Shown here: positions 1 through 64,000 of the stretch, one piece after another
Position numbering within the stretch: the stretch's first letter is position 1
How the letters are laid out: each line of letters starts with the position of its first letter
NCBI GenBank assembly: GCA_964406465.1
Contig: CAYORT010000002.1
Location: 58,414 to 122,413, forward strand
Length of the DNA stretch: 64,000 bases
Source: an uncultured Chryseobacterium sp.
Lineage (GTDB): Bacteria; Bacteroidota; Bacteroidia; Flavobacteriales_C; GCA-002722245
Direction of reading: 5' to 3'
The notes under the pieces: model-generated
What the model was told of the DNA's origin: nothing
Database searches by the model: none
The model's input: only the letters and a program-made list of their open reading frames with translations
Translations under genes and position numbers: made by a program

Positions 1-18
1 TTTAATTGCACTCCTTAT

Positions 19-65
19 CACCCTCTCCATTCGGATGACTTGCTTACTGTGGCAATTGCATTGCC
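19..65 (+). repeat. REP-like element copy C: degenerate hairpin followed by GACTTGCTTACTGTGGCAATTGCATTGCC
   Basis: Aligns at about 80% with the copies at 1016-1063 and 1797-1844. It lies immediately 3' of the minus-strand gene 81..887. Confidence 0.6.
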
Positions 66-80
66 TCTGCTTCGCTTAAA

Positions 81-887
81 CTATCTGGTTCTCAATCTGC
101 TTCCGCCTGTTCTCGAACCGCTGTTATTCGAATTACTTGATCGAGTACTTTTTGTTGTTGAAGAACTACTGTTTGATTTTGAAGTTTGAATATCTGTCCA
201 ATCTATCATTATTACCAAACCTAAGCGATAACTAAACATTTCATATTTAGGTGCGCTCCCTACCGAAGGCATATAAACGAAATAGTCGTCACTATATACT
301 TTCGAAAAATCTACAAACTTAGTTGGACCACCAGTGCTGTAGCTAAATGATAGCTCTAGTGCTACATTGTCATTAAATCCATATAACAGTCCGGTAGTAT
401 AACTTTGATTCCATGTGCTAGTGCTATTTGCAGGATTAGAAGTTGGAACTTGACTATTGTTAACAGGGGTTACAGCGCTATTATACACATGATTATAAGG
501 GGTAAACTCATCTTCAAATCCGGTTAATAGAAGTCCATACGAATACTCAACAAATGGCTTCAATTTATATCGATTAAACACCATACGAGTTGCTAGATTT
601 AGCTGACCAACGGTGTTGTAAATGTTTTCTGAACCATCTTTTAAATGATAAGTTTCATCTCCACAGCCCACGAAATCGAAGGTAAATCCAGTAATTCCCT
701 GCACGTATTTGTTTTTGAGTCCGCCTAGCAGCGCAAATCCCCCCGTCCAACCAGAAGTGGGATAATTGTACTTTCTTAATTCGGCTCCAGGCGCGGCAAA
801 GCCACCTCTCGGACTCAATATCAATTGAGCGTTTACCGCGCTCACACTTAAAGTTAATGCCAATAAAAAAAGTATTCTTCTAACCAT
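81..887 (-). CDS. Outer-membrane beta-barrel protein (porin-like) with a Ser/Thr/Asn/Arg-rich low-complexity C-terminal tail
   Basis: Signal peptide MVRRILFLLALTLSVSAVNAQ. Alternating aromatic/hydrophilic beta-strand pattern. The barrel-like end ...VIMIDW is followed by about 45 aa of S/T/N/R-rich tail. Confidence 0.5.
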   Translation of the reverse strand: MVRRILFLLALTLSVSAVNAQLILSPRGGFAAPGAELRKYNYPTSGWTGGFALLGGLKNKYVQGITGFTFDFVGCGDETYHLKDGSENIYNTVGQLNLATRMVFNRYKLKPFVEYSYGLLLTGFEDEFTPYNHVYNSAVTPVNNSQVPTSNPANSTSTWNQSYTTGLLYGFNDNVALELSFSYSTGGPTKFVDFSKVYSDDYFVYMPSVGSAPKYEMFSYRLGLVIMIDWTDIQTSKSNSSSSTTKSTRSSNSNNSGSRTGGSRLRTR

Positions 888-1015
888 AACCGATTGATTT
901 TAAAATAAAATTGATTGTAAAGCCTGCATTTGAAGACAAAAAGCAGACCAAATAAAATGCAAAGACTGAAATTTCATTTTGGGTGATAAAATAAAATACT
1001 TTATTGGCTTCCTGG

Positions 1016-1063
1016 CACCCGCCTCTAGACGGGTGACTTATCTACTCCGGCAATTGCATTGCC
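1016..1063 (+). repeat. REP-like element copy A: hairpin CACCCGCCTCTAGACGGGTG plus GACTTATCTACTCCGGCAATTGCATTGCC
   Basis: Inverted repeat CACCCG/CGGGTG followed by a conserved tail with a CAATTG core. It lies in the gap between convergent-oriented minus-strand genes. Confidence 0.65.
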
Positions 1064-1094
1064 TTTTATCTATGTCTTCGTAGAGGCAAAAATT

Positions 1095-1763
1095 TTAATC
1101 AATCAATAAAAGACTTCCGTAATTTGCTGGAATAATTTCTTGGCCATATTTCTTTATATAACTTTCAATCTCTTCTTCATTCATTTTGTAAATATCGCAA
1201 CCAAGTTTTTTAAATGGGATTTCTAACCTGTCATATCCATAAAGATGCCCTTCACCTCCCATATATATAACTAATTTCGTTTTGGTTATCCCATAATTAA
1301 TGTTTGCATTACCTCCACCGCCATAATAATAAGCCTTGCTACCGTATACATCATTTGTATCTTCTCGATAAAACTTCTGAACAAAAGGATGCATTTTTTT
1401 TCTATCTATAAAAGGCAGAGGGAGAACTATTTCAGCCTTAATAGGATCAATGCAAACTGAGGAATAATAACTTACTTTAAAATTGTTTCTAATTCTAAAT
1501 TCAAAACACACAAGACTATCTGAATTGAATAAAATTGAATATTGACTATGACAGCAATCTCCTATTATATCGCCAAAATAATCTCTTAGCAATGCATTTA
1601 TCTTCTTAACCGATGAATCAGGCGCCTCAGAAACCAAAACAGGATAATGATATTTACAACCGTTCGTATCGACCATTAGAGAATCAATAATTTGATAAGT
1701 ACCTGCGGAAGAATATAAAAGGTTGGTTAGAAAAAAACTTGTAATAAAAATATATTTCTTCAT
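1095..1763 (-). CDS. Secreted hypothetical protein, possibly DUF4163/DUF3298 (RsiV/PdaC-like); flanked by inverted REP-like copies
   Basis: N-terminal signal peptide MKKYIFITSFFLTNLLYSSA. YHYPVL and Gly-rich motifs are present. No catalytic motif is recognisable. Confidence 0.4.
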   Translation of the reverse strand: MKKYIFITSFFLTNLLYSSAGTYQIIDSLMVDTNGCKYHYPVLVSEAPDSSVKKINALLRDYFGDIIGDCCHSQYSILFNSDSLVCFEFRIRNNFKVSYYSSVCIDPIKAEIVLPLPFIDRKKMHPFVQKFYREDTNDVYGSKAYYYGGGGNANINYGITKTKLVIYMGGEGHLYGYDRLEIPFKKLGCDIYKMNEEEIESYIKKYGQEIIPANYGSLLLID

Positions 1764-1796
1764 AGTACCAATGTAAATTTCGCAACCCTTAAAAGA

Positions 1797-1844
1797 GACA
1801 ATACAATTGTCGGAGTACGCAAGTCACCCGTCTGGAGACGGGCG
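1797..1844 (-). repeat. REP-like element copy B (inverted orientation relative to copies A and C)
   Basis: Its reverse complement reads CGCCCGTCTCCAGACGGGTGACTTGCGTACTCCGACAATTGTATTGTC, about 80% identical to copy A. It sits directly after the stop of gene 1851..4196. Confidence 0.65.
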
Positions 1845-1850
1845 CCATAA

Positions 1851-4196
1851 TCACATCTTCAATACCACAAATTCCACCCTTCTATTCGCAGCCTTACCTT
1901 CATCAGTTGTATTAGGTGCCTTCGGTTTTGTCTCTCCGTAACCTTCAGATTGCAGGCGCTTTTCTGAAATACCTTTTGCAATTAAATAGTCCATGCAAGC
2001 CTTGGCTCTGTTTTTAGAAAGTTCTAAGTTTTTTGCATCGTCGCCCACGTTATCGGTATGACCGTGAATTGCGATATCTACCTTAGGGTTTTCAATTAAG
2101 AATTCATACAGTTGATCTAACACCAATTTAGATGCTCTGGTAAGCTCATAAGAGTCATTACCAAAAACGATGTCGTTCAAACGAATAGGTTTCTTCACTT
2201 CCAAAGCCTCAACCGTAATAGATGCTTTAGAGCCACGAATGGTTTTAGATCCATCAATCTCCTTGGCATTGAGTTCAACAACTTTACTTGAAAATGATTT
2301 CTTCTCTGTTTTAGCTGTAACAACATATTGTCCGTCGGGAGCATTCAACTCCTCTTCATCTTTCTTCACTATTTTCTCTTCACCATTCACCACCACCTTT
2401 TTGTGATCCACCGGTATCACCACCTCAATGCCTTTGATAGAATCTTTCTTCTCACCCGGCTTTAAAATTTGCTCTTTACCATTGATCTTTTCTACGTGTG
2501 AACCAAATTCTGCTTCCACTTCTTTTCCTCCAACTTGCAACACCACTTTTCTATCTTCGGTCTTATTTCTGTTAGGATCGGCCACCGTCATCACCGCCAC
2601 ATATTCACCTGTCTTCTTATCTACTGTAGCTTCGGTTATTTCACCTGTTTTCGCATTTTTAATTTCTACTTTTCCATTTTGTAATGGCGCTCCTTTCTCA
2701 TCTTTCAAAACACCTTTCATCATCACTACTTTCTCGGGACGAGCTTGCTCGTATAAAGGAAAATTAATGATTTGCAAAGCACCATTCGCTCCGTTAGTGA
2801 TACCACTAGATAAGAAACCATATTTACCATCTAAACTAACAATGAAGCCATGCTCATCTGCCGGAGTGTTGATGGGCATACCCAAATTCACTGGCGTCAT
2901 CCAGTTGCCATAATCATCCATTCTGGTGTAGAAAATATCGAAACCTCCTAAGCCCGGTAAAGCATTCGAGCTAAAATATAATGTCTTGCTATCGGTGTGT
3001 AAGAAGGGCGTTTTTTCGTGACCTTTGGTATTGATTACATTGCCTAAGTTTTTAGGTGCCGACCAAGAACCATCTTTATTTTTTGTGATCATAAAGAGGT
3101 CCATTGAGTATACAGGTTCATCCAACTCATTTAAAGAGAACATTGACGAATTTCGCGCACTAGAAAAAATAATCATTTTACCATCGGAAGAGATAGTAGG
3201 TTGTCCCTCCCACGTCATGTTACCACCTTCATCGTTCGCCACTCTTAGAGGACGAAATTGAGTCCATTTTCCATCCACTAAATCGGTGTAATAAATACTT
3301 GTGTTGGTCGCTTTGGTATTTCCTGTAGGCACCAATAATTTCACTGTCACATAAATTCTCTTGTTATCGGGAGTAACGCAAATACCGCCATTACCTAAAA
3401 TCTCTCCGCCATCTAAAGTACCGTTAAAATCGTTGAAAGGCATTGGCATTGGAGTACCCGTACTGAACGAGTCTACCCAAAGTTTTGTGGCTACAGTGAA
3501 GTACTCTTTCTTGTCGTTTCCGGGTCCGGCAGGCAACATCGGATTAGGAGTACCAGCCATTTGACGCACCAAATACAACTGCTCGTTATCGGGAGATAAT
3601 GCAGGTAAATATTCGTTATCCAAAGTATTTACACCCTTCACAGGTGATGGATTGTAAGGAACAGGATTCTTCAAAATCTTATCGATTGCAACACATTCTT
3701 TATACAGTCGGCGCGCAACCTCCTCATTATTGGCAGTGGTATTCCATTCATCATCTAAATAGGCTTTAAACAAAGGAGCTGCTTCAGAAAGTTTACCTTC
3801 CATATGATAGATGGTGGCTAAGTAGAAAGAACCTAGGTGACCACTAAAGGCCGGACAAAGTTCATTGAGTTTAATGAAATAGTCTTTCGACTTACCAATG
3901 AAAATTTCCTTTTTTGAGGCATCGCTATTCATTGCTACTCTCGACTTCCCCTTCTCGGGAAAGGCCAATTCAAAATAATGTCTACCTAAAGCATAGTAAG
4001 GCTCGGGCATTTGAGGATCAAGCTCAATCACCGCTTTCAAAAGATTTACTCCTTCTACTTTGTCTTTTGTGTAAGTAGCAATAGCAGCGTCGTACTTCTT
4101 TCTAACTTTCTTAGGTGCTTTGTATTCACAGTTTCCCTCTTGCGCCAATACGTTAACCGATAACAACAACAATATTACAACCCCGATTCTTCTCAT
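1851..4196 (-). CDS. PorE-like envelope protein: TPR, TolB-like PD40 beta-propeller, carboxypeptidase-regulatory-like domain and OmpA_C peptidoglycan-binding domain
   Basis: Signal peptide. TPR-like N-terminus. PD40 repeats such as DGKMIIFSSARN and DSKTLYFSSNALPGLGGFDIFYT. C-terminal OmpA_C motif IVFGNDSYEL...HGHTDNVGDDAKNLELSKNRAKA...GYGETKP. Confidence 0.75.
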   Translation of the reverse strand: MRRIGVVILLLLSVNVLAQEGNCEYKAPKKVRKKYDAAIATYTKDKVEGVNLLKAVIELDPQMPEPYYALGRHYFELAFPEKGKSRVAMNSDASKKEIFIGKSKDYFIKLNELCPAFSGHLGSFYLATIYHMEGKLSEAAPLFKAYLDDEWNTTANNEEVARRLYKECVAIDKILKNPVPYNPSPVKGVNTLDNEYLPALSPDNEQLYLVRQMAGTPNPMLPAGPGNDKKEYFTVATKLWVDSFSTGTPMPMPFNDFNGTLDGGEILGNGGICVTPDNKRIYVTVKLLVPTGNTKATNTSIYYTDLVDGKWTQFRPLRVANDEGGNMTWEGQPTISSDGKMIIFSSARNSSMFSLNELDEPVYSMDLFMITKNKDGSWSAPKNLGNVINTKGHEKTPFLHTDSKTLYFSSNALPGLGGFDIFYTRMDDYGNWMTPVNLGMPINTPADEHGFIVSLDGKYGFLSSGITNGANGALQIINFPLYEQARPEKVVMMKGVLKDEKGAPLQNGKVEIKNAKTGEITEATVDKKTGEYVAVMTVADPNRNKTEDRKVVLQVGGKEVEAEFGSHVEKINGKEQILKPGEKKDSIKGIEVVIPVDHKKVVVNGEEKIVKKDEEELNAPDGQYVVTAKTEKKSFSSKVVELNAKEIDGSKTIRGSKASITVEALEVKKPIRLNDIVFGNDSYELTRASKLVLDQLYEFLIENPKVDIAIHGHTDNVGDDAKNLELSKNRAKACMDYLIAKGISEKRLQSEGYGETKPKAPNTTDEGKAANRRVEFVVLKM

Positions 4197-4204
4197 ATTA
4201 TTTC

Positions 4205-6907
4205 TTAAAACTTAATTCCTTTCAATGCATTTTTCGCTTTATCGGCGGCGTCTTTTTTCAACTTATCGGCCTCGGCTTTGGCCTTTTCTTCAGCAATTTT
4301 CTTTTGCTTATCAGCTTCCGCTTGCGCCTGTGCCTTCAACTCATCTGCCTTCTTTCTAGCCTCTTCCTCAGCTTGCTGTTTTAATTTATCTGCCTCCTCT
4401 TTTGCTCTGTCCACCACAGCATCTTTAACTTGATCTTTTACTGATTTACCTGCTTCACCACTTGTTCCTTTAGGATAAACGGCAAATTTCGGATTCGTTA
4501 CATCTCCAGTAATTTTTATATCTAAATCGATGAACTGAGGAAGCTGCATATTGGCGCCAACTTTTTGGTTCAATGCGCCCATCAACTGAGCAGCTTGTGC
4601 GTTGGCCGCACCACCAAATTCATCACGATTGATGCTTGTAGCCATGGTGTAATCCATTTTACCATCTAAGGAATTCCAACCGCTTACTTTGGCTTTCGAT
4701 TTACTAACTTTTAAATCGAAAGGTTGAACATTCAACTTACCTTGAGAAATGGTATAATAAATTTTCAAATCTTTCAACTCTAAGTTTTTAAACTTGTCGT
4801 TCTTCACGGCAGCAGCAAAACCTTCGGTGAATTTTGAATCTTTGATTTTAGCATTTTGAATAAACAAAGTTCCTTTACCGTCGATGCAATTGTAATCAAC
4901 ATCCATAGTCGAAGTAAAATTGTTTTTTACATCTAAAGTCATGTTCAATTTACCTTCGGTATTCGCGCAAATTGGAGCCAACTTTTTAATGGTATTGAAA
5001 TTAGCATAAGCCTTAGGAATATCTAAATTCTTTACCTCAAATTGCAAATCGGCATAAGGTTTTTTAATGTCGAGAGCGTGGTATTGACCAGATAATTTAA
5101 AGTCGGCATCCAACAACTTAAAGCCATTGTTTACAAACTTCAACACTCCTTCTTTTAATATCAACTGACCACCAAAATTGGTGATATCGTAAGTATCATA
5201 CTTTATCTTCTTCAAATCTGAAGTAAGCACAAAATCAATGTTTTTTGGAATTTCCACTGCGCCTTCCGCACCAGCAGAAGCGGTATCAGAAGGAGTTGCA
5301 GCTGCAGCAGAGTCGGCCTCGGCCGCATCTTCACTCATGAATTGGTTCACATCGAAATAATTAGATGAAATAGCGAAATTTCCTTTTACCGTTTCATCTT
5401 TAAAATAGTAAGCCAGGTAATTTTCAATTTTACCGCTTGCATTTAAATCGCTATTTCCAATTTTACTTTCGAAAGTAGTTAAGTCAAGGTATTGTGGAGA
5501 AAACAACAAGTTTGCTTTGGTGATGGTAACATCGGGCATACCTTCCATTTTTGTTTTAATATCTAACAAATCAAGCGAACCGTGTGCATCAAATTTTTCG
5601 TATTCTTCCTTTTCAATAGCCGAATATCTGCCGTTTAAACTTACATCGGCTTTTACTGTTCCATGATATTCTTCGCCTTTTTCCAAAGGCATCACTTCAC
5701 CAATAACATCTAATTTCAGCATGGTTTTGATGTTACCTTTTATTGCAGCATCCGACTCGGGAGTTTTAATATGCATATCCATATCAATAGGATATTCGCC
5801 CAGTTCGGCATGCAATTTATTTAAATCGATTACGGTATGATCAAAAACTCCATCGGGATTGTTGATAGCCAAATCTATATTGATATTGTTAACCGCTTTT
5901 GGCACCGAAGGATAGCGGAAAGAAGAATTAAGCACCTTTAAATTGAAACCGAAAGCAGGCATCAACGAGTCGGTAAACATACCTTTCAAATGACCATTAA
6001 TCTCGAACTTACCTGTTGTTTTAACATCTTTCACATCTTCTCGATACACTGCAGGAATCATGGTAAATAAATCCTTGAAATCGGTGCGCTTAGCATTGAA
6101 TTTCAAGTCCATACCAAAACCTTCATCAGGCATAGAAAACCATCCATCTAAGCCCAAAGCCACATTATTTAAATTGAATTCATTGTTTTTGAAAGTGAAT
6201 TTCCAAGTCGCCAAATCCATGATTAAATCGGCAGTAATATTTGTTTTGGCATTTTTGATATAACTAACACCATCGAAATTGACTGTTAAAGCTTGCATGT
6301 CGGTTTTAGTAGACATAATGTGTTGATCCCCGTCCAACAAATAAGAACCCGAATGATTCATATTGGTAAGTTCCATTCTATAAGGAATAGATGGATCATC
6401 GTAAACGATACGCGCATTGTTAAGTGCATATTTTTCAAACACCATGGCGAAAGGATCACCCGCTTCTTCTGGTTCAACCGGTTCGGGAGTGGCCGCAGTA
6501 TCGGGCAACATAATATCTGTTAGGGTAAAATTCTTGCCGTCTTTGGTCCACAATGCATTCAACACCATTCCATCGGCTTCAAAAGAGTTCACCTTGTACT
6601 TTTTACCATCAAGAACAGAGTTGATGTCTAACTCTAAATTCAACTCATCGGCATAAACGATAGTGTCTTTATCGAAAGCACCTTTGCCTATAACCGACAC
6701 TTTTTCTATATCTAATTTAAAATTGGGGAAAGTAGAAATGATAGAAAGGTCGAAATCACCAAAATCAACCTTAGCATTAAGGTTCTCGTTGGCCACCTCT
6801 TTTACTTTGGCTACTATTTCATCTTTAAAGAAAAAAGGAATAGCCGCAACAGCAGCTACCAAAACCACAATAAGGATAAGGAATCCGATTAAAATTTTCT
6901 TGATCAT
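4205..6907 (-). CDS. AsmA-family outer-membrane biogenesis protein with a Lys/Ala/Glu-rich coiled-coil C-terminal tail
   Basis: N-terminal membrane anchor MIKKILIGFLILIVVLVAAVAAIPFFF. About 800 aa of beta-rich repetitive region. C-terminal EEADKLKQQAEEEARKKADELKAQAQAEADKQKK... Stop overlaps the aroC start region, suggesting an operon. Confidence 0.55.
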   Translation of the reverse strand: MIKKILIGFLILIVVLVAAVAAIPFFFKDEIVAKVKEVANENLNAKVDFGDFDLSIISTFPNFKLDIEKVSVIGKGAFDKDTIVYADELNLELDINSVLDGKKYKVNSFEADGMVLNALWTKDGKNFTLTDIMLPDTAATPEPVEPEEAGDPFAMVFEKYALNNARIVYDDPSIPYRMELTNMNHSGSYLLDGDQHIMSTKTDMQALTVNFDGVSYIKNAKTNITADLIMDLATWKFTFKNNEFNLNNVALGLDGWFSMPDEGFGMDLKFNAKRTDFKDLFTMIPAVYREDVKDVKTTGKFEINGHLKGMFTDSLMPAFGFNLKVLNSSFRYPSVPKAVNNINIDLAINNPDGVFDHTVIDLNKLHAELGEYPIDMDMHIKTPESDAAIKGNIKTMLKLDVIGEVMPLEKGEEYHGTVKADVSLNGRYSAIEKEEYEKFDAHGSLDLLDIKTKMEGMPDVTITKANLLFSPQYLDLTTFESKIGNSDLNASGKIENYLAYYFKDETVKGNFAISSNYFDVNQFMSEDAAEADSAAAATPSDTASAGAEGAVEIPKNIDFVLTSDLKKIKYDTYDITNFGGQLILKEGVLKFVNNGFKLLDADFKLSGQYHALDIKKPYADLQFEVKNLDIPKAYANFNTIKKLAPICANTEGKLNMTLDVKNNFTSTMDVDYNCIDGKGTLFIQNAKIKDSKFTEGFAAAVKNDKFKNLELKDLKIYYTISQGKLNVQPFDLKVSKSKAKVSGWNSLDGKMDYTMATSINRDEFGGAANAQAAQLMGALNQKVGANMQLPQFIDLDIKITGDVTNPKFAVYPKGTSGEAGKSVKDQVKDAVVDRAKEEADKLKQQAEEEARKKADELKAQAQAEADKQKKIAEEKAKAEADKLKKDAADKAKNALKGIKF

Positions 6908-6910
6908 AAA

Positions 6911-7990
6911 TTAAATTTTGTTAGATTTTGCTCTTAAAAAATGGTCTGCTAAAACAAGTGCTGCCATTGCTTCAACAATAGGCACTGCACGAGGAAGTAC
7001 GCAAGGATCATGCCTTCCTTTGCCACTTACCACGGCCTCTTTTCCCTCTTTATCGATAGAACTTTGATCACGCATTATAGTGGCTACAGGCTTAAATGCC
7101 ACATTGAAATAAATGTCTTCTCCGTTCGAAATTCCGCCTTGAATACCGCCCGAATGGTTGGTTTTGGTTTTTACCTTGCCATTTTCAGCATAAAAAGCAT
7201 CGTTGTGCTCACTACCTCGAAGTGTTAAGCCATTAAAACCCGAACCATATTCAAAACCTTTTACAGCATTAATACTTAACATGGCTTTACCTAAATCGGC
7301 ATGCAACTTATCAAACACAGGCTCGCCCAACCCTACTGGTGTGCCTTGCACTACACAAGTTACCACACCACCAATGGTATCACCTTCTTTACGAATGGAG
7401 TCAATTAATGCAATCATTTGCTCGGCCATTTGTTCATCGGGACAACGAACGATATTGTTCTCTGTTTTATTGAGGTCGAGTTGAGAATAATTTTTATCGA
7501 GCTTTAAGGCACCAACTTGCGATACATAAGCACTTATTTTAATGCCCAACTTATTCAACAACAACTTGGCAATGGCTCCAGCCACCACTCGCGACACCGT
7601 CTCACGAGCTGAACTTCTTCCTCCGCCCCTATGATCACGGTTTCCATACTTCTCTGTGTAAGTAAAATCGGCGTGCGACGGACGAAAAGAATCTTTGATA
7701 TGGTCGTAATCTTTCGATTTCTGATTGTCGTTTTTAATAACAAAACCAATAGGAACTCCCGTTGACTTTCCTTCAAAAATACCCGAAAGAAACTCCACTT
7801 CATCGGGTTCCTTACGCTGAGTCACAATTTTCGATTGTCCGGGTTTTCTTCTATCCAATTCACTTTGAATAAAAGCCAAATCTATCTCCAGTCCGGCCGG
7901 GCATCCGTCAATAATACCACCCAAAGCAACGCCATGCGATTCTCCAAAAGTGGTAACCCTAAAAATTTCTCCAAAAGTATTTGCTGCCAT
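6911..7990 (-). CDS. aroC: Chorismate synthase
   Basis: Conserved GESHG...GGIIDGCP and RKPGQS motifs with typical length. This is a strong family match. Confidence 0.9.
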
Positions 7991-8065
7991 AGGGCGTGAA
8001 AATTACTAATTAATTCTTAAAATTGTATTAAATTCAAGTGCTGAAAAGCGGATAAAATTACTCTT

Positions 8066-8560
8066 ATGAAATCAATAGTAGCCATCACGTCAATTTTAAT
8101 ACTAACAGCTTGCGGTTCATCAGAACCAGATTTCAAAACCGGATACATCGATATTCATCACATTTACGACAAAATGGAGCTGAGTAAAAAGTATATGCAG
8201 AAGTTGGCCGAATTGGAGCAAAAGAAAAGACCCGAATTGAATCAAATTATGAATCAAATTGAGGCTATCAATGTTGAAATCAAAAACAGTAAAATCACTG
8301 AAGACGACTATCTTGATGAATTAAAAGAAAAGAAATCTCATTTATACCACAAAAAGGAAACAATTGAGAAAATGATGAACGACTCATCGGTACTATACAC
8401 TAAAATTGTAACCGATAAAATCACCAAAAATGTTGAAGAATTTGGTAAAGAAAATGGATACAAATACATTTTTAGTCCGACTGGCAATGCCGGATTCATC
8501 TACGGAGATTCTACCCTAAATATCACACATCAAGTTTTAGAGTATATAAACAAAAAGTAA
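8066..8560 (+). CDS. OmpH/Skp-like periplasmic chaperone lipoprotein
   Basis: Lipoprotein signal LILTACGS. Coiled-coil middle region. C-terminal ...GYKYIFS...G..LNIT motif is typical of the OmpH family. Size is about 165 aa. Confidence 0.5.
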   Translation: MKSIVAITSILILTACGSSEPDFKTGYIDIHHIYDKMELSKKYMQKLAELEQKKRPELNQIMNQIEAINVEIKNSKITEDDYLDELKEKKSHLYHKKETIEKMMNDSSVLYTKIVTDKITKNVEEFGKENGYKYIFSPTGNAGFIYGDSTLNITHQVLEYINKK

Positions 8561-8672
8561 TAGTTTAGGACTTTATCCTAATTATCAAATTAGAGACTGC
8601 AATCCATTTACATTTTTTTCTAAATTATCTGATTAGACAAGAGACGTTATATGCAAAAAACCGTCTTCTAAA

Positions 8673-8714
8673 GATTGTATTCACCAAAAATCACTATATT
8701 TGGTGAATACAATC
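8673..8714. promoter_or_regulatory. Perfect 16-bp inverted repeat GATTGTATTCACCAAA-(10 nt)-TTTGGTGAATACAATC immediately upstream of the ATPase start codon
   Basis: Both arms are exact reverse complements (16/16). The element ends 7 nt before ATG 8721. It is an operator or leader-hairpin candidate. Confidence 0.45.
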
Positions 8715-8720
8715 ATCAAA

Positions 8721-9845
8721 ATGATAAAAAGAGAACTTACAGCTATTGTAAAGAAGAAACTTGGTAAAGGAAAAGCAATTGTTGTTTTGGGTCCGCGACA
8801 AGTAGGTAAAACAACTTTACTACGCGAAATTTGTGAGAACAATAAAACATTTTTGTTTCTAAACGGAGATGATACCAATGTTCAATATCAAATAGAAAAC
8901 GCAAACACGCAGAGTTTAAAGCAAATTATTGGCAAACACACCTTGGTATTTATTGATGAGGCACAACGCATCAAAAACATTGGAATTAAATTGAAATTGA
9001 TAACCGATCAAATGAAAAATGTTCAGTTGTTGGTTAGTGGATCATCGGCTTTAGAACTAGCCAGTGAAATGAACGAACCATTAACAGGTAGAAAATGGGA
9101 GTATCAAATGTTTCCTGTTTCATGGAAAGAATTGCACGAATATCTCGGACACATCGACGCGCATGCCCAATTAGAACAGCGGTTGATTTACGGCATGTAC
9201 CCAGAGGTTATTACACAGCAAGGAAGTGAAAAAGAAGTTTTACAGCAGCTAACTGGTAGTTATTTATACAAAGATTTACTAGCACTAGAAGGTGTTAGAA
9301 AACCCGATCTATTGCCAAAATTATTGCGAGCACTTGCTCTTCAATTGGGTAATGAGGTTTCTTATAATGAGTTAGCAAATCTCTTGCAAGTCGATAAGAA
9401 TACGGTAAACACTTATATCGATCTAATTGAAAAAGCTTTCGTGGTTTTTCGTTTACAGCCATTTAGCAGAAACCTACGCAATGAAATAAGTAGTAGCAGA
9501 AAAATCTATTTTTATGATAATGGTATTCGAAACGCATTAATTGCTAATTTTAATTCATTGGACTTACGCAATGACAAAGGTGTTTTATGGGAAAATTTTT
9601 TAATTAGCGAACGAATGAAAACACTAAATTATAAAGGCATTTGGACTAACACTTATTTTTGGAGAACAAAAACACAACAAGAAATTGATTACCTCGAAGA
9701 ACGTGATGGTGAACTGTATGCTTACGAATTCAAATGGAGTAAACAAAAGGTGAAATTTCCAAAATCGTTCTTAGAAAATTATCAAGTTAAAGTAAGTGAA
9801 GTAATCACAAAAGAAAATTTTGATTTGTTCATAGGTGTGGAATAA
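8721..9845 (+). CDS. AAA+ ATPase (COG1373 / DUF4143 family)
   Basis: Walker A LGPRQVGKTT. Walker B LVFIDEAQ. C-terminal DUF4143-like region. The TTG at 8700 in the ORF track is probably an artefact; ATG 8721 (MIKRELT...) is preferred. Confidence 0.8.
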   Translation: MIKRELTAIVKKKLGKGKAIVVLGPRQVGKTTLLREICENNKTFLFLNGDDTNVQYQIENANTQSLKQIIGKHTLVFIDEAQRIKNIGIKLKLITDQMKNVQLLVSGSSALELASEMNEPLTGRKWEYQMFPVSWKELHEYLGHIDAHAQLEQRLIYGMYPEVITQQGSEKEVLQQLTGSYLYKDLLALEGVRKPDLLPKLLRALALQLGNEVSYNELANLLQVDKNTVNTYIDLIEKAFVVFRLQPFSRNLRNEISSSRKIYFYDNGIRNALIANFNSLDLRNDKGVLWENFLISERMKTLNYKGIWTNTYFWRTKTQQEIDYLEERDGELYAYEFKWSKQKVKFPKSFLENYQVKVSEVITKENFDLFIGVE

Positions 9846-9881
9846 AATAACTCCATCAATCTTCAATACATTTAAGGTGAT

Positions 9882-12800
9882 ATGAACAAAATAATTTTCG
9901 CAAATAACAAAGTATTTTTCGCTTTACTCCTCCTATCACACGTTGCATTCTCTCAAGCCTACAATTTTCGCAACTACTCTGTAAAAGATGGAGTTGCACA
10001 GTCTCAAGTATATAGCCTTCTGCAAGATTCACGAGGCTTTTTATGGATGGGTACCCGCGGTGGTGGTATCACCAAATTTGATGGCATTAACTTTAAGACA
10101 TACAGTGTTCGCGACGGACTCATCAACAACTATGTTTTCAATATCAAGGAAGACGGTGAGCATAATTTATGGATTGGAACCAATGACGGACTCTCGAAAT
10201 TGAATGGTAAAACATTTCAAAACTTCAAACCTAAAAGAAATGGAATGTTTTGGGTGCAAGAAATTGCCATAGATAAACAAAATAGAAAATGGCTGGCTAC
10301 CAATGAGGGAGTTGTTTTGTTTGAGAACGGAAAATTCACCAACATCTCGCAAAAACTTAATTTAAAGAAGGAAATCGTTAATGCCATTCATATAGACAAA
10401 AACGGAGAGGTGTGGTTTGGTACTTCGGGCGGCCTCTTTAAATTTTCTATAGTAAATAATGATTATGTGCTGCAAGGAAAAGGAAGATGGAAAAGCCTAA
10501 TGATCAATTCCATCACTGCCATTAAGGAAGATAAAAATGGAAACATCTATGTAGGCACTTATGGCAATGGTGCATATAAATATGTTAACAAAGAATTTTC
10601 TAGAATCGACTCGAATAGCACACTCAACAAACAAACAGTACTCGATATTTATTTCGATCACCACAACAACATCTGGATAGCCACTTTAAGCAAAGGCTTA
10701 GCAGAATACAACCCAGAAGCAAAATCGCTTGTGTGGCTGGGCGAAAACGAAGGCTTAAGCAACAATCACGTAAGAAGTATCATTCAAGACAACAGTGGAA
10801 ATTTTTGGTTTGGCACATCTGGCGGCGGCGTGTGCAATTACTTTGGAAAACAATTTACTACTTACGATAAATCATCAGGATTAGCAGGAAATTTCATCTA
10901 TAGCATTTATCGCGACAGCAAAAACAAATTATGGATTGGCACTTCCGACAAAGGATTAACCATCCTCGACAGCTCTAAATTCTACACATTCAATAGCGCC
11001 AATGGTTTTGCCGATGTTAAGGTAAAAGCAATGGCAGAAGATGATTTTGGCAATATTTATATAGGCACCGACGGACAAGGAGTGTTTAGATACGACAGCA
11101 CTGGCTTTCATCAGGTGGAAGGTTTGGCTAGAAAATACATTCGTGCCATAGTAAAAGATAAAGACAGCTGCATTTGGATCGCCACCGCAGGAACTGGTTT
11201 GTACAAATTGAATTTAAAAATGGGCTCGCAACGACTTGAAAATTTTAATACAAAATCGGGATTGCTCCACGACAGATTAACCGCCTTACACATAGACAAA
11301 CAAGGTAGATTGTGGTACGGAACAGAAAATGACGGATTTACTTTTCTTCATGCCAAAAGACCAGCCATTACCATAAAAAAAGGATTGCGATCTAACTCGA
11401 TTAGATGCTTCACGGAAGATGAAAATGGTTTTCTGTGGATTGGTACTGCGGGCTCGGGAATTTCTTCCATGCCTTTGTATTATAACAATAATTTCTTGGT
11501 TTCATCATACGATCATGCCAACGGACTCACCTCCTCTAACATTTACTTGCTCACAGTTGACAAACTGAACAACTTGATCGTTGGAACCGAAACCGGATTA
11601 GACTATATCACTTTAGATAAAAACAGAAAACCTATTGAGATAAAACATTACAGCAAAGGCGAAGGATTTACCGGAATAGAAACTTGCGTAAATGCAGTAT
11701 GGAACGACAATGACGGCACGATATGGTTTGGTACCATTAACGGACTCTCGAAATACAATCCGGCCAACAAAATAAAAAATGAATTCGCTCCCATCATTAG
11801 CATTAGCGATGTGAAATTATTTTACGAAAGTATTGTAAACACGAAATACAAAAATTTTGCAGGCGATTGGAATTCGGTAAACTACTTGGAACTACCCTAC
11901 AATCAAAACCACATCAGCTTCGATTTCATGGCCATCAACTTTAGCAATCCCGATGCAGTAAAGTATCAGTGGATGCTAGAAGGATTCGACGAAAACTGTT
12001 CGCCACCTAGCAAAGAACACAGCATAGTATACTCAAATCTTAGCGCCGGCAAATACAAATTCATGGTAAAAGCTTGCAATGAAGATGGCGTTTGGAACAA
12101 AAAACCATTGATCATTTACTTCACCATCGAAGCACCATTTTGGATGAAATGGTGGTTTATTGCCACTGTAGTTTTAGCTATTATTGGCATCTTCTTCATC
12201 ATCGTTAAAATACGCGAGCGAAGAATTACAGCGAAAGCTGAAGAGGAAAGAAAAAAATTACAAATGGAAAAAGATATAGTGGAACTCGAGCAAAAAGCTT
12301 TGCGCTTGCAAATGAATCCGCACTTTATCTTCAACGCCCTCAACTCCATTCAATCGCAAATTGGCACTAACAATGACCAAGCAGCACGCTACTATTTAGC
12401 AAAATTCTCAAGATTGATGCGTCAGATTTTAGACAATTCACGCAACACTTTTATCACTTTAGAAGAGGAAGCGCACACCATTGAAAATTATTTATTGATA
12501 GAGAAATTTTGTAACGGAGATCGCTTCGATTACACCGTAACCATTCAAGATTCGATAGAAAAAGATTATGTTAAAATTCCTCCAATGTTGTTGCAGCCCT
12601 TTGTAGAAAATGCTATTAAACACGGACTCAAACATATCAACGACAAGAGAGGGATGATTCATGTTGATTTCACTGAAAAAGACAACTTGCTTGAATGTTC
12701 TGTAACCGACAACGGCGTTGGTAGAGAGAAAGCTGCTGAAATGAACACCAGCAGCAAAGAAACCTACCACAAGTCAACAGCTCTTTTGGTTACACAAGAG

Positions 12801-12917
12801 CGTTTGGATTTGATGCATGAAAACAATGAAATTAAATCTTTAGAAATTATAGATTTGTACGACGAACAAGGAAATGCTTCAGGGACAAAAGTAGTTGTAA
12901 GAATACCGATTTCGTAA
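9882..12917 (+). CDS. Sensor histidine kinase (LytS/YehU-type) with periplasmic two-component-regulator beta-propeller repeats and a Y_Y_Y domain
   Basis: Signal peptide. Many WIGT..GL propeller repeats. TM helix WWFIATVVLAIIGIFFIIV. His_kinase motif NPHFIFNALNSIQ. HATPase_c region ...DNGVG. Confidence 0.85.
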   Translation: MNKIIFANNKVFFALLLLSHVAFSQAYNFRNYSVKDGVAQSQVYSLLQDSRGFLWMGTRGGGITKFDGINFKTYSVRDGLINNYVFNIKEDGEHNLWIGTNDGLSKLNGKTFQNFKPKRNGMFWVQEIAIDKQNRKWLATNEGVVLFENGKFTNISQKLNLKKEIVNAIHIDKNGEVWFGTSGGLFKFSIVNNDYVLQGKGRWKSLMINSITAIKEDKNGNIYVGTYGNGAYKYVNKEFSRIDSNSTLNKQTVLDIYFDHHNNIWIATLSKGLAEYNPEAKSLVWLGENEGLSNNHVRSIIQDNSGNFWFGTSGGGVCNYFGKQFTTYDKSSGLAGNFIYSIYRDSKNKLWIGTSDKGLTILDSSKFYTFNSANGFADVKVKAMAEDDFGNIYIGTDGQGVFRYDSTGFHQVEGLARKYIRAIVKDKDSCIWIATAGTGLYKLNLKMGSQRLENFNTKSGLLHDRLTALHIDKQGRLWYGTENDGFTFLHAKRPAITIKKGLRSNSIRCFTEDENGFLWIGTAGSGISSMPLYYNNNFLVSSYDHANGLTSSNIYLLTVDKLNNLIVGTETGLDYITLDKNRKPIEIKHYSKGEGFTGIETCVNAVWNDNDGTIWFGTINGLSKYNPANKIKNEFAPIISISDVKLFYESIVNTKYKNFAGDWNSVNYLELPYNQNHISFDFMAINFSNPDAVKYQWMLEGFDENCSPPSKEHSIVYSNLSAGKYKFMVKACNEDGVWNKKPLIIYFTIEAPFWMKWWFIATVVLAIIGIFFIIVKIRERRITAKAEEERKKLQMEKDIVELEQKALRLQMNPHFIFNALNSIQSQIGTNNDQAARYYLAKFSRLMRQILDNSRNTFITLEEEAHTIENYLLIEKFCNGDRFDYTVTIQDSIEKDYVKIPPMLLQPFVENAIKHGLKHINDKRGMIHVDFTEKDNLLECSVTDNGVGREKAAEMNTSSKETYHKSTALLVTQERLDLMHENNEIKSLEIIDLYDEQGNASGTKVVVRIPIS

Positions 12918-13049
12918 TGATAGAAAACAATCCATATATTTCAATTGCTAACTTCCGGGTGCGCACTTCCCTCTTAGAGAAGAGGGGTGCGATTTTGCTT
13001 GCGGGTAAGCAGGGAGATGGATTGCGTAACAACTTAATAAATTAGAATC

Positions 13050-13793
13050 ATGATAAAAGCCATCATCATCGACGACATAGAGCAAGCGCGCGTTACGCTA
13101 AAAAAAGATTTAGAAACTTACGCTGCCGATGTGCAAATCATTGGCGAAGCAAGCGGCGTAATTGAAGGAGCTAAATTGCTCAAAAATACTCAGCCAGATA
13201 TTTTGTTTCTCGACATACAAATGCAAGATGGAAGTGGTTTTGATTTGTTGGATATTTTAAAAGACATTTCTTTCAAAATCATCTTCATCACTGCATCAGA
13301 TGCGCATGCCATCAAAGCGTTTCGTTATGCTGCCATCGATTATTTAATGAAGCCAGTCGACCCCGATGAACTCACTGCTGCCCTAGATAAATTTCGAGCG
13401 CAAAAATTAAATGAAAACGAAAAATACAAATTACTCAACGACTCTTTAAAAAATCATCAAAAACCCAACGAGCGATTGGCTTTGCACACACAAGATAAAA
13501 TCCACATTGTAAACATCAACGATATTTTACGTTGCGAAAGCTCGGTAAACTACACCGAATTCCATTTCAGCGGAGGTAAAAAATTATTGGTAACAAAAAC
13601 TCTAAAAGACTTCGAAGATTTATTAGCCGACCAAGGCTTTTACCGCGTTCACCAATCGCACTTGGTAAACACCAAATACATCAAAGAATTTGTAAAAACA
13701 GATGGTGGATATCTTCTGATGAACGATGGATTTAACGTTCCTGTTTCGGTGAGAAAAAAAGCTGAAGTAATTAAGATGTTAGAAGAACTATAA
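13050..13793 (+). CDS. LytTR-family response regulator (receiver domain plus LytTR DNA-binding domain)
   Basis: Receiver motifs IIDDIE...DILFLDIQM. C-terminal LytTR-like region. It is adjacent to the cognate kinase. Confidence 0.85.
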   Translation: MIKAIIIDDIEQARVTLKKDLETYAADVQIIGEASGVIEGAKLLKNTQPDILFLDIQMQDGSGFDLLDILKDISFKIIFITASDAHAIKAFRYAAIDYLMKPVDPDELTAALDKFRAQKLNENEKYKLLNDSLKNHQKPNERLALHTQDKIHIVNINDILRCESSVNYTEFHFSGGKKLLVTKTLKDFEDLLADQGFYRVHQSHLVNTKYIKEFVKTDGGYLLMNDGFNVPVSVRKKAEVIKMLEEL

Positions 13794-13804
13794 AAACAAA
13801 GAAA

Positions 13805-14662
13805 ATGATTGATTACGACAACAAACACTGGTTTAGATTTTTATTTAAAAGTAGCGGATACCACTTCGATGGTGTATTTTTTAGTTTATTGATATACGGA
13901 GCATTAGTTGGCATTTTAGTTTTTGCGCACTTAAGTTTCGATTTCGATATTTTCCATATCCCCGCATCGTTCCATACGGTGCTAGGTTTGGTGATTGGTT
14001 TACTCTTAGTTTTTAGAACCAACACAGCTTACGAAAGATGGTGGGAAGGAAGAAAACAATTGGGTTCTTTATTAAATACCGCCAGAAATTTAGCAATGAA
14101 ATACAAAGCCTACATAAACCGTGAAGATGATGTTATTTACACCTTACTAGAAGCTTTTCCTTGGACCCTTAAAGAAAATCTAAGATTAAAAGATTACTCA
14201 TCGTTTGCTGAGCATATCACTGCCGACATGATTGCTGCTTTTAACCAGGCTGCACACAAGCCTAATTTTGTTTTAGCCGAGCTAAGCAATAGAACAAATC
14301 AGCTCATGTTGAAAAACAAAATAACGGCCGAACAATTCCTCATTTTAGAAAATAAAATAAGTGAACTCACAGATATTTTAGGTGCTTGCGAAAGAATTAA
14401 AAATACCCCAATTCCTTTCGGCTACGCCATTCATCTAAAAAGAATTTTATTGATTTATCTTCTATCTCTTCCCTTTGCCTTTATTGAAAGTATTGGCTGG
14501 TGGTCGATACCTGTAGCGATGATTGTTTTTTACACCATGATTGGTATCGAATTAATTGCTGAAGAAATTGAAGATCCTTTTGGAACTGATGTGAATGACT
14601 TACCGGTAGACGACTTGGAAGATAAAATTCGCCTGAACGTTGAAGAAATAAAAGAATTTTGA
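13805..14662 (+). CDS. Bestrophin/YneE-family (UPF0187) membrane channel
   Basis: Motif FRTNTAYERWWEGRKQ with TM helices. Length of about 285 aa is typical for the family. Confidence 0.6.
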   Translation: MIDYDNKHWFRFLFKSSGYHFDGVFFSLLIYGALVGILVFAHLSFDFDIFHIPASFHTVLGLVIGLLLVFRTNTAYERWWEGRKQLGSLLNTARNLAMKYKAYINREDDVIYTLLEAFPWTLKENLRLKDYSSFAEHITADMIAAFNQAAHKPNFVLAELSNRTNQLMLKNKITAEQFLILENKISELTDILGACERIKNTPIPFGYAIHLKRILLIYLLSLPFAFIESIGWWSIPVAMIVFYTMIGIELIAEEIEDPFGTDVNDLPVDDLEDKIRLNVEEIKEF

Positions 14663-14755
14663 TTTTTTTCTTCAGGGCTGTAACTTTTGAAATCAACACA
14701 GCTCTTACTGATGTCTTCAGATTCTAAGTCTGAATAATAATATACCCCCTGTGTT

Positions 14756-14789
14756 CCGGAGAGGCGCTCGTCTCTCCGGATTTTTTTTT
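14756..14789 (+). terminator. Rho-independent terminator CCGGAGAGGCGCTCGTCTCTCCGG followed by T9
   Basis: A GC-rich 8-bp stem followed by nine T residues, downstream of the bestrophin-like gene. Confidence 0.8.
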
Positions 14790-14865
14790 GCCTATGTGAC
14801 AAACATCACTGTACATGTTTTTTCATCCATCTAAATTTGAATCGTTAACCAATAAAACAAATGTT

Positions 14866-15069
14866 ATGATTAAGAACATGAGCAATGCAGACAGAATAAT
14901 TAGAATTATCATCTCTGCTATTTTCGCTACACTTTATTTCACAGGCATCACATCTGGAGCCTTAGGAATCACCTTAATAATTGTGGCCACCATCTTCACG
15001 CTAACTTCTTTGATCAATTTTTGTCCGATTTACAAAATCATTGGACTAACTAAATGGGAGAAGAAATAA
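14866..15069 (+). CDS. DUF2892 (YgaP C-terminal-like) small membrane protein
   Basis: Two TM helices and the motif NFCPIYK...G, typical of DUF2892. Internal ATG 14866 is chosen over the ORF-track start 14815. It sits upstream of the rhodanese genes. Confidence 0.55.
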   Translation: MIKNMSNADRIIRIIISAIFATLYFTGITSGALGITLIIVATIFTLTSLINFCPIYKIIGLTKWEKK

Positions 15070-15254
15070 TGATACTTATTAAAACATACGGCTTAACACT
15101 AATAGGTCTTGTAGTGGGTGCTATTGGCGGCTATATCTACTATGCTAAAGTAGGCTGCGAAAGCGGTACCTGTCCTATCACCTCAACTCCATACATCTCC
15201 ACCATTTACGGAGCAATTATGGGAGCATTAACAATAAATATATTCACTAAATAA
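15054..15254 (+). CDS. Small two-TM membrane protein with a CESGTC motif
   Basis: A 66-aa ORF whose two hydrophobic helices flank GCESGTCP. It is co-oriented with DUF2892 and rhodanese. The start may be ATG 15069. Confidence 0.4.
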   Translation: MGEEIMILIKTYGLTLIGLVVGAIGGYIYYAKVGCESGTCPITSTPYISTIYGAIMGALTINIFTK

Positions 15255-15263
15255 ATCATCTTT

Positions 15264-15527
15264 ATGAACACACAAGAAATCATTCAAAAAAAATTAGGAA
15301 CTATTGTAGACGTGAGAACACGAGGCGAGTTTCTGGGCGGACATGTTGAAGGGTCGGTAAATATCCCTCTGAACGAACTACCCGATAAAATTGCGGAATT
15401 GCAAAAATTAAAAGCACCTTTGCTTTTGTGCTGTGCATCGGGAAATAGAAGCGGACAAGCCGAGCGATTTTTAGCACAATACGGCTTAGATGTTAGGAAT
15501 GCTGGGCCGTGGATTAACTGCCTTTAA
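15264..15527 (+). CDS. Single-domain rhodanese (sulfurtransferase)
   Basis: Active-site loop CCASGNRS and motif DVRTRGEFLGGHVEGSVNIP. Confidence 0.85.
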   Translation: MNTQEIIQKKLGTIVDVRTRGEFLGGHVEGSVNIPLNELPDKIAELQKLKAPLLLCCASGNRSGQAERFLAQYGLDVRNAGPWINCL

Positions 15528-15562
15528 CACATTTCAATGATACACCAACTAAATTTTAAAAA

Positions 15563-15877
15563 ATGTTATCAAAAATAAAATCATTACTTGGCCTTGGGCC
15601 ATCTGTAAATTACGCACAACTGGTTAAAGAAGGTGCCATCATTGTTGATGTAAGATCAAAAGGGGAATTCGCTGGTGGTCACATCAAAAAGTCAATCAAC
15701 ATACCTGTAGATAATATCGGTCAGCAATTACACCTCCTTAAAGATAAAAACCAAACCATCATCACTTGCTGTGCTTCGGGCATGAGAAGCAGAATGGCAA
15801 AAGGAATCTTAAAAGCAAAAGGTTATCCAAATGTGCACAATGGAGGAAGTTATATCAGCTTAAACAACAAATTGTAG
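15563..15877 (+). CDS. Single-domain rhodanese (sulfurtransferase), paralog
   Basis: Motifs DVRSKGEFAGGHIKKSINIP and active-site CCASGMRS. Confidence 0.85.
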   Translation: MLSKIKSLLGLGPSVNYAQLVKEGAIIVDVRSKGEFAGGHIKKSINIPVDNIGQQLHLLKDKNQTIITCCASGMRSRMAKGILKAKGYPNVHNGGSYISLNNKL

Positions 15878-15915
15878 TAATCATCGTAGCACAAGAAATC
15901 TTTAAATCAAAAATC

Positions 15916-16350
15916 ATGGAAGCGCATAATTACAACGTAAATCTTACGTGGACAGGTGATCGCAAAGGAACACTTTCTTCACCAGAATTAAATAGCAGTA
16001 TTGAAGTAGCTACACCACCTCAGTTCCCCAAAGGAATAGCCGGCATTTGGTCGCCCGAACACTTCTACACTGCTGCAATAAGTTCTTGTTTAATGACCAC
16101 ATTCTTATCTATTGCAGAGTTCTCGAAATTGGAATTTAAATCTTTTTCTTGTGAAGCAAGTGGTGTTTTAGATACTGTTGAGGGAAAACTATTGATGACT
16201 GAAGTGCACTTGAAACCCACTGTGGTTATAGCCGACGAGAGTTTAAGAGAAAAAGCTGAAAAAATATTACATAAATCTGAAGCAGCTTGCTTAATTTCGA
16301 ACTCAGTTAAGGCGAAAGTCACCATGACTCCAAATATTATTATCGGATAA
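15916..16350 (+). CDS. OsmC/Ohr-family peroxiredoxin-like protein
   Basis: About 145 aa with conserved Cys in ...SSCLMTT... and ...AACLISNS... The internal ATG 15916 is chosen; the ORF-track 5' extension overlaps the rhodanese gene. Confidence 0.7.
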   Translation: MEAHNYNVNLTWTGDRKGTLSSPELNSSIEVATPPQFPKGIAGIWSPEHFYTAAISSCLMTTFLSIAEFSKLEFKSFSCEASGVLDTVEGKLLMTEVHLKPTVVIADESLREKAEKILHKSEAACLISNSVKAKVTMTPNIIIG

Positions 16351-16351
16351 A

Positions 16352-17062
16352 ATGAAAAACATAATTTTAACTCTATTAGCTTCAGCGTTTCTTTTAGCTT
16401 GCGGACAAAACAAAGTAAATTTATTAGGTGCTAACGACTTTGAATCACAAATTAAGAAAGACAGCAGTAGCGCTCAAATAATTGATGTTCGAACTCCCGT
16501 TGAATTTGCCGACGACCATTTAAACAATGCGCAAAACATTGATTACAACAGCGACAAATTTGAAGAAATGGCAAAGAAATTAGACGCTTCAAAACCCACT
16601 TTTGTGTATTGTGCAGGTGGCAAAAGAAGTGCCGATGCTGCCGCTATTTTAGTAAAGTTAGGATTTAAGGATGTGTATGATTTAGACGGCGGATTTCGCG
16701 CTTGGAACAAAGAAGGTAAAGCTACCGCTCTTGGAGCATCGGGTGGGAATAAAGAAATTACCGTTGCCGACTTCAACAAATATGTAGCTTCTAAAAAGTT
16801 GGTACTTGTTGATTTCAATGCACCTTGGTGCGGTCCGTGCCGAATTTTATCTCCAATATTAGATGAAATTGCTGCCGAAAAAATGGGGGTTATCGATATT
16901 TTAAAAATCAATGTTGATGAACAAAAAACCATTGCCAACCATTTTAAAATCGATGGTATTCCAGCTCTTCAACTTTACCAAGATGGCAAAAAAGTGTGGG
17001 AAGGTGTTGGCTTAATGCAAAAAGCACAATTGCTAGAGATCATCGCCGAATTTGAACAGTAG
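16352..17062 (+). CDS. Lipoprotein fusing a rhodanese domain to a thioredoxin domain
   Basis: Lipobox LLACG. Rhodanese motifs IDVRTPVEF and active-site YCAGGKRS. Thioredoxin motif WCGPC. Confidence 0.8.
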   Translation: MKNIILTLLASAFLLACGQNKVNLLGANDFESQIKKDSSSAQIIDVRTPVEFADDHLNNAQNIDYNSDKFEEMAKKLDASKPTFVYCAGGKRSADAAAILVKLGFKDVYDLDGGFRAWNKEGKATALGASGGNKEITVADFNKYVASKKLVLVDFNAPWCGPCRILSPILDEIAAEKMGVIDILKINVDEQKTIANHFKIDGIPALQLYQDGKKVWEGVGLMQKAQLLEIIAEFEQ

Positions 17063-17126
17063 AGTAATTGAAAAATATTTTTAGACTTATCTAAATTTTT
17101 ATTTATCATTGTGAAAACTTTGATAA

Positions 17127-18002
17127 ATGAAAACACTTTTTAGCTCAGCACTATTTCTTTTTCTTCTATCGTCGTATCAAAATCTAAATGCCCAAAACGA
17201 CACCACTATTACCATTCCAAAAGAAGATTTTGAAGAAGTATTGAAATATTACTTTCCTTCTAAAACAAAAAACAACAACGTTGATATTTTTACCGACAGG
17301 CCGCATCAAACTGAAACAGCCGAAATGGTTCCTTACAAACATTTTCAAGTAGAAAGCGGTGTTTCGGTGGAAATTGATCACGATGGCATCACCAGAAATG
17401 AAAATGTATACTACAACTCATTATTGATGAAATATGGTATTGGGAGTGGTATGGATTTGCGTCTTGGCTTCGATTTCCTTAATAACAATGCTTTTCAAGG
17501 AGACTCACTAATCTCTAGAACGAAAGGATTTTCAGGCTTTTCGTTTGGCGGTAAGAAATTCCTATTTCGAGGCACTAAATATTTACCGAAGGTAAGCTTG
17601 ATGACCGAAATCTATTTACCTTACTTTGGCAACAAAGCATTTAAACCAAGCTTTACAGGAGGTACCTTAAGATTATTGTGTGAACATGAACTGGGTGAAA
17701 ACACAGAGCTGGAATACAATTTTGGTCCCGATTGGGGAGGTAATCAAGCGAACGTTAGTTATTTCTATGCTGTATCCTTAACGCAAAAAGTCGCTGGGCC
17801 GCTTTCTATCTACGGTGAAATTTTCGGATTTTTTAATGAAAACAATGACTTAAGCTACACCAACGATTTTCGTTGTGATGCTGGATTTGTTTATTTGCTT
17901 AAAAAGAATTTGCAACTCGATTTAGAAGGAGGAATCACTTTTACTACACCGCAAGTAGGTTACTTTGCCGCGTGTGGTGTTTCATGGAGAATTCCTAATT
18001 AG
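17127..18002 (+). CDS. Outer-membrane beta-barrel protein (transporter/MetA-pathway-like family)
   Basis: Signal peptide and alternating beta-strand pattern with aromatic-rich C-terminal strands. Confidence 0.4.
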   Translation: MKTLFSSALFLFLLSSYQNLNAQNDTTITIPKEDFEEVLKYYFPSKTKNNNVDIFTDRPHQTETAEMVPYKHFQVESGVSVEIDHDGITRNENVYYNSLLMKYGIGSGMDLRLGFDFLNNNAFQGDSLISRTKGFSGFSFGGKKFLFRGTKYLPKVSLMTEIYLPYFGNKAFKPSFTGGTLRLLCEHELGENTELEYNFGPDWGGNQANVSYFYAVSLTQKVAGPLSIYGEIFGFFNENNDLSYTNDFRCDAGFVYLLKKNLQLDLEGGITFTTPQVGYFAACGVSWRIPN

Positions 18003-18039
18003 TTTATATGAAATAAAGCAATATTTTTGTTTTATCATC

Positions 18040-19053
18040 ATGAACAAAGAACCCATCATATTAGCAATAGAATCTTCGTGCGACGACACTGGAGCAGCTA
18101 TCATGCAAGGCAAAAAGGCCTTAAGCAACATTATAGCATCTCAAAAAGTTCACGAAAAATATGGCGGTGTTGTTCCCGAGTTGGCATCACGATCTCATCA
18201 ACAAAATATTATTCCTGTGGTGCATCAAGCCATCACCGAAGCAGGAATAAAGAAGGAAGACATCGATGCGGTGGCTTTTACTAAAGGTCCGGGCTTACTA
18301 GGCTCACTATTGGTTGGCACTTCTTTCGCCAAATCTTTCAGCATGGCGCTCAACAAACCATTGATTGAAATCAATCATATGGAAGCACACATCTTGGCGC
18401 ATTTTATTGAAGACGGTTCTCCATCGCCCGAATTTCCGTTTTTGTGTTTAACAGTATCGGGAGGCCACACTCAGATTGTAAAAGTTAGTGCTCCAAATGA
18501 TTTTAAAATCATTGGAGAAACTATAGATGATGCAGCAGGAGAGGCTTTTGATAAAATCTCGAAAATCATGGGGTTGCCTTATCCTGGCGGACCAATACTC
18601 GATAAGCTTGCCAGAGAAGGCAACGGAAATAAATTTCCTTTTGCGCACCCAAAAGCTGGCGGTTTAAATTTTTCTTTCAGCGGATTAAAAACTTCTGTGC
18701 TTTATTTCCTAAAAAAAGAAGTTGAAAAAAATCCAAATTTCATTGAAGAAAACAAAGTAGATCTTTGTGCATCTGTGCAACAAACCATTGTAGAAATACT
18801 AATGGACCAACTAAAAAAAGCAGCCATGCAAGAAAATATTTCGCACGTTGCTATTGCAGGCGGAGTATCGGCCAACAGCGGATTACGCAATGCAATTAGC
18901 TCACAAAAAAATTGGCAAACCTATATTCCTGCATTTCAATTTTGCACAGATAATGCGGCCATGATTGGAATTGCCGCTTATTACAAATACATGAACAATG
19001 ATTTTGGTGATTTGAGTTCGAAGGCCACTGCGCGCTGGGAGATGGGTAAATAA
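18040..19053 (+). CDS. tsaD: tRNA N6-adenosine threonylcarbamoyltransferase
   Basis: Motifs ILAIESSCDDT, GPGLLGSLLVG and HMEAHI. Start set at ATG 18040 (MNKEPII...). Confidence 0.9.
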   Translation: MNKEPIILAIESSCDDTGAAIMQGKKALSNIIASQKVHEKYGGVVPELASRSHQQNIIPVVHQAITEAGIKKEDIDAVAFTKGPGLLGSLLVGTSFAKSFSMALNKPLIEINHMEAHILAHFIEDGSPSPEFPFLCLTVSGGHTQIVKVSAPNDFKIIGETIDDAAGEAFDKISKIMGLPYPGGPILDKLAREGNGNKFPFAHPKAGGLNFSFSGLKTSVLYFLKKEVEKNPNFIEENKVDLCASVQQTIVEILMDQLKKAAMQENISHVAIAGGVSANSGLRNAISSQKNWQTYIPAFQFCTDNAAMIGIAAYYKYMNNDFGDLSSKATARWEMGK

Positions 19054-19179
19054 ACAGTTCAACTTTAATAACAATAACATCACAATTACTTAAGTTTCTT
19101 CTTACACAACAGAGATATATTTGCTTTGTTAGTAATGGAAATCAATTGCTAATCCCCCCTCCCCCCTCTTAATTAAATC

Positions 19180-19206
19180 AAGACGCCTCCCTTGCGTCTT
19201 TTTTTT
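19180..19206 (+). terminator. Rho-independent terminator AAGACGC-CTCCCTT-GCGTCTT followed by a T-run
   Basis: A 7-bp stem followed by T8, downstream of tsaD. Confidence 0.7.
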
Positions 19207-19238
19207 GCTTTTTAAAATCTTTAAACCAAAATCTTTTT

Positions 19239-20135
19239 TCACAACGGCAGCCTATAAATCAATCTTGTTTGAAAAATCAAACCATTATTAAAATTGGCAT
19301 TTTGCTGCACCCTCTCGTCTCCTATTTTAATGGCACTAAGAGCGAAATCAAACTTATCATCACTATTAAAAACTTGGTGATTTCTTCCAACGGTATAACC
19401 TGCTTTTCCTTGTATCAACAACCTTTGAGTTAAATTAAACTGCAAGTAAACAAAAAGCTCATTGACAGATTTAACTACATAGCGACTCTCAATCTCACTG
19501 TTCAATTGATAGCTTCTAACTACAGATCTAAAATTAGCTCCCATCTTCAATTTAGGAAGCAAAACATAATTAACATCGGCCCACACCGGAGCGACCACAT
19601 CTACCTCTAACTTACTGTTTTTACTAACATAATATAATCCTAACAGTGGTACAAACAGCGAACCCGATTTTTCTGAATTGTAATATAAACCAACTTTGTA
19701 TTTAAATTTATCTGCCTTCTTTTCCATTAAAACACTTCCTCCGTATTGAAAATCATTTTCTCCAATTTTTAGTAGATCACTCGACAATTTTGGAAGAAAA
19801 AGCAAAGTTCCCTTCCATCGATCAGAAAGTTTATAATTTACCCCCACTATAGGAGCAATAGAATACAACTGTGTTTCATGAGTGCTGTTAGAAAACAAAC
19901 GCAATTTAAAATACTCGGTAAAAAGTCCGGTAACTACAACTACCTTATCGTTAACTTTCAAAGGCGCTTTCAAGTCCACAACAACTTCTTCAAAACCTCT
20001 TTTCAAAGAAGTTGAATCAGAATAAGAAGTTGGAGAATAATGTGAATGATGAACCTTTATTAAATCTACATAATTTTGAGACCGCATAGCTGCAGCGCTT
20101 AGCACAAAAACAGAAAAAAAGAGTAATCTCAGCAT
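19239..20135 (-). CDS. Hypothetical outer-membrane beta-barrel protein
   Basis: Signal peptide MLRLLFFSVFVLSAAA. Beta-strand periodicity. C-terminal aromatic strand ...LIYRLPL. Confidence 0.4.
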   Translation of the reverse strand: MLRLLFFSVFVLSAAAMRSQNYVDLIKVHHSHYSPTSYSDSTSLKRGFEEVVVDLKAPLKVNDKVVVVTGLFTEYFKLRLFSNSTHETQLYSIAPIVGVNYKLSDRWKGTLLFLPKLSSDLLKIGENDFQYGGSVLMEKKADKFKYKVGLYYNSEKSGSLFVPLLGLYYVSKNSKLEVDVVAPVWADVNYVLLPKLKMGANFRSVVRSYQLNSEIESRYVVKSVNELFVYLQFNLTQRLLIQGKAGYTVGRNHQVFNSDDKFDFALSAIKIGDERVQQNANFNNGLIFQTRLIYRLPL

Positions 20136-20365
20136 TTTAATTTCTTTGATTTGCGGCGCAAGTTAGCAACCATAAGATTCAAACATATATTAATTTTCAA
20201 CAAGTAGTAAATACTCTTTGCATTTTTTGCCAAGGTATTAGCAAAATCTATTCAACAATCGATTTATACTTTTCCACAACCTTACTGCAAACTGGTTTTT
20301 GTTCTTATTTTCGATGTCGATACAGAACATTAAAAAATGAACTTTGAACATTAAACATAATTTCC

Positions 20366-21301
20366 ATGATTAAAGAACACCACAAATGCCTTATTATTGG
20401 CGCCGGACCAGCAGGATACACTGCTGCAATTTATGCTGCAAGAGCTGAATTAAAACCTGTAATGTATGTAGGAATGCAGCCTGGCGGACAGTTAATGGAT
20501 ACTACCGAAGTAGATAATTTCCCTGGTTACCCAAAAGGAGTTGAGGGTCCGCAAATGATGGAAGACATGCGTGCTCAAGCAGAACGATTTGGTACCGACG
20601 TACGTGTGGGTGTTGCTACACAAGTATTTTTTAATGAATCTCCTAAAAGAGTTTTGATTGAAGATAAAGCTGAAATCACTGCTGACACAGTAATCATTGC
20701 AACCGGAGCAACAGCTAAATGGTTGGGCTTGCCTTCTGAAGAAAGATTGAAAAGCGGCGGAGTTTCGGCATGTGCTGTGTGCGACGGTTTTTTCTATCGC
20801 AAACAAGATGTGGCTATTGTAGGTGCAGGTGATACCGCATGTGAAGAAGCTACTTACCTTTCTAAAATTTGCAATAAAGTAACTATGTTGGTGCGCAAAG
20901 ACAGTTTCCGCGCATCGAAAGCAATGGTGAACAGAGTGATGACTACCCCAAACATTGAAGTTTTATTTAATACTGAGACTGTTGAAGTTTTGGGTGAGCA
21001 GGTTGTTGAAGGTGTTAAAGTAAAAAACAACAAAACAAACACTGAAAGTACATTAACAGTTACAGGATTGTTTATTGCAATCGGACATAAACCAAATACA
21101 GATATTTTCAAAGGTCAGTTAAACTTGGACGAAAATGGCTACATCAAAACCATTCCGGGTTCAACCAACACCAATATTCCTGGCGTATTTGCTGCAGGAG
21201 ACGTTCAAGACCACGTGTACCGTCAGGCAATCACCGCTGCAGGAACTGGTTGTATGGCCGCATTAGATGCCGAACGTTGGTTGGCTGCACAAGGACATTA
21301 A
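20366..21301 (+). CDS. trxB: Thioredoxin-disulfide reductase
   Basis: Motifs GAGPAGYTAAIY, redox CAVCDG and GAGDTACEE. Confidence 0.9.
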   Translation: MIKEHHKCLIIGAGPAGYTAAIYAARAELKPVMYVGMQPGGQLMDTTEVDNFPGYPKGVEGPQMMEDMRAQAERFGTDVRVGVATQVFFNESPKRVLIEDKAEITADTVIIATGATAKWLGLPSEERLKSGGVSACAVCDGFFYRKQDVAIVGAGDTACEEATYLSKICNKVTMLVRKDSFRASKAMVNRVMTTPNIEVLFNTETVEVLGEQVVEGVKVKNNKTNTESTLTVTGLFIAIGHKPNTDIFKGQLNLDENGYIKTIPGSTNTNIPGVFAAGDVQDHVYRQAITAAGTGCMAALDAERWLAAQGH

Positions 21302-21310
21302 TTCTATTTT

Positions 21311-21946
21311 ATGAAAGTTGAAATTTGGAGTGATATCGCTTGTCCGTTTTGCTACATTGGCAAACGTCGTTTTGAGCATGCCTTAGAAAAATTCTCAAAA
21401 AAAGGTGAGGTAGAAATCGTTTGGAAAAGCTATCAGTTAGATCCTTATTTCAAACCTCTTCTCGGACAAAACATCCACCAAATGTTGGCTGAGAAAAAAG
21501 GTTGGACAGAAGAGCATGCAAAAAAGCTAAATGAGCAAGTGACTCAAATGGCTAAAGAGGAAGGCTTAAACTATAATATCGATGCTATCATTCCAGCCAA
21601 CACTTTACATGTTCATCGCCTTATTCATTTAGCAGCCAAACATGGTTTGCAAGATGAAGCGAAAGAAAGATTTTTCTCGGCTTATTTTATAGAAGGAAGA
21701 AACCTCAACAGCAAAGATGTTTTAGGCGAATTGGCAGTAGAAATTGGCTTATCATTCGAAGAAGTAGAAACTCTCTTAAACGGAAAAGAATTCGCCGATG
21801 AAGTAAATAGTGATGCGCATGAAGGCGCTGCACTTGGTGTTCGTGGCGTGCCGTTTTTTGTGTTTGATAGAAAGTATGCTATATCGGGCGCACAACCTGA
21901 GCATTTGTTTTTGGAGACGATGGAGAAGGTGGTAGCGGAGAAATAA
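21311..21946 (+). CDS. DsbA/FrnE-family thiol-disulfide oxidoreductase
   Basis: N-terminal CPFC redox motif within a DsbA-like fold. Confidence 0.8.
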   Translation: MKVEIWSDIACPFCYIGKRRFEHALEKFSKKGEVEIVWKSYQLDPYFKPLLGQNIHQMLAEKKGWTEEHAKKLNEQVTQMAKEEGLNYNIDAIIPANTLHVHRLIHLAAKHGLQDEAKERFFSAYFIEGRNLNSKDVLGELAVEIGLSFEEVETLLNGKEFADEVNSDAHEGAALGVRGVPFFVFDRKYAISGAQPEHLFLETMEKVVAEK

Positions 21947-21948
21947 GC

Positions 21949-22428
21949 ATGTTAAACAACATTATAAAATACAGTGCGATTTTAACAGTTGCGTTGCTTT
22001 TTAATTGGTGGTTATTTACATTTTCATCTATTAATATCCCTGAATTTATTCCAAAGACACCGATTCCTATTAGTGGACTATTTCTTTTTACAGTCATTTT
22101 AACAACCATAATTCTAATTCAAAAAAAAGCACTAAAATCCTTACCGGAAATCTCAATTTCCAAACTCTCCTTCCTAGGATCTACCGTATGTTTTTTATCT
22201 GAAATTGTTTTTCAATCTATCAGACAAACAAGTATAAATGCAAATGCTTTTAACGATAGACTGTATTATTTTGCTGTAGGTGTAATTGGAATTACCCTGT
22301 TTGGTATCGTTTTGTCCTTCTTTGTGGCATTTCAATTAAAAACAAAAAAGACTGACCTTTTAATTCTATTTATAATCGTTTTTCTTTTTATTTTGCGAAT
22401 AATTGATCGCTATTGGATTAGACTATAA
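21949..22428 (+). CDS. Four-TM hypothetical membrane protein tightly coupled to the DsbA-like gene
   Basis: Four predicted TM helices. A 2-nt gap separates it from the upstream gene. No recognisable motif is present. Confidence 0.35.
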   Translation: MLNNIIKYSAILTVALLFNWWLFTFSSINIPEFIPKTPIPISGLFLFTVILTTIILIQKKALKSLPEISISKLSFLGSTVCFLSEIVFQSIRQTSINANAFNDRLYYFAVGVIGITLFGIVLSFFVAFQLKTKKTDLLILFIIVFLFILRIIDRYWIRL

Positions 22429-22487
22429 GGGACCTCAATCATAATTGCAGACCAAGCGAAGCTGAATATTGAATCCATACTCTTCCC

Positions 22488-22601
22488 TTACGCAAGCCTT
22501 TTCTCTTTGATTAATTCATGCAAAATCACTCTTTCAACATTCTCTAAATCATGCATTAATTCATCATCATGAAAACGAATGGTTTTATAACCCAACTCCA
22601 C
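22488..22601 (-). pseudogene. Remnant of a DUF559 (Vsr-like endonuclease-domain) gene; only the C-terminal 37 codons survive
   Basis: Minus-strand translation VELGYKTIRFHDDELMHDLENVERVILHELIKEKRLA* matches the DUF559 C-terminus (GY.V.RFWN.E.......V...I). An upstream stop interrupts it and no start codon is present. Confidence 0.5.
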
Positions 22602-22644
22602 AATTTTCTATCTCGTGCAAAATCATCCCCAATCTCTAAAAATC

Positions 22645-22674
22645 AAAAAAGGTGTCGATAAATCGACACCTTTT
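22645..22674. terminator. Bidirectional terminator-like palindrome A6-GGTGTCGAT-AA-ATCGACACC-T4
   Basis: Perfect 9-bp inverted repeat flanked by an A-run and a T-run, downstream of minus-strand lipoprotein gene 22745..23167. Confidence 0.55.
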
Positions 22675-22744
22675 CTTTATGATAGCTATTGTAAAATTAT
22701 TTCTTAAAATGGAATTCGTGTGTATCACCTCCATTTGTACATCT

Positions 22745-23167
22745 TTACCAAAACTCGTCTTTATCAAGCTTAACAATAGTTAAAGATGAAGAAGAAACAG
22801 AATTTATATTACTTGAGAAATCACTGATACTGCTTACACCATCAATCTTCACTTCTTCTTGTGTATCATTGAATTTATAAGTACCATCATCGGTATTAGG
22901 ATCTCCATCTTTCTCAGTAAAAGTTCTTGTTAGAGTTCCTCCCTCGGTATAAGCCTCTTGTAAATTTTTAATATACAAAGTGGCAGTCTCATCATTTCCA
23001 TTGCGCATGCACTGCGCTAAGGTCCAAGTACCAACAATTCTCTCGTCGGCTTTACTTACAAAACCACCTTCTTCAAATTTTGAACATGAGCTAAGTGCCA
23101 ATGCACTTGAAATAACAGAAATAGTAAATAGTTTTTTCATAATGTTGATTTTGCTGTGTAGACGCAA
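22745..23167 (-). CDS. Small lipoprotein (lipocalin-like hypothetical)
   Basis: Lipobox ALALSSCS. The start is probably the internal MKKLF. No other motif is recognisable. Confidence 0.4.
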   Translation of the reverse strand: MRLHSKINIMKKLFTISVISSALALSSCSKFEEGGFVSKADERIVGTWTLAQCMRNGNDETATLYIKNLQEAYTEGGTLTRTFTEKDGDPNTDDGTYKFNDTQEEVKIDGVSSISDFSSNINSVSSSSLTIVKLDKDEFW

Positions 23168-23245
23168 TTAAATTAGCAGGGTTGCTTTTCATAAAAAAGA
23201 GCTTCCGCAATCAAACGGAAGCTCTTAAAAATCAAAATCTTAATA

Positions 23246-23677
23246 TTAATCTACGATTACAATTTTCTCAATCTCATCACTTTGAGCAATAGCATCTAAC
23301 ACATCTAAGCCTTCATACACTTTACCAAAGCAAGTATGATTTCTATCTAAGTGCGCAGTGTTTTTTCTGCTGTGGCAGATGAAGAACTGAGAACCACCAG
23401 TGTTTCTACCGGCATGAGCCATAGATAAAACACCTCTATCGTGGTATTGGTTTCCGCCATCTAATTCGCATTTAATGGTATAACCTGGTCCGCCTGCACC
23501 AGTTCTGTTCGGACAGCCACCTTGAATTACGAAATCGGGAATTACGCGGTGAAAATTCAAACCATCGTAAAATCCGCTTTTCGCCAACTTAACAAAGTTA
23601 GCAACTGTGTTTGGAGCATCTTTCTCGTAGAACTCTACTTTCATTACTCCTTTTTCTGTGTGTATTTCTGCTTTCAT
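23246..23677 (-). CDS. Cyclophilin-type peptidyl-prolyl cis-trans isomerase
   Basis: Motifs [15 protein letters not shown] and SMAHAG...GSQFFI. Confidence 0.9.
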
Positions 23678-23713
23678 ATTGCAATTATAATATAAATGTT
23701 TTTACTCGCCCGT

Positions 23714-25501
23714 TTACTTCTTCGTTGTCCTCAAATTATTGTACTGGATTATGCCCACCTGTTCGTCGGCTTTAATCAAGTACCCAAAATTAGCGAAAAA
23801 CTGGCAGTATGGAAATCCTATCATACCAATATATGTTATAATTGTTAAACCAACCTTGTAACGCGCATGTATTGAATGCACATAAAAGCGATTATCAATG
23901 GACTCCACGAAGGTAGGCAATACTCTTTTTTGGTCTCTCTTTTTGGCAACTCCTTCGTTCACCTGAATGTTCTCTACTTTACTTGCCCCAGTAGTGATAT
24001 CAAAAGAGGCATAATCAATTGTACCTAAAAAACTTTTTCTCTTTCTTCTTTTCTTAGCTTTCTCATCAAAAGAAGACCCATAGGTAACATAAACAGAGTT
24101 GTTGTGGGTAATAAACTCTAAATCATTTACATAAAGCATATTGGGATAAAGCGCTTTTCTGTCAATATTCTTCGACCAAATAAAATCAACATTTTCGTTG
24201 ATCTTAAATAAGGTAACATTATGTTTCTCGCAATAAACTACCGATCTAGTGGAAGTTGCTCCCGTTTGGGTATTCACCGTCGTTACTGTGTAGTCAATAT
24301 TTTTCATAATAGATGTAAGTAAGATCATTTCACCTTCGGGCAAAAACACAACATCTTCTATGGTATACTGCCCATTGATAATGGCAAGAGTACTTTTCTT
24401 GTTTTTGGTATCTTCAATAAAATCATCTTTATCTTGTTTATACAATTCCTTTAACTGCTCCTTAGTAAAAGCATTGGTTTTTGTAGATTCTAGAGTTAAG
24501 GTATTTAGGTCGTAAACTTGAAAATAGATTCCACTAATTCCGCTTATAACTTCGGCATCTAGCTTAGCTTTTTTTCCTTTCTTTGATGGAGGAGCTAAGG
24601 TTTGCTTCTCTTGCTTCGTATCTGAATAAAATCCGAAAAGCTTTATTTTACCATCTTTTACAAAATACTTAGAAGAGTAGCTATGCTTTCCATCTAACTT
24701 AAACTCGAGATACTTCGATTTCCCACTTGAAATATCTACCAACATTAAAGTTGTTTTAGATAGCGCATCTTTCTCCGTTTCTTTATAAGAAATATTGGTT
24801 GATAATGTTTTGCCATCAAGTGCATTAAAAGATATCACACTAGAGGTAAAAAATGCATTTGCTTTATCGGTAAAATCAATAGATTTTTTTTCGTTAACTG
24901 TATTGTCTTTGTGCAATACTGCATACTCAATTTTAAACTTACCCAATTTGCTATCCAATCGATAACTACCAATAACTACGCTATCACCAAGATCCTTGTC
25001 GGTGCAAACAAAAAAATCGGGCACCTCGTTTTTCTTCTTGCTTTTTGCTGAGAATATCTTCTTTAAAGACTTGATTGGCTTAAGAAGGGGATCGAAAGAC
25101 TCTACAAACAATTCACGTGATTTTTTTTTCTTATCGTACTTTTCCCAAAAAACATAAATAATATTTTCACGAACATCAATACTGATGAAATCTAAGTCTT
25201 TATGGGCCTTGTATGATTTCTCTTCCGATTTGTACCCGGCAAGAAGGGCTTGTGAAATTTTAATAGTGTTAGTTTTATCATAGCAAGTTAGCTTTACCCT
25301 TTTGTTGCGTTTGCCACCTAAGCCAATTATAAAGTTGGCCGATTTCATGTAAATATATTTCGAGGTAGAGCCCGCAAAATAATCCATTAAACCATCTTTA
25401 GCATTATCTACTGTTTGCTTATCTCCCCAATCTAACCTTAAATCTTGAGACATTGCGGCTTGGGTCACAAAAAATGCAACCACGAGTGATAGAAATTTCA
25501 T
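23714..25501 (-). CDS. Hypothetical secreted protein (595 aa) with no recognisable domain
   Basis: Signal peptide MKFLSLVVAFFVTQAAMSQ. Lys-rich patches including KRRKRKS. It lies 14 nt downstream of the 273-aa gene on the same strand. Confidence 0.45.
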   Translation of the reverse strand: MKFLSLVVAFFVTQAAMSQDLRLDWGDKQTVDNAKDGLMDYFAGSTSKYIYMKSANFIIGLGGKRNKRVKLTCYDKTNTIKISQALLAGYKSEEKSYKAHKDLDFISIDVRENIIYVFWEKYDKKKKSRELFVESFDPLLKPIKSLKKIFSAKSKKKNEVPDFFVCTDKDLGDSVVIGSYRLDSKLGKFKIEYAVLHKDNTVNEKKSIDFTDKANAFFTSSVISFNALDGKTLSTNISYKETEKDALSKTTLMLVDISSGKSKYLEFKLDGKHSYSSKYFVKDGKIKLFGFYSDTKQEKQTLAPPSKKGKKAKLDAEVISGISGIYFQVYDLNTLTLESTKTNAFTKEQLKELYKQDKDDFIEDTKNKKSTLAIINGQYTIEDVVFLPEGEMILLTSIMKNIDYTVTTVNTQTGATSTRSVVYCEKHNVTLFKINENVDFIWSKNIDRKALYPNMLYVNDLEFITHNNSVYVTYGSSFDEKAKKRRKRKSFLGTIDYASFDITTGASKVENIQVNEGVAKKRDQKRVLPTFVESIDNRFYVHSIHARYKVGLTIITYIGMIGFPYCQFFANFGYLIKADEQVGIIQYNNLRTTKK

Positions 25502-25514
25502 CTTACTTTAAATT

Positions 25515-26336
25515 TTAAAAATTAATCTTTATTTCCAGCATCTCAGATTCGAGTCCGTCGTTATCAGTTAGCGCAATAAACACCCCTTCAGCATTCAGCG
25601 CTATAGCTTCAATTTTCAACTTTCCCTCTAATAAAACACAAGAAACATCCGTTTCATCCAGAGCACAAAGATTAATCTTTCCGATATAACTTCCAAGAAT
25701 TTCTCCATCATTTATCCAATCACTTGTTTTTTCTACTGATGCAGAAAAATATAATATATCTTGATGTACGATAGCAGCAGAGAAACCTGCTTTATATCCT
25801 TGAAGAGAGGGCAATTGAAATTGATTTTGCTCTATTGTTATTTGGTAATGCGGATTTAACAAAGCCTCTTCAAAATCAAACAACGAGATTTTGAAAATAG
25901 AATTATCTCCTCTATTAAGAAACAATAGTTGTTGGTTATAAATGGCAGCTCCTTCAATATTAAAGTCGTTAATCGACAAATGATAGCTTGACATAATTTG
26001 AGCATATATATGAGCTATCGAGAAAAAAGAAACTTTTTCTGTTTGCAAATCGAAAACACACAATAAATTACGATTGCTATTTGACCCAGACCCCAACAAA
26101 TACAAGCTACCGCGATGTTCGAACATGGCTTCAAAATCGGCTTTTCTTGATTTCGGTATCTGCTCTTCTTCACTATCAAATAATGAATACTTATTTATGA
26201 TATTTCCGCTTAAATCAAGACGAATAAGATATTTTGAATCGTCGCAACACACATAAATAGCATCATCATACATCTCCATCCCTGATGCAGAATGCACATT
26301 TTGGAGCTTCTTATAAGAAATGATTTCCGCCTGCAT
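25515..26336 (-). CDS. Hypothetical cytoplasmic protein (273 aa), possibly a beta-propeller-like fold
   Basis: No signal peptide. Repeated beta-strand-like segments. Tightly linked to the 595-aa secreted protein. Confidence 0.4.
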   Translation of the reverse strand: MQAEIISYKKLQNVHSASGMEMYDDAIYVCCDDSKYLIRLDLSGNIINKYSLFDSEEEQIPKSRKADFEAMFEHRGSLYLLGSGSNSNRNLLCVFDLQTEKVSFFSIAHIYAQIMSSYHLSINDFNIEGAAIYNQQLLFLNRGDNSIFKISLFDFEEALLNPHYQITIEQNQFQLPSLQGYKAGFSAAIVHQDILYFSASVEKTSDWINDGEILGSYIGKINLCALDETDVSCVLLEGKLKIEAIALNAEGVFIALTDNDGLESEMLEIKINF

Positions 26337-26339
26337 GTC

Positions 26340-27791
26340 CTATTGAACACCTTCTAACATCGCCAACAACATCGTCCAAAACTTCTGTACCGATTTGATA
26401 TTCACTTTCTCATCTGGTGAGTGTGGGTATTTGATGGTTGGTCCGAAAGACACCATATCCAATCCCGGATAAGCTTTACCAATAATACCACATTCCAATC
26501 CGGCATGAATAGCCATCACCTTTGCATCTTCTTTAAACAACTCTTTGTATTTATCACGAGCCACTTGCAAAATTGGTGAAGTCATATCGGGTTTCCAGCC
26601 TGGATAAGAACCTTGAAACTGAACCTCGGCACCAAACAATTCAAATGTTGCACGAATGCTTCTCACCAATTCTTCTTTACCTGCTTCACCATTACTACGC
26701 GCCAAGCATTGAACAGAAATTTCTCCATTGGCCACCGTTACTTTTGCAAGATTGTTTGATGTTTCTACCAATCCAGGAATATCGATACTCATCGCCAACA
26801 CATTATTTGGCGAAGCATATATGGCGTTTAACAAATCTTTTTGGGCTTTTACTTCCATTACATTGGCTGGCATTTCTTCTGCAGAAATTGTCATCAATGC
26901 TTTTTCTTCCATCTTAAATTCTGTGCGAATTTGATTTTGAAATGCGGAAGCTAAAGTTTTCAAATCATTTTCTTTATCTGAAGGAATTACAGCACTAACA
27001 AAAGATTCACGAGGAATAGCATTACGCAAACTTCCTCCTTTGATGTTGGCAATGCGCAAAGAAAATTGTTGATTGACTTCATACAAAAATCTATTCATCA
27101 CCTTATTGGCGTTGGCTCTACCGAGGTGAATATCAACTCCCGAGTGTCCGCCTTTTAAACCCGTAAGTGCAATTTTAAAAGCTTTGTAGCCTGCAGGAAC
27201 AGCCTCTTCAGCATATGTTTTTTTTACGTTTACCTCTATTCCTCCCGCACATCCTACGCATATTTCATTGTCTTCTTCAGAATCTAAATTGAGTAGAATT
27301 TTTCCAGTAAGAATTCCAGGTTGAAGATTGAAAGCTCCTGTCATTCCTGTCTCTTCGTCAACGGTGATTAGTGCTTCAAGCGGACCGTGCTTAATTTCAT
27401 TCGATTGAAATACCGACATGATGGCCGCAACACCAATTCCATTATCAGAACCTAAAGTAGTCCCCTCTGCTTTTACCCATTCCCCATCAATTTTGCTGAT
27501 AATTCCTTGGGTAGAAAAATCGAAATCAACATCGCTATTTTTTTGGTGCACCATATCCATGTGCGCCTGTAAAATCACTTTTGTTTTATTCTCCAAACCT
27601 TTTGTAGCTGGTTTTCTCAAAATAAAATTACCAATATTATCTTCAGTAAAATCAATGGCATGCTGAGTAGCGAAATCGCGCAAAAAAGCACGCACCTTTT
27701 CCTCTTTTTTGGAGGGACGGGGTACTGCGTTTAAATTTTCAAAATTGTTCCAAAGGATGGTAGGTTCTAATTTTCTTACTTCTTGCGACAT
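26340..27791 (-). CDS. pepD: Aminoacyl-histidine dipeptidase (M20 family, PepD)
   Basis: Motif HMDMV with an M20 metal-binding pattern. The 483-aa length is typical of PepD. Confidence 0.8.
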   Translation of the reverse strand: MSQEVRKLEPTILWNNFENLNAVPRPSKKEEKVRAFLRDFATQHAIDFTEDNIGNFILRKPATKGLENKTKVILQAHMDMVHQKNSDVDFDFSTQGIISKIDGEWVKAEGTTLGSDNGIGVAAIMSVFQSNEIKHGPLEALITVDEETGMTGAFNLQPGILTGKILLNLDSEEDNEICVGCAGGIEVNVKKTYAEEAVPAGYKAFKIALTGLKGGHSGVDIHLGRANANKVMNRFLYEVNQQFSLRIANIKGGSLRNAIPRESFVSAVIPSDKENDLKTLASAFQNQIRTEFKMEEKALMTISAEEMPANVMEVKAQKDLLNAIYASPNNVLAMSIDIPGLVETSNNLAKVTVANGEISVQCLARSNGEAGKEELVRSIRATFELFGAEVQFQGSYPGWKPDMTSPILQVARDKYKELFKEDAKVMAIHAGLECGIIGKAYPGLDMVSFGPTIKYPHSPDEKVNIKSVQKFWTMLLAMLEGVQ

Positions 27792-27833
27792 GATAATAAA
27801 TTTGTGTGTCGCTAAATTAAGAAAATTGCCGAC

Positions 27834-28706
27834 TTATTTCTTTTCTTCACAACCATGTTGAGAACATAGTGCATTGATGCAATTGGTGATTCTGGTGCAT
27901 CGGTTATCAAGAGCATCGGTATGAATACATTGCACATCTCTTCGGCGCATCGACTCCTTCAACTTATATGAATTGTTCATGCCTTGCCAAAACAAAGGAT
28001 TTACCTTGCTCTCTAAATGTTGTTCTAAATAGTCGGGCATCAAATAAAAGAAATCATAACCGGTAAACTTCTCCACAGAATCAATGCTAACGGGTCCGGC
28101 CTTCGTAAAATCTTTCGCATCAACATTCGGTAAAATATATCCCACTGCATCCATATCTATTCCGTTGTAAACCAATACTACTTTAAAAAAATAGTCGGGA
28201 ACCGGAATCTTATTTAAACCAATTGTATCAATATTTTCGGGATTTTTAAATACCGGACCGCTTACCACATAAATACTATCGTAAATTACAGCCCAACTTC
28301 GCACCATATTTTCTACAATGTTCCAGGTAAACTGGTCGAAAGTAGGTTTCATAGGAGAGACATTCGCAAACAAAAAAGCGTCGTGCATATCTTCGCGACA
28401 AGAGCGAGAATCTCCCGATGGTTTAAGGTGTCCGGGAGAGAATGCTCTCTGAATAAATGCCTCGTTACTAATTGCTCCTAAAGGCAATTTTGCATCATCA
28501 TAAAATTTGATTTCTGGAAATGTATTCTTCTCAACATCATCCCCCACCAACTTATACGCTACCCATTTCGACTGTTTATGTGCACTTGAATACTCATAAA
28601 AGTATCCATTATGAGAAGCAAAGCTGGCCGAATATGGCAAAGCATAATTTTGCGCTTTCAACACCACAGCAAATACAACTAAAAAGTAGAGTAAGATTTT
28701 TTTCAT
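27834..28706 (-). CDS. Secreted DNA/RNA non-specific endonuclease (NUC/EndoG-like)
   Basis: Signal peptide. Motif SPGHLKPSGD resembles the DRGH active-site motif of non-specific nucleases. Confidence 0.55.
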   Translation of the reverse strand: MKKILLYFLVVFAVVLKAQNYALPYSASFASHNGYFYEYSSAHKQSKWVAYKLVGDDVEKNTFPEIKFYDDAKLPLGAISNEAFIQRAFSPGHLKPSGDSRSCREDMHDAFLFANVSPMKPTFDQFTWNIVENMVRSWAVIYDSIYVVSGPVFKNPENIDTIGLNKIPVPDYFFKVVLVYNGIDMDAVGYILPNVDAKDFTKAGPVSIDSVEKFTGYDFFYLMPDYLEQHLESKVNPLFWQGMNNSYKLKESMRRRDVQCIHTDALDNRCTRITNCINALCSQHGCEEKK

Positions 28707-28784
28707 GTTTGTACTACGATGAAACTTATTTTGAGTTTTGAACAGTTAACTTTTCTCAAAAATAATACCGTATTTTCGCGTGAA

Positions 28785-29405
28785 ATGGAGTTTAATTTCC
28801 CATCTAAAGTTTTATTTAAAGCCATTGAGAGCTTTAACAGTTTGCCCGGTGTGGGCAGAAAAACTGCGCTGCGCTATACTTTAAACATGCTAAAGATGGA
28901 GCAAGACGAAATTTTGCGTTTTGCCGACAACATAAGAAATCTTGCCATCGACATTAGATTTTGCGAGAGATGTCACAACATTTCCGATCAAGTATTATGT
29001 GATATTTGCAGCAATAGCAGTCGCAAAAGCGATGTTATTTGCGTGGTGCAAGATGTAAGAGATGTATTGGCTATTGAAAACACGCAACAATATAATGGAA
29101 TGTATCACGTTTTGGGCGGAGTTATTTCACCAATTGATGGCATAGGACCTTCCGATTTAAATATCGAAAGTCTTGCAGAGCGTGTGGCAAAAGAAGAAGT
29201 AAAGGAAATCATTTTGGCACTTAGCACAACGATGGAAGGCGACACCACTAACTTTTACATCTTTAGAAAGCTAAGCAACTTACCAGTGAACATAACGACT
29301 ATAGCAAGGGGGATGGGATTTGGTGACGAAATAGAATACACCGATGAACTCACCTTGGGACGATCAATTTTAAATAGAATACCATACAAAGGAGCAATTA
29401 AATAG
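28785..29405 (+). CDS. recR: Recombination protein RecR
   Basis: HhH motif LPGVGRKTALR. Zinc-finger C..C...C..C. Toprim domain. Start at ATG 28785 gives 207 aa. Confidence 0.9.
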   Translation: MEFNFPSKVLFKAIESFNSLPGVGRKTALRYTLNMLKMEQDEILRFADNIRNLAIDIRFCERCHNISDQVLCDICSNSSRKSDVICVVQDVRDVLAIENTQQYNGMYHVLGGVISPIDGIGPSDLNIESLAERVAKEEVKEIILALSTTMEGDTTNFYIFRKLSNLPVNITTIARGMGFGDEIEYTDELTLGRSILNRIPYKGAIK

Positions 29406-29407
29406 CA

Positions 29408-31381
29408 TTGAAGTTAACAGTTGTCATAGTAAATTATAACGTTGAGCATTTCTTAGAACAATGTTTGCGTTCTGTTGAAAAAGCCGCCAAACATACCAGC
29501 ACCGAAGTTTGGGTGGTCGACAACAATTCTGTTGATGGCTCGTGCGAAATGGTAAAAGCCAAATTCCCTTGGGTTAAACTGGTAGAAAGCAAAAAGAACC
29601 TAGGATTTTCTAAAGGGAATAACTTGGCCATGAAAGATGCCAAAGGTGAATATGTATTGCTGTTGAATCCCGACACCATCGTTGAAGAAGATACCTTTTC
29701 TAAAATTGTCCAGTTCATGGACGAACATCCCGATGCCGGCGGTTTGGGAGTGCACATGGTTGACGGGCAAGGGAATTTTCTACCCGAATCGAAAAGAGGG
29801 CTACCTACTCCATCTGTTGCATTTTATAAAATATTCGGCTTAGCCCGCTTGTTTCCACGTTCTAAAAAATTTGGAAAATACCATTTGGGGTACTTAAGCA
29901 AGGACAAAACCCATGAAGTAGAAATTTTGTCGGGAGCTTTCATGCTCCTTAGAAAAACTGTACTTGATAAAATTGGCCTGCTCGACGAAACCTTCTTTAT
30001 GTACGGGGAAGATATCGACCTATCTTATAGAATAGTAAAGGCTGGATATAAAAATTATTATTACGCCAACACCAATATCATCCATTATAAAGGCGAAAGT
30101 ACCAAGAAGAGTAGTGTTAACTATGTATTTGTTTTCTACCGAGCGATGATCATCTTCGCTAAAAAACATTTCTCTCAAAAAAATGCATCATTATTCTCTT
30201 TTTTAATCAATATTGCTATTTACGCACGAGCGGCCATGGCTATTTTTAGTAGAGCCTTAATCGTTATTTTACTCCCTTTATTTGATGCCGCATTGATTTA
30301 TACCAGCTTGTATTACCTGATGAAATACTATGAATCGAGTATAAAACAGGTTAGCAATCATTTTCCTAAAATATTTTTTCATTGGGAAATCCCTGTTTTT
30401 ATAGGCGTTTGGCTTTTATCGGTTTTCTATTTTAAAGGCTTCAAGAAAAATCCGAAACCTAGCAACATCACCAAAGGTGTTTTAGTAGGTACACTCGTTA
30501 TACTTGTGCTTTATGGCTTACTTCCCGAAGAATATCGATTCTCTGGAGCTTTAATTTTGGTAGGAACAATAGTTACGCTCACTATCGTGTTTATTAACCG
30601 ACTGATATTACACTACTTAGAATTTAAAAATTTTGATATTTCCTTCACTAAAAAGAAGAGAATTTTAATTGTTGGTTCAAGCACAGAAGCGAAGCGAGTG
30701 ACCCGCATATTAACATTATCTTATTTCAAGCCTATCTCGGTAAAGCTCATCGCTCCAAAAAACGAAAATGAGAAAGATGAAGACTACATAGGAAACTTGG
30801 CCAATCTCAATAAGATATTGTTAGAGCAAAAAATAGATGAAATCATTTTTTGCGCTCAAAACCTTGATTTTAAAGAGATTATAAATTACATGGCTAGCTC
30901 ACCATCGAATGAAATCAATTTTAAAATCGCCCCGCCAAACAGTTTATTCATTATTGGAAGTCACTCGGTTAACGAGCCAGGCGAGCTTTATGTGATTGAT
31001 CACTCCAACATCAATAAACCCGAGAATAAGAGCAGCAAGCGCGCTTTTGATCTAATTAGCTCGCTAATTCTTTTGATTCTATCGCCCATCTTGGTGTTCA
31101 TTATTGAACGACCAGGAATCTTCATTAAAAACATCGTTAAAGTGATCGCAGGTAAATTATCCCTTGTGGGCTATTGTGTTTCTAAAAACCTATCCAACAA
31201 AGAATTACCACCCATAAAAGTCGGAATTCTCAATCCAACCGACACACTAAAAGTTCAGCCACAAAAAGAATCCTCGATTGAAAAAATCAATTTAATGTAC
31301 GCTAAAAACTACAATATTTATGAGGATTTAGACATTCTTATCAAGGGGCTTAAGAAACTTGGCCGCATTCCTGTAAATTAA
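29408..31381 (+). CDS. Fusion protein: family-2 glycosyltransferase, polytopic membrane region, CoA-binding-like domain and a truncated/degenerate sugar-phosphotransferase (Bac_transf) domain
   Basis: GT2 motifs VVIVNYN...VDNNSVDGS. TM block at about 250-420 aa. CoA_binding-like KKKRILIVGSSTEAKRV...IDEIIF. Bac_transf start KRAFDLISSLILLILSPILVFII joined directly to the Bac_transf end ...GKLSLVG... The core catalytic segment is absent. Confidence 0.6.
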   Translation: MKLTVVIVNYNVEHFLEQCLRSVEKAAKHTSTEVWVVDNNSVDGSCEMVKAKFPWVKLVESKKNLGFSKGNNLAMKDAKGEYVLLLNPDTIVEEDTFSKIVQFMDEHPDAGGLGVHMVDGQGNFLPESKRGLPTPSVAFYKIFGLARLFPRSKKFGKYHLGYLSKDKTHEVEILSGAFMLLRKTVLDKIGLLDETFFMYGEDIDLSYRIVKAGYKNYYYANTNIIHYKGESTKKSSVNYVFVFYRAMIIFAKKHFSQKNASLFSFLINIAIYARAAMAIFSRALIVILLPLFDAALIYTSLYYLMKYYESSIKQVSNHFPKIFFHWEIPVFIGVWLLSVFYFKGFKKNPKPSNITKGVLVGTLVILVLYGLLPEEYRFSGALILVGTIVTLTIVFINRLILHYLEFKNFDISFTKKKRILIVGSSTEAKRVTRILTLSYFKPISVKLIAPKNENEKDEDYIGNLANLNKILLEQKIDEIIFCAQNLDFKEIINYMASSPSNEINFKIAPPNSLFIIGSHSVNEPGELYVIDHSNINKPENKSSKRAFDLISSLILLILSPILVFIIERPGIFIKNIVKVIAGKLSLVGYCVSKNLSNKELPPIKVGILNPTDTLKVQPQKESSIEKINLMYAKNYNIYEDLDILIKGLKKLGRIPVN

Positions 31382-31447
31382 GCAGCCCAAATAAAAAATA
31401 TTTCACATATTTTGTTACTTTTGAAGCACTCATAAGTAATAGCAATA

Positions 31448-32767
31448 ATGGGCGAAGTAAAGTTAATCCTTCCTAAAATGGGTGAAAGTGTGGCGGAAGC
31501 TACACTAACATCGTGGCTTAAAAAAGAAGGCGACCGCATTGAATTGGATGAGTCGGTAGCTGAAATAGCCACCGATAAGGTTGATTCTGAGATCCCTGCC
31601 ACTCATGCTGGTGTGTTGAAAAAGCAGCTTTTTAAAGTTGGCGAAATAGTAAAGGTAGGACAAGCCTTCGCGATCATTGAAACCGAAGGAGAGCAGGAAG
31701 AAGAAAAAGAAACAGTTGTTTTACACTCACCGCAATCTAATCCTAGCACACAAATCGTTTCAGCCCTTCCTGAAAAACCATCCCTATCTGATTATTCAAA
31801 AAGCGAAAAGTTTTATTCACCCTTGGTGAAAAGCATCGCTTCAAAGGAGGGTATCAGCAAAGATGAGTTAGATGCCATCAAAGGAAGTGGAAAGGATGGC
31901 CGAGTGACCAAAGATGACTTGATGGCTTATTTGAAAGCAGGCAAACAAAGTTCTTTTGCTCAAACTGCGTCAGTTAGTTCGGCACCACAGCCTACAGCTA
32001 ATATCTATTCTGCTCCAGTAAATATATCAGCACCAAGCACGCAATCCATTTCTGGCGATGATGAAATCATTGAAATGGACCGCATGCGAAAAATCATTGC
32101 TGAGCACATGGTTAAAAGCAAGCAAATTGCGCCACACGTTACTTCATTTATAGAAGTTGATGTTACTGCTTTGGTGATGTGGAGAGACAGAATAAAAAAT
32201 GAATTTGAAAAAAGAGAAGGATTCAAAATAACCTTCACTCCTATCTTTATCGAAGCTGTTGCGAAAGCCTTAAAAGATTTTCCAATGGTGAATATTCAGG
32301 TGGATGGCAACAACATCATCAAGAAAAAAGCAATCAACATTGGAATGGCTGCAGCACTGCCTAGTGGTAACTTGATTGTTCCTGTAATTAAAAATGCCGA
32401 CAGATTAAATATTATCGGCTTAACAGAACAAGTGAACGACCTTGCCAAGAGAGCTAGGGAGAATAAACTTAAACCCGACGAAATACAAGGAGGCACTTTC
32501 ACTATAACCAATGTTGGTACTTTTGGAAACATAATGGGAACGCCTATTATCAATCAGCCACAAGTAGCAATTTTGTCAACTGGTATTATTAAAAAGAAGC
32601 CTGTAGTGGTTGAAACACCTATGGGTGACACCATTGCCATTCGCCAAATGATGTTCCTTTCCCTATCTTATGACCATCGTGTGGTTGACGGCATGTTGGG
32701 AGGTTCATTCCTAAGAAAAATTGGAGATTATTTGGAAAACTTTGACTTTAATCGGGTTATATGGTAA
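31448..32767 (+). CDS. Dihydrolipoamide acyltransferase (E2 component of a 2-oxo acid dehydrogenase complex)
   Basis: Lipoyl site IATDKVDSE. E3-binding domain SPLVKSIA...GSGKDGRVTKDD. Catalytic SYDHRVVDG. Confidence 0.85.
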   Translation: MGEVKLILPKMGESVAEATLTSWLKKEGDRIELDESVAEIATDKVDSEIPATHAGVLKKQLFKVGEIVKVGQAFAIIETEGEQEEEKETVVLHSPQSNPSTQIVSALPEKPSLSDYSKSEKFYSPLVKSIASKEGISKDELDAIKGSGKDGRVTKDDLMAYLKAGKQSSFAQTASVSSAPQPTANIYSAPVNISAPSTQSISGDDEIIEMDRMRKIIAEHMVKSKQIAPHVTSFIEVDVTALVMWRDRIKNEFEKREGFKITFTPIFIEAVAKALKDFPMVNIQVDGNNIIKKKAINIGMAAALPSGNLIVPVIKNADRLNIIGLTEQVNDLAKRARENKLKPDEIQGGTFTITNVGTFGNIMGTPIINQPQVAILSTGIIKKKPVVVETPMGDTIAIRQMMFLSLSYDHRVVDGMLGGSFLRKIGDYLENFDFNRVIW

Positions 32768-32854
32768 ATTAGCACACAATTGAAAAAAGATTTTTTTATT
32801 TTATTTTTAGCACACATTTTGAAAAACATTTCTGAAATACATAACATCTATCCT

Positions 32855-34933
32855 ATGAGAATTTTACTTGCCTTACTAATCCTTACTCCTTTTACAGGCT
32901 TATTTGCACAAAACGAGGCTGTTTTAAAAGAGGCTCAAAAACATTTTAATGAGCAACAGTATTCTATTGCGCTAGAAGAATTTAAAGAAGCTGCAAAATC
33001 AGATTCATTAAATGCCAACATTCAGTACAAAATAGGTTTATGTTATGTAAATCTTAAAAACAACTTACCTGCTGCAATAGTTGCTTTTGAAAATGCGGCA
33101 AAAAATGTTGCTGCCAACGCTACAGTTGAATCGGTAAAAGAAAAAAGAGCTCCACTGGTTGCTTACCTTGAATTGGCAAAAGCATATCATTTAAACTACC
33201 AGTTTGATGAAGCTGCTTTGTGGTATGAAAAATTTAAAGCTGAACTAGGTAAAGGCGCTGAAGATGAGAAATTAATGGACCTATATATCGCTCAATGTTC
33301 TTACGCTAAATTATTAATTGCCAACCCGGTTGAATTAATCGTTTCTAACTTCGGACCAACCATCAACGGCAAGTTCAAAGATTTCGCTCCAGTGCTTTCT
33401 GCAGATGAGAAAACTTTACTTTTTACATCAAGAAGATTTGGTTCAACTCAAGATGCATCAAAGAACAAAGACACGTTAATGAACGACGGTAACTACTATG
33501 AAGACATTTACATGAGTACTAAAGAAGTAAATGGATCTTGGAGTACTCCTAAAAACCTTACTACAATCAACTCTCCTTGGAATGAAGCTACCATCGGTTT
33601 ATCAGTAGATGGTCAGCAAGTGTTATTTACTTCCGACAGAGAAAAAGTAACTGCTTCTGAAAAAGGAAAAGGAAATGGCGACATCTACTTAAGTAAATTG
33701 AATGGTGACCAATGGTCAACGCCAGAGATTCTTCCTTACCCTATCAACACAAAAGATCAAGAGCCAGATGCTTGTTTTAATCTAGATGGTTCTGTTTTAT
33801 ATTTCTCTAGTGACCGTGAAGGTGGCTTAGGTGGATTCGATATCTATTTTGTGAAAAGACTTCCTAACGGAGAGTGGAGTTACCCACAAAACCTTGGTCC
33901 GAAAATCAACACTCCTTACGACGACAGAGCTCCATTCATGCACCCTGATGGCGTAACATTATTCTTCTCATCTGAAGGACACCAAAGCATGGGAGGTTTC
34001 GATGTTTTCCAAGCTATGCAAAATGAAGATGGCAGTTGGGGAGACGCAGAAAATATTGGATACCCTATCAACACTACAGGTAACGACGTATGTTATGTAA
34101 CCTCTCCTGATGGAAAAAGAGCTTACTACGCTTCTTACCGTGAAGAAGGATATGGCTCTTATGATATCTACATGATTAGCCTACCGGTTCGTCCTGAAAC
34201 TCAATTAACCGTATTCTCTGGTAACTTAACACTTGAAGGAGAAGGCTCAATAGTTCCTAATGGTGCGCAAATCGTTGTAACCGATAACGAAACAAATGAA
34301 ATCGTTGGAATCTACAAACCAAACAGCAAAACTGGTAAATATTTGTTCATCTTGCCTCCAGGAAAAAACTACAATATTACCTATGAAGCGGAAGGTGTAT
34401 TGTTTAAATCGGAGAACTTAATTGTTCCAGACAACTCTCAATTCTCTACCATTCAAAATGACATTAAATTACCAGCTATCAAAGCAGGAGAAAATATAGT
34501 ATTAAACAACATTTTCTACGAATTTGACAGTGAAAAATTAACACCTGAATCAAAAGTTGAGCTTGAGAAACTTACAAGACTTTTGATGAACAACCCTGGG
34601 TTAAAAGTTGAGTTGCAAGGACACACCGATTCTAAAGGATCAGATGCTTACAACTTAAACCTATCTCAAAAAAGAGCTGAAGAGGTTGTTAAATACCTAT
34701 TAGCAAAGGGAGTAAGTCCAGAACAGCTTAAAGCTAAAGGATATGGTGAAACTCAACCGATAGCAAAAAATGAAAATGCTGACGGAAGCGATAATCCTGA
34801 AGGAAGAAAATTAAATAGAAGAACCGTATTGAAAGTAATTTCATTAGACGGAGAAACTAACTTTGTAAACCCTATTGCTGTTCCTGATAATTTGAAAAAC
34901 ACCAAAAAAGGCGGCACAAGAAAAAAGAAATAA
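32855..34933 (+). CDS. PorE-like envelope protein paralog: TPR, PD40 beta-propeller, carboxypeptidase-regulatory-like domain and OmpA_C
   Basis: Signal peptide MRILLALLILTPFTGLFA. PD40 repeats (DGSVLYFSSDREGGLGGFDIYF..., DGVTLFFSSEGHQSMGGFDVF). OmpA_C motif FYEFDS...LQGHTDSKGSDAYNLNLSQKRAE...GYGETQP. Confidence 0.75.
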   Translation: MRILLALLILTPFTGLFAQNEAVLKEAQKHFNEQQYSIALEEFKEAAKSDSLNANIQYKIGLCYVNLKNNLPAAIVAFENAAKNVAANATVESVKEKRAPLVAYLELAKAYHLNYQFDEAALWYEKFKAELGKGAEDEKLMDLYIAQCSYAKLLIANPVELIVSNFGPTINGKFKDFAPVLSADEKTLLFTSRRFGSTQDASKNKDTLMNDGNYYEDIYMSTKEVNGSWSTPKNLTTINSPWNEATIGLSVDGQQVLFTSDREKVTASEKGKGNGDIYLSKLNGDQWSTPEILPYPINTKDQEPDACFNLDGSVLYFSSDREGGLGGFDIYFVKRLPNGEWSYPQNLGPKINTPYDDRAPFMHPDGVTLFFSSEGHQSMGGFDVFQAMQNEDGSWGDAENIGYPINTTGNDVCYVTSPDGKRAYYASYREEGYGSYDIYMISLPVRPETQLTVFSGNLTLEGEGSIVPNGAQIVVTDNETNEIVGIYKPNSKTGKYLFILPPGKNYNITYEAEGVLFKSENLIVPDNSQFSTIQNDIKLPAIKAGENIVLNNIFYEFDSEKLTPESKVELEKLTRLLMNNPGLKVELQGHTDSKGSDAYNLNLSQKRAEEVVKYLLAKGVSPEQLKAKGYGETQPIAKNENADGSDNPEGRKLNRRTVLKVISLDGETNFVNPIAVPDNLKNTKKGGTRKKK

Positions 34934-34952
34934 ATATTAATTTTCAACACGT

Positions 34953-34987
34953 AAAAAACCTTCGCAGCAATGCGAAGGTTTTTTTTA
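34953..34987 (+). terminator. Rho-independent terminator CCTTCGCA-GCAA-TGCGAAGG followed by T8
   Basis: Perfect 8-bp stem with an A-run before and a T-run after. It separates the two tandem PorE-like genes. Confidence 0.8.
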
Positions 34988-35078
34988 TTGGCAATAATTT
35001 GTTAAAAATTAATCAAACTAATTTTTAAAGATACTTGGGCATATTCTGTGCTATGCTTATCTTACAATCGTAAATATT

Positions 35079-36818
35079 TTGAAGATGAGATCGATTTCTA
35101 CTATTCTATTTTCCATTATTTGTTTTTCGGCGTTAGCTCAAGAAGGTCCAGTACCTCCTACTGGCAATGTTGCAACTGCAAAAACATACATCACCGAAGG
35201 ATCATACGGTTTGGCTTTAGCCGAATTAAAACTAGCTATTAGAAAAGACCCAGAAGACATTAAGATAAATCAAATGATAGCGGAGTGTTATCTTAACACT
35301 AATGAAGACAAACCAAAGGCTATCGCTCATCTTGAAAAAGTAGTTAAATCGGGAAAGTACGATGCCATTGACTTATATGATTTAGGAAAAGCCTACGCAT
35401 ACAATGAAGAGATAGATAAAGCGATTGAATATTTTAATCGATACAAAAAAGAAGGGAAATTAAAACCCGATGAATTAGAAGACGTTGACCATGAAATAGA
35501 AAAAGCACAAACAGCAAAAGAATTGATGAAAATCCCCCTAAATATAACTTTCACAAACTTGGGTAAAGATGTAAATACAGAATTTTTTGAAGGCCACCCA
35601 TTTACCAACGAAAATGAATCTGCTATTTACTTCACAACAAAAAGAAAAGGCACAACGGGAGGTGGAACTGGTGATGAAGGTTTTGTTTCAGATGTATACC
35701 AAATTGAACTTAAACCTGGTGACAAATGGTCGAAGGCTAAAAATGTAGGAGCTTCTGTCAATACATTTTCATTAGAAGAAATTACATCTTTATCGAGTAA
35801 TGGCAGCTACCTCGTTTTTACAATGATTGACGAAATTGGCGCGCAAAGAATAAAATATTGTGAAAAACTAGGCAAAGCTAAATCATTTGGCAAAGCAATC
35901 GACTTTGGTGAGCTTATCAATGATGTATCAAGTATTGAAAATGCGCAGACTTCAGGTTGTATTTCTAATGACGGACAAACATGTATTTTTTCTTCAAATA
36001 GAAAAGGTGGATTTGGCGGTTTCGACTTATATATATCTATTAGAAGACCAAATGGAACATGGGGAGAACCTTTGAACTTAGGCAGTAAAATAAACACAAA
36101 ATACGACGAAACATATCCGAATTTTGGAGCCAACAATAATACACTGTATTTCGCGTCTGCAGGCCATACCAACATGGGAGGTTTTGATATTTTTAAAACC
36201 GTTTTCTCATCTGAAAGTCATGCTTTTAGCAATCCTGTTAATTTAGGATATCCTATCAACACCACCGATAATGATTATTGTATTTCTTTCAATAAAACAG
36301 GTAGAAACGCTTACATTGGAAGAAGAAAAACAGGCGGATTTGGCAACTTAGACATCTACCAATTAACTTTCAAAAATGTTGATCCTCCCTATACTGTGGT
36401 AGCGCTAAATCTAAAAGCGCATGCCAACTATCAATTGCAAATGCACAATGCCGATTCACTCATTGAATTGCACAATGCTTATTTAAATGATCCTTCTGCA
36501 AGCAAAATTCCAGCGGATACTTCTAAGAATATTATTGCTAGAATGAAAAACCTAAAAGCATCTCTCGACCCTGTAGCGGGAAGTATGATTACTGTTACCA
36601 ATGCAGCTAACAACAAAACCTACGGAGAATATTCTCCAAACCTTAAAACAGGAAGAGCAATCATGATTTTAGAACCAGGTGTTTATGAAATTACCGTTAG
36701 CAATGATAAATACAAAGTGAGTAAAACTAAGGTCACTATTCTTGATAAAGCTAACTTTGTTCAAGAAACAAAAGTTGATGTGATCATGCATAAAGGAGAA
36801 TTAGAAACTGCCAAATAG
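35079..36818 (+). CDS. PorE-like paralog lacking the OmpA_C domain (TPR, PD40 beta-propeller and carboxypeptidase-regulatory-like domain)
   Basis: Signal peptide. PD40 repeats (DGQTCIFSSNRKGGFGGFDLYI, NNTLYFASAGHTNMGGFDIF). The ORF ends after the CRD-like region. Confidence 0.7.
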   Translation: MKMRSISTILFSIICFSALAQEGPVPPTGNVATAKTYITEGSYGLALAELKLAIRKDPEDIKINQMIAECYLNTNEDKPKAIAHLEKVVKSGKYDAIDLYDLGKAYAYNEEIDKAIEYFNRYKKEGKLKPDELEDVDHEIEKAQTAKELMKIPLNITFTNLGKDVNTEFFEGHPFTNENESAIYFTTKRKGTTGGGTGDEGFVSDVYQIELKPGDKWSKAKNVGASVNTFSLEEITSLSSNGSYLVFTMIDEIGAQRIKYCEKLGKAKSFGKAIDFGELINDVSSIENAQTSGCISNDGQTCIFSSNRKGGFGGFDLYISIRRPNGTWGEPLNLGSKINTKYDETYPNFGANNNTLYFASAGHTNMGGFDIFKTVFSSESHAFSNPVNLGYPINTTDNDYCISFNKTGRNAYIGRRKTGGFGNLDIYQLTFKNVDPPYTVVALNLKAHANYQLQMHNADSLIELHNAYLNDPSASKIPADTSKNIIARMKNLKASLDPVAGSMITVTNAANNKTYGEYSPNLKTGRAIMILEPGVYEITVSNDKYKVSKTKVTILDKANFVQETKVDVIMHKGELETAK

Positions 36819-36824
36819 CCCTAA

Positions 36825-37643
36825 ATGAAATTAAACTTAACTCGTCCGCTGGCTTTCTTCGACTTAGAAACGACAGGAACTGATATATCAAAAGATAGAA
36901 TCGTAGAGATTTCCATTGTGAAAGTGATGCCCAATGGTGATAAAGACAGTAAAACACGTCGCATCAATCCAGGCATGCCTATTCCAAAAGAAGCTTCTGC
37001 TGTTCATCATATTTACGATGAAGACGTTAAAGACTGTCCTCTGTTTAAAGCTATTGCCAAAAGTTTACACGACTTCTTAATCGGCTGCGATATAGCAGGA
37101 TTCAACAGCGATAGATTTGATATTCCTCTTTTGGCTGAAGAATTCTTAAGAGCAGAAATTGATTTTGATTTAAGCGACCGAAAAACCATTGATGTGCAAA
37201 ACCTATTTCACAAAATGGAGCAACGTACATTGAGTGCTGGATATAAATTCTATTGTGGTAAATCGTTAGATAATGCCCACAGTGCCCTTGCCGATACAGA
37301 AGCTACTTTAGAGATTTTAGAAGCAATGCTAGATCGTTACGAGCACACCGAAATAGAAGACGAAAACAAAAAACTTTACAAACCCATCGTTAACGATGTT
37401 GCTAAACTACAAGCCTTCTCTAAACGAGATAAAAATGTAGATTTAGCCGGTAGAATTGTATTCAATGAAAACAACATTGAAGTATTCAACTTTGGAAAAC
37501 ACAAGGGCAAACCGGTTGAATTGGTACTCACTCAAGAACCATCATATTACGCTTGGATGATGGATGGCGATTTCCCTCTTTACACCAAAAAAGCATTAGA
37601 GAAAATTAAGATTAGATTATTGCAGAATAAGTTGAATTCGTAG
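36825..37643 (+). CDS. DnaQ-like 3'-5' exonuclease domain protein
   Basis: Exo I motif FFDLETTG. Conserved H..ALADT (Exo III). Confidence 0.8.
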   Translation: MKLNLTRPLAFFDLETTGTDISKDRIVEISIVKVMPNGDKDSKTRRINPGMPIPKEASAVHHIYDEDVKDCPLFKAIAKSLHDFLIGCDIAGFNSDRFDIPLLAEEFLRAEIDFDLSDRKTIDVQNLFHKMEQRTLSAGYKFYCGKSLDNAHSALADTEATLEILEAMLDRYEHTEIEDENKKLYKPIVNDVAKLQAFSKRDKNVDLAGRIVFNENNIEVFNFGKHKGKPVELVLTQEPSYYAWMMDGDFPLYTKKALEKIKIRLLQNKLNS

Positions 37644-37668
37644 AGTTAAAAACCTTTTTATATACCTA

Positions 37669-37781
37669 GCACATCCCGGTAGAGACGAATTGCATTCGTC
37701 TTAAATAAAAAATCTTCCGTTGTTAAGGAAAAGGAATTAATCTTTTTAAGACGAATGCAATTCGTCTCTACCGGGATGTGT
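37669..37781. repeat. Perfect 35-bp inverted repeat (GCACATCCCGGTAGAGACGAATTGCATTCGTCTTAA ... reverse complement) separated by a 42-nt AT-rich spacer; each arm also contains its own 8-bp palindrome
   Basis: The arms at 37669-37704 and 37747-37781 are exact reverse complements. The element lies between convergent genes ending at 37643 (+) and 37788 (-). Confidence 0.85.
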
Positions 37782-37787
37782 AATCAA

Positions 37788-38633
37788 TCAAAACAAACTC
37801 CCCTGCACCACAACCTTCTCTGCTTCCACTTCCAACACCTCAACACTAATCACATAGCCACTGTGTTTGCGAAGATTAATCACATTGCCATTGCTAAACA
37901 TTAAATACTGTCCACGTATTCCCTGTAATTTACCTTCCACCACTGCTTCTTTATCGAAGCCTACACTTTTTATTTTTTCGAGATATGCCTCTACCGGATA
38001 TTGAATATCGATAATCTTATCGTCGTCATCGGCATATTCCATGAGATCTTCGGGAAGTTTATCTATTAAAGAATTTTTAAGTTTTACTAAATCCACATCT
38101 TCTCCCCTTTCATCCTTCAGCATTTTCTGCCAGTTGGTCTTATCTGAAATATATTGCTTGAGTTCTATTTCTATTAGTCCGGCCAGTTGACGATAAGGCA
38201 CCAAAGCCAATTTTATTCCTTTGCGTGCACCCTGATCAATCCAACGATTGTGCAAATTAGAAGCACGTGTTACACCCACTTTCACATCGCTGGTTTGTGC
38301 GATATATACATAATGTGGAACGTTATGATTTTTCTCTTCCCATTCTACATCTCTACCTTGATGTTCGTGTGCCATACATAGCTCTGGACGAACAATGCAC
38401 TCTGAATTATCGGGAGATTTCAAAAAACAAGGATAACAAAAACCTTGTCCGAATGATTTATTCGTTTTCTTATCACACGCTACACAACGAATTTCATTTT
38501 GAAAAGTGAGTCGAATATTTTTACCAATAAAATCGTTGATACAAATCTTTGAATGGTCATGCTGAAGATAGTATCTAACCGGATTTTGCAACTCCACCGG
38601 CATCTTCTCCAGCTTTCCTTGCCACACCATCAT
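37788..38633 (-). CDS. Conserved hypothetical protein with a CxxC...CxxC zinc-ribbon (DUF2797-like)
   Basis: CVAC and CYPC motifs and conserved His/Cys in ...LCMAHEH. No enzymatic motif is recognisable. Its stop overlaps the upstream DUF493 gene, suggesting an operon. Confidence 0.4.
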   Translation of the reverse strand: MMVWQGKLEKMPVELQNPVRYYLQHDHSKICINDFIGKNIRLTFQNEIRCVACDKKTNKSFGQGFCYPCFLKSPDNSECIVRPELCMAHEHQGRDVEWEEKNHNVPHYVYIAQTSDVKVGVTRASNLHNRWIDQGARKGIKLALVPYRQLAGLIEIELKQYISDKTNWQKMLKDERGEDVDLVKLKNSLIDKLPEDLMEYADDDDKIIDIQYPVEAYLEKIKSVGFDKEAVVEGKLQGIRGQYLMFSNGNVINLRKHSGYVISVEVLEVEAEKVVVQGSLF

Positions 38634-38893
38634 AACGCCACCAATCCGTCAATGTGAGACACTCGTTTGTATCCATGCAACACATCTTCAGCAGAGAATA
38701 CAATCACCAGCACAGTTACACTAACGTAATTCCCTTTAGTAGAATGTTTCTCAGTGATTTCAGCAGTTTCGAAATGCGGCTTTATTTGGTCAACTTTATC
38801 TTTAGGAACGATAAACTTAAACATATACTTAGAAGGGAAACTCATTTGAGTTTCCAACTGTTTTCTAAGGTATTCGTAGCGATCATCACTCAT
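38630..38893 (-). CDS. DUF493 / YbeD-family (UPF0250) small protein
   Basis: An 87-aa protein. FPSKYMFKFIV and STKGNYVSVTV align with E. coli YbeD (FP..YTYKVMG; SSKGNYHSVSI). Confidence 0.75.
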   Translation of the reverse strand: MSDDRYEYLRKQLETQMSFPSKYMFKFIVPKDKVDQIKPHFETAEITEKHSTKGNYVSVTVLVIVFSAEDVLHGYKRVSHIDGLVAL

Positions 38894-40782
38894 TAATAAA
38901 GAACTCTAAACTTAATAGTGTGCTTTATACTTTTCAATTCCTCGATAATTTCCTTTTTGTAGTTTTTATCTACATCGGTAATTAAGTAACCAATCTTTTC
39001 ATCAGTAGCAAGATACTGGCCAATGATGTTCAATCCTTTTTTAGATAAAACGCCATTTACTTTAGCCATGATACCTGGTACATTTTCATGCACATGCAAG
39101 AATCGGTGAGAACTTCCTTGCTCTTGCAAACGAACGTTAGGGAAATTAACACTCTTGTATGTTATTCCTTTATTTACATAATCAATAATTCGAGCTGGAA
39201 CAAACTCAGCAATATTTTCTTGAGCTTCTAAAGTAGAACCTCCCACATGTGGAGTAAGAATTACGTTTGGCAAACCTATTAATTCAGAAACAAACGGTTC
39301 GTCGTTATTTTTAGGCTCTTTAGGAAATACATCCACACCAGCACCAGAAATCTTTCCACTCTTTAAATGTTTTACCAAAGCAGGAATATCAACAACAAAA
39401 CCTCTGCTTAAGTTCACAAAAGCGGCTCCATCTTTCATCGCTTTAAACTCTTTGTCTCCAAAGAAATTTTTGTTTTCGGCGCTGTCGTCGATATGTAAAG
39501 AAACTACATCAGCTTTTTTCAATAACTCATTAAGCGTATTGCATTTTTGAGCATTACCCAAAGCCAACTTCTCCACAGAATCATAAAACACCACTTTCAT
39601 CCCAAGGGCTTCGGCCACAACAGAAAGTTGAGAACCAATATTTCCGTAACCTACAATCCCTAATGTTTTATTTCTAACTTCATAGCTACCCACAGCAGTC
39701 TTGTTCCATTTACCATTGTGCAATTCGGTACTTCTTTCGAATACGCGACGCATTAACATGATAATTTCTCCTATAGCCAATTCTACAACCGAACGAGTGT
39801 TACTGAATGGAGCATTAAATACCACCACTCCTTTTTCTTTACAAGCATCAAGATTGATTTGTTTTGTACCGATACAGAATGCACCCACCGACATCAATTT
39901 GTTGGCATGTTCTAAAACCTTAGCAGTAACATTTGTTTTCGAACGAATACCCAAAATATGAACATCCTTAATTTTTTTGCAAAGTTCTGCTTCGTCTAAA
40001 GCACCTTTCATTGTCTCAACGGTGTAACCCTCTTCCGTGAAAATATTTAATGCGTTTGCATGAATATTTTCAAGCAATAAAACTTTAATTCTGTTTTTTG
40101 GATAAGAAATAGCCATAGGCAATTTATTTAAGTATAAAAATTCTTCAAAACTAGGAGTAATATGGTCGGCAACATCTAAGATGTTCTTCCTTTTCACGTT
40201 TTCTGTGTATGCAAAAAATTTGTTCGCAACACCATCTCTACGGGTAACATAATCACTAAATCCATCACCTATCATGTACACTGTACCTTTCAAGTTCATT
40301 TTTTTCATGCACTCAATCTTCCCGTTGTGTTTCGACAAAGGATTCTTGGTATCGAAGCCCACAATTTTACCATCTTTAAATTTGAAAGTATTGGCATAAA
40401 CTCTCTCGGGCGGTATGTGATATTCTTTAACGATGGGCTCAATAAACTCTTTAAAGCCAGCCGACATTACATAAATGTTTTTAGCATGTTCTTTAAAGAA
40501 TGATTTATTACGAGCTATCGATTTAGAAATTTCTTTTTTGAGACGTTTCACCAAAAGAGGCAAATGCTCCTCTCTCGCTTCCAAAACATCTAATCTTTGC
40601 TTCAAGCCTTCGGTAAAAGAAATTGTACCGTCAATCCCCATATCGGTGATGCGTTTTATTTTCTCAATGATTTCGGCTTGTTTAGGATTTCCTTTCAAAG
40701 AAATTTCGGCAAGCACATCCAATGCTTCCACTTGAGTTAGCGTGCTATCGAAATCGAAAACATATTTACAATTCTCGGGCAT
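38893..40782 (-). CDS. serA: Bifunctional phosphoserine phosphatase (HAD SerB-like N-terminus) fused to D-3-phosphoglycerate dehydrogenase with a C-terminal ACT domain
   Basis: HAD motif I FDFDSTLT and motif IV GDGFSDY. Rossmann motif GIVGYGNIGS. Dehydrogenase catalytic region. C-terminal ACT domain. Start moved to ATG 40782. Confidence 0.75.
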   Translation of the reverse strand: MPENCKYVFDFDSTLTQVEALDVLAEISLKGNPKQAEIIEKIKRITDMGIDGTISFTEGLKQRLDVLEAREEHLPLLVKRLKKEISKSIARNKSFFKEHAKNIYVMSAGFKEFIEPIVKEYHIPPERVYANTFKFKDGKIVGFDTKNPLSKHNGKIECMKKMNLKGTVYMIGDGFSDYVTRRDGVANKFFAYTENVKRKNILDVADHITPSFEEFLYLNKLPMAISYPKNRIKVLLLENIHANALNIFTEEGYTVETMKGALDEAELCKKIKDVHILGIRSKTNVTAKVLEHANKLMSVGAFCIGTKQINLDACKEKGVVVFNAPFSNTRSVVELAIGEIIMLMRRVFERSTELHNGKWNKTAVGSYEVRNKTLGIVGYGNIGSQLSVVAEALGMKVVFYDSVEKLALGNAQKCNTLNELLKKADVVSLHIDDSAENKNFFGDKEFKAMKDGAAFVNLSRGFVVDIPALVKHLKSGKISGAGVDVFPKEPKNNDEPFVSELIGLPNVILTPHVGGSTLEAQENIAEFVPARIIDYVNKGITYKSVNFPNVRLQEQGSSHRFLHVHENVPGIMAKVNGVLSKKGLNIIGQYLATDEKIGYLITDVDKNYKKEIIEELKSIKHTIKFRVLY

Positions 40783-40957
40783 AAAATAAATGAGGGGCGA
40801 AAATAGCGAATTAAGTCTAAGGATTAAAGTATAAAGTATAAAGTTTTTGAACACCTTTTTAAAAGGCTAAAATTTGTGTAAAACGGGCTTTTTTATATTT
40901 TCACCGCACTAATTCAAAAACAAAATTCTTATGCGTTGAATTTTCACTTTCCTATTA

Positions 40958-42766
40958 TTGGCTTTATTGCCATTTTCAGCATTTAACCAATGTATAAGCG
41001 GTAATTGCAGCAATGGTACTGGAGCTTACCAGTTTAGCTCTAGCCGTTATATTGGCGAATTCAAAAACAACAGAGCCCACGGAAAAGGCACTCAAACCTT
41101 TGATGGTGGAGACAAATATGAAGGTGAGTACTTAAATGGGTACTACCATGGTAAAGGGACTTATTACTACCAAAACGGGAATAAATACGTTGGAAATTAC
41201 GCAAACGGTAAAATGAATGGCCAAGGCACATATACTACCAAGGAAGGTGACAAGTATGTTGGCTCCTTCGTTATGGGACAATTTCAAGGCTATGGAGAAT
41301 ATCGATTTGCCAACGGAACCATCTACAAAGGAATGTGGGTGAAAAGTGCTATGCATGGCAAGGGTGTGATTTACTATAACAATGGAAATCAATATGATGG
41401 CACCTTCGCAAAAGGAAAAAAGAAAGGAAAAGGTGTTTTCAAATTCAAAAGTGGAGACATATTTGTTGGCAAATTTGCTAACGACCAAAGACACGGCGCA
41501 GGAGTTCACACTTTTTTCGACGGGGAAAAATATGAAGGCAAATGGAAATTTGATGAAGGAGGCAAAGTATTCGACGAACTATGGGAAATTAAGCACAATG
41601 GCAAATGCAAAGCCGACAACGAAAAGGACGGTCGCCGTCCAAGCCAATTCAATTACAACCTCGATAGTCTAACTAAGGTGATCAATGATAAAATAAATTC
41701 TAATTACAAATTCTCAGAACCTTTATTGAGTAATGCCTTTAGAACTGGTGATTTCGAAACTGCCGATAAGGAGTACACTACATTGTATGAAAATCATCCC
41801 AAGGAATTAAGCATCTTGCTTTATAGAGGACTAATTAGAGAGTTAATGGGAAGACACCGAAGAGCAGCTGCAGATTTCCAAACCATACTTAATAAAACGG
41901 GAAATATTAACGAAATTCTGTATTTGCAAGGAGAAGCATATTTTCATGGTTCTAAAGATACAGCTGGTGCTGCCGCAATGGAAAAAATAATTCTTACCGA
42001 CAGCAGCAAATACAATGTTTATGTTTATCTCGGAGATTTTTACACTACTAAAAAAAGAAATCAAAAACTTGCCGAAAAATACTATAAAAAAGCATTGCAA
42101 CTGATGCCATATGAACTACAAGCAAAGGAAAATTTGTTGGAATGCTATCTTCAATTTGGTGATACCACCAAGGTAAACAATATAACATCTGAACTTGTTA
42201 GAGACTGTGCCGGCGACATTTTCACCACCTTACGAATTGCTAACATTCATAAGAACACTAAAAATTACAGCTCAGCTCTAAAGTATTACAATAGCATCTT
42301 AAACACACCAAACTTAAGCAAAATCATACCAGCAGATAAAATCGAAAAGGCATATGCTTCAAGAGCTTGGGTTCAGTATAAAATGAAAATGTTTAATGAG
42401 GCAAAATTAGATTACGAGACTGCTTTGAAAACCGACACATTAAACGAATCAAACTGGAATACACTTGCCTACATCTACGTACTAGAAAAAAATGCAACCA
42501 AGGCTTTAGAAATAGTTGAAAAATCAATCATTGCCAACCCCAAATATGATTGGTCATACACCACCAAAGCTGAGGCTTACATGCTACTGGGCGATGACTT
42601 CTATGTATACAAGAATTTAGAGATTGCAATGAAAAATGGACTAGATGACTTTTCTTATTTTGAAGAGGATGAAGATCAACTTTATGGAAAATACAAAAAG
42701 GAAAAAAAGTTTATTGAACTAGTTAACAAATACAAAGCATTATTAGAAGAAGAAAGAGAAAAATAA
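40958..42766 (+). CDS. MORN-repeat protein with C-terminal TPR repeats; the N-terminal signal peptide is interrupted by an in-frame TGA
   Basis: At least 8 MORN repeats (YEGEYLNGYYHGKGTYYY...). TPR repeats follow in the second half. The in-frame upstream sequence ATG CGT TGA ATT TTC ACT TTC CTA TTA TTG reads MR*IFTFLLLALLPFSAFNQ, so the true start is uncertain (TTG 40958 or ATT 40940). Confidence 0.6.
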   Translation: MALLPFSAFNQCISGNCSNGTGAYQFSSSRYIGEFKNNRAHGKGTQTFDGGDKYEGEYLNGYYHGKGTYYYQNGNKYVGNYANGKMNGQGTYTTKEGDKYVGSFVMGQFQGYGEYRFANGTIYKGMWVKSAMHGKGVIYYNNGNQYDGTFAKGKKKGKGVFKFKSGDIFVGKFANDQRHGAGVHTFFDGEKYEGKWKFDEGGKVFDELWEIKHNGKCKADNEKDGRRPSQFNYNLDSLTKVINDKINSNYKFSEPLLSNAFRTGDFETADKEYTTLYENHPKELSILLYRGLIRELMGRHRRAAADFQTILNKTGNINEILYLQGEAYFHGSKDTAGAAAMEKIILTDSSKYNVYVYLGDFYTTKKRNQKLAEKYYKKALQLMPYELQAKENLLECYLQFGDTTKVNNITSELVRDCAGDIFTTLRIANIHKNTKNYSSALKYYNSILNTPNLSKIIPADKIEKAYASRAWVQYKMKMFNEAKLDYETALKTDTLNESNWNTLAYIYVLEKNATKALEIVEKSIIANPKYDWSYTTKAEAYMLLGDDFYVYKNLEIAMKNGLDDFSYFEEDEDQLYGKYKKEKKFIELVNKYKALLEEEREK

Positions 42767-42771
42767 TGATT

Positions 42772-44853
42772 CTATTGAAGTATTGGATGGTAAAGAATAT
42801 CATCAATATACAAACTTCTCTTTAGCGATTTATTGTTCCAGAAATAAAGTGCCAGCGTATCGTTGGCACTTTGTTTTTGTGGCAATTCCAAATCAAACGA
42901 TACCTTTTGCCATTTTCCATTAGGCACTACTTTTCCCTTCAAATTTGTGCCTTCCCACCACTTGCCTTTCGATGCAACAAAAGTCATATCGACGCTATCA
43001 TTCGCCAAAGCCATAAAACTAACCTCTATTCTCTTTAAGGGCGCAGTAGAAAATTGAAATGCTTCGCTAAAATCATACTTGTCGTTTATCACACGGCAAA
43101 AATCACCGGTATTCTTGGGTTCACTCACTATGTTAGACGGGCGATAATGTGCATTATTGTATTCAAAAGAGCTTGTGAAAAAGCCATTTTTATTTTGCCA
43201 AATATTCTCTTTAGGATGCTCATTCATAATCAATTCAAATGGCGAAAAATCATGTAATTGAGCATACAAAGGCATTGCACTCATCGCCTGCGCTGGCCTT
43301 TTGAAATTTGTGCAATAAAAGAAATACAATTTCAACTCATTCTCTTCTTCGTAGCGTTCAATATAAGTAGAGTCGACCAATTTCACTGTATCAAAAAATG
43401 GAGATATTTGATCATTACCTCCAGTGATGAAATTATCATGTGAAACAACAACACAATTTTTTCCTAGCATCGATTTAGGATCGAGTAAAAATGCATAATT
43501 GCGCGGTTCATTGGTAATTAACATGAAATCTTTCTCACCCTTAAAAGCATAATCAATTAGTCCCGACAACCACCAAATTGACGCACCAACAAACACATTC
43601 TTATCTTGCATCCAACCTCTCTCTTTAAACTTCTCCTTTACAGCATCAAAACTATAGCAATAAATGGTTGGATCATTCTTTTCTTTGAACGAAAGCGAAA
43701 GCCACTTCGGACCGTAACTCGTCCAAAAACCAGTATTGATATGAACTACCAAAACAGCAAACAACCCAACAGTAACAAAGGTTGTAAGCATCACCGTTCT
43801 ATAAATCAGCTTGCCAAATCGTCCTATTTTCGCATCCAACCAAGCACCAAGCGGAATAAAAAGCATCAAATAACCAGGAGTTTGCCAGTGAAAATGATAC
43901 ACCAAATCGCTCCATAAAGTAACTACCGTAAAGAAAATTATAGTTGGAAAAGTTAAGCATGCTATTAAAACATAAACAGGGTATTTCTTTTTATTCTTAA
44001 AGATCATGAACATCTGTATCACTAATGGAATCCATACCCATGGCAACAGCCACAATATCTGGCCGGCAATACTTCTAAAAAACCAATCCCATCTCAAACT
44101 AGATTCTGTTGCGCCTGCTCTCGCCGATTGAAAAACAAAAGAAATCCATTCGTTCTGTGAATTCCAATATAAAACGGGAATAAAAATGACAAAAGTTATC
44201 AATAATGCTAAATAAGGTCCGTAGTGATAAAACCAATGTCTTTGCCCTTTCTGAAACACACAACACAATAATACTCCAAAAGCTAAAAAGGCAATATTGT
44301 ATTTGCTTAAAGCTCCAAAACCAAAAGAAATCCCAAAAACCATCCACCATTTCAAAACATATTTCGATTTTCTAAAACCATTTAAATCACTTACATCAAA
44401 ATTTGGATAAAACAATTTGTAAATAGCGTAAAATGCCAATAACCAAAAGAATATAAAGACTGCATCGGGCTGAGCAAAAATGGCAAATGAAAGGGTGAAG
44501 ACAGCACTAATATTAAACATTAACACCGAAAGGAATGCGGCTCTTTTGCTTTTGAAAACTTCAAGAGAAACTTTATACAGCAACAAAGTGGTGAGTGCGA
44601 AGAACAAAATAGAGGATATCCTTAATGCGAAGCTGTTGTATCCAAAAATTTTAACGAAAACACCTGAAATCCAGAAGAAAAGAGGCGGCTGATCAAAATA
44701 GCTCCATTGCAAATCCCAAACGCCTCTTGCATAATAAGCTTCACCATTCATTAAGGGATTGAAAGAAAATAAAATTCTAATAGCTGTTGATATTAGCAAA
44801 AGATAAAACAGCCTTTTATCTTCTTTTAATATGCTGATTAGCGATTTAAGCAT
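42772..44853 (-). CDS. Family-39 glycosyltransferase (ArnT/PMT-like polyprenyl-phosphate sugar transferase) with an extra roughly 250-aa C-terminal soluble domain
   Basis: N-terminal multi-TM region carrying the PMT_2-like motif ...GEAYYARGVWDLQWSYFDQPPL. About 11 predicted TM helices. Confidence 0.7.
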   Translation of the reverse strand: MLKSLISILKEDKRLFYLLLISTAIRILFSFNPLMNGEAYYARGVWDLQWSYFDQPPLFFWISGVFVKIFGYNSFALRISSILFFALTTLLLYKVSLEVFKSKRAAFLSVLMFNISAVFTLSFAIFAQPDAVFIFFWLLAFYAIYKLFYPNFDVSDLNGFRKSKYVLKWWMVFGISFGFGALSKYNIAFLAFGVLLCCVFQKGQRHWFYHYGPYLALLITFVIFIPVLYWNSQNEWISFVFQSARAGATESSLRWDWFFRSIAGQILWLLPWVWIPLVIQMFMIFKNKKKYPVYVLIACLTFPTIIFFTVVTLWSDLVYHFHWQTPGYLMLFIPLGAWLDAKIGRFGKLIYRTVMLTTFVTVGLFAVLVVHINTGFWTSYGPKWLSLSFKEKNDPTIYCYSFDAVKEKFKERGWMQDKNVFVGASIWWLSGLIDYAFKGEKDFMLITNEPRNYAFLLDPKSMLGKNCVVVSHDNFITGGNDQISPFFDTVKLVDSTYIERYEEENELKLYFFYCTNFKRPAQAMSAMPLYAQLHDFSPFELIMNEHPKENIWQNKNGFFTSSFEYNNAHYRPSNIVSEPKNTGDFCRVINDKYDFSEAFQFSTAPLKRIEVSFMALANDSVDMTFVASKGKWWEGTNLKGKVVPNGKWQKVSFDLELPQKQSANDTLALYFWNNKSLKRSLYIDDILYHPILQ

Positions 44854-46720
44854 ACTCGGCTAATTCCATCCAACGCATAGTTTTTTCGTCAAGTGCGGTA
44901 GATATCTTAGCCAATTCTACCGAACGCTGATTGAACTCATCTCCGCTCAATTTACCAGATGAAAACTCTTCACTAATAGCTAATTGCTGTTTCTCTAGTT
45001 CACTTATTTCTTTCTCTAATTTCTCAAACTCTTGGCGCTCTTTATAACTTAATTTTTTCTTCTCTTTGGGCACTTCAGGTTCTTCAATTTTTACCTTCTC
45101 CTTCTCTCGCTTAACTTCTTCAACGGCAAGTGCAGCTTTCATGCTTTTCTGTTCGCGAAATTGAGAATAATTGCCCGGAAAATCTTGAATTTCACCATTG
45201 CCTCTAAACACAAAAAGATGGTCAACCACGCTATCTAAGAAAAACCTATCATGAGAAACCACAATAACACAACCTTCAAAATCCATCAAAAACTCTTCTA
45301 AAGCCGCCAAAGTATTTAAATCTAAATCATTGGTAGGCTCATCTAAAATCAAAAAATTAGGATTTTGAATCAGAATTGAAACCAACTGTAAACGTTTTCT
45401 CTCACCACCACTCAAACTCTCTACATATGCTGTTTGCTTTTTTAAATCAAATTGAAATTTCACCAACAATTGAGAAATCGACATCGTTCTACCTCCACTC
45501 ATCTTCACTTCATCGGCATAATCACGCAGGGAGTCAATTACTCTTTGTCCGGGCTTTGCTGTCTCTAACTTCTGAGAATAATACCCAATCTTAACGGTAT
45601 GCCCCACTTCAATCCGACCCGAAGTTGGTTCTTCTAAAGATTTGATCATGTTTAGCAAAGTACTCTTCCCCGAACCATTTCTTCCAATGATACCTACTTT
45701 TTCTTCTTTTTTGAACACATAAGAAAACTGCTTAATTATCTCTCTATCTCCATAGCTTTTGCTCACATTGTGCAGTTCTAGAACCTTTTTTCCAATTCTA
45801 CTCACATGACTTTCAATGGAAATTTTCCTTTCTTCCTTGTATGAAAATGCTTTATCTCGAATTTCTTCAACAGCATCAATTCTATACTTTGCCTTAGTAG
45901 TTCTTGCTTTAGGCATTCTACCTAGCCACTCCACTTCTTTTTTCAAAAGGTTTTTAGCTTTTGCCGCAACAGTCTTTGCATTATGGATACGCTCTTCCCT
46001 TTTGGTTAAAAAATATTCGTAATTTCCAGCGTATTCGTAAATCGTACCTTGATCTAACTCGATAATTCTATTGCAAACATTATCTAAGAAATATCTATCA
46101 TGGGTGATCACCAACATGGTAATTTCCGGACGAGTCATGTATTTTTCTAACCACTCCACCATCTCCAAATCAAGGTGATTGGTTGGCTCATCTAGCAACA
46201 AAAATTCTGGCTCTTCAATTAAAACCTTTGCTAATGCTAAGCGACGCTTTTCACCTCCCGACATGTTAGTGGTAACTTGCGACGGATTGTTTAAATTCAA
46301 ACTGGTGAGAATTTCCTGAATTTTTGCCTCAGTATCCCAGGCATGAGATTTTTCTATCTCATCTAACACTTTTTGCATGGTAGCATTATCACTAACACCA
46401 TCATCAAGCATTTTTTGATACTTCTGAATCAATAAAATTCTAGGATTCTTCGAATCATAAATATATTCTTGAATGGTTTGTCCGCTAACAAAATTAGGTT
46501 CTTGCTCCAACCACCCCATTTTTATTCCATCGCGAAAAACCACATTGCCTTCATCGTGCAATATCTGCCCCATCAAAATTTTAAAGATCGTACTCTTTCC
46601 CGCTCCATTCTTGGCAATTAAAGCAACTCTATCGCCCTTACTTAATCCAAAAGATACTCCTTCAAAGAGCACTCGCTCATCAAAAGCTTTTGAAATATTT
46701 TCTACACTTAAGTAATTCAT
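44846..46720 (-). CDS. ABC-F family ATPase with two ABC cassettes (EttA/Uup-like translation factor)
   Basis: Two Walker A motifs (GKNGAGKST, GRNGSGKST). Two LSGGE signature motifs. Charged coiled-coil C-terminus. Confidence 0.85.
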   Translation of the reverse strand: MNYLSVENISKAFDERVLFEGVSFGLSKGDRVALIAKNGAGKSTIFKILMGQILHDEGNVVFRDGIKMGWLEQEPNFVSGQTIQEYIYDSKNPRILLIQKYQKMLDDGVSDNATMQKVLDEIEKSHAWDTEAKIQEILTSLNLNNPSQVTTNMSGGEKRRLALAKVLIEEPEFLLLDEPTNHLDLEMVEWLEKYMTRPEITMLVITHDRYFLDNVCNRIIELDQGTIYEYAGNYEYFLTKREERIHNAKTVAAKAKNLLKKEVEWLGRMPKARTTKAKYRIDAVEEIRDKAFSYKEERKISIESHVSRIGKKVLELHNVSKSYGDREIIKQFSYVFKKEEKVGIIGRNGSGKSTLLNMIKSLEEPTSGRIEVGHTVKIGYYSQKLETAKPGQRVIDSLRDYADEVKMSGGRTMSISQLLVKFQFDLKKQTAYVESLSGGERKRLQLVSILIQNPNFLILDEPTNDLDLNTLAALEEFLMDFEGCVIVVSHDRFFLDSVVDHLFVFRGNGEIQDFPGNYSQFREQKSMKAALAVEEVKREKEKVKIEEPEVPKEKKKLSYKERQEFEKLEKEISELEKQQLAISEEFSSGKLSGDEFNQRSVELAKISTALDEKTMRWMELAEYA

Positions 46721-46832
46721 TCGGCAAAAATAAGTTTTTGTTAGGAGAATGCTAAATTGTTAAAATAGCAAAAGGATAACTGCATTTTTACCAATTTCAT
46801 CATTAATAAAATATCTTTGGCAAAATTGAAAA

Positions 46833-48080
46833 ATGGATCACAGTAAATTTATTCTCTTCTTTTTGATGATTGCAGCTATTTTGACCGCTGCAGACATCTA
46901 CTTCTATTTTGGAATAAAATCAAGATTATCAAAAAAATGGAGGATAGTATATCTTACAATAAGCAGTATATCATTCGCCTTTATAATGTTTGGTTCTTAC
47001 TCGTATTTTACCGGCCAGCGCAGCAGCATTTTTGTTAGAACCTATTTATGGGGCTCATTTATGTTCATTTATTTATCAAAATTGCTTGGCTGTTTGTGGA
47101 TTATTGCAGATGATCTTAGAAGGCTATTTATCTGGACCAAAGCCAAAGTTACCGCCGATAAAGAAACAACCAAAGATGGAATAACCCGCAAAAAATTTCT
47201 TCAAATGGGTGCTCTCGGCACCTTTGGCATCTTTGCATCAACCTTCTTTTATGGCATGCTAAAAGGTGGCTACAACTACACCGTTCAATATGTTAATTTG
47301 AAACTTAAAAATCTGCCCAAAAATTTTGAAGGACTTAAAATCGTGCAAATTTCCGATCAACATGTTGGAAGCTTTTTGAGCTCTGAACCACTGGAAGAAG
47401 CCTATGCCATGATTAATGAACTAAAGCCCGACCTAATATTTTTTACGGGTGATTTAGTGAACGACATCACAGAAGAAGCCCTGCCACACACCGAATCATT
47501 TAAAAAACTAAAAGCTAAATATGGCGTGTTTTCCATCCTTGGAAACCATGATTACGGAGACTACTTCTATCAACCCAACGATCCTGATTACGAAAAAAAT
47601 AAAGCCCACAACAAGGAGTTGATGAAGAAAATACATAAAGATGCAGGCTGGGACTTACTATTAAATGAAAACAGAACTTTAGAAATTGGAGGAGAAAAAA
47701 TCACCATCATTGGTGTTGAAAATTGGGGCGACGGTAGATTCGCCAAATACGGTGATATAGCCAAGGCTTATGAAGGTGTTGATAAAGATTCAGTTCAATT
47801 GTTACTCTCTCACGACCCTTCTCATTGGGACGCTCAAATCATTAAAGATTACCCTAATATTGATTGTACTTTTTCGGGACACACGCACGGAATGCAATTC
47901 GGTATTGAAACCAAGTACTTTAAATTCTCTCCGGTACAATGGAGATATGCTCAGTGGGCCGGACTCTATGAAAAAGGATCTCAGCAGATTTATGTTAATA
48001 GAGGTTTAGGATTCGTTGGATATCCTGGCAGAGTTGGCATCTCCCCTGAAATTAGTTTAATTACTCTAAGCAGAGCTTAA
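46833..48080 (+). CDS. Membrane-anchored calcineurin-like metallophosphoesterase (YkuE-like)
   Basis: N-terminal TM helices. Motifs GDLVND and GNHDY. A TATCTTTG -7-like box lies about 14 nt upstream of the ATG. Confidence 0.8.
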   Translation: MDHSKFILFFLMIAAILTAADIYFYFGIKSRLSKKWRIVYLTISSISFAFIMFGSYSYFTGQRSSIFVRTYLWGSFMFIYLSKLLGCLWIIADDLRRLFIWTKAKVTADKETTKDGITRKKFLQMGALGTFGIFASTFFYGMLKGGYNYTVQYVNLKLKNLPKNFEGLKIVQISDQHVGSFLSSEPLEEAYAMINELKPDLIFFTGDLVNDITEEALPHTESFKKLKAKYGVFSILGNHDYGDYFYQPNDPDYEKNKAHNKELMKKIHKDAGWDLLLNENRTLEIGGEKITIIGVENWGDGRFAKYGDIAKAYEGVDKDSVQLLLSHDPSHWDAQIIKDYPNIDCTFSGHTHGMQFGIETKYFKFSPVQWRYAQWAGLYEKGSQQIYVNRGLGFVGYPGRVGISPEISLITLSRA

Positions 48081-48081
48081 G

Positions 48082-48693
48082 ATGGATAGCACAAAAATAT
48101 TTCACGGCTTACTAAATGACCAAGTAAAACAAAGTGGGCAAATTAAATCATTTCCTGCAGAAACAATCATCATTAATGAAGACAGCTACATCAAATCCAT
48201 TCCAATAGTTTTAAAAGGAAGTATTCGCGTAATGCGAACCGACGACGACGGCAAAGAAATATTGTTGTACTACATTCGACCGGGAGAAAGCTGTATCATG
48301 TCTTTTCTAGGTGGCATTCATCACGAAACAAGCAAAGTAAAGGCTATCGCAGAAGAAGATGTTGAAATTTTGATGATACCGCTAGAAAAAGCAAGTGAAT
48401 GGATAAAGGAATATCCAGAATGGACCGATTTTATTTTTAAACTGTACCACAAGAGATTTGAAGAACTTTTAGGCGTAGTAAATGCTGTAGCTTTTCAGAA
48501 ACTCGACACCAGAATCTTACAGTTACTAGAACAAAAATCGTTGCTGCACAACAGTAAAGAAATCGCCATCACCCATCAACAACTGGCTGATGAAATGGGA
48601 ACTTCTCGAGAGGCCGTTTCACGCATTCTTAAACAAATGGAAAACGCCCATCTCATTAAATTGGGAAGAAACAAGATACTAATGACATCTTAA
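48082..48693 (+). CDS. Crp/Fnr-family transcriptional regulator
   Basis: cNMP-binding beta-roll plus C-terminal HTH motif TSREAVSRILKQM. Confidence 0.8.
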   Translation: MDSTKIFHGLLNDQVKQSGQIKSFPAETIIINEDSYIKSIPIVLKGSIRVMRTDDDGKEILLYYIRPGESCIMSFLGGIHHETSKVKAIAEEDVEILMIPLEKASEWIKEYPEWTDFIFKLYHKRFEELLGVVNAVAFQKLDTRILQLLEQKSLLHNSKEIAITHQQLADEMGTSREAVSRILKQMENAHLIKLGRNKILMTS

Positions 48694-48817
48694 TAGCTTT
48701 CCAGCAAGCATCGTGTTTACTTTTTGTGAACTTCTCGTTACTTAAATATTAAGCTTACAAAAAGCCTTTTCAGCACTTTTGTTTTCGCCTATTTTCACCT
48801 TCCACATACCGTTGAAA

Positions 48818-49720
48818 ATGGCAGACAAAGTTAGATTAGTATTATTACTCTTTATCATTAGTGGTCTCTATTTCTGTTCTGATTCACTCAATAAAAAACA
48901 CAACAACGATATCGTCAAGATTCAACTAAAAGCTAAACATATCGCCAATTTCCCCGATGAACTTTTTGAGTCTTCTGGACTTCTATACGACAACCACAAG
49001 CTTTTTACCATCAATGACAATGCGGGTTTGGCTTGTATTTATGGGGTAGATTCAATAAGCGGAAAAATAACACAAGAGATAATGTTGAACAACACAAAGA
49101 ATTTCGATTGGGAAGACATTACTTCAGATAGTCTTTACTTTTATATTGGTGATTTTGGAAACAACTTCGGTGCCCGCAGAAACTTGAGAATTCTTAAGAT
49201 TAAAAAATCTGAAATCACAAATGACAAGCTTATTAAAGTTACAGCCGACTCGATCACTTTTGATTACAAAAATCAGTTGGATTTTAGAGAAAATGAAAAC
49301 ACCTCATATGACTGTGAAGCCATGATTACTGTTAATGATTTTCTATACTTATTTTCTATGAATAGAGGAGGCAACGACTGTGCAATTTATAAATTACCAA
49401 AAGATTCAGGACACTTTCATCTTTCTCCAATAGCCCATTTTGATGCAAAAGGACGAATCACAGGTGCCACTTACAATAAATCAAAAAATGAAGTATTGTT
49501 AATTGGTTATTCTTCAATTAGAAATTTCCCATTTATCTGGCGTTTCAACAATTTTAAAAATGACGAATTTACCAAGGGTAATCAACAATTGTATTCTATT
49601 GGAAACGAAAAATTTTGGCAAACAGAAGGAATCACTTTTGCAGGCAACAGCAAGATTTATTTTTCATGTGAGGTTTCTGGTGAAAATCCAGCCGGACTCT
49701 ACCAAGTAAATTTAGATTGA
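48818..49720 (+). CDS. Hypothetical lipoprotein, probably a beta-propeller (SdiA-regulated/YjiK-like)
   Basis: Signal/lipobox LLLFIISGLYFCSD. No catalytic motif. The ORF-track start at 48779 is a TTG; ATG 48818 is preferred. Confidence 0.4.
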   Translation: MADKVRLVLLLFIISGLYFCSDSLNKKHNNDIVKIQLKAKHIANFPDELFESSGLLYDNHKLFTINDNAGLACIYGVDSISGKITQEIMLNNTKNFDWEDITSDSLYFYIGDFGNNFGARRNLRILKIKKSEITNDKLIKVTADSITFDYKNQLDFRENENTSYDCEAMITVNDFLYLFSMNRGGNDCAIYKLPKDSGHFHLSPIAHFDAKGRITGATYNKSKNEVLLIGYSSIRNFPFIWRFNNFKNDEFTKGNQQLYSIGNEKFWQTEGITFAGNSKIYFSCEVSGENPAGLYQVNLD

Positions 49721-49754
49721 ATTCCATACATTTGGTTTCATAAATTAATATCCT

Positions 49755-50198
49755 ATGACTTTAGAAGAAAAAATTAATGCAGATATCAAGACGGCGATGT
49801 TGGCCAAAGAAGCTAAAAAACTTGAAGCTTTAAGAGCTGTAAAATCAGCTATATTATTGCTTAAAACATCACCCGAAGGCCACACCACAGAAAGCGAAAC
49901 GAAGGCTTTATTAAAAATGGTAAAGCAAAGAAAAGAAACTGCCGATTTATATATTTCTCAAAACCGCGAAGATTTAGCTGCCGATGAAACATTCCAAGCA
50001 GGTGTTATAGAAGCGTATCTACCTCAACAAATGACTGCCGACGAAATCAAAATTGAAGTAGAAAAAATCATTGCTCAGTTGGGCGCTAGCTCCCCAGCAG
50101 ATATGGGCAAAGTAATGGGCGCTGCCAACAAAGCAATGGCTGGAAAAGCTGATGGTAAAATAATCTCGGGAATTGTTAAAGAAATTCTTTCGAAGTAA
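49755..50198 (+). CDS. GatB/YqeY-domain protein
   Basis: N-terminal IKTAMLAKEAKKLEALRAVKSAI is typical of the YqeY family. The 147-aa length fits. Confidence 0.8.
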   Translation: MTLEEKINADIKTAMLAKEAKKLEALRAVKSAILLLKTSPEGHTTESETKALLKMVKQRKETADLYISQNREDLAADETFQAGVIEAYLPQQMTADEIKIEVEKIIAQLGASSPADMGKVMGAANKAMAGKADGKIISGIVKEILSK

Positions 50199-50228
50199 TT
50201 GCATAAACTAGGGGAACAATTTGTTTTC

Positions 50229-51158
50229 CTAGTTTCTTATCGACGCCAACTTTAATTTTGCCTTCTCATAAGTTGGATCCAACTCCAAACACTTTTCATA
50301 ATTTATTCTTGCTTCCTTCATTTGCTTTGCTTGCTCGCAAATTAAGCCCAACATGAAAAATGCTTTCGCATTTCTATACTGTCCTGCTATTTGAAATAGC
50401 TTGCTGGCTTCAGCAAACTTCCCCGAATCGTAAAGAATAACACCACTATTGTAAACAGAGCTTCCATAAAAATTATTCCCCTCTGGCACAGTGGCATAAA
50501 TCTTAAGCGCCTTGTTTGGCGCGCCATGAACTTGATAAAAACGGGCTTTATTGAATAAAACTTCTGCAGAATTTGGCCGAAGCGAAAGCGCATTATCGAA
50601 ATACTGAACTGCTGTGGAATCATGCTTAGCTGAAGCTAAAATTCCTAATTGCACAAAGGCATCGTAGTAATTCGCATCTTGCTCCACCACAGTTTGAAAG
50701 TTTGAAAAGGCTTTTACTGTGTCACCTAATTCTTTGTATGACATTCCCTTTAAAAAATACGCTTTTGCGTTATTTCGTTCTTTTTTAAGTACATCATTTG
50801 CCGAAATGATTACCTTTTCAAATTGCCGCAAATACAAATGAAACTCGCTCAATTTCAAATTAACAGTAACATTGGTGGAATCAAAATCTCTAGCCCTACT
50901 TAGCATATAGTAAGCTTCCTTAAAATCGCCTTTACTTAGTAATAAATCGGCATACAAAACATTTATTTCCACATTGGCTGAGTCGTGCTGCAGCATTTCC
51001 TTGATTACCACTTCTGCTTGTGCCACCTGCCCTTGCTCAAGTAGGTCTTTAATGTAGTTTGCATCCTCGCTTTTGCTACCGCAAGAAAACAAAAATAGAG
51101 CCCCCAAGACAGGGAGAACTAAAAAACACGACAAATAAAAACCTAACTTACTCAGCAT
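50229..51158 (-). CDS. TPR-repeat lipoprotein
   Basis: Lipobox LFLFSCGS. At least 6 TPR repeats. Start reset to ATG 51158 because the ORF-track TTG at 51218 lies inside a terminator hairpin. Confidence 0.65.
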   Translation of the reverse strand: MLSKLGFYLSCFLVLPVLGALFLFSCGSKSEDANYIKDLLEQGQVAQAEVVIKEMLQHDSANVEINVLYADLLLSKGDFKEAYYMLSRARDFDSTNVTVNLKLSEFHLYLRQFEKVIISANDVLKKERNNAKAYFLKGMSYKELGDTVKAFSNFQTVVEQDANYYDAFVQLGILASAKHDSTAVQYFDNALSLRPNSAEVLFNKARFYQVHGAPNKALKIYATVPEGNNFYGSSVYNSGVILYDSGKFAEASKLFQIAGQYRNAKAFFMLGLICEQAKQMKEARINYEKCLELDPTYEKAKLKLASIRN

Positions 51159-51185
51159 CTGATAGTTATGAGTTAATACAAAAAA

Positions 51186-51214
51186 GAAACGCGTCGTAAG
51201 ACGCGTTTCTCTTA
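51186..51214 (-). terminator. Terminator-like hairpin GAAACGCGTC-TTAC-GACGCGTTTC followed by T6 on the minus strand
   Basis: Perfect 10-bp stem with a T-run on the minus strand. It lies 170 nt downstream of recA and 28 nt upstream of the TPR gene ATG. Confidence 0.55.
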
Positions 51215-51386
51215 TCAACCATAAAATTTATAATCATGGGTTTATCACGTCCATTATTAAAATCTTATTTCTTACTTCAAATTTAAACTTCAAAATCGTT
51301 GTCTGCAAGGGACTGTTAGTAAATTAACAATTAATTTTTTTCGTGTCAGTCCGAGCTTTTCTAGTTTAAATCTGATTATCAAAAAC

Positions 51387-52412
51387 TTAAACCTTAGTTT
51401 TCAAAAGTTCAACAATTTTTGTTTCCAACTCTTCTGCCAATTCGACATTATCGTCCAACATTTGCTTAACCGCATCACGTCCTTGTCCCAATTTGGTGTC
51501 TCCGTAAGCAAACCAAGAGCCCGACTTCTTAATTACGTTCAACTCAACACCTAGATCGATAATCTCTCCGGTTTTAGATATCCCCTTGCCATAAATTATA
51601 TCAAACTCAGCTTTTCTAAATGGAGGAGCCACCTTATTTTTAACAATTTTAACCTTGGTTCTAGAACCTATAACTTCCTCACCTTCTTTAAGTTGTCCTG
51701 ATTTTCTGATGTCAATTCTCACCGAAGCATAAAACTTTAAAGCATTACCACCAGTGGTTGTTTCCGGATTACCAAACATTACCCCAATCTTATCGCGTAA
51801 TTGGTTAATGAAAATAACACAACATCCACTTCTACTGATAGTTGCAGTAAGTTTTCTCAAGGCTTGCGACATTAATCTTGCATGTAAACCCATTTTAGAG
51901 TCTCCCATCTCCCCCTCAATCTCTGCTTTTGGAGTCAAGGCAGCAACTGAATCGACAATAAGTAAGTCAACTGCACCAGAACTAATTAAGTTATCTGCAA
52001 TCTCCAACGCTTGTTCTCCATTATCTGGCTGAGAAATAAGCAATTGCTCGGTATCTACTCCCAATGCCTCTGCATATGAACGATCGAAAGCATGCTCTGC
52101 ATCAATAATTGCGGCAATACCGCCTTTCTTTTGAACTTGAGCAACGGCGTGAATTGCCAAGGTTGTTTTACCAGAAGACTCTGGTCCGAATATCTCTATG
52201 ATTCTACCTTTAGGCAAACCACCCACACCCAAGGCTAAATCTATAGTAACTGATCCAGTAGAAATAACCTCAATAGGCTCTATAGCGGTATCTCCCATTC
52301 TCATTACTGTTCCTTTACCAAAAGATTTATCTAATCTTTCTATGGTCATTTGCAAAGCTTTAAGCTTTTCTGCATTTGCCGAATTTGTTTCTTTTACTTC
52401 TTTAGCTGCCAT
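51387..52412 (-). CDS. recA: Recombinase A
   Basis: Walker [10 protein letters not shown] with an overall RecA pattern. Length 341 aa. Confidence 0.95.
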
Positions 52413-52420
52413 GATTTTGT

Positions 52421-52882
52421 TTAATTATAAGTTTCTAATATTTGTTCTGCGTGATTCTTAGTTTTTACTTTATCAAAAATTCTTTCAATTGTACCGTTCT
52501 CGTCTATTACAAAGGTTGTTCTTATTATTCCTTCATATTCAACTCCCATAAATTTCTTTTTACCCCAAACGCCAAAAGAATTGATTACTTTTTTGTCAAC
52601 ATCTGCTATCAACCTAAAAGGCAATTCATATTTCGCTATAAAATTTTGATGTTTTTTCTCTGTGTCTGCACTTACTCCAACCACCTCAAACCCCTTCCTC
52701 TGCAAGGCTGCATAATTATCTCGCAAGTTACAAGATTCTGCTGTACAACCAGGGGTATTATCTTTAGGATAGAAAAACAGCACTACTTTCTTTCCAATAA
52801 AATCAGATAGTCTTATGGGCATACCTCTCTCATCAACGGCTACAACTACTGGGGCTTTATCTCCTATTTTTAATTTTGACAT
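52421..52882 (-). CDS. bcp: Thioredoxin-dependent peroxiredoxin Bcp
   Basis: Active site PGCT...C. 153 aa. It lies directly upstream of recA, an arrangement common in Bacteroidota. Confidence 0.85.
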
Positions 52883-53020
52883 TTATTTAATCAATTAAAT
52901 GATTGATTTCTTAACAAAGATGAAAATTAAAATTACAAATACAAAATTTTACCAAAGAAAATATCAGATTTTATTTTACCGAGTTATAAACAATAATTGA
53001 TACTTTTAACCTAATTAAAA

Positions 53021-53605
53021 TTGATTGCAATGCTGAAACTCGACGCCAGAATAGAATATAGAGACAAAAGAAATTTACTTACTCCCGAAAAGGTGAATGT
53101 ACTAAGTGAGCAAATTTTTAAGTTATTCTTTCAAAACTTTGATGTTTCCAAATACAAAAACATCCATTTCTTTAATACAATTGTCAAAATGAAAGAGGTG
53201 AATACCGAATTCTTTACCAATGTAATACGAGAAAAGCACCCAGAAATCAGTTTAGTGACAAGCGTTTCCGATATCAACTCTAATCTACTTACGCACTATA
53301 TAGTAAATAAAGACACTATATATAAAGAAAACCTTTTTCGAATTCCCGAACCAACCAATGGTACAAAAATCAGCGAGAAAGAAATTGATCTTGTTTTAGT
53401 TCCAATGTTCCTTTTCGATGAAAAAGGCCATCGTGTGGGTTATGGCAAAGGATATTACGATAGATTTTTAAGAGAGGTAAGCGATAAATGCATCAAAGTA
53501 GGCGTTAACTTCTTTGAGCCGATAGAATCGATAGATGATGCTGATCAATTCGATGTAACTCTTGACTATTGCATCACTCCAGAAAGATTGCACAAATTCA
53601 ATTAG
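53021..53605 (+). CDS. 5-formyltetrahydrofolate cyclo-ligase
   Basis: Motifs DLVLVP...FD..G.R.GYGKGYYDR. Confidence 0.8.
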   Translation: MIAMLKLDARIEYRDKRNLLTPEKVNVLSEQIFKLFFQNFDVSKYKNIHFFNTIVKMKEVNTEFFTNVIREKHPEISLVTSVSDINSNLLTHYIVNKDTIYKENLFRIPEPTNGTKISEKEIDLVLVPMFLFDEKGHRVGYGKGYYDRFLREVSDKCIKVGVNFFEPIESIDDADQFDVTLDYCITPERLHKFN

Positions 53606-53946
53606 CCGCCTTTTCGCTTCACCTGATAACCATCTGCTGTTAGCATTTGAACAATTTTATCGCGAAAATCGCCTTGAATCAATATTTCATTGTCTTTAAC
53701 CGAACCTCCTACACCACATTTAGTCTTGAGCTTTTTACCTAAGGTTTGCAAATCTTCTTCCTTACCCACAAAACCTTCAATTAAAGTTACTGCCTTACCA
53801 CCTCGATTGCGTTTATCTAAACTCACATATAACTTTTGCTGCTTAGGAGGCAAGGTCTCGCTTTCTTCTTCTTTATTGGTTTCAAATTGAAAATTCGGAT
53901 TAGTAGAATACACCGTACCGAGTCTTTCTTTCCAGTCTTTTGCCAT
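53602..53946 (-). CDS. SUI1/YciH-family translation initiation factor
   Basis: Motif RNRGGKAVTLIEGF......L.K.LK...G.GG with start at ATG 53946. Confidence 0.75.
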   Translation of the reverse strand: MAKDWKERLGTVYSTNPNFQFETNKEEESETLPPKQQKLYVSLDKRNRGGKAVTLIEGFVGKEEDLQTLGKKLKTKCGVGGSVKDNEILIQGDFRDKIVQMLTADGYQVKRKGG

Positions 53947-53996
53947 TATTTCCAGTTTTTTCGTTTTTTCAACCCTACAAAACCCATCACTATTAA

Positions 53997-54782
53997 TCAA
54001 ATATAAATCTCTCCTGTTAAATATAAAATAGCTTGACCACTCATCTCTACTCTATCGCCCAACATTTTACATTTTAATACGCCACCTCTTTGAGAAACTT
54101 GTTTGGCCAACATATCTTTTTTACCTAATCGCTCGCTCCAAAAAGGAATCAAGCGCGTGTGCGCAGAACCAGTAACAGGATCTTCATTTATACCAATCTT
54201 AGGAGCAAACATTCGCGACACAAAATCAAATTCTTTTCCTTTTGAAGTAACCACCACTGCTTTTGCATCCCATTTCAATATTTCATTGAAGTTGACTTTC
54301 ATATTTATCACAACATCATCTGAAGCGAAAACCAATAAATAATACCCGCCATTACTTTGATACATTTCTATTGGATTTGCGCCAAATGCCTTTTCGAAAT
54401 CATGCGTAAGATTTGCTTTTTGCACCGCATTCATAGGAAAATTCAAAGTCAGCCTATCCTCATTTTTCGTCACTTCTAAAATTCCACTTTTACACTCAAA
54501 TACAATCTTATCTTTCTTGTAATTCAACATCTCAAACAAGACATAAGCAGAGGCCAAAGTTGCGTGTCCGCACAACGGCACTTCATCTGTTGGGGTAAAC
54601 CAACGGATATAAAATCCTTTTTCGTTCTTCACGAAATACGCCGTTTCTGCCAAATTATTCTCAGCTGCTATCTTTTGCATCAATTCTTCCGAAAGCCATT
54701 CCTCCAAAGGAACAACAGCGGCAGGATTACCGGTAAAAACTTTATCGGCAAAGGCATCTACCTGATATATCTTAAGTTTCAT
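53997..54782 (-). CDS. PhzF-family isomerase
   Basis: N-terminal IYQVDAFADKVFTGNPAAVV, and conserved E in ETAYFV. Confidence 0.85.
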   Translation of the reverse strand: MKLKIYQVDAFADKVFTGNPAAVVPLEEWLSEELMQKIAAENNLAETAYFVKNEKGFYIRWFTPTDEVPLCGHATLASAYVLFEMLNYKKDKIVFECKSGILEVTKNEDRLTLNFPMNAVQKANLTHDFEKAFGANPIEMYQSNGGYYLLVFASDDVVINMKVNFNEILKWDAKAVVVTSKGKEFDFVSRMFAPKIGINEDPVTGSAHTRLIPFWSERLGKKDMLAKQVSQRGGVLKCKMLGDRVEMSGQAILYLTGEIYI

Positions 54783-55117
54783 ATCTCTTCAATGATTGAT
54801 TCTCCCTTGCTTTTGTCACCACTCGTCCACTCCCATTTTTCATGCAATCGAATTTTACCATTCGGCAAAACCTCGGGTGTCGACAAACAAATACCGGTCA
54901 TTAGTTCTCCTTTTAAATTGAGCTGTTGATAACGCATATTCAAACAACCATTTTTATCAACTAAGGCAATCAAATTCCCCGAAATGATTTGTCCACCAGA
55001 ATAATTAGCAGTTACTACATTACCCTCCTGGAAATAATAAAAAATGGTTTCCGAAGATGTTTCTCCATTTTCTGTATTTGCGATAGGGCGAAATCGCTTA
55101 TTATGATAAGATATCAT
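54779..55117 (-). CDS. Hypothetical protein (112 aa)
   Basis: An ORF with start and stop overlaps to its neighbours in the same operon. No motif is recognised. Confidence 0.35.
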   Translation of the reverse strand: MISYHNKRFRPIANTENGETSSETIFYYFQEGNVVTANYSGGQIISGNLIALVDKNGCLNMRYQQLNLKGELMTGICLSTPEVLPNGKIRLHEKWEWTSGDKSKGESIIEEI

Positions 55118-55118
55118 T

Positions 55119-55562
55119 TTACTTCCGTGTTGCTATATAAACTCCAACCACAACTAAACCTACACCCAGTATTTTTTTCCAAGTTATTGCTTGCTGAACT
55201 GCACCCATTACGCCAAAATGATCATAAGCAAGCGAAGTAATAAGTTGACCGGCAATTATCAATACAAACATATTAGCACTGCCTATCTGGGGCAGAGCGA
55301 AGATTATAGCTGAAACAAAAAATGCCCCTAATACACCTCCCAGAAATTCATGCCATTGTAATGTTTTTAGAGTTGAAACAGATGGAAACCCTTGGCGCAT
55401 CAATACAACCGCAAAAAACAACACTATAGTTCCAACGGCAAAAGAGATAAAAGCAGCAGCAAAAGGATTATTGATACTATGCCTTAACTCACTGTTTACG
55501 CTTGCTTGCGTGGTGATTGTAAATCCACACAAAATAGGCAGGATATAAAATAAGTATTTCAC
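55119..55562 (-). CDS. DMT-superfamily small transporter (DUF606/YdcZ-like)
   Basis: Four or five TM helices within 147 aa. Confidence 0.6.
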   Translation of the reverse strand: MKYLFYILPILCGFTITTQASVNSELRHSINNPFAAAFISFAVGTIVLFFAVVLMRQGFPSVSTLKTLQWHEFLGGVLGAFFVSAIIFALPQIGSANMFVLIIAGQLITSLAYDHFGVMGAVQQAITWKKILGVGLVVVGVYIATRK

Positions 55563-55568
55563 GACGCA

Positions 55569-55796
55569 TTATTTTTTATCCAGCGGACCGCGCATTTTCA
55601 CTATCAGTCCGTTTAAAAAATTTCTCATCACCTGATCGCCGCAAATACGATAATTGGGATGATCTTCCTTCCTGAAAAATGCACTTAATTCTGATTTAGA
55701 AATTTCGAAATTCGATAATTTCAAAATCTCAATAATATCGTCATCACGAAGTTGCAACGCAACTCGCAATTTTTTCAAAATATCGTTATTTACCAT
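55569..55796 (-). CDS. DUF1456 (YehS-like) small protein
   Basis: A 75-aa protein with N-terminal motif NNDILKKLRVAL. Confidence 0.5.
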   Translation of the reverse strand: MVNNDILKKLRVALQLRDDDIIEILKLSNFEISKSELSAFFRKEDHPNYRICGDQVMRNFLNGLIVKMRGPLDKK

Positions 55797-56370
55797 CTTT
55801 CACTTTTTTCTTTTTTTCTTTCTTTTTTTTCGGATTGCGATTCACTTTAGAAGACAAATACTGTTTCAATGCATGCTCACTAATATTCTTAGCCACAATA
55901 ACCCCTTTTTCATCTAAAAGCAAATTAGCTGGAATAGCATCAATCATATACATCCTTGCTGTTGCACCATACCAATATTGAAAATCTGTTACATGATTGC
56001 CCCACTCCAAGCTATCTTTGGCAATCGCATTTTTCCAAGCGTCACTAGCGTTTTGTCTTTCTAGAGCAACACTATAGATAGTAAAACCACTTGCGTTTGT
56101 GTACAAGGAATCCTTGTAGGTTCTGTATAGCTTAACCAATGTAGGGTTAAATCGTCGGCATGGTCCGCACCAGCTTGCCCAAAAATCTACTAAAACATAT
56201 TTACCTCTTGTTGATGATAATTTTATAGTATCACCATTCAACCCCGGCAATGCAATTTCGGGAGCAGTATTACCTACCTCGATTCCAACAGTTGGAGCAC
56301 TTTCTTTTTCTTTAAATGATATTACAACCAATGCTACTGCAACCAACAATGCTATTTTAAGTGTTTTCAT
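55786..56370 (-). CDS. TlpA-family periplasmic thiol-disulfide oxidoreductase
   Basis: Signal peptide and WASWCGPC thioredoxin motif. Confidence 0.85.
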   Translation of the reverse strand: MKTLKIALLVAVALVVISFKEKESAPTVGIEVGNTAPEIALPGLNGDTIKLSSTRGKYVLVDFWASWCGPCRRFNPTLVKLYRTYKDSLYTNASGFTIYSVALERQNASDAWKNAIAKDSLEWGNHVTDFQYWYGATARMYMIDAIPANLLLDEKGVIVAKNISEHALKQYLSSKVNRNPKKKKEKKKKVKDGK

Positions 56371-56441
56371 AAAGTGTTTTTAAGTAAAAAGTCCCCCGAA
56401 TTTCTTCGGAGGACCAAAATTATAAATTAAGAAATTTTAGA

Positions 56442-56633
56442 CTAAGCAAGTCTAACATTTACAGCATTTACTCCTTTTTTTCCGTCTTGAAGATCAAACG
56501 TTACTTCGTCGTTTTCTTTGATTTTATCAACCAAACCTGAAACGTGCACGAAATACTCTTTGTTTGATGCCGCGTCTTTAATGAAACCAAAACCTTTGGT
56601 ATCATTGAAAAATTTTACTGAACCGTTATTCAT
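56442..56633 (-). CDS. Cold-shock protein (CspA family)
   Basis: RNP1 motif KGFGFI and RNP2 motif FVHVS. 63 aa. Confidence 0.9.
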   Translation of the reverse strand: MNNGSVKFFNDTKGFGFIKDAASNKEYFVHVSGLVDKIKENDEVTFDLQDGKKGVNAVNVRLA

Positions 56634-56680
56634 ATTATATTAAATTAAGCTGTAAAGATATAAAAATTTATCTTCGCTTT

Positions 56681-57892
56681 ATGAAAATCGCAATAATAGG
56701 TGCTGGAGCTGCCGGGTATTTCGCCGCCATTTCATGCAAGAATCATTTTCCTGAAGCACAAGTTTCCATTCTCGAAAAATCAAATAAAGTACTCTCAAAA
56801 GTGAAAATTTCTGGCGGAGGAAGATGTAATGTCACTCATGCCTGTTTTAGCATATCTGAACTTTCAAAATTCTACCCTCGAGGAGAAAAACATCTAAAAA
56901 AATCGTTTGGTATTTTCAATACAAACCATACTGTTGCTTGGTTTAAAGCCAGAGGAGTGGAATTGAAAACAGAAGCCGACAACAGGATGTTTCCCATCAC
57001 CGACAACTCTCAAACCATCATCGATTGCCTTACCCTTGAAGCAGAAAAACTAAACATAGACGTTCGTCTTGGTTTTGGTGTAGATGAGCTATTAAAGACG
57101 CCGAATGGATTCGAAATAACTAGCAATAAAGAATTATTTTATTTCGATAAAATAATTGTTGCAACGGGTGGAAACCCAAAATTAGAAGGGTTTAGTTGGT
57201 TATCTTCATTTAATCATGAAATCATTCCCCCTTTTCCATCGCTATTTACCTTCAACATGCCTTCTGAAAAAACGGAAGCATTAATGGGAGTAGTTACCCC
57301 CAATACAATTGTTAGAATACAAGGCACAAACCTTCAACAACAAGGTCCTTTGCTAATTACACATTGGGGCATGAGTGGTCCTGCGATTTTAAAGTTATCG
57401 GCATGGGGAGCAAGAATTTTAAGCGATTTAAAATACAATTTCATTTTATTAGTGAATTGGACCGGGCTAGCCAATGAAGAAATAGTGAGAGAGAAGGTTA
57501 TGAACGCTAGATTGGAGAGCGCTAAAAAGAAAATCATCAACGCCAATCCTTTCGATTTAACAGCCCGAATGTGGGAGTATTTGCTAAATAGAGTGGAAAT
57601 TAATCACGATATCATTTGGAGTGAATTACCCAAAAAAGAGCAAAACCGCCTCATCAACACTCTTTTTAACGACGCTTATAAAGTTGAAGGAAAAACCACA
57701 TTTAAGGAAGAGTTCGTTACTTGCGGTGGTATTTCCCTTGCTGAAGTAAATATGAACACCATGGAAAGCAGAAAACAAGAAGGGTTATTCTTTGCTGGCG
57801 AGGTACTAGATATTGATGGTGTAACGGGTGGATTTAACTTTCAAGCAGCCTGGACTACCGGATTTATAGCAGGTAAATTGGGAAAGGGATAA
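56681..57892 (+). CDS. HI0933/YhiN-family NAD(P)/FAD-binding flavoprotein
   Basis: N-terminal IAIIGAGAAGYFAA. Motifs SGGGRCNVTH and GG..N. Confidence 0.8.
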   Translation: MKIAIIGAGAAGYFAAISCKNHFPEAQVSILEKSNKVLSKVKISGGGRCNVTHACFSISELSKFYPRGEKHLKKSFGIFNTNHTVAWFKARGVELKTEADNRMFPITDNSQTIIDCLTLEAEKLNIDVRLGFGVDELLKTPNGFEITSNKELFYFDKIIVATGGNPKLEGFSWLSSFNHEIIPPFPSLFTFNMPSEKTEALMGVVTPNTIVRIQGTNLQQQGPLLITHWGMSGPAILKLSAWGARILSDLKYNFILLVNWTGLANEEIVREKVMNARLESAKKKIINANPFDLTARMWEYLLNRVEINHDIIWSELPKKEQNRLINTLFNDAYKVEGKTTFKEEFVTCGGISLAEVNMNTMESRKQEGLFFAGEVLDIDGVTGGFNFQAAWTTGFIAGKLGKG

Positions 57893-58036
57893 ATCTCAAC
57901 TCCTATATAGGACTAGATCGACCAATTATTGATTTTCAACTATTGAATTAGAATTGTTTACAATAAATACAAATCAATTTGAATTGAGGCTTCACAACGT
58001 AAATGTTTTTTAGATTTATCTTTATAAAGTACTTCA

Positions 58037-58636
58037 ATGAAATCTACATTAATACTTATATTTCTTTCGATTACTTCTCTTTTCTTGAGCGCTCAAGACA
58101 CCTTGTCGGGAGGACAGCTGAGCTTAGGAGGCAGGAGCACCTTAAGCTTATTCGACTCAGATGGATGGGGCCTTGGAACGGGCGGGCAATTTAGGATTCA
58201 ATTAAGCAGCAGAGCAAATACCGATTGGTTTGCCGACTACATCAGCATTAATGTTCAAGATAAAATTCGCAGCGAATATTATCATATCGGATGGTCGGTG
58301 CTATTTTACCCAATTAAAAATACGCGAAATATTCAACCCTATGTTTTGGCCGGACATTGTTTTGATTACAATAAAAAAACAATACTAACCTCTAACACTT
58401 CACTCAATCGCTGGGGATCGGCAGTACAAGGAGGATTAGGCACTCACATTCATTTAAGCAAGCGCTTCGATATTTCTCTCACATGCCAGTATATGATTCA
58501 CCTCACAGCAGAACTCGAATCAGTGATCAACGGAAGCAATGTTTCTATTGTGAAAGGAAACACCAATACCTTTGAAGGCCATATGCTAAGCACTTTAAGT
58601 GTAAACTATAAATTATTTCATTTATGGGGAAAATAA
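58037..58636 (+). CDS. Small outer-membrane beta-barrel protein (OmpW/porin-like)
   Basis: Signal peptide and beta-strand periodicity. Confidence 0.45.
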   Translation: MKSTLILIFLSITSLFLSAQDTLSGGQLSLGGRSTLSLFDSDGWGLGTGGQFRIQLSSRANTDWFADYISINVQDKIRSEYYHIGWSVLFYPIKNTRNIQPYVLAGHCFDYNKKTILTSNTSLNRWGSAVQGGLGTHIHLSKRFDISLTCQYMIHLTAELESVINGSNVSIVKGNTNTFEGHMLSTLSVNYKLFHLWGK

Positions 58637-59193
58637 AACTTTGCATCGTGGCTGTCATTTTATCGAGTTGCTGTTTGGCTCAAAGTGACATAGTAAGAAC
58701 CGGACTCCTGCGCGCTCAACTCACTTACAGTCCGGGAATTATCCTAGAAAGCAACACCTCTCACTACTATTTGCATGGCAACCTTGAAGGATATGTTAGC
58801 AACAAAATTTCAATTGCTGGTGAAGGATATTACTACTTAACCAATGGAGGAATAAATACCGGAAATTTATCTTACAATCATTCTGGATTTTTTGGGGCTT
58901 CGTACCATTTTGGAAAGAAGATGAATGACTTTTATATTGGTCTTCAACCTGGAATTAGTGTATCAAAATTCTCAAATTCATCAAGTGGAATTGTGATTCC
59001 ACAACAAGGAATAAACCCTGTGCTATCAACCACCATAGGATACAACCTTTACTTCTTTAAATATTTTCATTTTTTTGTTCAAGGTCGTTTTATAGTGGGC
59101 CAACACAACTACTATCCTACACACTCATTGAATGAATTTCGATTTTCAGCTGGCTTAGGATTCAATGTAAATACCTTGAAAAGTTCGCTTTAA
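58624..59193 (+). CDS. Small outer-membrane beta-barrel protein, paralog
   Basis: Signal peptide MGKIKLCIVAVILSSCCLAQ. Beta-strand periodicity. A 13-nt overlap with the upstream gene suggests translational coupling. Confidence 0.45.
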   Translation: MGKIKLCIVAVILSSCCLAQSDIVRTGLLRAQLTYSPGIILESNTSHYYLHGNLEGYVSNKISIAGEGYYYLTNGGINTGNLSYNHSGFFGASYHFGKKMNDFYIGLQPGISVSKFSNSSSGIVIPQQGINPVLSTTIGYNLYFFKYFHFFVQGRFIVGQHNYYPTHSLNEFRFSAGLGFNVNTLKSSL

Positions 59194-59222
59194 AACCTAT
59201 CTTCGAATTCAAATTAATTTTT

Positions 59223-59987
59223 ATGAGAATTATTTCTTGGAATGTTAACGGAATACGCGCTGTAGCAACTAAAGGCTTTGCCAATATTGTAAGAGAAATG
59301 AATTGCGACATTATTTGTTTGCAAGAAACAAAAGCTCAAGATGACCAAGTGAGAGAAGCTGTTGCCGATCTTGAAGGTTTTCACATCTACACCAACTCGG
59401 CCGAGAAAAAAGGATATTCAAGCACAGCCATTTTTAGTAAAATAAAACCTATTGCCGTTACCAACGACATGGGTATTGCCGAGCACGATAAAGAAGGACG
59501 TGTAATTGCTGCCGAATTCGAAAAATTCTTTGTAGTAACGGTTTATGTGCCTAACTCTAAAAGCGAATTAGAAAGATTAGATTACCGTAAACAATGGGAT
59601 GCTGATTTTTTGAATTACTTAAAATCATTGGAAAAGAAAAAACCAGTGATTGTTTGCGGAGACATGAATGTTGCGCACCAAGCCATAGATTTAAAACACC
59701 CCAAAGCCAACTACAATAAATCGGCTGGCTATACCCAAATAGAAATTGATGGAATGACTAATTTCATCAACGCAGGATTAATCGATACTTACCGTCATTT
59801 TTATCCAGAAAAAATAGAATATACTTGGTGGAGTTATCGCGCTGGAGCAAGAGCTAAAAATGTGGGCTGGAGAATTGATTATTTTTTGGTGAGCAGTACG
59901 TTTTTGCCACAAGTGAAAGATTCTTTTATTTTGCATCAGGTGATGGGAAGCGATCATTGTCCGGTGGGTATCGATCTAATTTCCTGA
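59223..59987 (+). CDS. xth: Exodeoxyribonuclease III
   Basis: Motifs WNVNG, CLQETK and ...GDMNVAH...D...SDHCPV. Confidence 0.9.
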   Translation: MRIISWNVNGIRAVATKGFANIVREMNCDIICLQETKAQDDQVREAVADLEGFHIYTNSAEKKGYSSTAIFSKIKPIAVTNDMGIAEHDKEGRVIAAEFEKFFVVTVYVPNSKSELERLDYRKQWDADFLNYLKSLEKKKPVIVCGDMNVAHQAIDLKHPKANYNKSAGYTQIEIDGMTNFINAGLIDTYRHFYPEKIEYTWWSYRAGARAKNVGWRIDYFLVSSTFLPQVKDSFILHQVMGSDHCPVGIDLIS

Positions 59988-60197
59988 AGTAGTGTGAAAC
60001 GCTCTCTTTAAATCTTCAATATCATCTGCACAAGAACCTCCTACTTTAGCAAAAAATAAAAAGGCCTGAAACGACACCAGCGCTAGCACTTTATTGTTGT
60101 ATTTTCTTATGTTCTTCATATCAACCATTTGAATGTATGATATGATTAATGAAATAAAAGTTACAAGCTGTAAATTATTTTTTGATTTTCTCGGCAA
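59976..60197 (-). CDS. Possible small two-TM membrane protein in the convergent gap (speculative)
   Basis: A 73-aa ORF with two hydrophobic segments. It overlaps both neighbouring gene ends and may be spurious. Confidence 0.15.
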   Translation of the reverse strand: MPRKSKNNLQLVTFISLIISYIQMVDMKNIRKYNNKVLALVSFQAFLFFAKVGGSCADDIEDLKRAFHTTSGN

Positions 60198-61731
60198 TCT
60201 TATCGGCGCATTTTTGTCCGTCTATCGCTGCCGACATTATGCCTCCTGCGTACCCAGCACCCTCGGCACAAGGATACAATCCCTTAATTTGGATATGCTC
60301 TAAAGTTTCTTTGTCACGCGGAATTCTCACTGGAGAAGATGTTCTTGATTCAACTGCATGCAAAACAGCATCATTTGTTAAATAACCTCTCATCTTATTA
60401 CCAAAAGCTTTTAAGCCTTCTTGCAATGATCTCCATACAGCAGGGGGCAAAACTTCTCGCAAATCTACCGACGTAATACCCGGCTGATAAGAAGTAATTG
60501 GTAATTGAGAAGATGTTTTATTTTGAATAAAATCTACCATTCTTTGAGCAGGAGCTGCTTGCGACTTACCTCCCATAATGAAAGCCTTTTCTTCAACAGC
60601 TTGCTGATAATACATACCCGCTAACTCGCCATGTTTTTTAAAATCGAAATCACTTTTTTCTAAAGCCACCACGATTCCTGAATTTGCATAGGGATTGTTT
60701 CTTTTTGACGGAGACCAGCCATTGGTAACCACTTGATTGGGAGCTGTGGCACATGGCGCAATAATTCCACCCGGACACATACAAAAAGAATATACTGGTT
60801 TAATATTGGTTTGATGCACCAAACTGTAAGAAGCGGCAGGCAAAAAATCTCCCCTATTGTCACAATGGTATTGCACACTATCTATAAGGCTTTGCGGGTG
60901 TTCAATCCTTATTCCTAATGCAAAAGGCTTAGCCTCAATAGCAATATTTTTTCTATACAATAATTCAAAGATGTCTCTGGCCGAATGGCCTGTAGCTAAA
61001 ATCAAATTAGAGGTAGCTAAAGTCTTTGAACCATTGATTACAACTGCTTTCACTTCATTGTTCTCTACAACAATATCTGTTAATTTCGATTCAAACAACA
61101 CCTCACCTCCACATGCAATAATGTAATTGCGAATAGCCTCAATAATTTTAGGCAATTTATTGGTACCAATATGCGGATGTGCATCAACTAAGATTTCTTC
61201 TGAAGCCCCAAATCGAACTAAAGTTTCAAGCACCTCATTTACGTCGCCTCTTTTATTAGAACGTGTAAATAACTTGCCATCAGAGAAAGTACCGGCACCA
61301 CCTTCACCAAAACAATAATTTGATTCGGGATTTACAATATGTTTTTGATTAATTGCCGCCAAATCCCTTCTTCTCTCACGCACAGCCTTACCTCTCTCGA
61401 GAACTATTGGTTTAATATCATTTTTTATGAGTTGCAATGCAGCAAAAAGTCCGGCCGGCCCAGCGCCAACAACTACCGCTTCACGATTAGAATTCAACTT
61501 CTTAACGATTGGCGCCCCAAATCCTAAACTCGGCATGGGCTCGTCGATAAACACTTCTAAACGCAGTTGATACACTACATTTCTTTTTCGAGCATCAATT
61601 GAACGTTTCAAAACTCTTGTTTGCACAAGCGAATCGAACTTGATATTCAATTCATTTCTTGCTATTTCGGCATGATAACTTGCATCGTTCACCTCCTCTG
61701 GAGCAACACGTATGTCGATAACCTGAATCAA
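60175..61731 (-). CDS. FAD-dependent oxidoreductase (COG2509-type)
   Basis: Motif VVVGAGPAGLFAAL. 518 aa. Confidence 0.7.
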   Translation of the reverse strand: MIQVIDIRVAPEEVNDASYHAEIARNELNIKFDSLVQTRVLKRSIDARKRNVVYQLRLEVFIDEPMPSLGFGAPIVKKLNSNREAVVVGAGPAGLFAALQLIKNDIKPIVLERGKAVRERRRDLAAINQKHIVNPESNYCFGEGGAGTFSDGKLFTRSNKRGDVNEVLETLVRFGASEEILVDAHPHIGTNKLPKIIEAIRNYIIACGGEVLFESKLTDIVVENNEVKAVVINGSKTLATSNLILATGHSARDIFELLYRKNIAIEAKPFALGIRIEHPQSLIDSVQYHCDNRGDFLPAASYSLVHQTNIKPVYSFCMCPGGIIAPCATAPNQVVTNGWSPSKRNNPYANSGIVVALEKSDFDFKKHGELAGMYYQQAVEEKAFIMGGKSQAAPAQRMVDFIQNKTSSQLPITSYQPGITSVDLREVLPPAVWRSLQEGLKAFGNKMRGYLTNDAVLHAVESRTSSPVRIPRDKETLEHIQIKGLYPCAEGAGYAGGIMSAAIDGQKCADKIAEKIKK

Positions 61732-61734
61732 AGT

Positions 61735-62442
61735 TTAGCCTTCAAAAGTTAATGCTACCACAAAAGATCTCGCCTTAATTTGATCTATCAAAGTTGTATA
61801 GGCAGTTCCATCTTGAATAAGAAGATTGTTGAGGCCGTAATTAAAGATAATTTGAGGGGAAAATTTGAAATACTCAAGATACAAATCAATACCAAACCCC
61901 ACATGAGCCGATAACTCCCAAGGATTCAAACGCACTACTTTAGTGTTTTTTGCATCAACTTTTTTTAATGAAGCCATATCGAAAGCTGGCTTAAAACCAC
62001 CCATTAAATAAAATCGGCCATTGTTCACTCTTTCAGATTTATATTTAATTGAAATTGGAAAATCAAGATAAGTCGACTCCACCACTCTTTTTTGATTTTC
62101 TAATACGTTGTTTTTCACTTTTACAGAATATTCAAAGTCTCGCTGACCAAAAACCAGTGCTGGCACAAACCTTAAATCAAATCCATCTCCAAGATGAACA
62201 TCGGTCACAATTCCTAAATTAAATCCATACTGGCCGCGAACCAAGGCAGAATAAACTGTATCACTTTGTAAAAGGGTCGATTTGTATTTTACATCAACTC
62301 CCAAATTATTTACCCCGAGGTAAAAACCAAAATGCATCACTTTGGTACTCTCAAATCCAGGCAAATTTTTAATACGCTGCTTTTGCGAAAAGCCAATCTG
62401 TGCTAAGAGGATAAAGACGATATAGAATGCGATTTTTTTCAA
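61735..62442 (-). CDS. PorT/SprT-like outer-membrane beta-barrel protein (type IX secretion associated)
   Basis: Signal peptide and a 235-aa beta-barrel. It lies immediately downstream of ubiE, a synteny I recall for porT. Confidence 0.45.
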   Translation of the reverse strand: MKKIAFYIVFILLAQIGFSQKQRIKNLPGFESTKVMHFGFYLGVNNLGVDVKYKSTLLQSDTVYSALVRGQYGFNLGIVTDVHLGDGFDLRFVPALVFGQRDFEYSVKVKNNVLENQKRVVESTYLDFPISIKYKSERVNNGRFYLMGGFKPAFDMASLKKVDAKNTKVVRLNPWELSAHVGFGIDLYLEYFKFSPQIIFNYGLNNLLIQDGTAYTTLIDQIKARSFVVALTFEG

Positions 62443-63171
62443 CTATTTTTTAGCGTGATAAATGGTTGCAATACCAAACGAAACTTTGTGAATTTTTATT
62501 TCCTTAAAGCCAACTTCGCGAAGAATTTGCGCAAAATTCTCACCATCAGGAAAGGCTTGTACAGATTCGGGAAGATAAGTGTATGCGCTTGCATCTTTCG
62601 ACACCATTCGGCCGATTAGGGGCAATATTCTTTTAAAATAAAAATTGTACAATTGCTTAATTGGAAAAGCCGTTGGCTTTGAAAACTCTAATACAGCAAC
62701 CTGACCATTAGTCTTAAGCACACGATTCATCTCTGATAAGCCTTGCTTAAGATTCTCAAAATTTCTTACTCCAAAAGCTACTGTAATTGCATCGAACGTA
62801 TTGGTTTCAAAAGGCAAATTCTCACTATCGGCAACACGCAATTCTATTTTACCTTCTAACTTCTTGCTTTTTATTTTTTCAATTCCTACCTCTACCATCC
62901 CTTTCGAAATATCTACTCCTATAATTTTGTCGGGATTCAATTTTAAACACTCAATGGCAAAGTCACCGGTTCCGGTTGCTATATCTAAAAGTAATTTCGG
63001 ATTATCTTTTTTGAGCAATCTCACAGCCTTCTTTCTCCACAAGACGTCTATCCCCATCGACAAAACATGATTCAACAAATCATATTTTGGGGCAATATTA
63101 TTAAACATAGTAGCCACTTGCTCCTTTTTTGAGCCAGTTTCGCTGTAGGGTTTTACAATAGGATCAGACAT
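62443..63171 (-). CDS. ubiE: Demethylmenaquinone / ubiquinone C-methyltransferase
   Basis: SAM-binding [10 protein letters not shown]-terminal [19 protein letters not shown]. Start at ATG 63171. Confidence 0.9.
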
Positions 63172-63233
63172 GGTGTAAAAATAATACTTAAGCTCGAACA
63201 ATGAACTTTAAAGTTCAAACATTTTAAAATAAA

Positions 63234-63266
63234 AAGCCCTTCGTTGTTATGCGAAGGGCTTTTATT
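63234..63266 (-). terminator. Rho-independent terminator AAGCCCTTCG-(8 nt)-CGAAGGGCTT with flanking T/A runs
   Basis: 10-bp stem. Read on the minus strand it is followed by TTTTATTTT. It lies downstream of the MFS transporter gene. Confidence 0.75.
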
Positions 63267-63282
63267 CTATTTACAATAGCAA

Positions 63283-64000
63283 TTATTGAAATTGCTCAAG
63301 TTCTTTAGCATCAGCATCAGAGATCTTGTGACCTTTTCTACCGTAGTAGATCAAGTAACCGTAGCAAATCAAAGCAAGCGCAAAACTTAGTTTGAATCCA
63401 ACCCCCTTGAATCCGAACAATAAGATGGCGTTTTTAGCCTCATCAACACCAATTTTGTATCCTGTTGCTAAGAAAGCCAACACGAAAGGAATTACTGCAC
63501 CACCTACAACCATGGTAATCATGATACCAGAACCTGACGCTGTTTTAGTACCCAATTTATTAATACCAAGTGGGAAAATAGATGGCCACATAACAGAGTT
63601 GAACAAACCAACCAACATCAATAAAACAGCTGAAATTGGAACTACGATATCTTTAAAGTGAATACCGTATTCTTGAGTAACACAGTCTCTACCCATTTCT
63701 AAAACAGGAACAGTAACCTTGTGCTCCATGAAAATACCAACCATGCTTAAAGCTACCAGCATGAAAGCGATAGAAGCAACAATCACAAGTAATTTCTCTG
63801 CTTTCAATTTTTGAGCAATAAAACTACCTACAAATCGACCAATCATAGCACTACCCCAGTAGTAGGCAAGAAAACTTGCTCCTAATTTCTCTGGAATATT
63901 ACCCATTTCTTCTGTTTGAAGATACAGAATCAATAAACTTCCAATTGCTACCTCAGCTCCAACGTAGTAGAAAATAGAATAAGCACCTTTTCTAAGATGG
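63283..64000 (-). CDS. MFS sugar:H+ symporter (FucP/GluP-like), 5'-truncated by the window edge
   Basis: The ORF stays open to the window edge in the same frame (...RKGAYSIFYYVGAEVAIGS...), with MFS TM helices. The TTG at 63933 is an ORF-finder artefact. Confidence 0.7.
   Translation of the reverse strand, partial: HLRKGAYSIFYYVGAEVAIGSLLILYLQTEEMGNIPEKLGASFLAYYWGSAMIGRFVGSFIAQKLKAEKLLVIVASIAFMLVALSMVGIFMEHKVTVPVLEMGRDCVTQEYGIHFKDIVVPISAVLLMLVGLFNSVMWPSIFPLGINKLGTKTASGSGIMITMVVGGAVIPFVLAFLATGYKIGVDEAKNAILLFGFKGVGFKLSFALALICYGYLIYYGRKGHKISDADAKELEQFQ

Follow-up and report, generated by a model that had tools for sequence, protein, structure and literature searches.

Three copies of a short repeat lie within 1.9 kb of the window, by which we mean the whole 64-kb stretch of DNA analysed here. 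We conclude that these copies very probably belong, as single arms (REP units), to a REP/REPIN family in a freshwater Flavobacteriales lineage, where "arm" is our name for each repeat copy of ~52 nt. The conclusion follows from the match of the first hairpin and foot of the arm to published REPs, and from the arm-flanked transposase seen at two loci of relatives (L043 and L008). The family is a known kind of element and not a new system. Its assignment is based on sequence, and binding, cleavage and transposition by a REP-associated tyrosine transposase (RAYT) are predicted activities. The original prediction had described the repeats as a REP- or BIME-like family, and this description is upheld by their dispersal in related genomes, their occurrence as inverted doublets, the published-REP match and the arm-flanked transposase.

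REPIN-RAYT systems have been studied almost wholly in Proteobacteria. For Bacteroidetes, Quentin et al. 2018 (PMC6006769) described REPs that flank subclass-2.6 tnpA_REP (RAYT) genes, and in the literature consulted only "atypical secondary structures" are on record beside these genes. The present analysis offers a model of one family of this sort, from uncultured Flavobacteriales of fresh water. The model is supported by covariation and includes a composite arm with two hairpins, a doublet that is heterodimeric, and a REPtron, and it also shows how decayed singletons appear.

Three arms in a strain-variable locus

The 27-nt core pattern CGGGTGACTTNNNTACTNNGRCAATTG gave three matches in the window at ≤1 mismatch, against 0.00 expected from 100 shuffles, and the three copies originally predicted are present where they had been placed. 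A covariance model run over the 64 kb with filters off returned only these three arms, at 78, 73 and 49 bits, with the next match at 8.5 bits (Table 1). Identity over the 48-nt bounds used earlier is 81% for A-B, 71% for A-C and 73% for B-C, close to the 75–80% first reported; the true outer ends of the arms run 4 nt past those bounds, adding (A/C)TGG. Folding had been suggested as a check on the copies, and as ssDNA arm B folds at −11.2 kcal/mol (z=−3.4), arm A at −11.8 kcal/mol (z=−4.8) and arm C at just −5.8 kcal/mol (z=−2.0).

Table 1. Arms, partner vestige and genes at the repeat-bearing end of the window.
Feature	Position	Strand	Description
Arm C	14..65	+	Eroded; covariance model 49.1 bits; foot gone; hairpin 1 (18-37) mostly decayed; hairpin 2 (51-65) intact
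268-aa outer-membrane-like protein gene	81..887	-	No Pfam family; between arms A and C
Arm A	1012..1063	+	Covariance model 73.1 bits; CTGG foot; hairpin 1 1016-1035, one internal mismatch; linker; hairpin 2 1049-1063 = GGCAAT TGC ATTGCC
Partner vestige TGTCTTCGTAGAG	1073..1085	+	Truncated beside the stop codon of the 222-aa gene; one occurrence in the window
222-aa protein gene	1095..1763	-	Signal-peptide-like N-terminus; no Pfam family
Arm B	1797..1848	-	Best preserved of the three; covariance model 78 bits, E=2.8e-21; ATGG foot 1848-1845; hairpin 1 1844-1825 = CGCCCGTC TCCA GACGGGTG; linker TGAC-TTGCG-TACTCC; hairpin 2 1811-1797 = GACAAT TGT ATTGTC
781-aa OmpA-family gene	1851..4196	-	TPR and PD40 repeats; stop adjoins arm B

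Each arm lies just 3' of a minus-strand gene, as had been noted. The outer end of arm B is 3 nt from the stop (1851) of the OmpA-family gene, arm A is ~30 nt past the stop (1095) of the 222-aa gene, and arm C is ~14 nt past the stop at 81 of the 268-aa gene, with the stop of a convergent Tex-like gene, the neighbour just left of the window, on its other side. Arms A and B do form an inverted pair around ORF 1095..1763 (55 nt, 82% complementary), with arm B on the 5' side of the gene and the vestige and arm A on its 3' side, but the gene is not thereby a demonstrably mobile cassette. With all three arms inside 1.9 kb and the remaining 62 kb empty of them, the distribution has a probability of about 0.003 by a simple estimate, 3 x (1.9/64)^2. 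This is unlike random scatter, and the explanation needs a local component as well, for instance segmental duplication or a hot spot.

The window itself holds singletons only, with a vestigial partner at arm A. In L005, L007 and L034, too, the vestige motif stands downstream of the arm, followed by a hairpin and GAC, and the covariance model gives a weak match to the L005 equivalent at 2331-2363. We take the vestige to be the remnant of arm A's eroded partner arm, and arm A was therefore formerly part of an inverted doublet. The Tex 3' end is duplicated in L005.

Comparison of strains places the arms in a variable islet of small envelope-protein genes. Homologues of the 222-aa gene form six clusters only, all at the Tex-OmpA locus, and among strains the gene is hypervariable, at 62–75% nucleotide identity within flanks that are 96–100% identical. 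The 268-aa gene is present in L033 and L034 and absent from L007, and the 781-aa OmpA-family protein is conserved (85% identical to its L007 orthologue). An orthologue of arm B is present in L034 and in L035-37, where a 223-aa gene lies between arm B and an inverted partner vestige; the conspecific L033 retains a 222-aa-type gene, with another palindromic element in place of arm B. Arm A is identical in L033 and degenerate in L034, which keeps the gene, and arm C has orthologues scoring 54 bits (L033) and 27 bits (L034). The block replaced between the window and L033 ends within the 222-aa gene and not at arm A. From the presence of orthologous arms in strains with 61–75% identical alleles, the declining scores and the vestigial partner, the arms at this locus are judged to be old, vertically inherited relics at different stages of decay. 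Arm B is still intact, most of the partner of arm A is gone, and arm C no longer has hairpin 1.

Arm structure, doublets and an associated transposase

The arm is a strand-specific module of 52 nt, which starts with (A/C)TGGCGC and consists, in order, of an (A/C)TGG foot, a GC-rich hairpin of 8 bp in which a G.T wobble is conserved, the linker TGAC-N5-TACTCC and a 6-bp hairpin. A set of 36 distinct arms came from related MAGs and from metagenome contigs of freshwater origin. In this set, base pairing holds at 97.6% of pair positions, compared to ~32% when the partner column is slid, and compensatory, double-sided changes occur in 7 of 14 pairs; the observed covariation was reached by none of 500 shuffles. 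The tail GRCAATTGYATTGYC, centred on CAATTG, had been proposed as a protein-binding site, but it behaves as a 6-bp hairpin in its own right and not as a duplex operator. This second hairpin is 99.5% paired in the same set of arms, with compensatory changes in 4 of 6 pairs, and such a change is seen in arm B, where GGCAAT/ATTGCC has become GACAAT/ATTGTC.

In related genomes the family occurs at nine loci, seven of which are strict-pattern copies on seven different contigs of MAG CAMBXP01, and it is also present on 22 metagenome contigs; viral contigs gave no match to the arm pattern. With the covariance model we see 60 arms at 31 loci (240 kb), mostly as +/- pairs ~15–30 nt apart. The number of copies visible in a relative is small, with at least seven strict-pattern copies in one MAG. 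All copies are intergenic, with none inside ORFs and most lying ≤30 nt from a stop codon, and their neighbours are housekeeping genes (84 neighbouring proteins; families listed are the best 25 of 118). The repeats also account for contig breaks in MAGs, as L008 begins within an arm.

Outside the window, arms mainly occur two by two as inverted doublets (REPINs), 120–141 nt long, and this is the replicating form of the family. Whole doublets at different loci are 91–96% identical, and their flanks are unrelated; those at L006, L008 and L009 agree at 91–93% over 123 nt with spacer, whereas their flanks show only background identity of ~50%. These three doublet-bearing loci belong to one MAG. Doublet ends are sharp, reading (A/C)TGGCGC...GCGCCA(T/G), and in 14 doublets direct repeats of 2–9 nt at any offset outside the ends, as expected for a target-site duplication, were at zero or chance level. 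Seeming direct repeats at inner offsets proved to be the palindromic GCGC of the doublet termini. Within a doublet, each arm pairs with its partner through the outer motifs while the second hairpins stay local, and the structure predicted is a long stem tipped by two small hairpins. Hairpin 2 is 99% paired within each arm and only 64% identical between partner arms, which sometimes differ in hairpin 1 as well. That partners differ in this way, yet each keeps its own pairing, points to recognition of a hairpin and not of a duplex.

An arm-flanked transposase gene was found at L043, where the order is an arm, a 183-codon ORF, and an arm with the start of its reversed partner. With the NCBIfam model NF047646, "REP-associated tyrosine transposase", the ORF scores 98.6 bits, where the cutoff is 80, and with Pfam Y1_Tnp it reaches 42.7 bits (cutoff 23); its score against the IS200 model is below that model's cutoff. 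It carries the motifs NHIH, WQ and YIHNNP, the last being compatible with subclass 2.4 as well as 2.6. At L008, in the MAG with the three doublets, the C-terminus of the same transposase is encoded between an arm and a doublet. In L043 there is an in-frame TAA straight after the HuH motif, and the L008 copy has an arm immediately before the Y motif, with stops in all frames. As both copies look disrupted, the system may be extinct, or these may be assembly errors. No transposase gene was found in the 64-kb window, and a regex search for HuH plus Y motifs in the window and in the relatives' loci other than L043 gave no match, the L008 fragment being missed as it has no HuH part. Since the 64 kb contains neither a transposase nor a further copy of the repeat, genome-wide spread and RAYT are seen in relatives only. 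Neither an empty site nor a transposition or cleavage event was seen.

Taking these data together, we infer that doublets are, or formerly were, copied around the chromosome as ssDNA by a REP-associated tyrosine (HUH/Y1) transposase, which would recognise hairpin and foot and leave no target duplication. Copies would be tolerated near gene 3' ends and persist there, where they may serve as transcript-end hairpins.

Comparison with known repeat systems

The closest likeness is to the subclass-2.6 REPs, which have non-canonical feet (GCTGG, CTGG and CTAG; PMC6006769). Among these, the Aequorivita REP reads GCTGG-CGCGGGCG-TCC-CGCCCGTG and the Flexibacter REP reads CTGG-CGCAAGGT-TCT-ACCTTGTG-C (PMC6006769 Additional file 2). 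Hairpin 1 and foot of the arm match the Aequorivita REP at 19 of 24 bases. In common with these REPs, the arms have a foot other than GTAG, which is (G)CTGG or CTAG in the REPs, an 8-9-bp stem CGC...GTG with a G.T wobble at the second pair, and a short loop beginning TC. The L043 transposase likewise resembles those of subclass-2.6 systems in its NH[LIV]H, WQ and YIH[QN]NP motifs and in having repeats on both sides. The arms differ in that the REP hairpin makes up only their outer half, with TGAC-N5-TACTCC and a second hairpin added, and in that their hosts are uncultured freshwater Flavobacteriales, which are outside the coverage of the subclass-2.6 survey.

REPINs of Pseudomonas fluorescens and others (Bertels & Rainey 2011, PMC3116915; PMC3337134) are similar in several respects: the replicating unit is an inverted REP pair with a short spacer, the copies are extragenic, numerous and vertically persistent, singletons are doublet remnants, and a repeat-flanked RAYT is the presumed mobiliser. 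Compared to the hundreds of copies in Pseudomonas, we see at least seven strict-pattern copies in one MAG. The foot also differs, as the canonical GT[AG]G tetranucleotide is replaced in the arms by ATGG or CTGG, and the predicted doublet fold, with its two tip hairpins, is not the simple long hairpin of a REPIN. In E. coli BIMEs and the GTAG/CGTC REP dimers (Di Nocera et al. 2013, PMC3733652), head-to-head dimers predominate and heterodimers of two sub-types are common, as in the family described here; DNA inserted between dimer partners and singletons as dimer remnants have been reported for them (PMC3733652). Those REPs belong to another sequence family, however, and neither the GTAG nor the CGTC tag is conserved in the arms.

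In IS200/IS605 elements and their miniature derivatives, which have subterminal hairpins, a Y1/HUH enzyme recognises hairpins in ssDNA, target duplication is absent, and the DNA between two ends is what moves (PMC6006769). The arms likewise have a Y1/HUH enzyme, which is predicted to act in this way, and no target duplication. In contrast to the arms, IS200/IS605 ends are not inverted copies of each other and many copies carry their own transposase; moreover, the transposase found here is RAYT-type, above the NF047646 cutoff and below that of the IS200 model. Integron attC cassettes were ruled out, as arm B is inverted relative to arms A and C and, away from this locus, family copies stand one by one amid housekeeping genes; the families listed for their neighbourhood (best 25 of 118) included no integrase. 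A search of Rfam 15 with the window and the loci with doublets gave no match at the gathering threshold, and permissive settings returned only generic sub-threshold matches to long-hairpin miRNA-precursor models. An RT-16 match at 301-486 (25.5 bits, E=0.41) lies within the 268-aa ORF and was taken as chance.

Alternative explanations for the arms

That the three copies are merely local terminator hairpins alike by chance has next to no probability: only their 3'-end position would speak for it, whereas shuffles give an expectation of zero matches, the unpaired motifs are conserved, and more than 60 further copies occur in other genomes and metagenomes. This null reading, raised with the original prediction, is refuted by those copies and motifs. 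It is also very improbable that the family is a MITE of the classical type, derived by deletion from a DDE-transposase IS and recognised as duplex DNA through terminal inverted repeats of ~50 bp. The size of the doublets (120–141 nt), their long inverted termini and their sharp ends would suit such an element. However, there is no target-site duplication of 2–9 bp at any offset outside the doublets, and the two arms of a doublet diverge in hairpin 2, at times also in hairpin 1, with each keeping its own pairing. Among the 84 neighbouring proteins no DDE transposase recurs (families listed: best 25 of 118), and the sole transposase found flanked by arms is a Y1/HUH enzyme.

We consider it unlikely that the arms are primarily functional RNAs or terminators, whose likeness is kept by selection on RNA structure and not by mobility. 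Such a role would agree with the closeness of the arms to stop codons, the strong covariation in both hairpins and the T-rich tract that several copies have after hairpin 2. Stabilisation of mRNA and termination of transcription are known roles of REP elements (PMC6006769). In arm B, UCUUUU follows a weak AT-rich hairpin on the coding strand. Only arm A hairpin 2 was flagged as terminator-like, but this was on the non-coding strand, opposite to the genes. Further, the orientation of an arm with regard to its upstream gene varies (B forward, A and C reversed), and the doublets show no significant orientation bias with respect to transcription (7:2 by strict arm-type scoring; 9:1 before). A consistent U tract after the first-encountered arm of doublets was not found. 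In the reverse transcript, the conserved G.T wobble becomes an A.C mismatch, and there is no Rfam family for the arms. Near-identical doublets with unrelated flanks, together with the arm-flanked RAYT gene, indicate dispersal. An RNA or terminator role is compatible with the REPIN explanation as a secondary, exapted one.

We think it rather improbable that arm, gene and arm together form a mobilisable unit, a REPtron with cargo, in which a RAYT moves or exchanges DNA between or beside the arms and the arms would create slots for small secreted-protein genes. The original prediction had suggested a MITE-bounded cassette, and the strain comparison proposed along with it shows no fixed arm-gene-arm unit: the arms differ in L033 and L034, the first keeping its 222-aa-type gene without arm B and the second with a degenerate arm A. 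Nor is there the target-site duplication that would be expected for a classical MITE. Each cargo gene is found at a single chromosomal locus only, a distant homologue of a 202-aa gene has no arms, and arm A's partner in the window is the vestige and not arm B. The block exchanged with L033 ends inside the gene, as would be expected from ordinary homologous recombination.

On the other side, one topology recurs around three unrelated genes, with a forward arm, ~30–60 nt, an ATG, the gene, its stop and a reversed arm. The three bracketed genes are the RAYT gene (L043), the 222-aa gene of the window and the 202-aa lipoprotein-like gene (L014, L038 and L040). The 202-aa and 222-aa proteins have no detectable similarity to each other, nor is any detectable among the 222-, 202-, 268-, 206- and 169-aa proteins. 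In L035-37 the 223-aa gene takes a comparable position between arm B and partner vestige, and in L040 a rare hairpin-1 variant is common to both flanking arms. L014, L038 and L040 cease to be similar precisely where the reversed arm has its outer end; what follows there is either a 206-aa gene, a 169-aa gene unrelated to it, or nothing. The shared topology and the breakpoints exactly at arm ends would fit a further, rather improbable reading, in which the outer ends of arms are favoured junctions for the gain, loss or exchange of small envelope or secreted-protein genes. If this were true, a cargo gene would take the place of the transposase gene in a REPtron-like frame, and a RAYT could shuffle cassettes of host genes. 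The repeats mark a strain-variable envelope-protein islet, and only the repeated occurrence of the arm-gene-arm order and the coincidence of breakpoints with arm ends could go past routine annotation.

Copies, structure and dispersal of the repeat

The original prediction of three hairpin-bearing copies in the first 1.9 kb of the window was borne out by a 27-nt core pattern, which has three matches at ≤1 mismatch where shuffles expect none, and by a covariance model, which with all filters off gave no arm beyond C, A and B in the 64 kb. All three lie directly downstream of a minus-strand gene, and arms A and B are inverted around the ORF 1095..1763, as had been described. Pairwise identities over the 48 nt first delimited are 81%, 71% and 73%, close to the claimed range of about 75-80%. 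Every copy extends 4 nt beyond the earlier outer limit, and the former ‘tail’ is a second hairpin, GGCAAT TGC ATTGCC, with a compensatory change in arm B.

Coordinates of repeat arms and related features in the window and in fetched contigs from related MAGs and freshwater metagenomes (L numbers; L043 features in contig order)
Feature	Location	Position	Strand	Covariance model (bits)
Arm C	window	14-65	+	49
Arm A	window	1012-1063	+	73
Arm B	window	1797-1848	-	78
Second REPIN-like doublet	window	37670-37780		
recG 3' end	L043			
Arm	L043	361-415		
183-codon ORF	L043	447-995		
Arm	L043	1006-1062		
Start of reversed partner	L043			
Third palindromic family	L033	3423-3530		
Third palindromic family	L007	about 265-375		
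Third palindromic family	L001	about 705-830		

Further copies in relatives, the check proposed at the outset, were found by pattern scans in both MAGs and metagenome contigs. Scanning GACTTNNNTACTNNGNCAATTGNATTG against species-representative genomes gave nine loci (seven on separate contigs of MAG CAMBXP01, one in MAG CAMDPJ01 and one in a ‘Flavobacteriales bacterium’ MAG), and a pattern centred on hairpin 1 found 22 metagenome contigs, among which are many JGI (Ga...) contigs as well as some whose assemblies bear the title marine metagenome. The arm pattern found no copies in the viral contigs searched, and an Rfam search matched no family to the arms.

An alignment of 36 distinct arms (57 columns, gap-free) gave the consensus (A/C)TGGCGC-NNGTC-TCCA-GAC-NN-GTGAC-N5-TACTCC-G-RCAAT-NNN-ATTGY-C. 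When the structure of an 8-bp and a 6-bp hairpin was tested on these arms, 97.6% of pair positions were paired, compared to 32-42% with the 3' partner slid by 1-3 columns. The hairpins covary, with both-sided changes at 7 of 14 pairs (for example CG/GC/AU at one and GC/AU at another), a level reached by none of 500 shuffles. They are also strand-specific, since hairpin 1 pair 2 is G.T in 29/36 arms (G-C in 2/36) and the opposite strand would have an A.C mismatch there. We also see, between closely related genomes, orthologous arms that are identical except in hairpin 1 (L014 1740-1795 against L038 3888-3943, and the left arms of L002 and L004), where the loop and three stem pairs differ as a block, TCCGTC-AGCT-GACGGA versus CGCGTT-TCCA-AACGCG. 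Such wholesale swaps suggest that the hairpin was converted by other members of the family and did not change by point mutation.

In 240 kb of fetched loci the covariance model found 60 arms, mostly arranged as a plus arm, 15-30 nt, then a minus arm. These doublets are 120-141 nt long and sharp-ended, (A/C)TGGCGC...GCGCCA(T/G), and are dispersed among unrelated flanks; three from separate loci of one MAG share 91-93% identity over 123 nt, spacer included, while their flanks show background identity. No direct repeats indicating target-site duplication were found beside the elements. Just beyond the ends, four bases are rich in pyrimidines on the left side and in purines on the right, and the palindrome thus tapers off rather than ending abruptly. 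Placement is intergenic at gene 3' ends, with no element inside an ORF and the majority ≤30 nt from a stop codon. The genes nearby encode 84 proteins, ordinary housekeeping enzymes, and the best 25 of 118 matched families include no transposase that recurs.

In single-stranded DNA folds, a homodimeric doublet gives a long stem in which ATGGCGC...GTGAC from one arm is base-paired to the partner arm and TACTCC to GGAGTA, with the second hairpins of both arms next to each other at the tip (-44 to -49 kcal/mol, z about -12 to -13); the heterodimeric doublet of L004 folds as a cruciform of local hairpins. Partner arms are 90% identical in hairpin 1. In hairpin 2 they always differ (64% identical) yet pair locally at 99% in each arm, indicating that what is conserved is the hairpins themselves.

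Published REPs and an arm-flanked transposase

In this family hairpin 1, (A/C)TGG-CGCGGGTC-TCCA-GACCCGTG-AC, has the same foot, stem ends and G.T wobble as REPs listed by Quentin et al. (Additional file 2, PMC6006769) for Aequorivita (GCTGG-CGCGGGCG-TCC-CGCCCGTG), Flexibacter (CTGG-CGCAAGGT-TCT-ACCTTGTG-C), Spirosoma (GCTGGCGCGAGC-ATAT-GCTCGTGCC) and Zobellia (GCTAGCGCTCGTA-TTT-TACGAGTGC); with the Aequorivita REP it shares 19 of 24 bases.

In relatives, a Y1/HUH gene for a REP-associated tyrosine transposase (RAYT) is embedded among the repeats. The contig L008 carries an open frame ending ...LEYIHNNPVKQEIVFLPENYLHRSASDY...*, preceded by an arm at the contig start and followed by a doublet ~30 nt past the stop; 26 residues of it match the C-terminal end of NCBIfam NF047646, ‘REP-associated tyrosine transposase’ (E=7e-4). 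The single database relative of this fragment is located on L043. There an arm-flanked ORF contains one in-frame TAA; when this codon is translated as Leu, the protein reaches 98.6 bits against NF047646 (cutoff 80) and 42.7 bits against Pfam Y1_Tnp (cutoff 23). Its motifs NHIH, WQ and YIHNNP are signatures tabulated for RAYT subclasses 2.6 and 2.4, and among solved structures its nearest relative is PDB 2xm3, a ‘transposase’ chain of 140 residues (E=0.002).

From the REP match and the RAYT gene among the arms, we infer that this is a REP/REPIN family with its own REPtron, an already known kind of element; dispersal and doublets likewise support the REP-like reading first offered. By analogy with RAYTs and IS200/IS605 transposases (PMC6006769), the enzyme would bind the hairpin in single-stranded DNA, the bases at the hairpin foot would position cleavage, and the doublet would be copied or moved without duplicating its target. 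Judged from sequence, both RAYT copies look damaged or inactivated: in L043 the in-frame TAA directly follows the HuH motif NHIH, and in L008 (1-201) an arm with stops in all frames lies 8 codons ahead of the Y motif, the contig beginning within that arm. The system may be dying, or the disruptions may be assembly artefacts.

The Tex-OmpA locus and genes between arms

Local gene order was read from contigs with homologues of the 222-aa protein. The locus runs Tex-like gene, arm C, 268-aa gene, arm A, 222-aa gene, arm B, OmpA-family gene; the Tex-like gene is convergent, stops immediately outside the left edge of the window and shares 93% identity with Tex of L005. Compared with L033, L034, L035-37 and L007, the interval 1-1850 is a strain-variable islet with a mosaic pattern. 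L033 and L034 are conspecific (96-100% nucleotide identity in the OmpA-family gene), yet the interval is hypervariable, with only 62-75% nucleotide identity in the 222-aa gene inside flanks of 96-100%. The window, L034 and L035-37 have arm B, whereas L033 has an unrelated palindromic element in its place. An identical arm A is found in L033, a degenerate one in L034, and arm C is eroded in every case (54 and 27 bits in L033 and L034). L007, with an OmpA-family protein 85% identical, lacks both small genes; its interval from Tex to the OmpA-family gene contains a single arm, a vestige and the other palindromic element. Beside arm A, TGTCTTCGTAGAG at 1073-1085 continues in L005, L007 and L034 into a hairpin and GAC, its L005 equivalent being a weak covariance-model match; this motif is the remnant of arm A's partner. 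These strain states of arms and vestige indicate that the window arms are old, orthologous and decaying, which fits the view of singletons as remnants of dimers (PMC3733652).

The confinement of all three arms to 1.9 kb, with the remaining 62 kb free of them, is not random (uniform-placement probability roughly 0.003, our own calculation). The shared 3' flank TAAGCGAAGCAGA adjoins arm C in the window and in L034 lies past the stop of a 216-aa gene, before the partner vestige and degenerate arm A, a hint that a segment was duplicated locally, in an islet prone to recombination.

The original suggestion that A, gene and B form a mobile cassette gains no support from the strain comparison. The 222-aa gene occurs at this locus only and persists without arm B in L033 and with a decayed arm A in L034; arm A's partner is the vestige, not arm B; and the block in which L033 differs from the window has its boundary within the gene. 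A broader cargo or hot-spot role for arm-gene-arm bracketing is improbable, although two findings speak for it, the recurrence of the topology and the breakpoints at arm ends. Next to purH in L014, L038/L039 and L040, an unrelated 202-aa lipoprotein-like gene (proteins 75-100% identical) is arranged as forward arm, 30-60 nt, ATG, gene, stop, reversed arm, and a rare hairpin-1 variant is common to both flanking arms in L040. Similarity between L014, L038 and L040, three close relatives, ends within a few bases of the reversed arm's outer end; the slot beyond is taken by a 206-aa OMP-like gene or by an unrelated 169-aa gene, or is empty. The RAYT gene of L043 sits in the same forward arm-gene-reversed arm topology. 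This recurrence is the sole thread worth pursuing.

Two observations concern the same locus. In L005 (2147-6202, MAG CAMBXP01) a complete Tex gene and an arm flank a hipB/hipA-like pair, after which comes a duplicated Tex C-terminus fragment (...RIGLSMKSV*); the segment looks like an insertion that came with a Tex 3' end of its own. A candidate RT-16 RNA at 301-486 (+), within the 268-aa ORF, was taken as chance (Rfam 25.5 bits against a gathering threshold of 50, E=0.41).

Other repeat families

A second REPIN-like doublet, of another kind, occurs once in the window, in the gap that separates the convergent genes 36825..37643 (+) and 37788..38633 (-). Its 36-nt arms, 39 nt apart, are 100% complementary, each having a canonical GTAG foot and an 8-bp hairpin, GTAG-AGACGAAT-TGC-ATTCGTCT. 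A third palindromic family, GTTCCTTCGGAGTACCTCAGGATGACAACC ... GGTTGTCATCCTGAGGTACTCCGAAGGAAC, is found in relatives and absent from the window; in L033 and L007 it sits downstream of the OmpA-family gene, where the window has arm B. Finally, GTAG-headed GC-rich palindromes occur in the MAG loci L003 (about 2900-3000) and L009 (about 4860-4940) (GTAGGGGCGAGC..., GTAGGGGCGTACCC...), and are probably a canonical GTAG REP family of the same genome.

What the first reader, a model, noticed from the sequence alone, without database searches (positions are those of the whole stretch)
1851..7990. aroC - AsmA-like - PorE-like operon, with two further PorE-like paralogs (one lacking OmpA_C) elsewhere in the window
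Three minus-strand genes are packed 3-8 nt apart. A housekeeping shikimate-pathway gene is followed by a 900-aa AsmA-family envelope protein and a TPR/PD40/CRD/OmpA_C protein with the same four-domain architecture as the type IX secretion component PorE. Two more paralogs lie in tandem at 32855..34933 and 35079..36818, separated by a terminator. The second tandem copy stops before the OmpA_C domain, so it could not anchor to peptidoglycan. This paralog expansion and the AsmA linkage suggest an envelope-tethering module worth dissecting.
Basis: partly seen in the sequence, partly recalled or inferred. Interest (0 to 1): 0.5.

Follow-up and report, generated by a model that had tools for sequence, protein, structure and literature searches.

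The report
AsmA-like bridge gene paired with PorE-like anchor
An uncultured Flavobacteriales genome carries a tightly packed gene string (aroC, an inner-membrane AsmA-like bridge protein, a cell-wall-binding PorE-like protein) whose last two genes stay adjacent across many distant Bacteroidota, which suggests an undescribed envelope partnership.

Summary
aroC (6911-7990), a 900-aa AsmA-like protein (4205-6907) and a 781-aa TPR/beta-propeller/CRD/OmpA_C protein (1851-4196, "A") lie on the minus strand, 3 and 8 nt apart. Two more paralogs sit in tandem at 32855-34933 ("B") and 35085-36818 ("C"), separated by a strong hairpin followed by eight U. C has no OmpA_C.

New points:
- The AsmA-like to A-type pair recurs in 37 of 71 related GTDB loci, 15 of 24 lineages, while outer flanks are lost.
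- A-type proteins form their own clade. They have two invariant cysteines, no lipobox, and a generic OmpA_C.
- No paralog reaches NCBI's curated PorE or CHU_0125 cut-offs. B is the best PorE candidate, because its OmpA_C is 49% identical to PorE structure 6TOP.
- C belongs to a large conserved OmpA-less family, and the B-C tandem recurs elsewhere.
- The paralogs are ancient (25-29% identity). Multiple PorE homologues per species were reported in 2016.

Best reading: the AsmA-like bridge and the peptidoglycan-bound A-type scaffold work together, and aroC is a passenger. This rests on gene neighbourhood only. Verdict: new variant of known kinds, moderate interest.

The parts
6911..7990 (-). aroC, chorismate synthase (359 aa); first gene of the string
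   Evidence: Pfam PF01264 at 1e-146; NCBIfam TIGR00033 486 bits against cut-off 212. It lies upstream of the AsmA-like gene on the same strand in 28 of 65 related loci.
4205..6907 (-). AsmA-like protein, 900 aa. TM anchor at residues 2-26 (nt 6830-6904), beta-groove at residues 45-812 (nt 4472-6775), Lys/Glu/Ala-rich C-terminal helix at residues 821-895 (nt 4223-4447)
   Evidence: Homologues carry PF05170 or PF05359. AF2 model pLDDT 76.7. Foldseek gives LPD-3 9cap_A at E 2e-7 and TamB 9xdd_B at probability 0.8. The tail matches only ATP-synthase-b-type coiled coils.
1851..4196 (-). A-type PorE-like protein, 781 aa. Signal peptide at residues 1-19, helical/TPR domain nt 3669-4112, five-bladed propeller nt 2757-3617, CRD-like beta-sandwich with a lineage-specific insert nt 2238-2732, OmpA_C nt 1854-2189
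4128..4130 (-). Cys23 of the A-type protein, invariant, four residues after the predicted signal-peptidase I site
   Evidence: 28 of 28 AsmA-adjacent orthologues and 26 of 26 database homologues. The preceding residues are not a lipobox.
3855..3857 (-). Cys114 of the A-type protein (Cys-Pro motif), invariant partner cysteine
2028..2054 (-). Asp715...Asn723 of A, the equivalents of the peptidoglycan-binding Asp576/Asn584 of PorE
   Evidence: Invariant in A2. Same +8 spacing as in PorE (PMC12773672; alignment).
1797..1846 (-). Two hairpins just after the stop of A, the second followed by UCUUUU; putative end of the transcription unit
   Evidence: Fold -20.2 kcal/mol, z -3.0. Function is inferred.
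32855..34933 (+). B-type PorE-like protein, 692 aa, with OmpA_C at nt 34490-34849 and Asp/Asn at 34628-34630 and 34652-34654. Best PorE candidate in the window
   Evidence: NCBIfam PorE 335 bits and CHU_0125 336 bits. OmpA_C gives 86.5 bits and 49% identity to PorE 6TOP. Homologues at 46-56% identity are widespread.
34953..34988 (+). Intrinsic terminator between B and C
   Evidence: An uninterrupted hairpin stem (a C/G-containing core extended by A-U pairs from the flanking A and U runs) followed by U8, -19.3 kcal/mol, z -6.3.
35085..36818 (+). C-type paralog, 577 aa: TPR, propeller and CRD, with no OmpA_C
   Evidence: 131 of the 150 nearest cluster representatives also lack OmpA_C. The next gene starts at 36825, so there is no room for a remnant.

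Best explanation
The window comes from an uncultured Flavobacteriales genome that has a type IX secretion system. Its three PorE-like genes belong to three ancient subfamilies of the TPR / five-bladed propeller / CRD / (OmpA_C) periplasmic protein superfamily.

**Proposed mechanism.** aroC, the AsmA-like gene and the A-type gene are co-transcribed (inferred from the 3- and 8-nt gaps). The last two products act together.
- The AsmA-like protein is anchored in the inner membrane by its N-terminal helix. It extends a bridge-type beta-groove across the periplasm, as AsmA/TamB/YdbH-type lipid-transfer bridges do.
- The A-type protein is exported by the Sec pathway and is not lipidated. It is fixed non-covalently to peptidoglycan through its OmpA_C domain (Asp715/Asn723).
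- Its TPR and propeller surfaces hold or position the distal part of the bridge, or that bridge's outer-membrane partner.
- The two invariant cysteines most likely form a structural disulfide in the TPR domain.

**Other genes.** aroC is a passenger that shares the promoter. B is the likeliest functional counterpart of PorE. C is a conserved anchor-less relative that can bind the same kind of partners without tying them to the wall.

**Shown:** gene order, domain content, folds, conservation of the pair, and the subfamily signatures.
**Inferred:** co-transcription, physical interaction, lipid transport, and the disulfide.
For: - **Spacing.** Gaps of 3 and 8 nt.
- **AsmA-like identity.**
- **Forward synteny.** An A-type gene lies directly downstream on the same strand in 37 of 71 loci with enough flank. 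Many gaps are under 70 nt. The pair is present in 15 of 24 clusters at 60% AsmA identity. The OmpH-like and 222-aa flanking genes are conserved only in the three closest loci.
- **Reverse check.** Starting from A-type proteins, an AsmA-like gene lies immediately upstream in 4 of 7 cases (P0186, P0205, P0197, P0196).
- **Second arrangement.** A B-like gene lies upstream of the AsmA-like gene in one further lineage (9 loci). L052 clusters AsmA, an A-type gene and two more paralogs.
- **A-type clade and signature.** A separate clade with the invariant Cys23/Cys114 pair.
- **Peptidoglycan-binding residues.** Conserved in A (PMC12773672).
- **Background knowledge.** AsmA-like proteins are known to need envelope partners (TamB-TamL, YdbH-YnbE). 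F. johnsoniae has five uncharacterised AsmA-like proteins (PMC12045153).
Against: - The case rests on gene neighbourhood alone. No interaction, co-expression or phenotype data exist.
- Roughly half of related loci lack the pair, so the partnership is not obligatory.
- The loci are related MAGs, so counts overstate independence. At 45-50% AsmA identity only 3-9 clusters remain.
- aroC is also conserved next to the AsmA-like gene (28 of 65), and sometimes next to the A-type gene without AsmA (P0225). Part of the order may therefore be inherited gene order rather than selection.
- The window's AsmA-like protein gives no direct Pfam AsmA hit.
- I could not read model coordinates, so the Cys23-Cys114 distance is untested.
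Confidence: 0.45

Rival explanations
1. No functional coupling. The aroC / AsmA-like / A-type order is inherited gene order. The A-type protein is a general Pal-like tether between outer membrane and peptidoglycan, as proposed for CHU_0125. The AsmA-like protein works independently.
For: - A scores slightly higher on the CHU_0125 'outer membrane integrity' model than on PorE (217 against 200 bits).
- aroC, which has no plausible envelope role, is conserved in the same string (28 of 65) and stays near A-type genes even where AsmA is gone.
- About half of the loci lack the pair.
- Independence is limited.
Against: - The pair persists down to 33-41% AsmA identity, while outer flanks are lost beyond the three closest loci.
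- Gaps are tight in many lineages.
- A different PorE-like subfamily is linked to the same AsmA-like family in another lineage.
- With 2-13 paralogs per genome (PMC5053529), chance adjacency would be well below 1%.
- The flanks of CHU_0125 are too short to hold a 2.7-kb AsmA gene (2.4 kb holds three genes and 2.0 kb holds two; PMC5891637). The characterised Pal-like member is therefore not of this type.
Confidence: 0.3
2. The module is a type IX secretion accessory. The A-type protein is a PorE paralog that anchors a PorP/SprF-like outer-membrane partner for a subset of cargo, and the AsmA-like protein supplies lipid or anchor material for that pathway.
For: - The organism has PorT/SprT at 61735-62442 (206.7 bits against cut-off 125).
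- The domain order matches PorE, including a five-bladed propeller.
- In loci without an A-type gene, the gene after the AsmA-like gene is often T9SS-related: PorZ-like in L031 and CTD-bearing cargo in L046, L049, L063, L064 and L072.
- CTD genes make up 19 of 145 genes at positions +1/+2, against 38 of 686 elsewhere (Fisher p 0.003, uncorrected for relatedness).
Against: - A fails the curated PorE threshold by a factor of three.
- A lacks the lipoprotein signal that PorE has (PMC5053529, PMC7192894).
- A's OmpA_C is not specifically PorE-like (51 bits, rank 15), unlike B's.
- No PorP/SprF-like or CTD gene lies next to the window operon.
- CTD cargo genes are common in these genomes (6.3%), so the enrichment is modest.
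Confidence: 0.15
3. C (35085-36818) is a decayed, truncated copy of B with no function.
For: It lacks OmpA_C and sits directly after a complete paralog.
Against: - The reading frame is intact and has a signal peptide.
- It is only 29% identical to B.
- 131 of the 150 nearest 50%-identity cluster representatives also lack OmpA_C, with a median length of 537 aa. Several align end to end with C.
- A B-then-OmpA-less tandem recurs in L088 and L087.
Confidence: 0.03

Closest known systems
[quoted passage not shown]
   Same: - Same domain order: TPR, five-bladed beta-propeller, CRD, OmpA_C.
- The peptidoglycan-binding Asp/Asn pair is conserved in A and B.
- B's OmpA_C is 49% identical to the solved PorE domain (PMC5053529, PMC12773672).
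   Different: - PorE is a lipoprotein in a queD-queE-porE operon. A, B and C have signal-peptidase I type signals without a lipobox cysteine.
- None reaches the NCBIfam PorE cut-off (200, 335 and 135 bits against 600).
- A has an insert of about 110 aa after the CRD, a twin-cysteine signature and an AsmA-like neighbour.
- C has no OmpA_C, the domain that is essential for PorE function.
CHU_0125 of Cytophaga hutchinsonii (Pal-like outer-membrane integrity protein)
   Same: - TPR + PD40 + OmpA_C architecture.
- It is marginally the best-scoring curated family for all three window proteins (217, 336 and 174 bits).
   Different: - All scores are far below the 620-bit cut-off.
- The flanking genes of CHU_0125 are small, so it is not AsmA-linked (PMC5891637).
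- No phenotype data exist for the window proteins.
AsmA-like / bridge-like lipid-transfer proteins with envelope partners (TamB-TamA/TamL, YdbH-YnbE, YhdP)
   Same: - N-terminal membrane anchor, a long beta-groove, and a size (900 aa) like YdbH.
- The gene is adjacent to a candidate partner gene, as with tamA-tamB and F. johnsoniae tamB2-tamL2 (PMC12045153).
   Different: - The neighbour is neither an Omp85 barrel nor a small lipoprotein. It is a soluble peptidoglycan-binding TPR/propeller protein.
- The C-terminus is a long Lys/Glu/Ala-rich helix rather than a TamB-type pseudosubstrate domain.
- The window protein is too divergent for a direct Pfam AsmA hit.
TolB-Pal
   Same: PD40 repeats and an OmpA_C peptidoglycan-binding domain occur in one periplasmic system.
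   Different: - Here both are fused in one chain.
- Pal model 75 bits against cut-off 125.
- No tolQRA genes lie nearby.

Membership tests
AsmA-like (bridge-like lipid-transfer) proteins | Single N-terminal transmembrane anchor | tested here: met
   Hydrophobic residues 2-26 (IKKILIGFLILIVVLVAAVAAIPFF), modelled as a helix.
AsmA-like (bridge-like lipid-transfer) proteins | Extended repeating beta-groove (beta-taco) fold | tested here: met
   The AF2 model is nearly all beta between residues 45 and 812. The top PDB match is LPD-3 (E 2e-7, probability 1.0), and TamB matches at probability 0.8. TM-scores are low, as expected for long flexible rods.
AsmA-like (bridge-like lipid-transfer) proteins | Match to the Pfam AsmA (PF05170) or DUF748 models | tested here: inconclusive
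   The window protein has no hit even at E<=10. Of 19 full-length homologues, 10 hit AsmA (best 7.8e-20) and 5 hit DUF748. Membership is therefore transitive.
AsmA-like (bridge-like lipid-transfer) proteins | Lipid binding or transfer between the membranes, and a defined outer-membrane partner | not testable with these tools
   Needs biochemistry and genetics.
PorE family, T9SS (NCBIfam NF052230) | Score above the curated cut-off (600 bits) | tested here: not met
   A 200, B 335 and C 135 bits. None of the 20 other A-, B- and B2-type homologues tested passes either.
PorE family, T9SS (NCBIfam NF052230) | Four domains in the order TPR, beta-propeller, CRD, OmpA_C | tested here: met
   Met for A (model) and for B (contiguous alignment to profile positions 16-600; homologues carry PF13620). 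Not met for C, which has no OmpA_C.
PorE family, T9SS (NCBIfam NF052230) | Lipoprotein (type II signal peptide with lipobox cysteine) | tested here: not met
   The signals end ...VLAQE...LFAQN and ...ALAQE. B and C have no Cys near the cleavage site. The Cys of A is preceded by E-G-N, and by P, K, D or T in orthologues. This was judged by sequence rule; no predictor was run.
PorE family, T9SS (NCBIfam NF052230) | Peptidoglycan-binding Asp and Asn (Asp576/Asn584 in PorE) | tested here: met
   A has Asp715/Asn723 and B has Asp592/Asn600, with the same spacing (PMC12773672). Absent in C.
PorE family, T9SS (NCBIfam NF052230) | Binds PorP and is required for secretion of CTD cargo | not testable with these tools
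   Needs pull-downs and mutants.
CHU_0125 family (NCBIfam NF053607) | Score above the curated cut-off (620 bits) | tested here: not met
   A 217, B 336 and C 174 bits.
TolB / Pal | Six-bladed TolB propeller with a TolB N-terminal domain; separate Pal lipoprotein; tolQRA context | tested here: not met

The most novel reading that the evidence does not exclude
In many Bacteroidota, an AsmA-like bridge protein uses a peptidoglycan-anchored, twin-cysteine TPR/propeller protein as its dedicated periplasmic partner. This would be a new class of AsmA partner that replaces the Omp85-type (TamA/TamL) or small-lipoprotein (YnbE) partners. It would fix a lipid-transfer bridge to the cell wall. The invariant cysteines might make a covalent disulfide link to a partner, in the way SprF and PorG are linked to GldK/PorK.
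Probability: 0.25. Interest if true: 0.7.

Novelty: new variant of a known kind. Interest (0 to 1): 0.45.

Why it matters
- **Open question.** How AsmA-like bridges are positioned and partnered in the envelope is unresolved. In Bacteroidota only TamB-TamL has been studied, and five further AsmA-like proteins of F. johnsoniae have no assigned role (PMC12045153).
- **PorE homologues.** The roles of the multiple PorE homologues outside Porphyromonas are also unknown (PMC9127263).
- **What this finding adds.** A conserved operon joining one AsmA-like family to one recognisable PorE-like subfamily gives both problems a concrete, testable pairing. It also gives sequence rules (twin Cys, no lipobox, generic OmpA_C) for separating that subfamily from the likely true PorE.

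Tried and rejected
- Direct Pfam and NCBIfam scans of the 900-aa protein found nothing except a weak GspN hit (E 2e-4).
- PDB sequence searches with the protein and with its family profile matched only ATP-synthase-b-type coiled coils, through the C-terminal helix.
- Exact-sequence look-up of the window's own A protein found no record, so the source contig could not be named.
- The afdb50 fold library was not available. I therefore could not identify named orthologues such as the matching F. johnsoniae locus tags.
- I found no full-length PorE or CHU_0125 reference sequence. Orthology of A, B and C to them could be judged only through NCBIfam scores and the 6TOP C-terminal domain.
- Scanning ten more paralogs from related loci for a true PorE found none above cut-off.
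- A home-built T9SS CTD profile found no cargo gene in the window.
- The sigma-70 promoter scan is uninformative for Bacteroidota, and the terminator scan missed the clear B-C terminator.
- Rejected: C as a pseudogene, TolB/Pal identity, and recent duplication of the paralogs.
Full report
**1. What is in the sequence**

Three minus-strand ORFs occupy 6911-7990, 4205-6907 and 1851-4196, with 3 nt and 8 nt between them.

- **First ORF.** It is chorismate synthase (Pfam 1e-146; NCBIfam aroC 486 bits against a cut-off of 212).
- **Second ORF (900 aa).** It has no Pfam hit of its own, even at E<=10.
  - About 1,100 database proteins match it. Full-length relatives at 37-42% identity carry PF05170 (AsmA) or PF05359 and are named 'AsmA-like C-terminal region-containing protein'. 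Ten of 19 aligned homologues hit AsmA directly.
  - The AlphaFold model built on that alignment (pLDDT 76.7) shows an N-terminal helix at 2-26, almost uninterrupted beta-strands from 45 to 812, and a low-confidence Lys/Glu/Ala-rich helix at 821-895.
  - Its best solved-structure match is the bridge-like lipid-transfer protein LPD-3 (E 2e-7). TamB from the TamAB complex also appears (probability 0.8).
  - I accept 'AsmA-like', noting that the assignment is transitive.
- **Third ORF (781 aa, 'A').** It has PD40 repeats and an OmpA domain with weak TPR.
  - Its model (pLDDT 83.7, pTM 0.79) has a helical domain (29-176), a propeller (194-480), a beta-sandwich region (489-653) and OmpA_C (about 670-780).
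- **Downstream of A.** Two hairpins follow its stop codon.

**2. The other two paralogs**

- **B.** 32855-34933, 692 aa from the ATG, with TPR, PD40 and OmpA.
- **C.** It most likely starts at ATG 35085 (577 aa). It has TPR, PD40 and a weak CRD but no OmpA_C by Pfam, NCBIfam or a home-built OmpA_C profile. The next gene begins 7 nt after its stop, so there is no room for a remnant domain.
- **Between B and C.** An uninterrupted hairpin (a C/G-containing core extended by A-U pairs) followed by eight U lies between them (-19.3 kcal/mol, z -6.3).
- **Count.** These three are the only such ORFs in the window.

**3. The paralogs are old and belong to three clades**

- A, B and C are 25-29% identical to one another.
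- A neighbour-joining tree of 44 sequences separates three groups: an A clade, a B clade with a sister 'B2' group, and a C clade.
- Multiple PorE homologues per species (2-13), some with extensions and longer CRD regions, were reported in 2016 (PMC5053529). The expansion itself is therefore not new.

**4. Are any of them PorE?**

- All three hit NCBI's curated PorE and CHU_0125 models, but far below the cut-offs. A scores 200 and 217 bits, B 335 and 336, and C 135 and 174, against cut-offs of 600 and 620.
- Twenty further homologues of every clade behave the same way.
- PorE is a lipoprotein (PMC5053529, PMC7192894). None of the window proteins has a lipobox cysteine.
- The peptidoglycan-binding Asp and Asn that are essential in PorE (PMC12773672) are present in A (Asp715/Asn723, invariant across the clade) and in B.
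- The OmpA_C of B is specifically PorE-like. It gives 86.5 bits and 49% identity (43 of 87 residues) to structure 6TOP, against 63 bits or less for every other OmpA-family structure.
- The OmpA_C of A gives only 51 bits to 6TOP and ranks it 15th, behind generic OmpA domains.
- B is also far more conserved across taxa (46-56% identity in many hits).
- B is therefore the best PorE candidate, and A is something else.
- The organism does have type IX secretion: PorT/SprT lies at 61735-62442 (206.7 bits against a cut-off of 125).

**5. The A clade has its own signature**

- Every A-type protein examined has two invariant cysteines. One lies three to eight residues after the signal-peptidase I site (Cys23), and one sits in a Cys-Pro motif at the end of a TPR helix (Cys114).
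- This holds for 28 of 28 AsmA-adjacent orthologues and 26 of 26 database homologues.
- B and C lack them.
- The residues before Cys23 (N, P, K, D, T) exclude a lipobox.
- The roughly 110-residue beta-rich insert between the CRD and OmpA_C occurs only in the closer relatives, which are 780-830 aa long against about 660-690 aa for the rest.

**6. The AsmA-like / A-type pair is conserved**

- **Forward test.** I fetched 80 loci from GTDB species genomes using the AsmA-like alignment. Their identity to the window protein is 36-41%, apart from three close relatives.
  - Among the 71 loci with at least 2.5 kb downstream, 37 have an A-type gene directly after the AsmA-like gene on the same strand. 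Many gaps are under 70 nt.
  - aroC lies upstream on the same strand in 28 of 65 loci.
  - The window's outer neighbours (the OmpH-like gene and the 222-aa ORF) are conserved only in the three closest loci.
  - After clustering the AsmA-like proteins at 60% identity, 15 of 24 clusters contain the pair.
- **Reverse test.** Starting from seven distant A-type proteins, four have an AsmA-like gene immediately upstream. These include a Bacteroidales MAG and a Vicingus MAG. One has aroC directly upstream with no AsmA, one has aroC 3 kb away, and one has neither adjacent.
- **Second arrangement.** In one further lineage (9 loci) a B2-type gene lies upstream of the same AsmA-like family. In L052 the AsmA-like gene, an A-type gene and two more paralogs are clustered.
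- **Characterised members.** Neither is arranged like this. porE follows queD-queE (PMC5053529), and the flanks of chu_0125 are too short to hold a 2.7-kb gene (PMC5891637).
- **Literature.** I found no paper linking AsmA-like and PorE-like proteins.

**7. The B-C locus is conserved too**

- The order recR, GT2 glycosyltransferase, 2-oxoacid dehydrogenase E2, then a PorE-like array is found in L087 and L089.
- L088 has a B orthologue followed by a 572-aa OmpA-less C orthologue. L087 ends its array with a 493-aa OmpA-less protein.
- An exhaustive HMMER search with C found 2,652 cluster representatives at E<=1e-30. Of the best 150, 131 lack OmpA_C, with a median length of 537 aa. Several align with C from end to end.
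- C is therefore a member of a conserved anchor-less family, not a truncation.

**8. Interpretation**

- **Best reading (confidence 0.45).** The AsmA-like bridge and the wall-bound A-type scaffold form a functional pair, aroC is a passenger, B is the probable PorE equivalent, and C is an anchor-less relative. The mechanism is inferred from anatomy and neighbourhood only.
- **Main rival (0.3).** The order is simply inherited, and A is a general Pal-like tether.
- **Second rival (0.15).** The module belongs to type IX secretion.
  - In loci without an A-type gene, the gene after the AsmA-like gene is often PorZ-like or a CTD-bearing cargo.
  - CTD genes are modestly enriched at positions +1/+2: 19 of 145 against 38 of 686 (p 0.003, uncorrected for relatedness).

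**9. Verdict**

- Equating the operon protein with PorE is not supported.
- The finding is a new variant within two known superfamilies. It offers a concrete, testable partnership hypothesis and is of moderate interest.

Noticed in passing
window 61735-62442 (-), next to 62443-63201 (-): A PorT/SprT type IX secretion / gliding protein (NCBIfam NF052311, 206.7 bits against cut-off 125) lies beside a UbiE-type methyltransferase. It is the only T9SS core gene seen in the window and shows that the organism has the system.
   Followed up: partly
related loci L031, L046, L049, L063, L064, L072 (gene directly after the AsmA-like gene): Where no PorE-like gene follows the AsmA-like gene, the next gene is often PorZ-like or carries a T9SS C-terminal sorting domain. 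CTD genes make up 19 of 145 genes at +1/+2 against 38 of 686 elsewhere (p 0.003, not corrected for relatedness).
   Followed up: partly
window 28719-36818 (+); L087, L088, L089: The order recR, 657-aa GT2 glycosyltransferase, 2-oxoacid dehydrogenase E2, then a PorE-like tandem array is conserved in distant Flavobacteriales/Bacteroidia genomes. The arrays hold two to four paralogs and often end in an OmpA-less copy.
   Followed up: partly
window 38893-40854 (-): A 653-aa fusion of a HAD phosphatase domain (32-202), a D-2-hydroxyacid dehydrogenase (258-570) and an ACT domain (586-648). It looks like a fused SerB-SerA serine-pathway enzyme.
   Followed up: no
window 15766-21946 (+): A redox cluster: an OsmC-like protein, a rhodanese-thioredoxin fusion (16352-17062), a thioredoxin-reductase-like flavoprotein (20366-21301) and a DsbA-like protein (21311-21946). 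TsaD and a MetA-pathway-like outer-membrane protein are interspersed.
   Followed up: no
window 23714-25501 (-), 81-887 (-), 1095-1763 (-), 48779-49720 (+), 21949-22428 (+): ORFs of 159-595 aa with no Pfam or NCBIfam match. The 222-aa ORF just downstream of the A-type gene is conserved (58%) only in the closest relative, L001.
   Followed up: no
window 9882-13793 (+): A 1011-aa sensor with Reg_prop/Y_Y_Y propellers and a LytS-type histidine kinase, followed by a LytTR response regulator. A DUF4143 AAA ATPase lies just upstream (8700-9845).
   Followed up: no
window 34953-34988 (+): The consensus terminator scan did not report this clear hairpin plus U8, although folding gives -19.3 kcal/mol (z -6.3). 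Negative results from that scan should not be trusted here.
   Followed up: yes
PDB chain 7f4v_aB (not in the window): A chain labelled photosystem I PsaB (872 aa) carries a C-terminal OmpA_C-like segment. That segment is the single best sequence match to B's OmpA_C (87.9 bits). This is an odd annotation or fusion in the PDB entry.
   Followed up: no

What the first reader, a model, noticed from the sequence alone, without database searches (positions are those of the whole stretch)
14815..17062. Split YgaP-like sulfur-trafficking cluster: DUF2892, a CESGTC mini-membrane protein, two rhodaneses, OsmC and a rhodanese-thioredoxin lipoprotein
Six co-oriented genes combine every part of a persulfide relay. 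DUF2892 is fused to rhodanese in E. coli YgaP but is separate here. Alongside it are a 66-aa two-TM protein with a CxxxC-like motif, two single-domain rhodaneses with CCASG active sites, an OsmC/Ohr peroxidase-like protein and a lipoprotein fusing rhodanese to a WCGPC thioredoxin. The cluster is bounded upstream by a strong terminator and downstream by an outer-membrane barrel gene. It looks like a dedicated envelope sulfane-sulfur or thiol-stress module that, as far as I know, has not been characterised in Flavobacteriia.
Basis: partly seen in the sequence, partly recalled or inferred. Interest (0 to 1): 0.55.

Follow-up and report, generated by a model that had tools for sequence, protein, structure and literature searches.

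The report
Sulfur-stress operon with distant Crp-type regulator
Six small genes for sulfur-carrying and thiol-repair proteins form a real operon that recurs across Bacteroidota and appears to belong to an undescribed sulfide-stress gene network controlled by a Crp/Fnr-type regulator encoded 31 kb away.

Summary
Window 14815-17062 (+) carries six packed, co-oriented genes: DUF2892/YgaP-like TM, DUF6132 (invariant GCxSGxC), two single-domain rhodaneses (CCASGxRS), a two-Cys OsmC-like protein, and a lipoprotein fusing rhodanese to a WCGPC thioredoxin. A strong terminator lies upstream.

The cluster is not a local oddity. The same gene set recurs in Flavobacteriales, Cytophagales, Chitinophagales, Sphingobacteriales and a Kapaibacterium-like MAG. 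There it is often joined by SQR, persulfide dioxygenase-rhodanese, CoA-disulfide-reductase-rhodanese, TauE, YeeE/YedE, TsdA-like cytochrome and DsrE/DsrC-like genes. It usually sits directly after a highly conserved Crp/Fnr regulator.

The window has that regulator at 48082-48693. These genes share a rigid promoter: a GTAAC-N4-GTTAC-type palindrome exactly 30 nt before the TTTG of the Bacteroidetes -7 box. The window has exactly one such composite, at 14796-14839, right in front of the cluster.

Best reading: this is the sulfurtransferase and thiol-reductase arm of a sulfide / reactive-sulfur stress regulon, activated by the Crp/Fnr regulator. The signal, the enzyme activities and any membrane relay are inferred, not shown. 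I found no paper describing it. Novelty: new variant of a known kind.

The parts
14755..14790 (+). Intrinsic terminator ending the upstream bestrophin gene. It insulates the cluster from upstream transcription.
   Evidence: stem of 11 pairs (7 G-C), loop of 4, followed by a T9 run.
14796..14809 (.). Predicted Crp/Fnr-family operator, GTGACAAACATCAC (TGTGA-N6-TCAC-like).
   Evidence: It scores 8.9 bits with a PWM built without it, which is weak alone. It is the only site in the 64-kb window with TTTG ending exactly 30 nt downstream. Close relatives keep the half-sites (L086 and L088: GTAACATTCATCAC). L093 has GTGACAGACATCAC, identical at 13 of 14 positions, at the same spacing.
14832..14839 (+). 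Bacteroidetes-type -7 promoter box, TAAATTTG (consensus TAnnTTTG).
   Evidence: Sequence. The consensus is from general knowledge. The G lies 36.5 nt from the operator centre and 27 nt before ATG 14866.
14866..15069 (+). DUF2892 / YgaP-like two-TM protein, 67 aa, with invariant FCP(L/I)Y near the cytoplasmic end of TM2.
   Evidence: (PF11127, E 4e-16) and the alignment. Gene callers missed it in the identical contigs L081 and L082.
15054..15254 (+). DUF6132 two-TM protein, 61-66 aa, with invariant GCxSGxCxI(T/S)S between the helices. The start may be 15069.
   Evidence: PF19628; invariant Cys pair, Lys-rich C-termini. Fused to thioredoxin in P0074 and P0086.
15264..15527 (+). Rhodanese 1, 87 aa, cytoplasmic, active-site loop CCASGNRS.
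   Evidence: and the alignment. The CC motif is conserved, and the gene always comes first of the pair.
15563..15877 (+). Rhodanese 2, 104 aa, cytoplasmic, loop CCASGMRS, with a conserved N-terminal LKxLFGxGPKVD motif.
   Evidence: The nearest solved structures are rhodanese domains of CstB-type PDO (3r2u, 3tp9) and CoA-persulfide reductase (8a56).
15916..16350 (+). OsmC-family protein, 144 aa, with both family Cys residues (SSCLMTTF, AACLISNS).
   Evidence: The closest solved structures are the uncharacterised OsmC-like proteins VCA0330 and Ta0195.
16352..17062 (+). Lipoprotein with a rhodanese domain (YCAGGKRS) and a thioredoxin domain (WCGPC) joined by a flexible linker. It starts 1 nt after the OsmC stop.
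   Evidence: invariant C17, C87, WCxPC; each domain has pLDDT above 90, the linker at 128-133 is below 50, and pTM is 0.49.
17127..18002 (+). Outer-membrane barrel (PF13557). Possibly co-transcribed; membership in the system is uncertain.
   Evidence: and no terminator before it. It is adjacent to the fusion gene in L081 and L088. It is replaced by an OprB porin in L084 and absent in L086.
48082..48693 (+). Crp/Fnr-family regulator, 203 aa, predicted activator of the cluster. It has a single Cys (C71) in the motif GESCIMSFLGGIH.
   Evidence: 60% identical to the regulator next to the L069 cluster; family of more than 7000 proteins; 6 of 6 orthologues are directly followed by the cluster. Cys position and conservation.

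Best explanation
The six genes are one operon. It forms the sulfurtransferase and thiol-reductase arm of a Bacteroidota-wide regulon for sulfide and reactive sulfur species (RSS).

Proposed mechanism:
1. The Crp/Fnr-family regulator at 48082-48693 binds the palindrome at 14796-14809. The site is centred about 42 bp upstream of the expected transcription start, the classical class-II activator position. Binding switches on transcription just downstream of the terminator.
2. The two cytoplasmic rhodaneses take sulfane sulfur from low-molecular-weight persulfides, polysulfide or thiosulfate onto their CCxSGxRS cysteine. They then pass it to thiol acceptors or thioredoxin.
3. The OsmC-like protein removes hydroperoxide-type by-products.
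4. DUF2892 and DUF6132 are two-helix inner-membrane proteins with invariant cysteines. They tether or pass on sulfur or reducing equivalents at the membrane.
5. The lipoprotein works in the periplasm. Its rhodanese domain captures sulfane sulfur and the tethered thioredoxin resolves it, protecting envelope thiols.

Shown here: gene content, conservation, the shared promoter architecture, and the regulator-cluster linkage.
Inferred: the signal, activation rather than repression, all enzyme activities, the topologies, and the membrane steps.
For: Domains.

Tight packing: a TAATG overlap, a 1-nt OsmC/fusion junction, and no internal terminator.

Conserved gene order:
- Found in L069, L016, L017, L021, L035, L036, L044, L079, L005, L012 and L018.
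- Found in the regulator-anchored loci L090-L095.

Neighbours in relatives are canonical sulfide-detoxification genes:
- MBL/PDO-rhodanese, CoADR-rhodanese, YeeE, TauE and SQR-like.
- TsdA/SoxA-type cytochrome c, DsrE-like and DsrC-like.

Shared promoter:
- 68 palindrome hits in the loci. 27 fall within 200 nt upstream of cluster-family genes, a zone that is 5.8% of the sequence.
- The palindrome with TTTG at exactly +30 occurs 39 times. The mean at the other 50 offsets is 4.3.
- It precedes rhodanese, SQR, TauE, YeeE, PDO-rhodanese, DUF2892, DUF6132, thioredoxin and fusion-protein genes.
- The window has one composite hit, at the cluster.
- An independent check on loci not used for training found the site between the regulator and the first cluster gene in L090, L091, L093, L094 and L095. 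It also found it upstream of the cluster in L086 and L088.

Other support:
- The consensus equals the published HcpR2-branch Crp/Fnr motif GTAACnnnnGTTAC (PMC1274295).
- In L079 the same cluster follows an ArsR-family regulator, the family of known RSS sensors, and has no composite promoter.
- Rhodanese 2 is closest to rhodanese domains of CstB and CoA-persulfide reductase.
- A stand-alone DUF2892 gene rises about 10-fold during H2S oxidation in Azospira (PMC5358917).
- E. coli ygaP is in the sulfide-responsive ygaVP operon (PMC9774250).
Against: - No SQR, PDO, TauE or YeeE homologue was found in the 64-kb window, so the local link to sulfide oxidation is indirect.
- The window's operator is a weak PWM match. 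Ten equally good matches occur in the window against about 11 expected by chance. Its significance rests on spacing, position and conservation in relatives.
- The regulator is 31 kb away, so control in this genome is inferred.
- In the 80%-identical relative L088 the first four genes are gone and OsmC is split. The cluster is therefore dispensable.
- The core next to the regulator (rhodanese, rhodanese, OsmC, thioredoxin) would fit a general thiol or peroxide stress response equally well.
- The ORFs scanned in the window include no DsbD/CcdA to keep a periplasmic thioredoxin reduced.
- There are no expression or biochemical data.
Confidence: 0.6

Rival explanations
1. General thiol, peroxide or electrophile stress operon with no specific tie to sulfide. 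A redox-sensing Crp/Fnr regulator induces OsmC peroxidase, thioredoxin and rhodaneses to repair oxidised cysteines. Sulfide genes joined the regulon only in some lineages.
For: The part most constantly linked to the regulator is rhodanese-rhodanese-OsmC-thioredoxin, without SQR or PDO. OsmC keeps both peroxidatic Cys residues. Thioredoxin reductase, DsbA-like and Bcp-type peroxiredoxin genes lie in the same window.
Against: The same promoter motif drives SQR, PDO-rhodanese, TauE, YeeE, TsdA-like and DsrE/DsrC-like genes in several orders. Rhodanese 2 groups with persulfide-enzyme rhodanese domains. The cluster swaps to an ArsR-type regulator in L079.
Confidence: 0.2
2. Selenium (or tellurium) trafficking. 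The rhodaneses and thioredoxin deliver or detoxify selenide or selenite for SelD/SelU.
For: In the closest relatives L088 and L089, selU and selD lie between the outer-membrane barrel and tsaD, right after the fusion gene. TehB/TPMT-like methyltransferases occur in several related clusters. There are weak NCBIfam hits to selenoprotein-type rhodanese and OsmC models.
Against: No SelD or SelU was found in the window or in the 80 fusion-anchored loci; only rhodanese-domain cross-hits appeared. The NCBIfam hits are far below cut-off. The regulon partners are sulfur-specific.
Confidence: 0.05
3. Thiophilic-metal (Cu, Hg, Cd) defence. Cys-rich small membrane proteins, thioredoxins and HMA proteins buffer or export metal.
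For: HMA-domain proteins with CxGC sit inside the cluster in L035, L036, L044 and L077. L093 has a multicopper oxidase and DUF2202 inside the cluster. A P-type ATPase lies upstream of the regulator in L069.
Against: None of these metal genes is in the window. They are sporadic. The L069 ATPase is of the general cation type with no HMA domain found. Rhodaneses and the sulfide-oxidation genes are not explained.
Confidence: 0.05
4. The genes are neighbours through conserved synteny only and have no common regulation or function.
For: The fusion gene and tsaD are syntenic in four lineages whatever the other genes. Most fusion-protein homologues stand alone.
Against: There are overlapping or 1-nt junctions. 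The order is conserved across four orders. There are domain fusions: DUF6132-thioredoxin and small Cys-rich TM-thioredoxin. There is a shared promoter.
Confidence: 0.03

Closest known systems
E. coli ygaVP operon (YgaV, an ArsR/SqrR-type sulfide-responsive repressor; YgaP, rhodanese fused to a DUF2892 two-TM anchor)
   Same: It combines a rhodanese with the YgaP-like TM module (PF11127) and belongs to a sulfide-responsive unit (PMC9774250).
   Different: Here the TM module is a separate 67-aa protein, and there are two soluble rhodaneses. The predicted regulator is Crp/Fnr-type rather than ArsR-type. DUF6132, OsmC and a periplasmic rhodanese-thioredoxin are added.
CstR-controlled cst operon of Staphylococcus aureus and CstR regulons of Enterococcus (CstA, CstB PDO-rhodanese, SQR, TauE, CoA-persulfide reductase-rhodanese)
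   Same: The relatives' regulon has the same enzyme repertoire: PDO-rhodanese, CoADR-rhodanese, SQR and TauE. Rhodanese 2 is most similar to the rhodanese domains of 3r2u (CstB) and 8a56 (CoAPR).
   Different: There is no CsoR-family regulator and no TusA or DsrE multidomain sulfurtransferase in the window. The small Cys membrane proteins, OsmC and the lipoprotein fusion are not part of cst. The organisms are Gram-negative Bacteroidota.
BigR/SqrR (ArsR-family) sulfide regulons of Xylella, Agrobacterium, Rhodobacter and Acinetobacter
   Same: These are Gram-negative RSS regulons with PDO-rhodanese, TauE and YeeE-type genes. One relative (L079) has an ArsR-family gene in front of the same cluster.
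   Different: In the window and most relatives the regulator is Crp/Fnr-family with an activator-type site position, not a repressor operator.
HcpR2 branch of Crp/Fnr regulators (NO-responsive; target hcp; motif GTAACnnnnGTTAC)
   Same: The DNA motif consensus is the same (PMC1274295), and so is the protein superfamily.
   Different: The targets here are sulfur genes, and no hcp was seen in any locus. No PDB chain named HcpR appeared among the 31 hits at E up to 1e-5. The effector pocket carries a single conserved Cys (GESCIMSFLGGIH).
E. coli GlpE and PspE with thioredoxin (thiosulfate:thioredoxin sulfurtransferase; PspE is periplasmic)
   Same: These are single-domain CX4R rhodaneses working with thioredoxin. 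PspE shows that a rhodanese can act in the periplasm. NCBIfam hits to the PspE and GlpE models are below cut-off.
   Different: Here rhodanese and thioredoxin are one lipid-anchored polypeptide with a flexible linker. No solved structure has this fusion.
Ohr/OsmC thiol peroxidases
   Same: It has the PF02566 fold and both catalytic Cys positions.
   Different: It scores far below the cut-offs of the Ohr, OsmC and SACOL1771 subfamily models. The nearest solved relatives are uncharacterised (VCA0330, Ta0195).

Membership tests
Rhodanese-type sulfurtransferase (single domain, GlpE/PspE-like) | Match to the rhodanese homology domain above the curated cut-off | tested here: met
   PF00581 at 51.4, 61.3 and 76.0 bits against a cut-off of 22.2, for rhodanese 1, rhodanese 2 and the fusion protein.
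Rhodanese-type sulfurtransferase (single domain, GlpE/PspE-like) | Catalytic Cys in a six-residue CX4(R/S/T) loop, not the seven-residue CX5R loop of Cdc25/arsenate reductases | tested here: met
   Sequences: C-ASGN-R, C-ASGM-R and C-AGGK-R. The Cys is invariant in the alignments. Loop-length rule from general knowledge.
Rhodanese-type sulfurtransferase (single domain, GlpE/PspE-like) | Equivalog-level match to GlpE or PspE | tested here: not met
   best 45.3 bits (PspE) and 64.4 bits (GlpE, fusion protein) against cut-offs of 102.
Rhodanese-type sulfurtransferase (single domain, GlpE/PspE-like) | Sulfur transfer activity (thiosulfate or persulfide to an acceptor) | not testable with these tools
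   Needs an enzyme assay.
Thioredoxin | Thioredoxin fold with a WCGPC active site, above the NCBIfam equivalog cut-off | tested here: met
   TIGR01068 at 107 bits against a cut-off of 96.8. WCGPC is at residues 159-163, and WCxPC is invariant.
Bacterial lipoprotein (periplasm-facing) | Signal peptide ending in a lipobox with an invariant +1 Cys | tested here: met
   The sequence is MKNIILTLLASAFLLAC-G. C17 is invariant in 23 homologues. No dedicated predictor was run. No acidic surface-export signal follows the Cys (by eye).
OsmC/Ohr peroxiredoxin | PF02566 domain with both conserved Cys | tested here: met
   63.9 bits against a cut-off of 27.5. The Cys residues in SSCLMTTF and AACLISNS are conserved.
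OsmC/Ohr peroxiredoxin | Membership of a characterised subfamily (Ohr, OsmC, SACOL1771) | tested here: not met
   58.7 against 166 (SACOL1771), 30.7 against 88.9 (Ohr), and 28.1 against 85.8 (OsmC).
YgaP (E. coli inner-membrane rhodanese) | YgaP-like two-TM domain | tested here: met
   PF11127 at 59.3 bits against a cut-off of 25.3.
YgaP (E. coli inner-membrane rhodanese) | Rhodanese domain fused N-terminally to the TM domain in one polypeptide | tested here: not met
   The ORF is 67-84 aa and TM-only. The rhodaneses are separate genes.
DUF6132 | Match to PF19628 above the cut-off | tested here: met
   34.2 bits against a cut-off of 23.2. The GCxSGxC motif is invariant.
Dedicated RSS-sensor regulons (CstR/CsoR, SqrR-BigR/ArsR, FisR families) | A regulator of one of these three families adjacent to or controlling the operon | tested here: not met
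   The adjacent upstream genes are a LytTR response regulator and a bestrophin. The linked regulator is Crp/Fnr-family. Only L079 has an ArsR-family gene. The list of known sensor families is from PMC13467558.
Dedicated RSS-sensor regulons (CstR/CsoR, SqrR-BigR/ArsR, FisR families) | Regulon holds SQR, PDO, CoA-persulfide reductase, sulfurtransferases, TauE and YeeE | tested here: met
   Met in relatives. In the window only the sulfurtransferases are present.
HcpR2-type Crp/Fnr regulon | Operator GTAACnnnnGTTAC upstream of the target genes | tested here: met
   The motif is from PMC1274295. The window's site is the TGTGA-like variant GTGACAAACATCAC.
HcpR2-type Crp/Fnr regulon | The target is hcp (hybrid cluster protein), with an NO/haem-based signal | tested here: inconclusive
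   No hcp was annotated among the genes listed for any locus, and none was found behind a composite promoter. Whole genomes were not searched. The effector is not testable here.

The most novel reading that the evidence does not exclude
The conserved Crp/Fnr regulator has a single pocket cysteine and a neighbouring histidine (GESCIMSFLGGIH). It may be a fourth, undescribed class of dedicated sulfide / reactive-sulfur sensor, alongside the CsoR, ArsR and Fis families. It would act as a class-II activator of a phylum-wide Bacteroidota regulon. Within that regulon the tiny Cys-bearing membrane proteins (DUF2892, DUF6132, and the unnamed GCCGxxGC protein) would form a minimal membrane link. That link would connect cytoplasmic thioredoxin and rhodanese with a periplasmic rhodanese-thioredoxin lipoprotein.
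Probability: 0.3. Interest if true: 0.75.

Novelty: new variant of a known kind. Interest (0 to 1): 0.6.

Why it matters
Sulfide and persulfide homeostasis is well mapped in Firmicutes and Proteobacteria. The papers I could search hold nothing comparable for Bacteroidota, which live in sulfide-rich guts, sediments and lakes.

If the prediction holds, it gives three things:
- a phylum-wide regulon with a defined operator and promoter geometry that can be tested by EMSA and reporter fusions;
- a new regulator family for reactive-sulfur sensing;
- first functional contexts for two domains of unknown function (DUF2892 stand-alone, DUF6132) and for an unnamed Cys-rich small membrane protein.

The periplasmic rhodanese-thioredoxin fusion has no solved or characterised counterpart. 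It would be a candidate envelope depersulfidase.

Tried and rejected
1. A plain TGTGA-N6-TCACA scan gave only scattered hits. The real motif emerged from inspecting upstream regions.
2. The window's operator is not significant on PWM score alone: 10 hits against about 11 expected. I accepted it only after the +30 TTTG spacing test and the conservation in relatives.
3. I looked for covariation between the recognition helix (R-E or R-V at CRP positions 180/181) and G or A at motif position 3. All R-V regulators have GTAAC, but R-E regulators have either base (L095 has R-E with GTAAC). The result is inconclusive and was not used.
4. The selenium link was rejected: SelD and SelU are absent outside L088 and L089.
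5. A strong palindrome at window 30563 (17.5 bits) lies inside a glycosyltransferase gene and lacks the +30 TTTG. I treated it as unrelated.
6. A search for SQR, PDO, CoADR, YeeE, TauE, HMA, the methyltransferase, DUF983 and the small Cys-rich TM protein in the window found none.
7. No DsbD/CcdA appeared among the window ORFs scanned.
8. Rfam found no RNA element in the window.
9. No PDB entry has a rhodanese-thioredoxin fusion.
10. The AlphaFold model gives no fixed inter-domain orientation (pTM 0.49), so no geometry for a Cys-to-Cys relay could be derived.
11. My profile HMMs for multi-domain families cross-matched through the rhodanese domain. The labels 'PDO_Rhd' and 'CoADR_Rhd' there are unreliable, so I relied on Pfam.
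12. The organism could not be named. The nearest named protein is from a 'Flavobacteriales bacterium' MAG, with the regulator 96% identical.


Full report
**1. What is in the sequence**

Window 14815-17062 holds six co-oriented ORFs.
- YgaP-like_TM / DUF2892 (E 4e-16).
- DUF6132 (E 2e-8).
- Two single-domain rhodaneses (E 1.6e-13 and 1.3e-16).
- OsmC (E 2e-17).
- A 236-aa protein with rhodanese (E 3e-21) plus thioredoxin (E 1.5e-26). It also passes the NCBIfam thioredoxin equivalog.

The fusion protein begins with a signal peptide ending in LLAC. That Cys, the rhodanese Cys (YCAGGKRS) and WCxPC are invariant in 23 homologues.

Gene starts need correcting:
- DUF2892 most likely starts at ATG 14866.
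- OsmC starts at ATG 15916.
- DUF6132 starts at 15054 or at 15069, the latter overlapping the DUF2892 stop as TAATG.

The OsmC stop and the fusion start are 1 nt apart. A strong terminator (14755-14790) precedes the cluster. None follows it until after tsaD, near 19180-19200. The outer-membrane barrel (PF13557, 17127-18002) and tsaD may therefore be co-transcribed. Rfam finds no RNA element in the window.

**2. Conservation**

The fusion protein has about 70 full-length homologue clusters, nearly all from Bacteroidota. I fetched 80 genomic loci around such homologues and searched their ORFs with the window proteins.
- About a quarter carry a multi-gene cluster in the same order: (DUF2892)-(DUF6132)-Rhd1-Rhd2-(small Cys-rich TM protein)-(OsmC)-Trx-RhdTrx.
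- The rest carry the fusion gene alone.
- L069 has all six window families plus a stand-alone thioredoxin, DUF983 and the small TM protein.
- Rhd1 and Rhd2 are distinct, ordered paralogues. Each has a near-invariant CCxSGxRS loop.

Identical contigs (L081-L083) repeat the window's arrangement. The composition varies among closer relatives:
- The 68% relative has Rhd-Rhd-OsmC-RhdTrx-tsaD.
- The 54% relative has OsmC-RhdTrx-porin-tsaD.
- The 80% relative has lost the first four genes, has a split OsmC, and carries selU-selD after the barrel gene.

**3. Neighbours in relatives**

Pfam scans of recurrent neighbours found the following:
- MBL-fold persulfide-dioxygenase-like proteins fused to two rhodanese domains.
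- CoA-disulfide-reductase-like flavoproteins fused to rhodanese.
- YeeE/YedE, TauE and SQR-like flavoproteins.
- A SoxA/TsdA-type dihaem cytochrome, and DsrE-like and DsrC/TusE-like proteins.
- DoxX, a TolC-type protein, TehB/TPMT-like methyltransferases and HMA proteins.
- A roughly 205-aa Crp/Fnr-family regulator directly upstream.

This is the repertoire that a 2026 review lists for RSS regulons (PMC13467558). Rhodanese 2 is most similar to the rhodanese domains of CstB-type PDO (3r2u, 3tp9) and CoA-persulfide reductase (8a56) among solved structures.

**4. The regulator**

The window encodes an orthologue of that regulator at 48082-48693, 31 kb away. It is 60% identical to the one beside the L069 cluster. 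The family is very large and unusually conserved: 7128 proteins at E up to 1e-20, and many at 70% identity or more across orders.

Starting from the regulator gives an independent sample. Six of six orthologues looked up are immediately followed by (DUF2892 or DUF6132)-Rhd-(Rhd)-OsmC-(Trx). L093 adds TauE, a methyltransferase, PDO-rhodanese, the small TM protein and the fusion protein.

The orthologues share GESCIMSFLGGIH, which usually contains the protein's only Cys. In the alignment to E. coli CRP this Cys lies at the start of the cAMP phosphate-binding cassette. The nearest PDB entry, 3dv8, has a Cys at the same place. There is no FNR-type N-terminal Cys cluster.

**5. The promoter**

Upstream of the first cluster gene in many loci I saw a palindrome of the type GTAAC-N4-GTTAC. 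That is the consensus published for the HcpR2 branch of Crp/Fnr regulators (PMC1274295).

- A PWM gave 68 hits in 836 kb of loci. 27 lay within 200 nt upstream of cluster-family genes, a zone covering 5.8% of the sequence. 11 of those 27 were training sites.
- The distance from the palindrome to the TTTG of the Bacteroidetes -7 box (TAnnTTTG, general knowledge) is fixed. Palindrome plus TTTG ending exactly 30 nt downstream occurs 39 times. The mean at the other 50 offsets tested is 4.3, with a range of 0-11.
- These composite promoters precede rhodanese, SQR, TauE, YeeE, PDO-rhodanese, DUF2892, DUF6132, thioredoxin, fusion-protein, TsdA-like, DoxX and TolC-type genes.

The window's own palindrome is GTGACAAACATCAC (14796-14809). 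It scores only 8.9 bits with a PWM built without it, no better than about 10 chance matches in the window. It is nevertheless the single composite hit in all 64 kb on both strands. Its centre is 63.5 nt before ATG 14866, inside the 55-78 nt range seen elsewhere.

Loci not used for training confirm it:
- L090, L091/92 and L094 have a composite site between the regulator stop and the first cluster gene.
- L095 has one at offset 31.
- L093 has GTGACAGACATCAC, identical at 13 of 14 positions to the window's site, at offset 30.
- The close relatives L086/87 and L088 have GTAACATTCATCAC at the same position.

The site centre lies 36.5 nt from the G of TTTG. With a start site a few bases downstream, that is about -42, the class-II activator position of CRP/FNR proteins (general knowledge). 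In L079 the same cluster follows an ArsR-family gene and has no composite promoter. That is a regulator swap to a family known to sense RSS.

**6. The small membrane proteins and the fusion**

- DUF2892 homologues keep FCP(L/I)Y at the end of TM2 and have basic termini.
- DUF6132 homologues keep GGYIYYxKxGCxxGxCxI(T/S)SxP and have Lys-rich C-termini. By the positive-inside rule both termini would be cytoplasmic and the Cys pair would face the periplasm. This is inferred.
- DUF6132 is fused to a C-terminal thioredoxin in P0074 and P0086.
- A further small protein without a Pfam family (WxFxRxxRL...NTGCCGxxGC) is fused to thioredoxin in L011.
- The AlphaFold model of the lipoprotein shows two confident domains and a disordered linker, with pTM 0.49. 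It is a tethered pair rather than a rigid unit. No solved structure has this fusion.

**7. Interpretation**

The best-supported reading is that the six genes are the sulfurtransferase and thiol-reductase arm of a sulfide/RSS stress regulon that is widespread in Bacteroidota. In this genome the regulator at 48082-48693 would drive it through the operator at 14796-14809.

Supporting literature:
- A stand-alone DUF2892 gene is induced about 10-fold during H2S oxidation in Azospira (PMC5358917).
- ygaP is in the sulfide-responsive ygaVP operon (PMC9774250).

Weak points:
- No SQR or PDO in the window.
- A weak operator score.
- A distant regulator.
- Loss of the genes in a close relative.
- No DsbD/CcdA found among the ORFs scanned.
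- A core (rhodanese, rhodanese, OsmC, thioredoxin) that would also suit a general thiol or peroxide stress response.

Selenium trafficking was considered because of the selU-selD neighbours. It is unlikely, because SelD and SelU are absent from all 80 loci and from the window. A metal role is suggested only by sporadic HMA, multicopper-oxidase and ATPase neighbours.

**8. Novelty**

Operons of rhodaneses with PDO, SQR and TauE under CstR, BigR/SqrR/YgaV or FisR are known. The searchable literature contains nothing on this cluster, on DUF6132, or on a Crp/Fnr regulator for sqr/pdo-type genes. I class it as a new variant of a known kind.

The most novel reading still open is that the regulator is a new class of RSS sensor, and that the Cys-bearing mini-proteins link cytoplasmic and periplasmic thiol chemistry.

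Noticed in passing
window 46833-48693: The Crp/Fnr regulator (48082-48693) starts 2 nt after a 415-aa metallophosphoesterase gene (46833-48080). In Cyclobacteriaceae-like loci a Metallophos gene and a PepSY_TM_like_2 gene lie just upstream of the orthologous regulator (L090, L091, L094, L095).
   Followed up: partly
window 30563-30576: A near-perfect palindrome, GGAACAATAGTTAC, is the best PWM hit in the window at 17.5 bits. It lies inside a family-2 glycosyltransferase gene (29408-31381) and has no TTTG at +30. It may be chance or an internal site.
   Followed up: partly
L088 6253-6999 and 8686-10750; L089: In the 80%-identical relative, OsmC is split into two ORFs (69 + 73 aa), only a rhodanese remnant is left upstream, and selU-selD sit between the outer-membrane barrel gene and tsaD.
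   Followed up: partly
L081 1772-2162; L082 1600-1990: Public gene calls on contigs identical to the window leave the DUF2892 gene uncalled, as a 390-nt 'empty' gap. The same may apply to the 264-nt gap after the regulator in L091.
   Followed up: partly
L069 4581-4850, L021 5343-5597, L036 5768-6019, L035 4091-4354, L011 5779-6288: A recurrent protein of about 85 aa with no Pfam family (WxFxRxxRL ... NTGCCGxxGC) sits between rhodanese 2 and thioredoxin in relatives. It is fused to thioredoxin in L011 and absent from the window.
   Followed up: partly
window 20366-21946: A thioredoxin-reductase-like flavoprotein (20366-21301) and a DsbA-like protein (21311-21946) lie just beyond tsaD. The same pair follows tsaD in L084 and L086, so this thiol-redox neighbourhood is syntenic.
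   Followed up: no
window 9882-14662: A Reg_prop/Y_Y_Y histidine kinase (9882-12917), a LytTR response regulator (13050-13793) and a bacterial bestrophin anion channel (13805-14662) lie in a row. The regulator-bestrophin pair is kept in L081 and L088.
   Followed up: no
L035 4363-4647, L036 4831-5109, L044 5126-5398, L077 5779-6030: HMA-domain proteins with CxGC and a conserved C-terminal SY(A/V/M)SCxxGK motif are embedded in the cluster in four relatives. L093 has a multicopper oxidase and DUF2202 inside its cluster.
   Followed up: no
window 21949-22428, 23714-25501 (-), 48779-49720, 63283-63933 (-): Four sizeable ORFs (159, 595, 313 and 216 aa) have no Pfam match at the thresholds used.
   Followed up: no
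window 52421-52882 (-) and 55786-56370 (-): A Bcp-type AhpC/TSA peroxiredoxin lies next to recA, and there is a TlpA-like thioredoxin-fold protein. These are further thiol-redox genes in the window with no evident link to the cluster.
   Followed up: no
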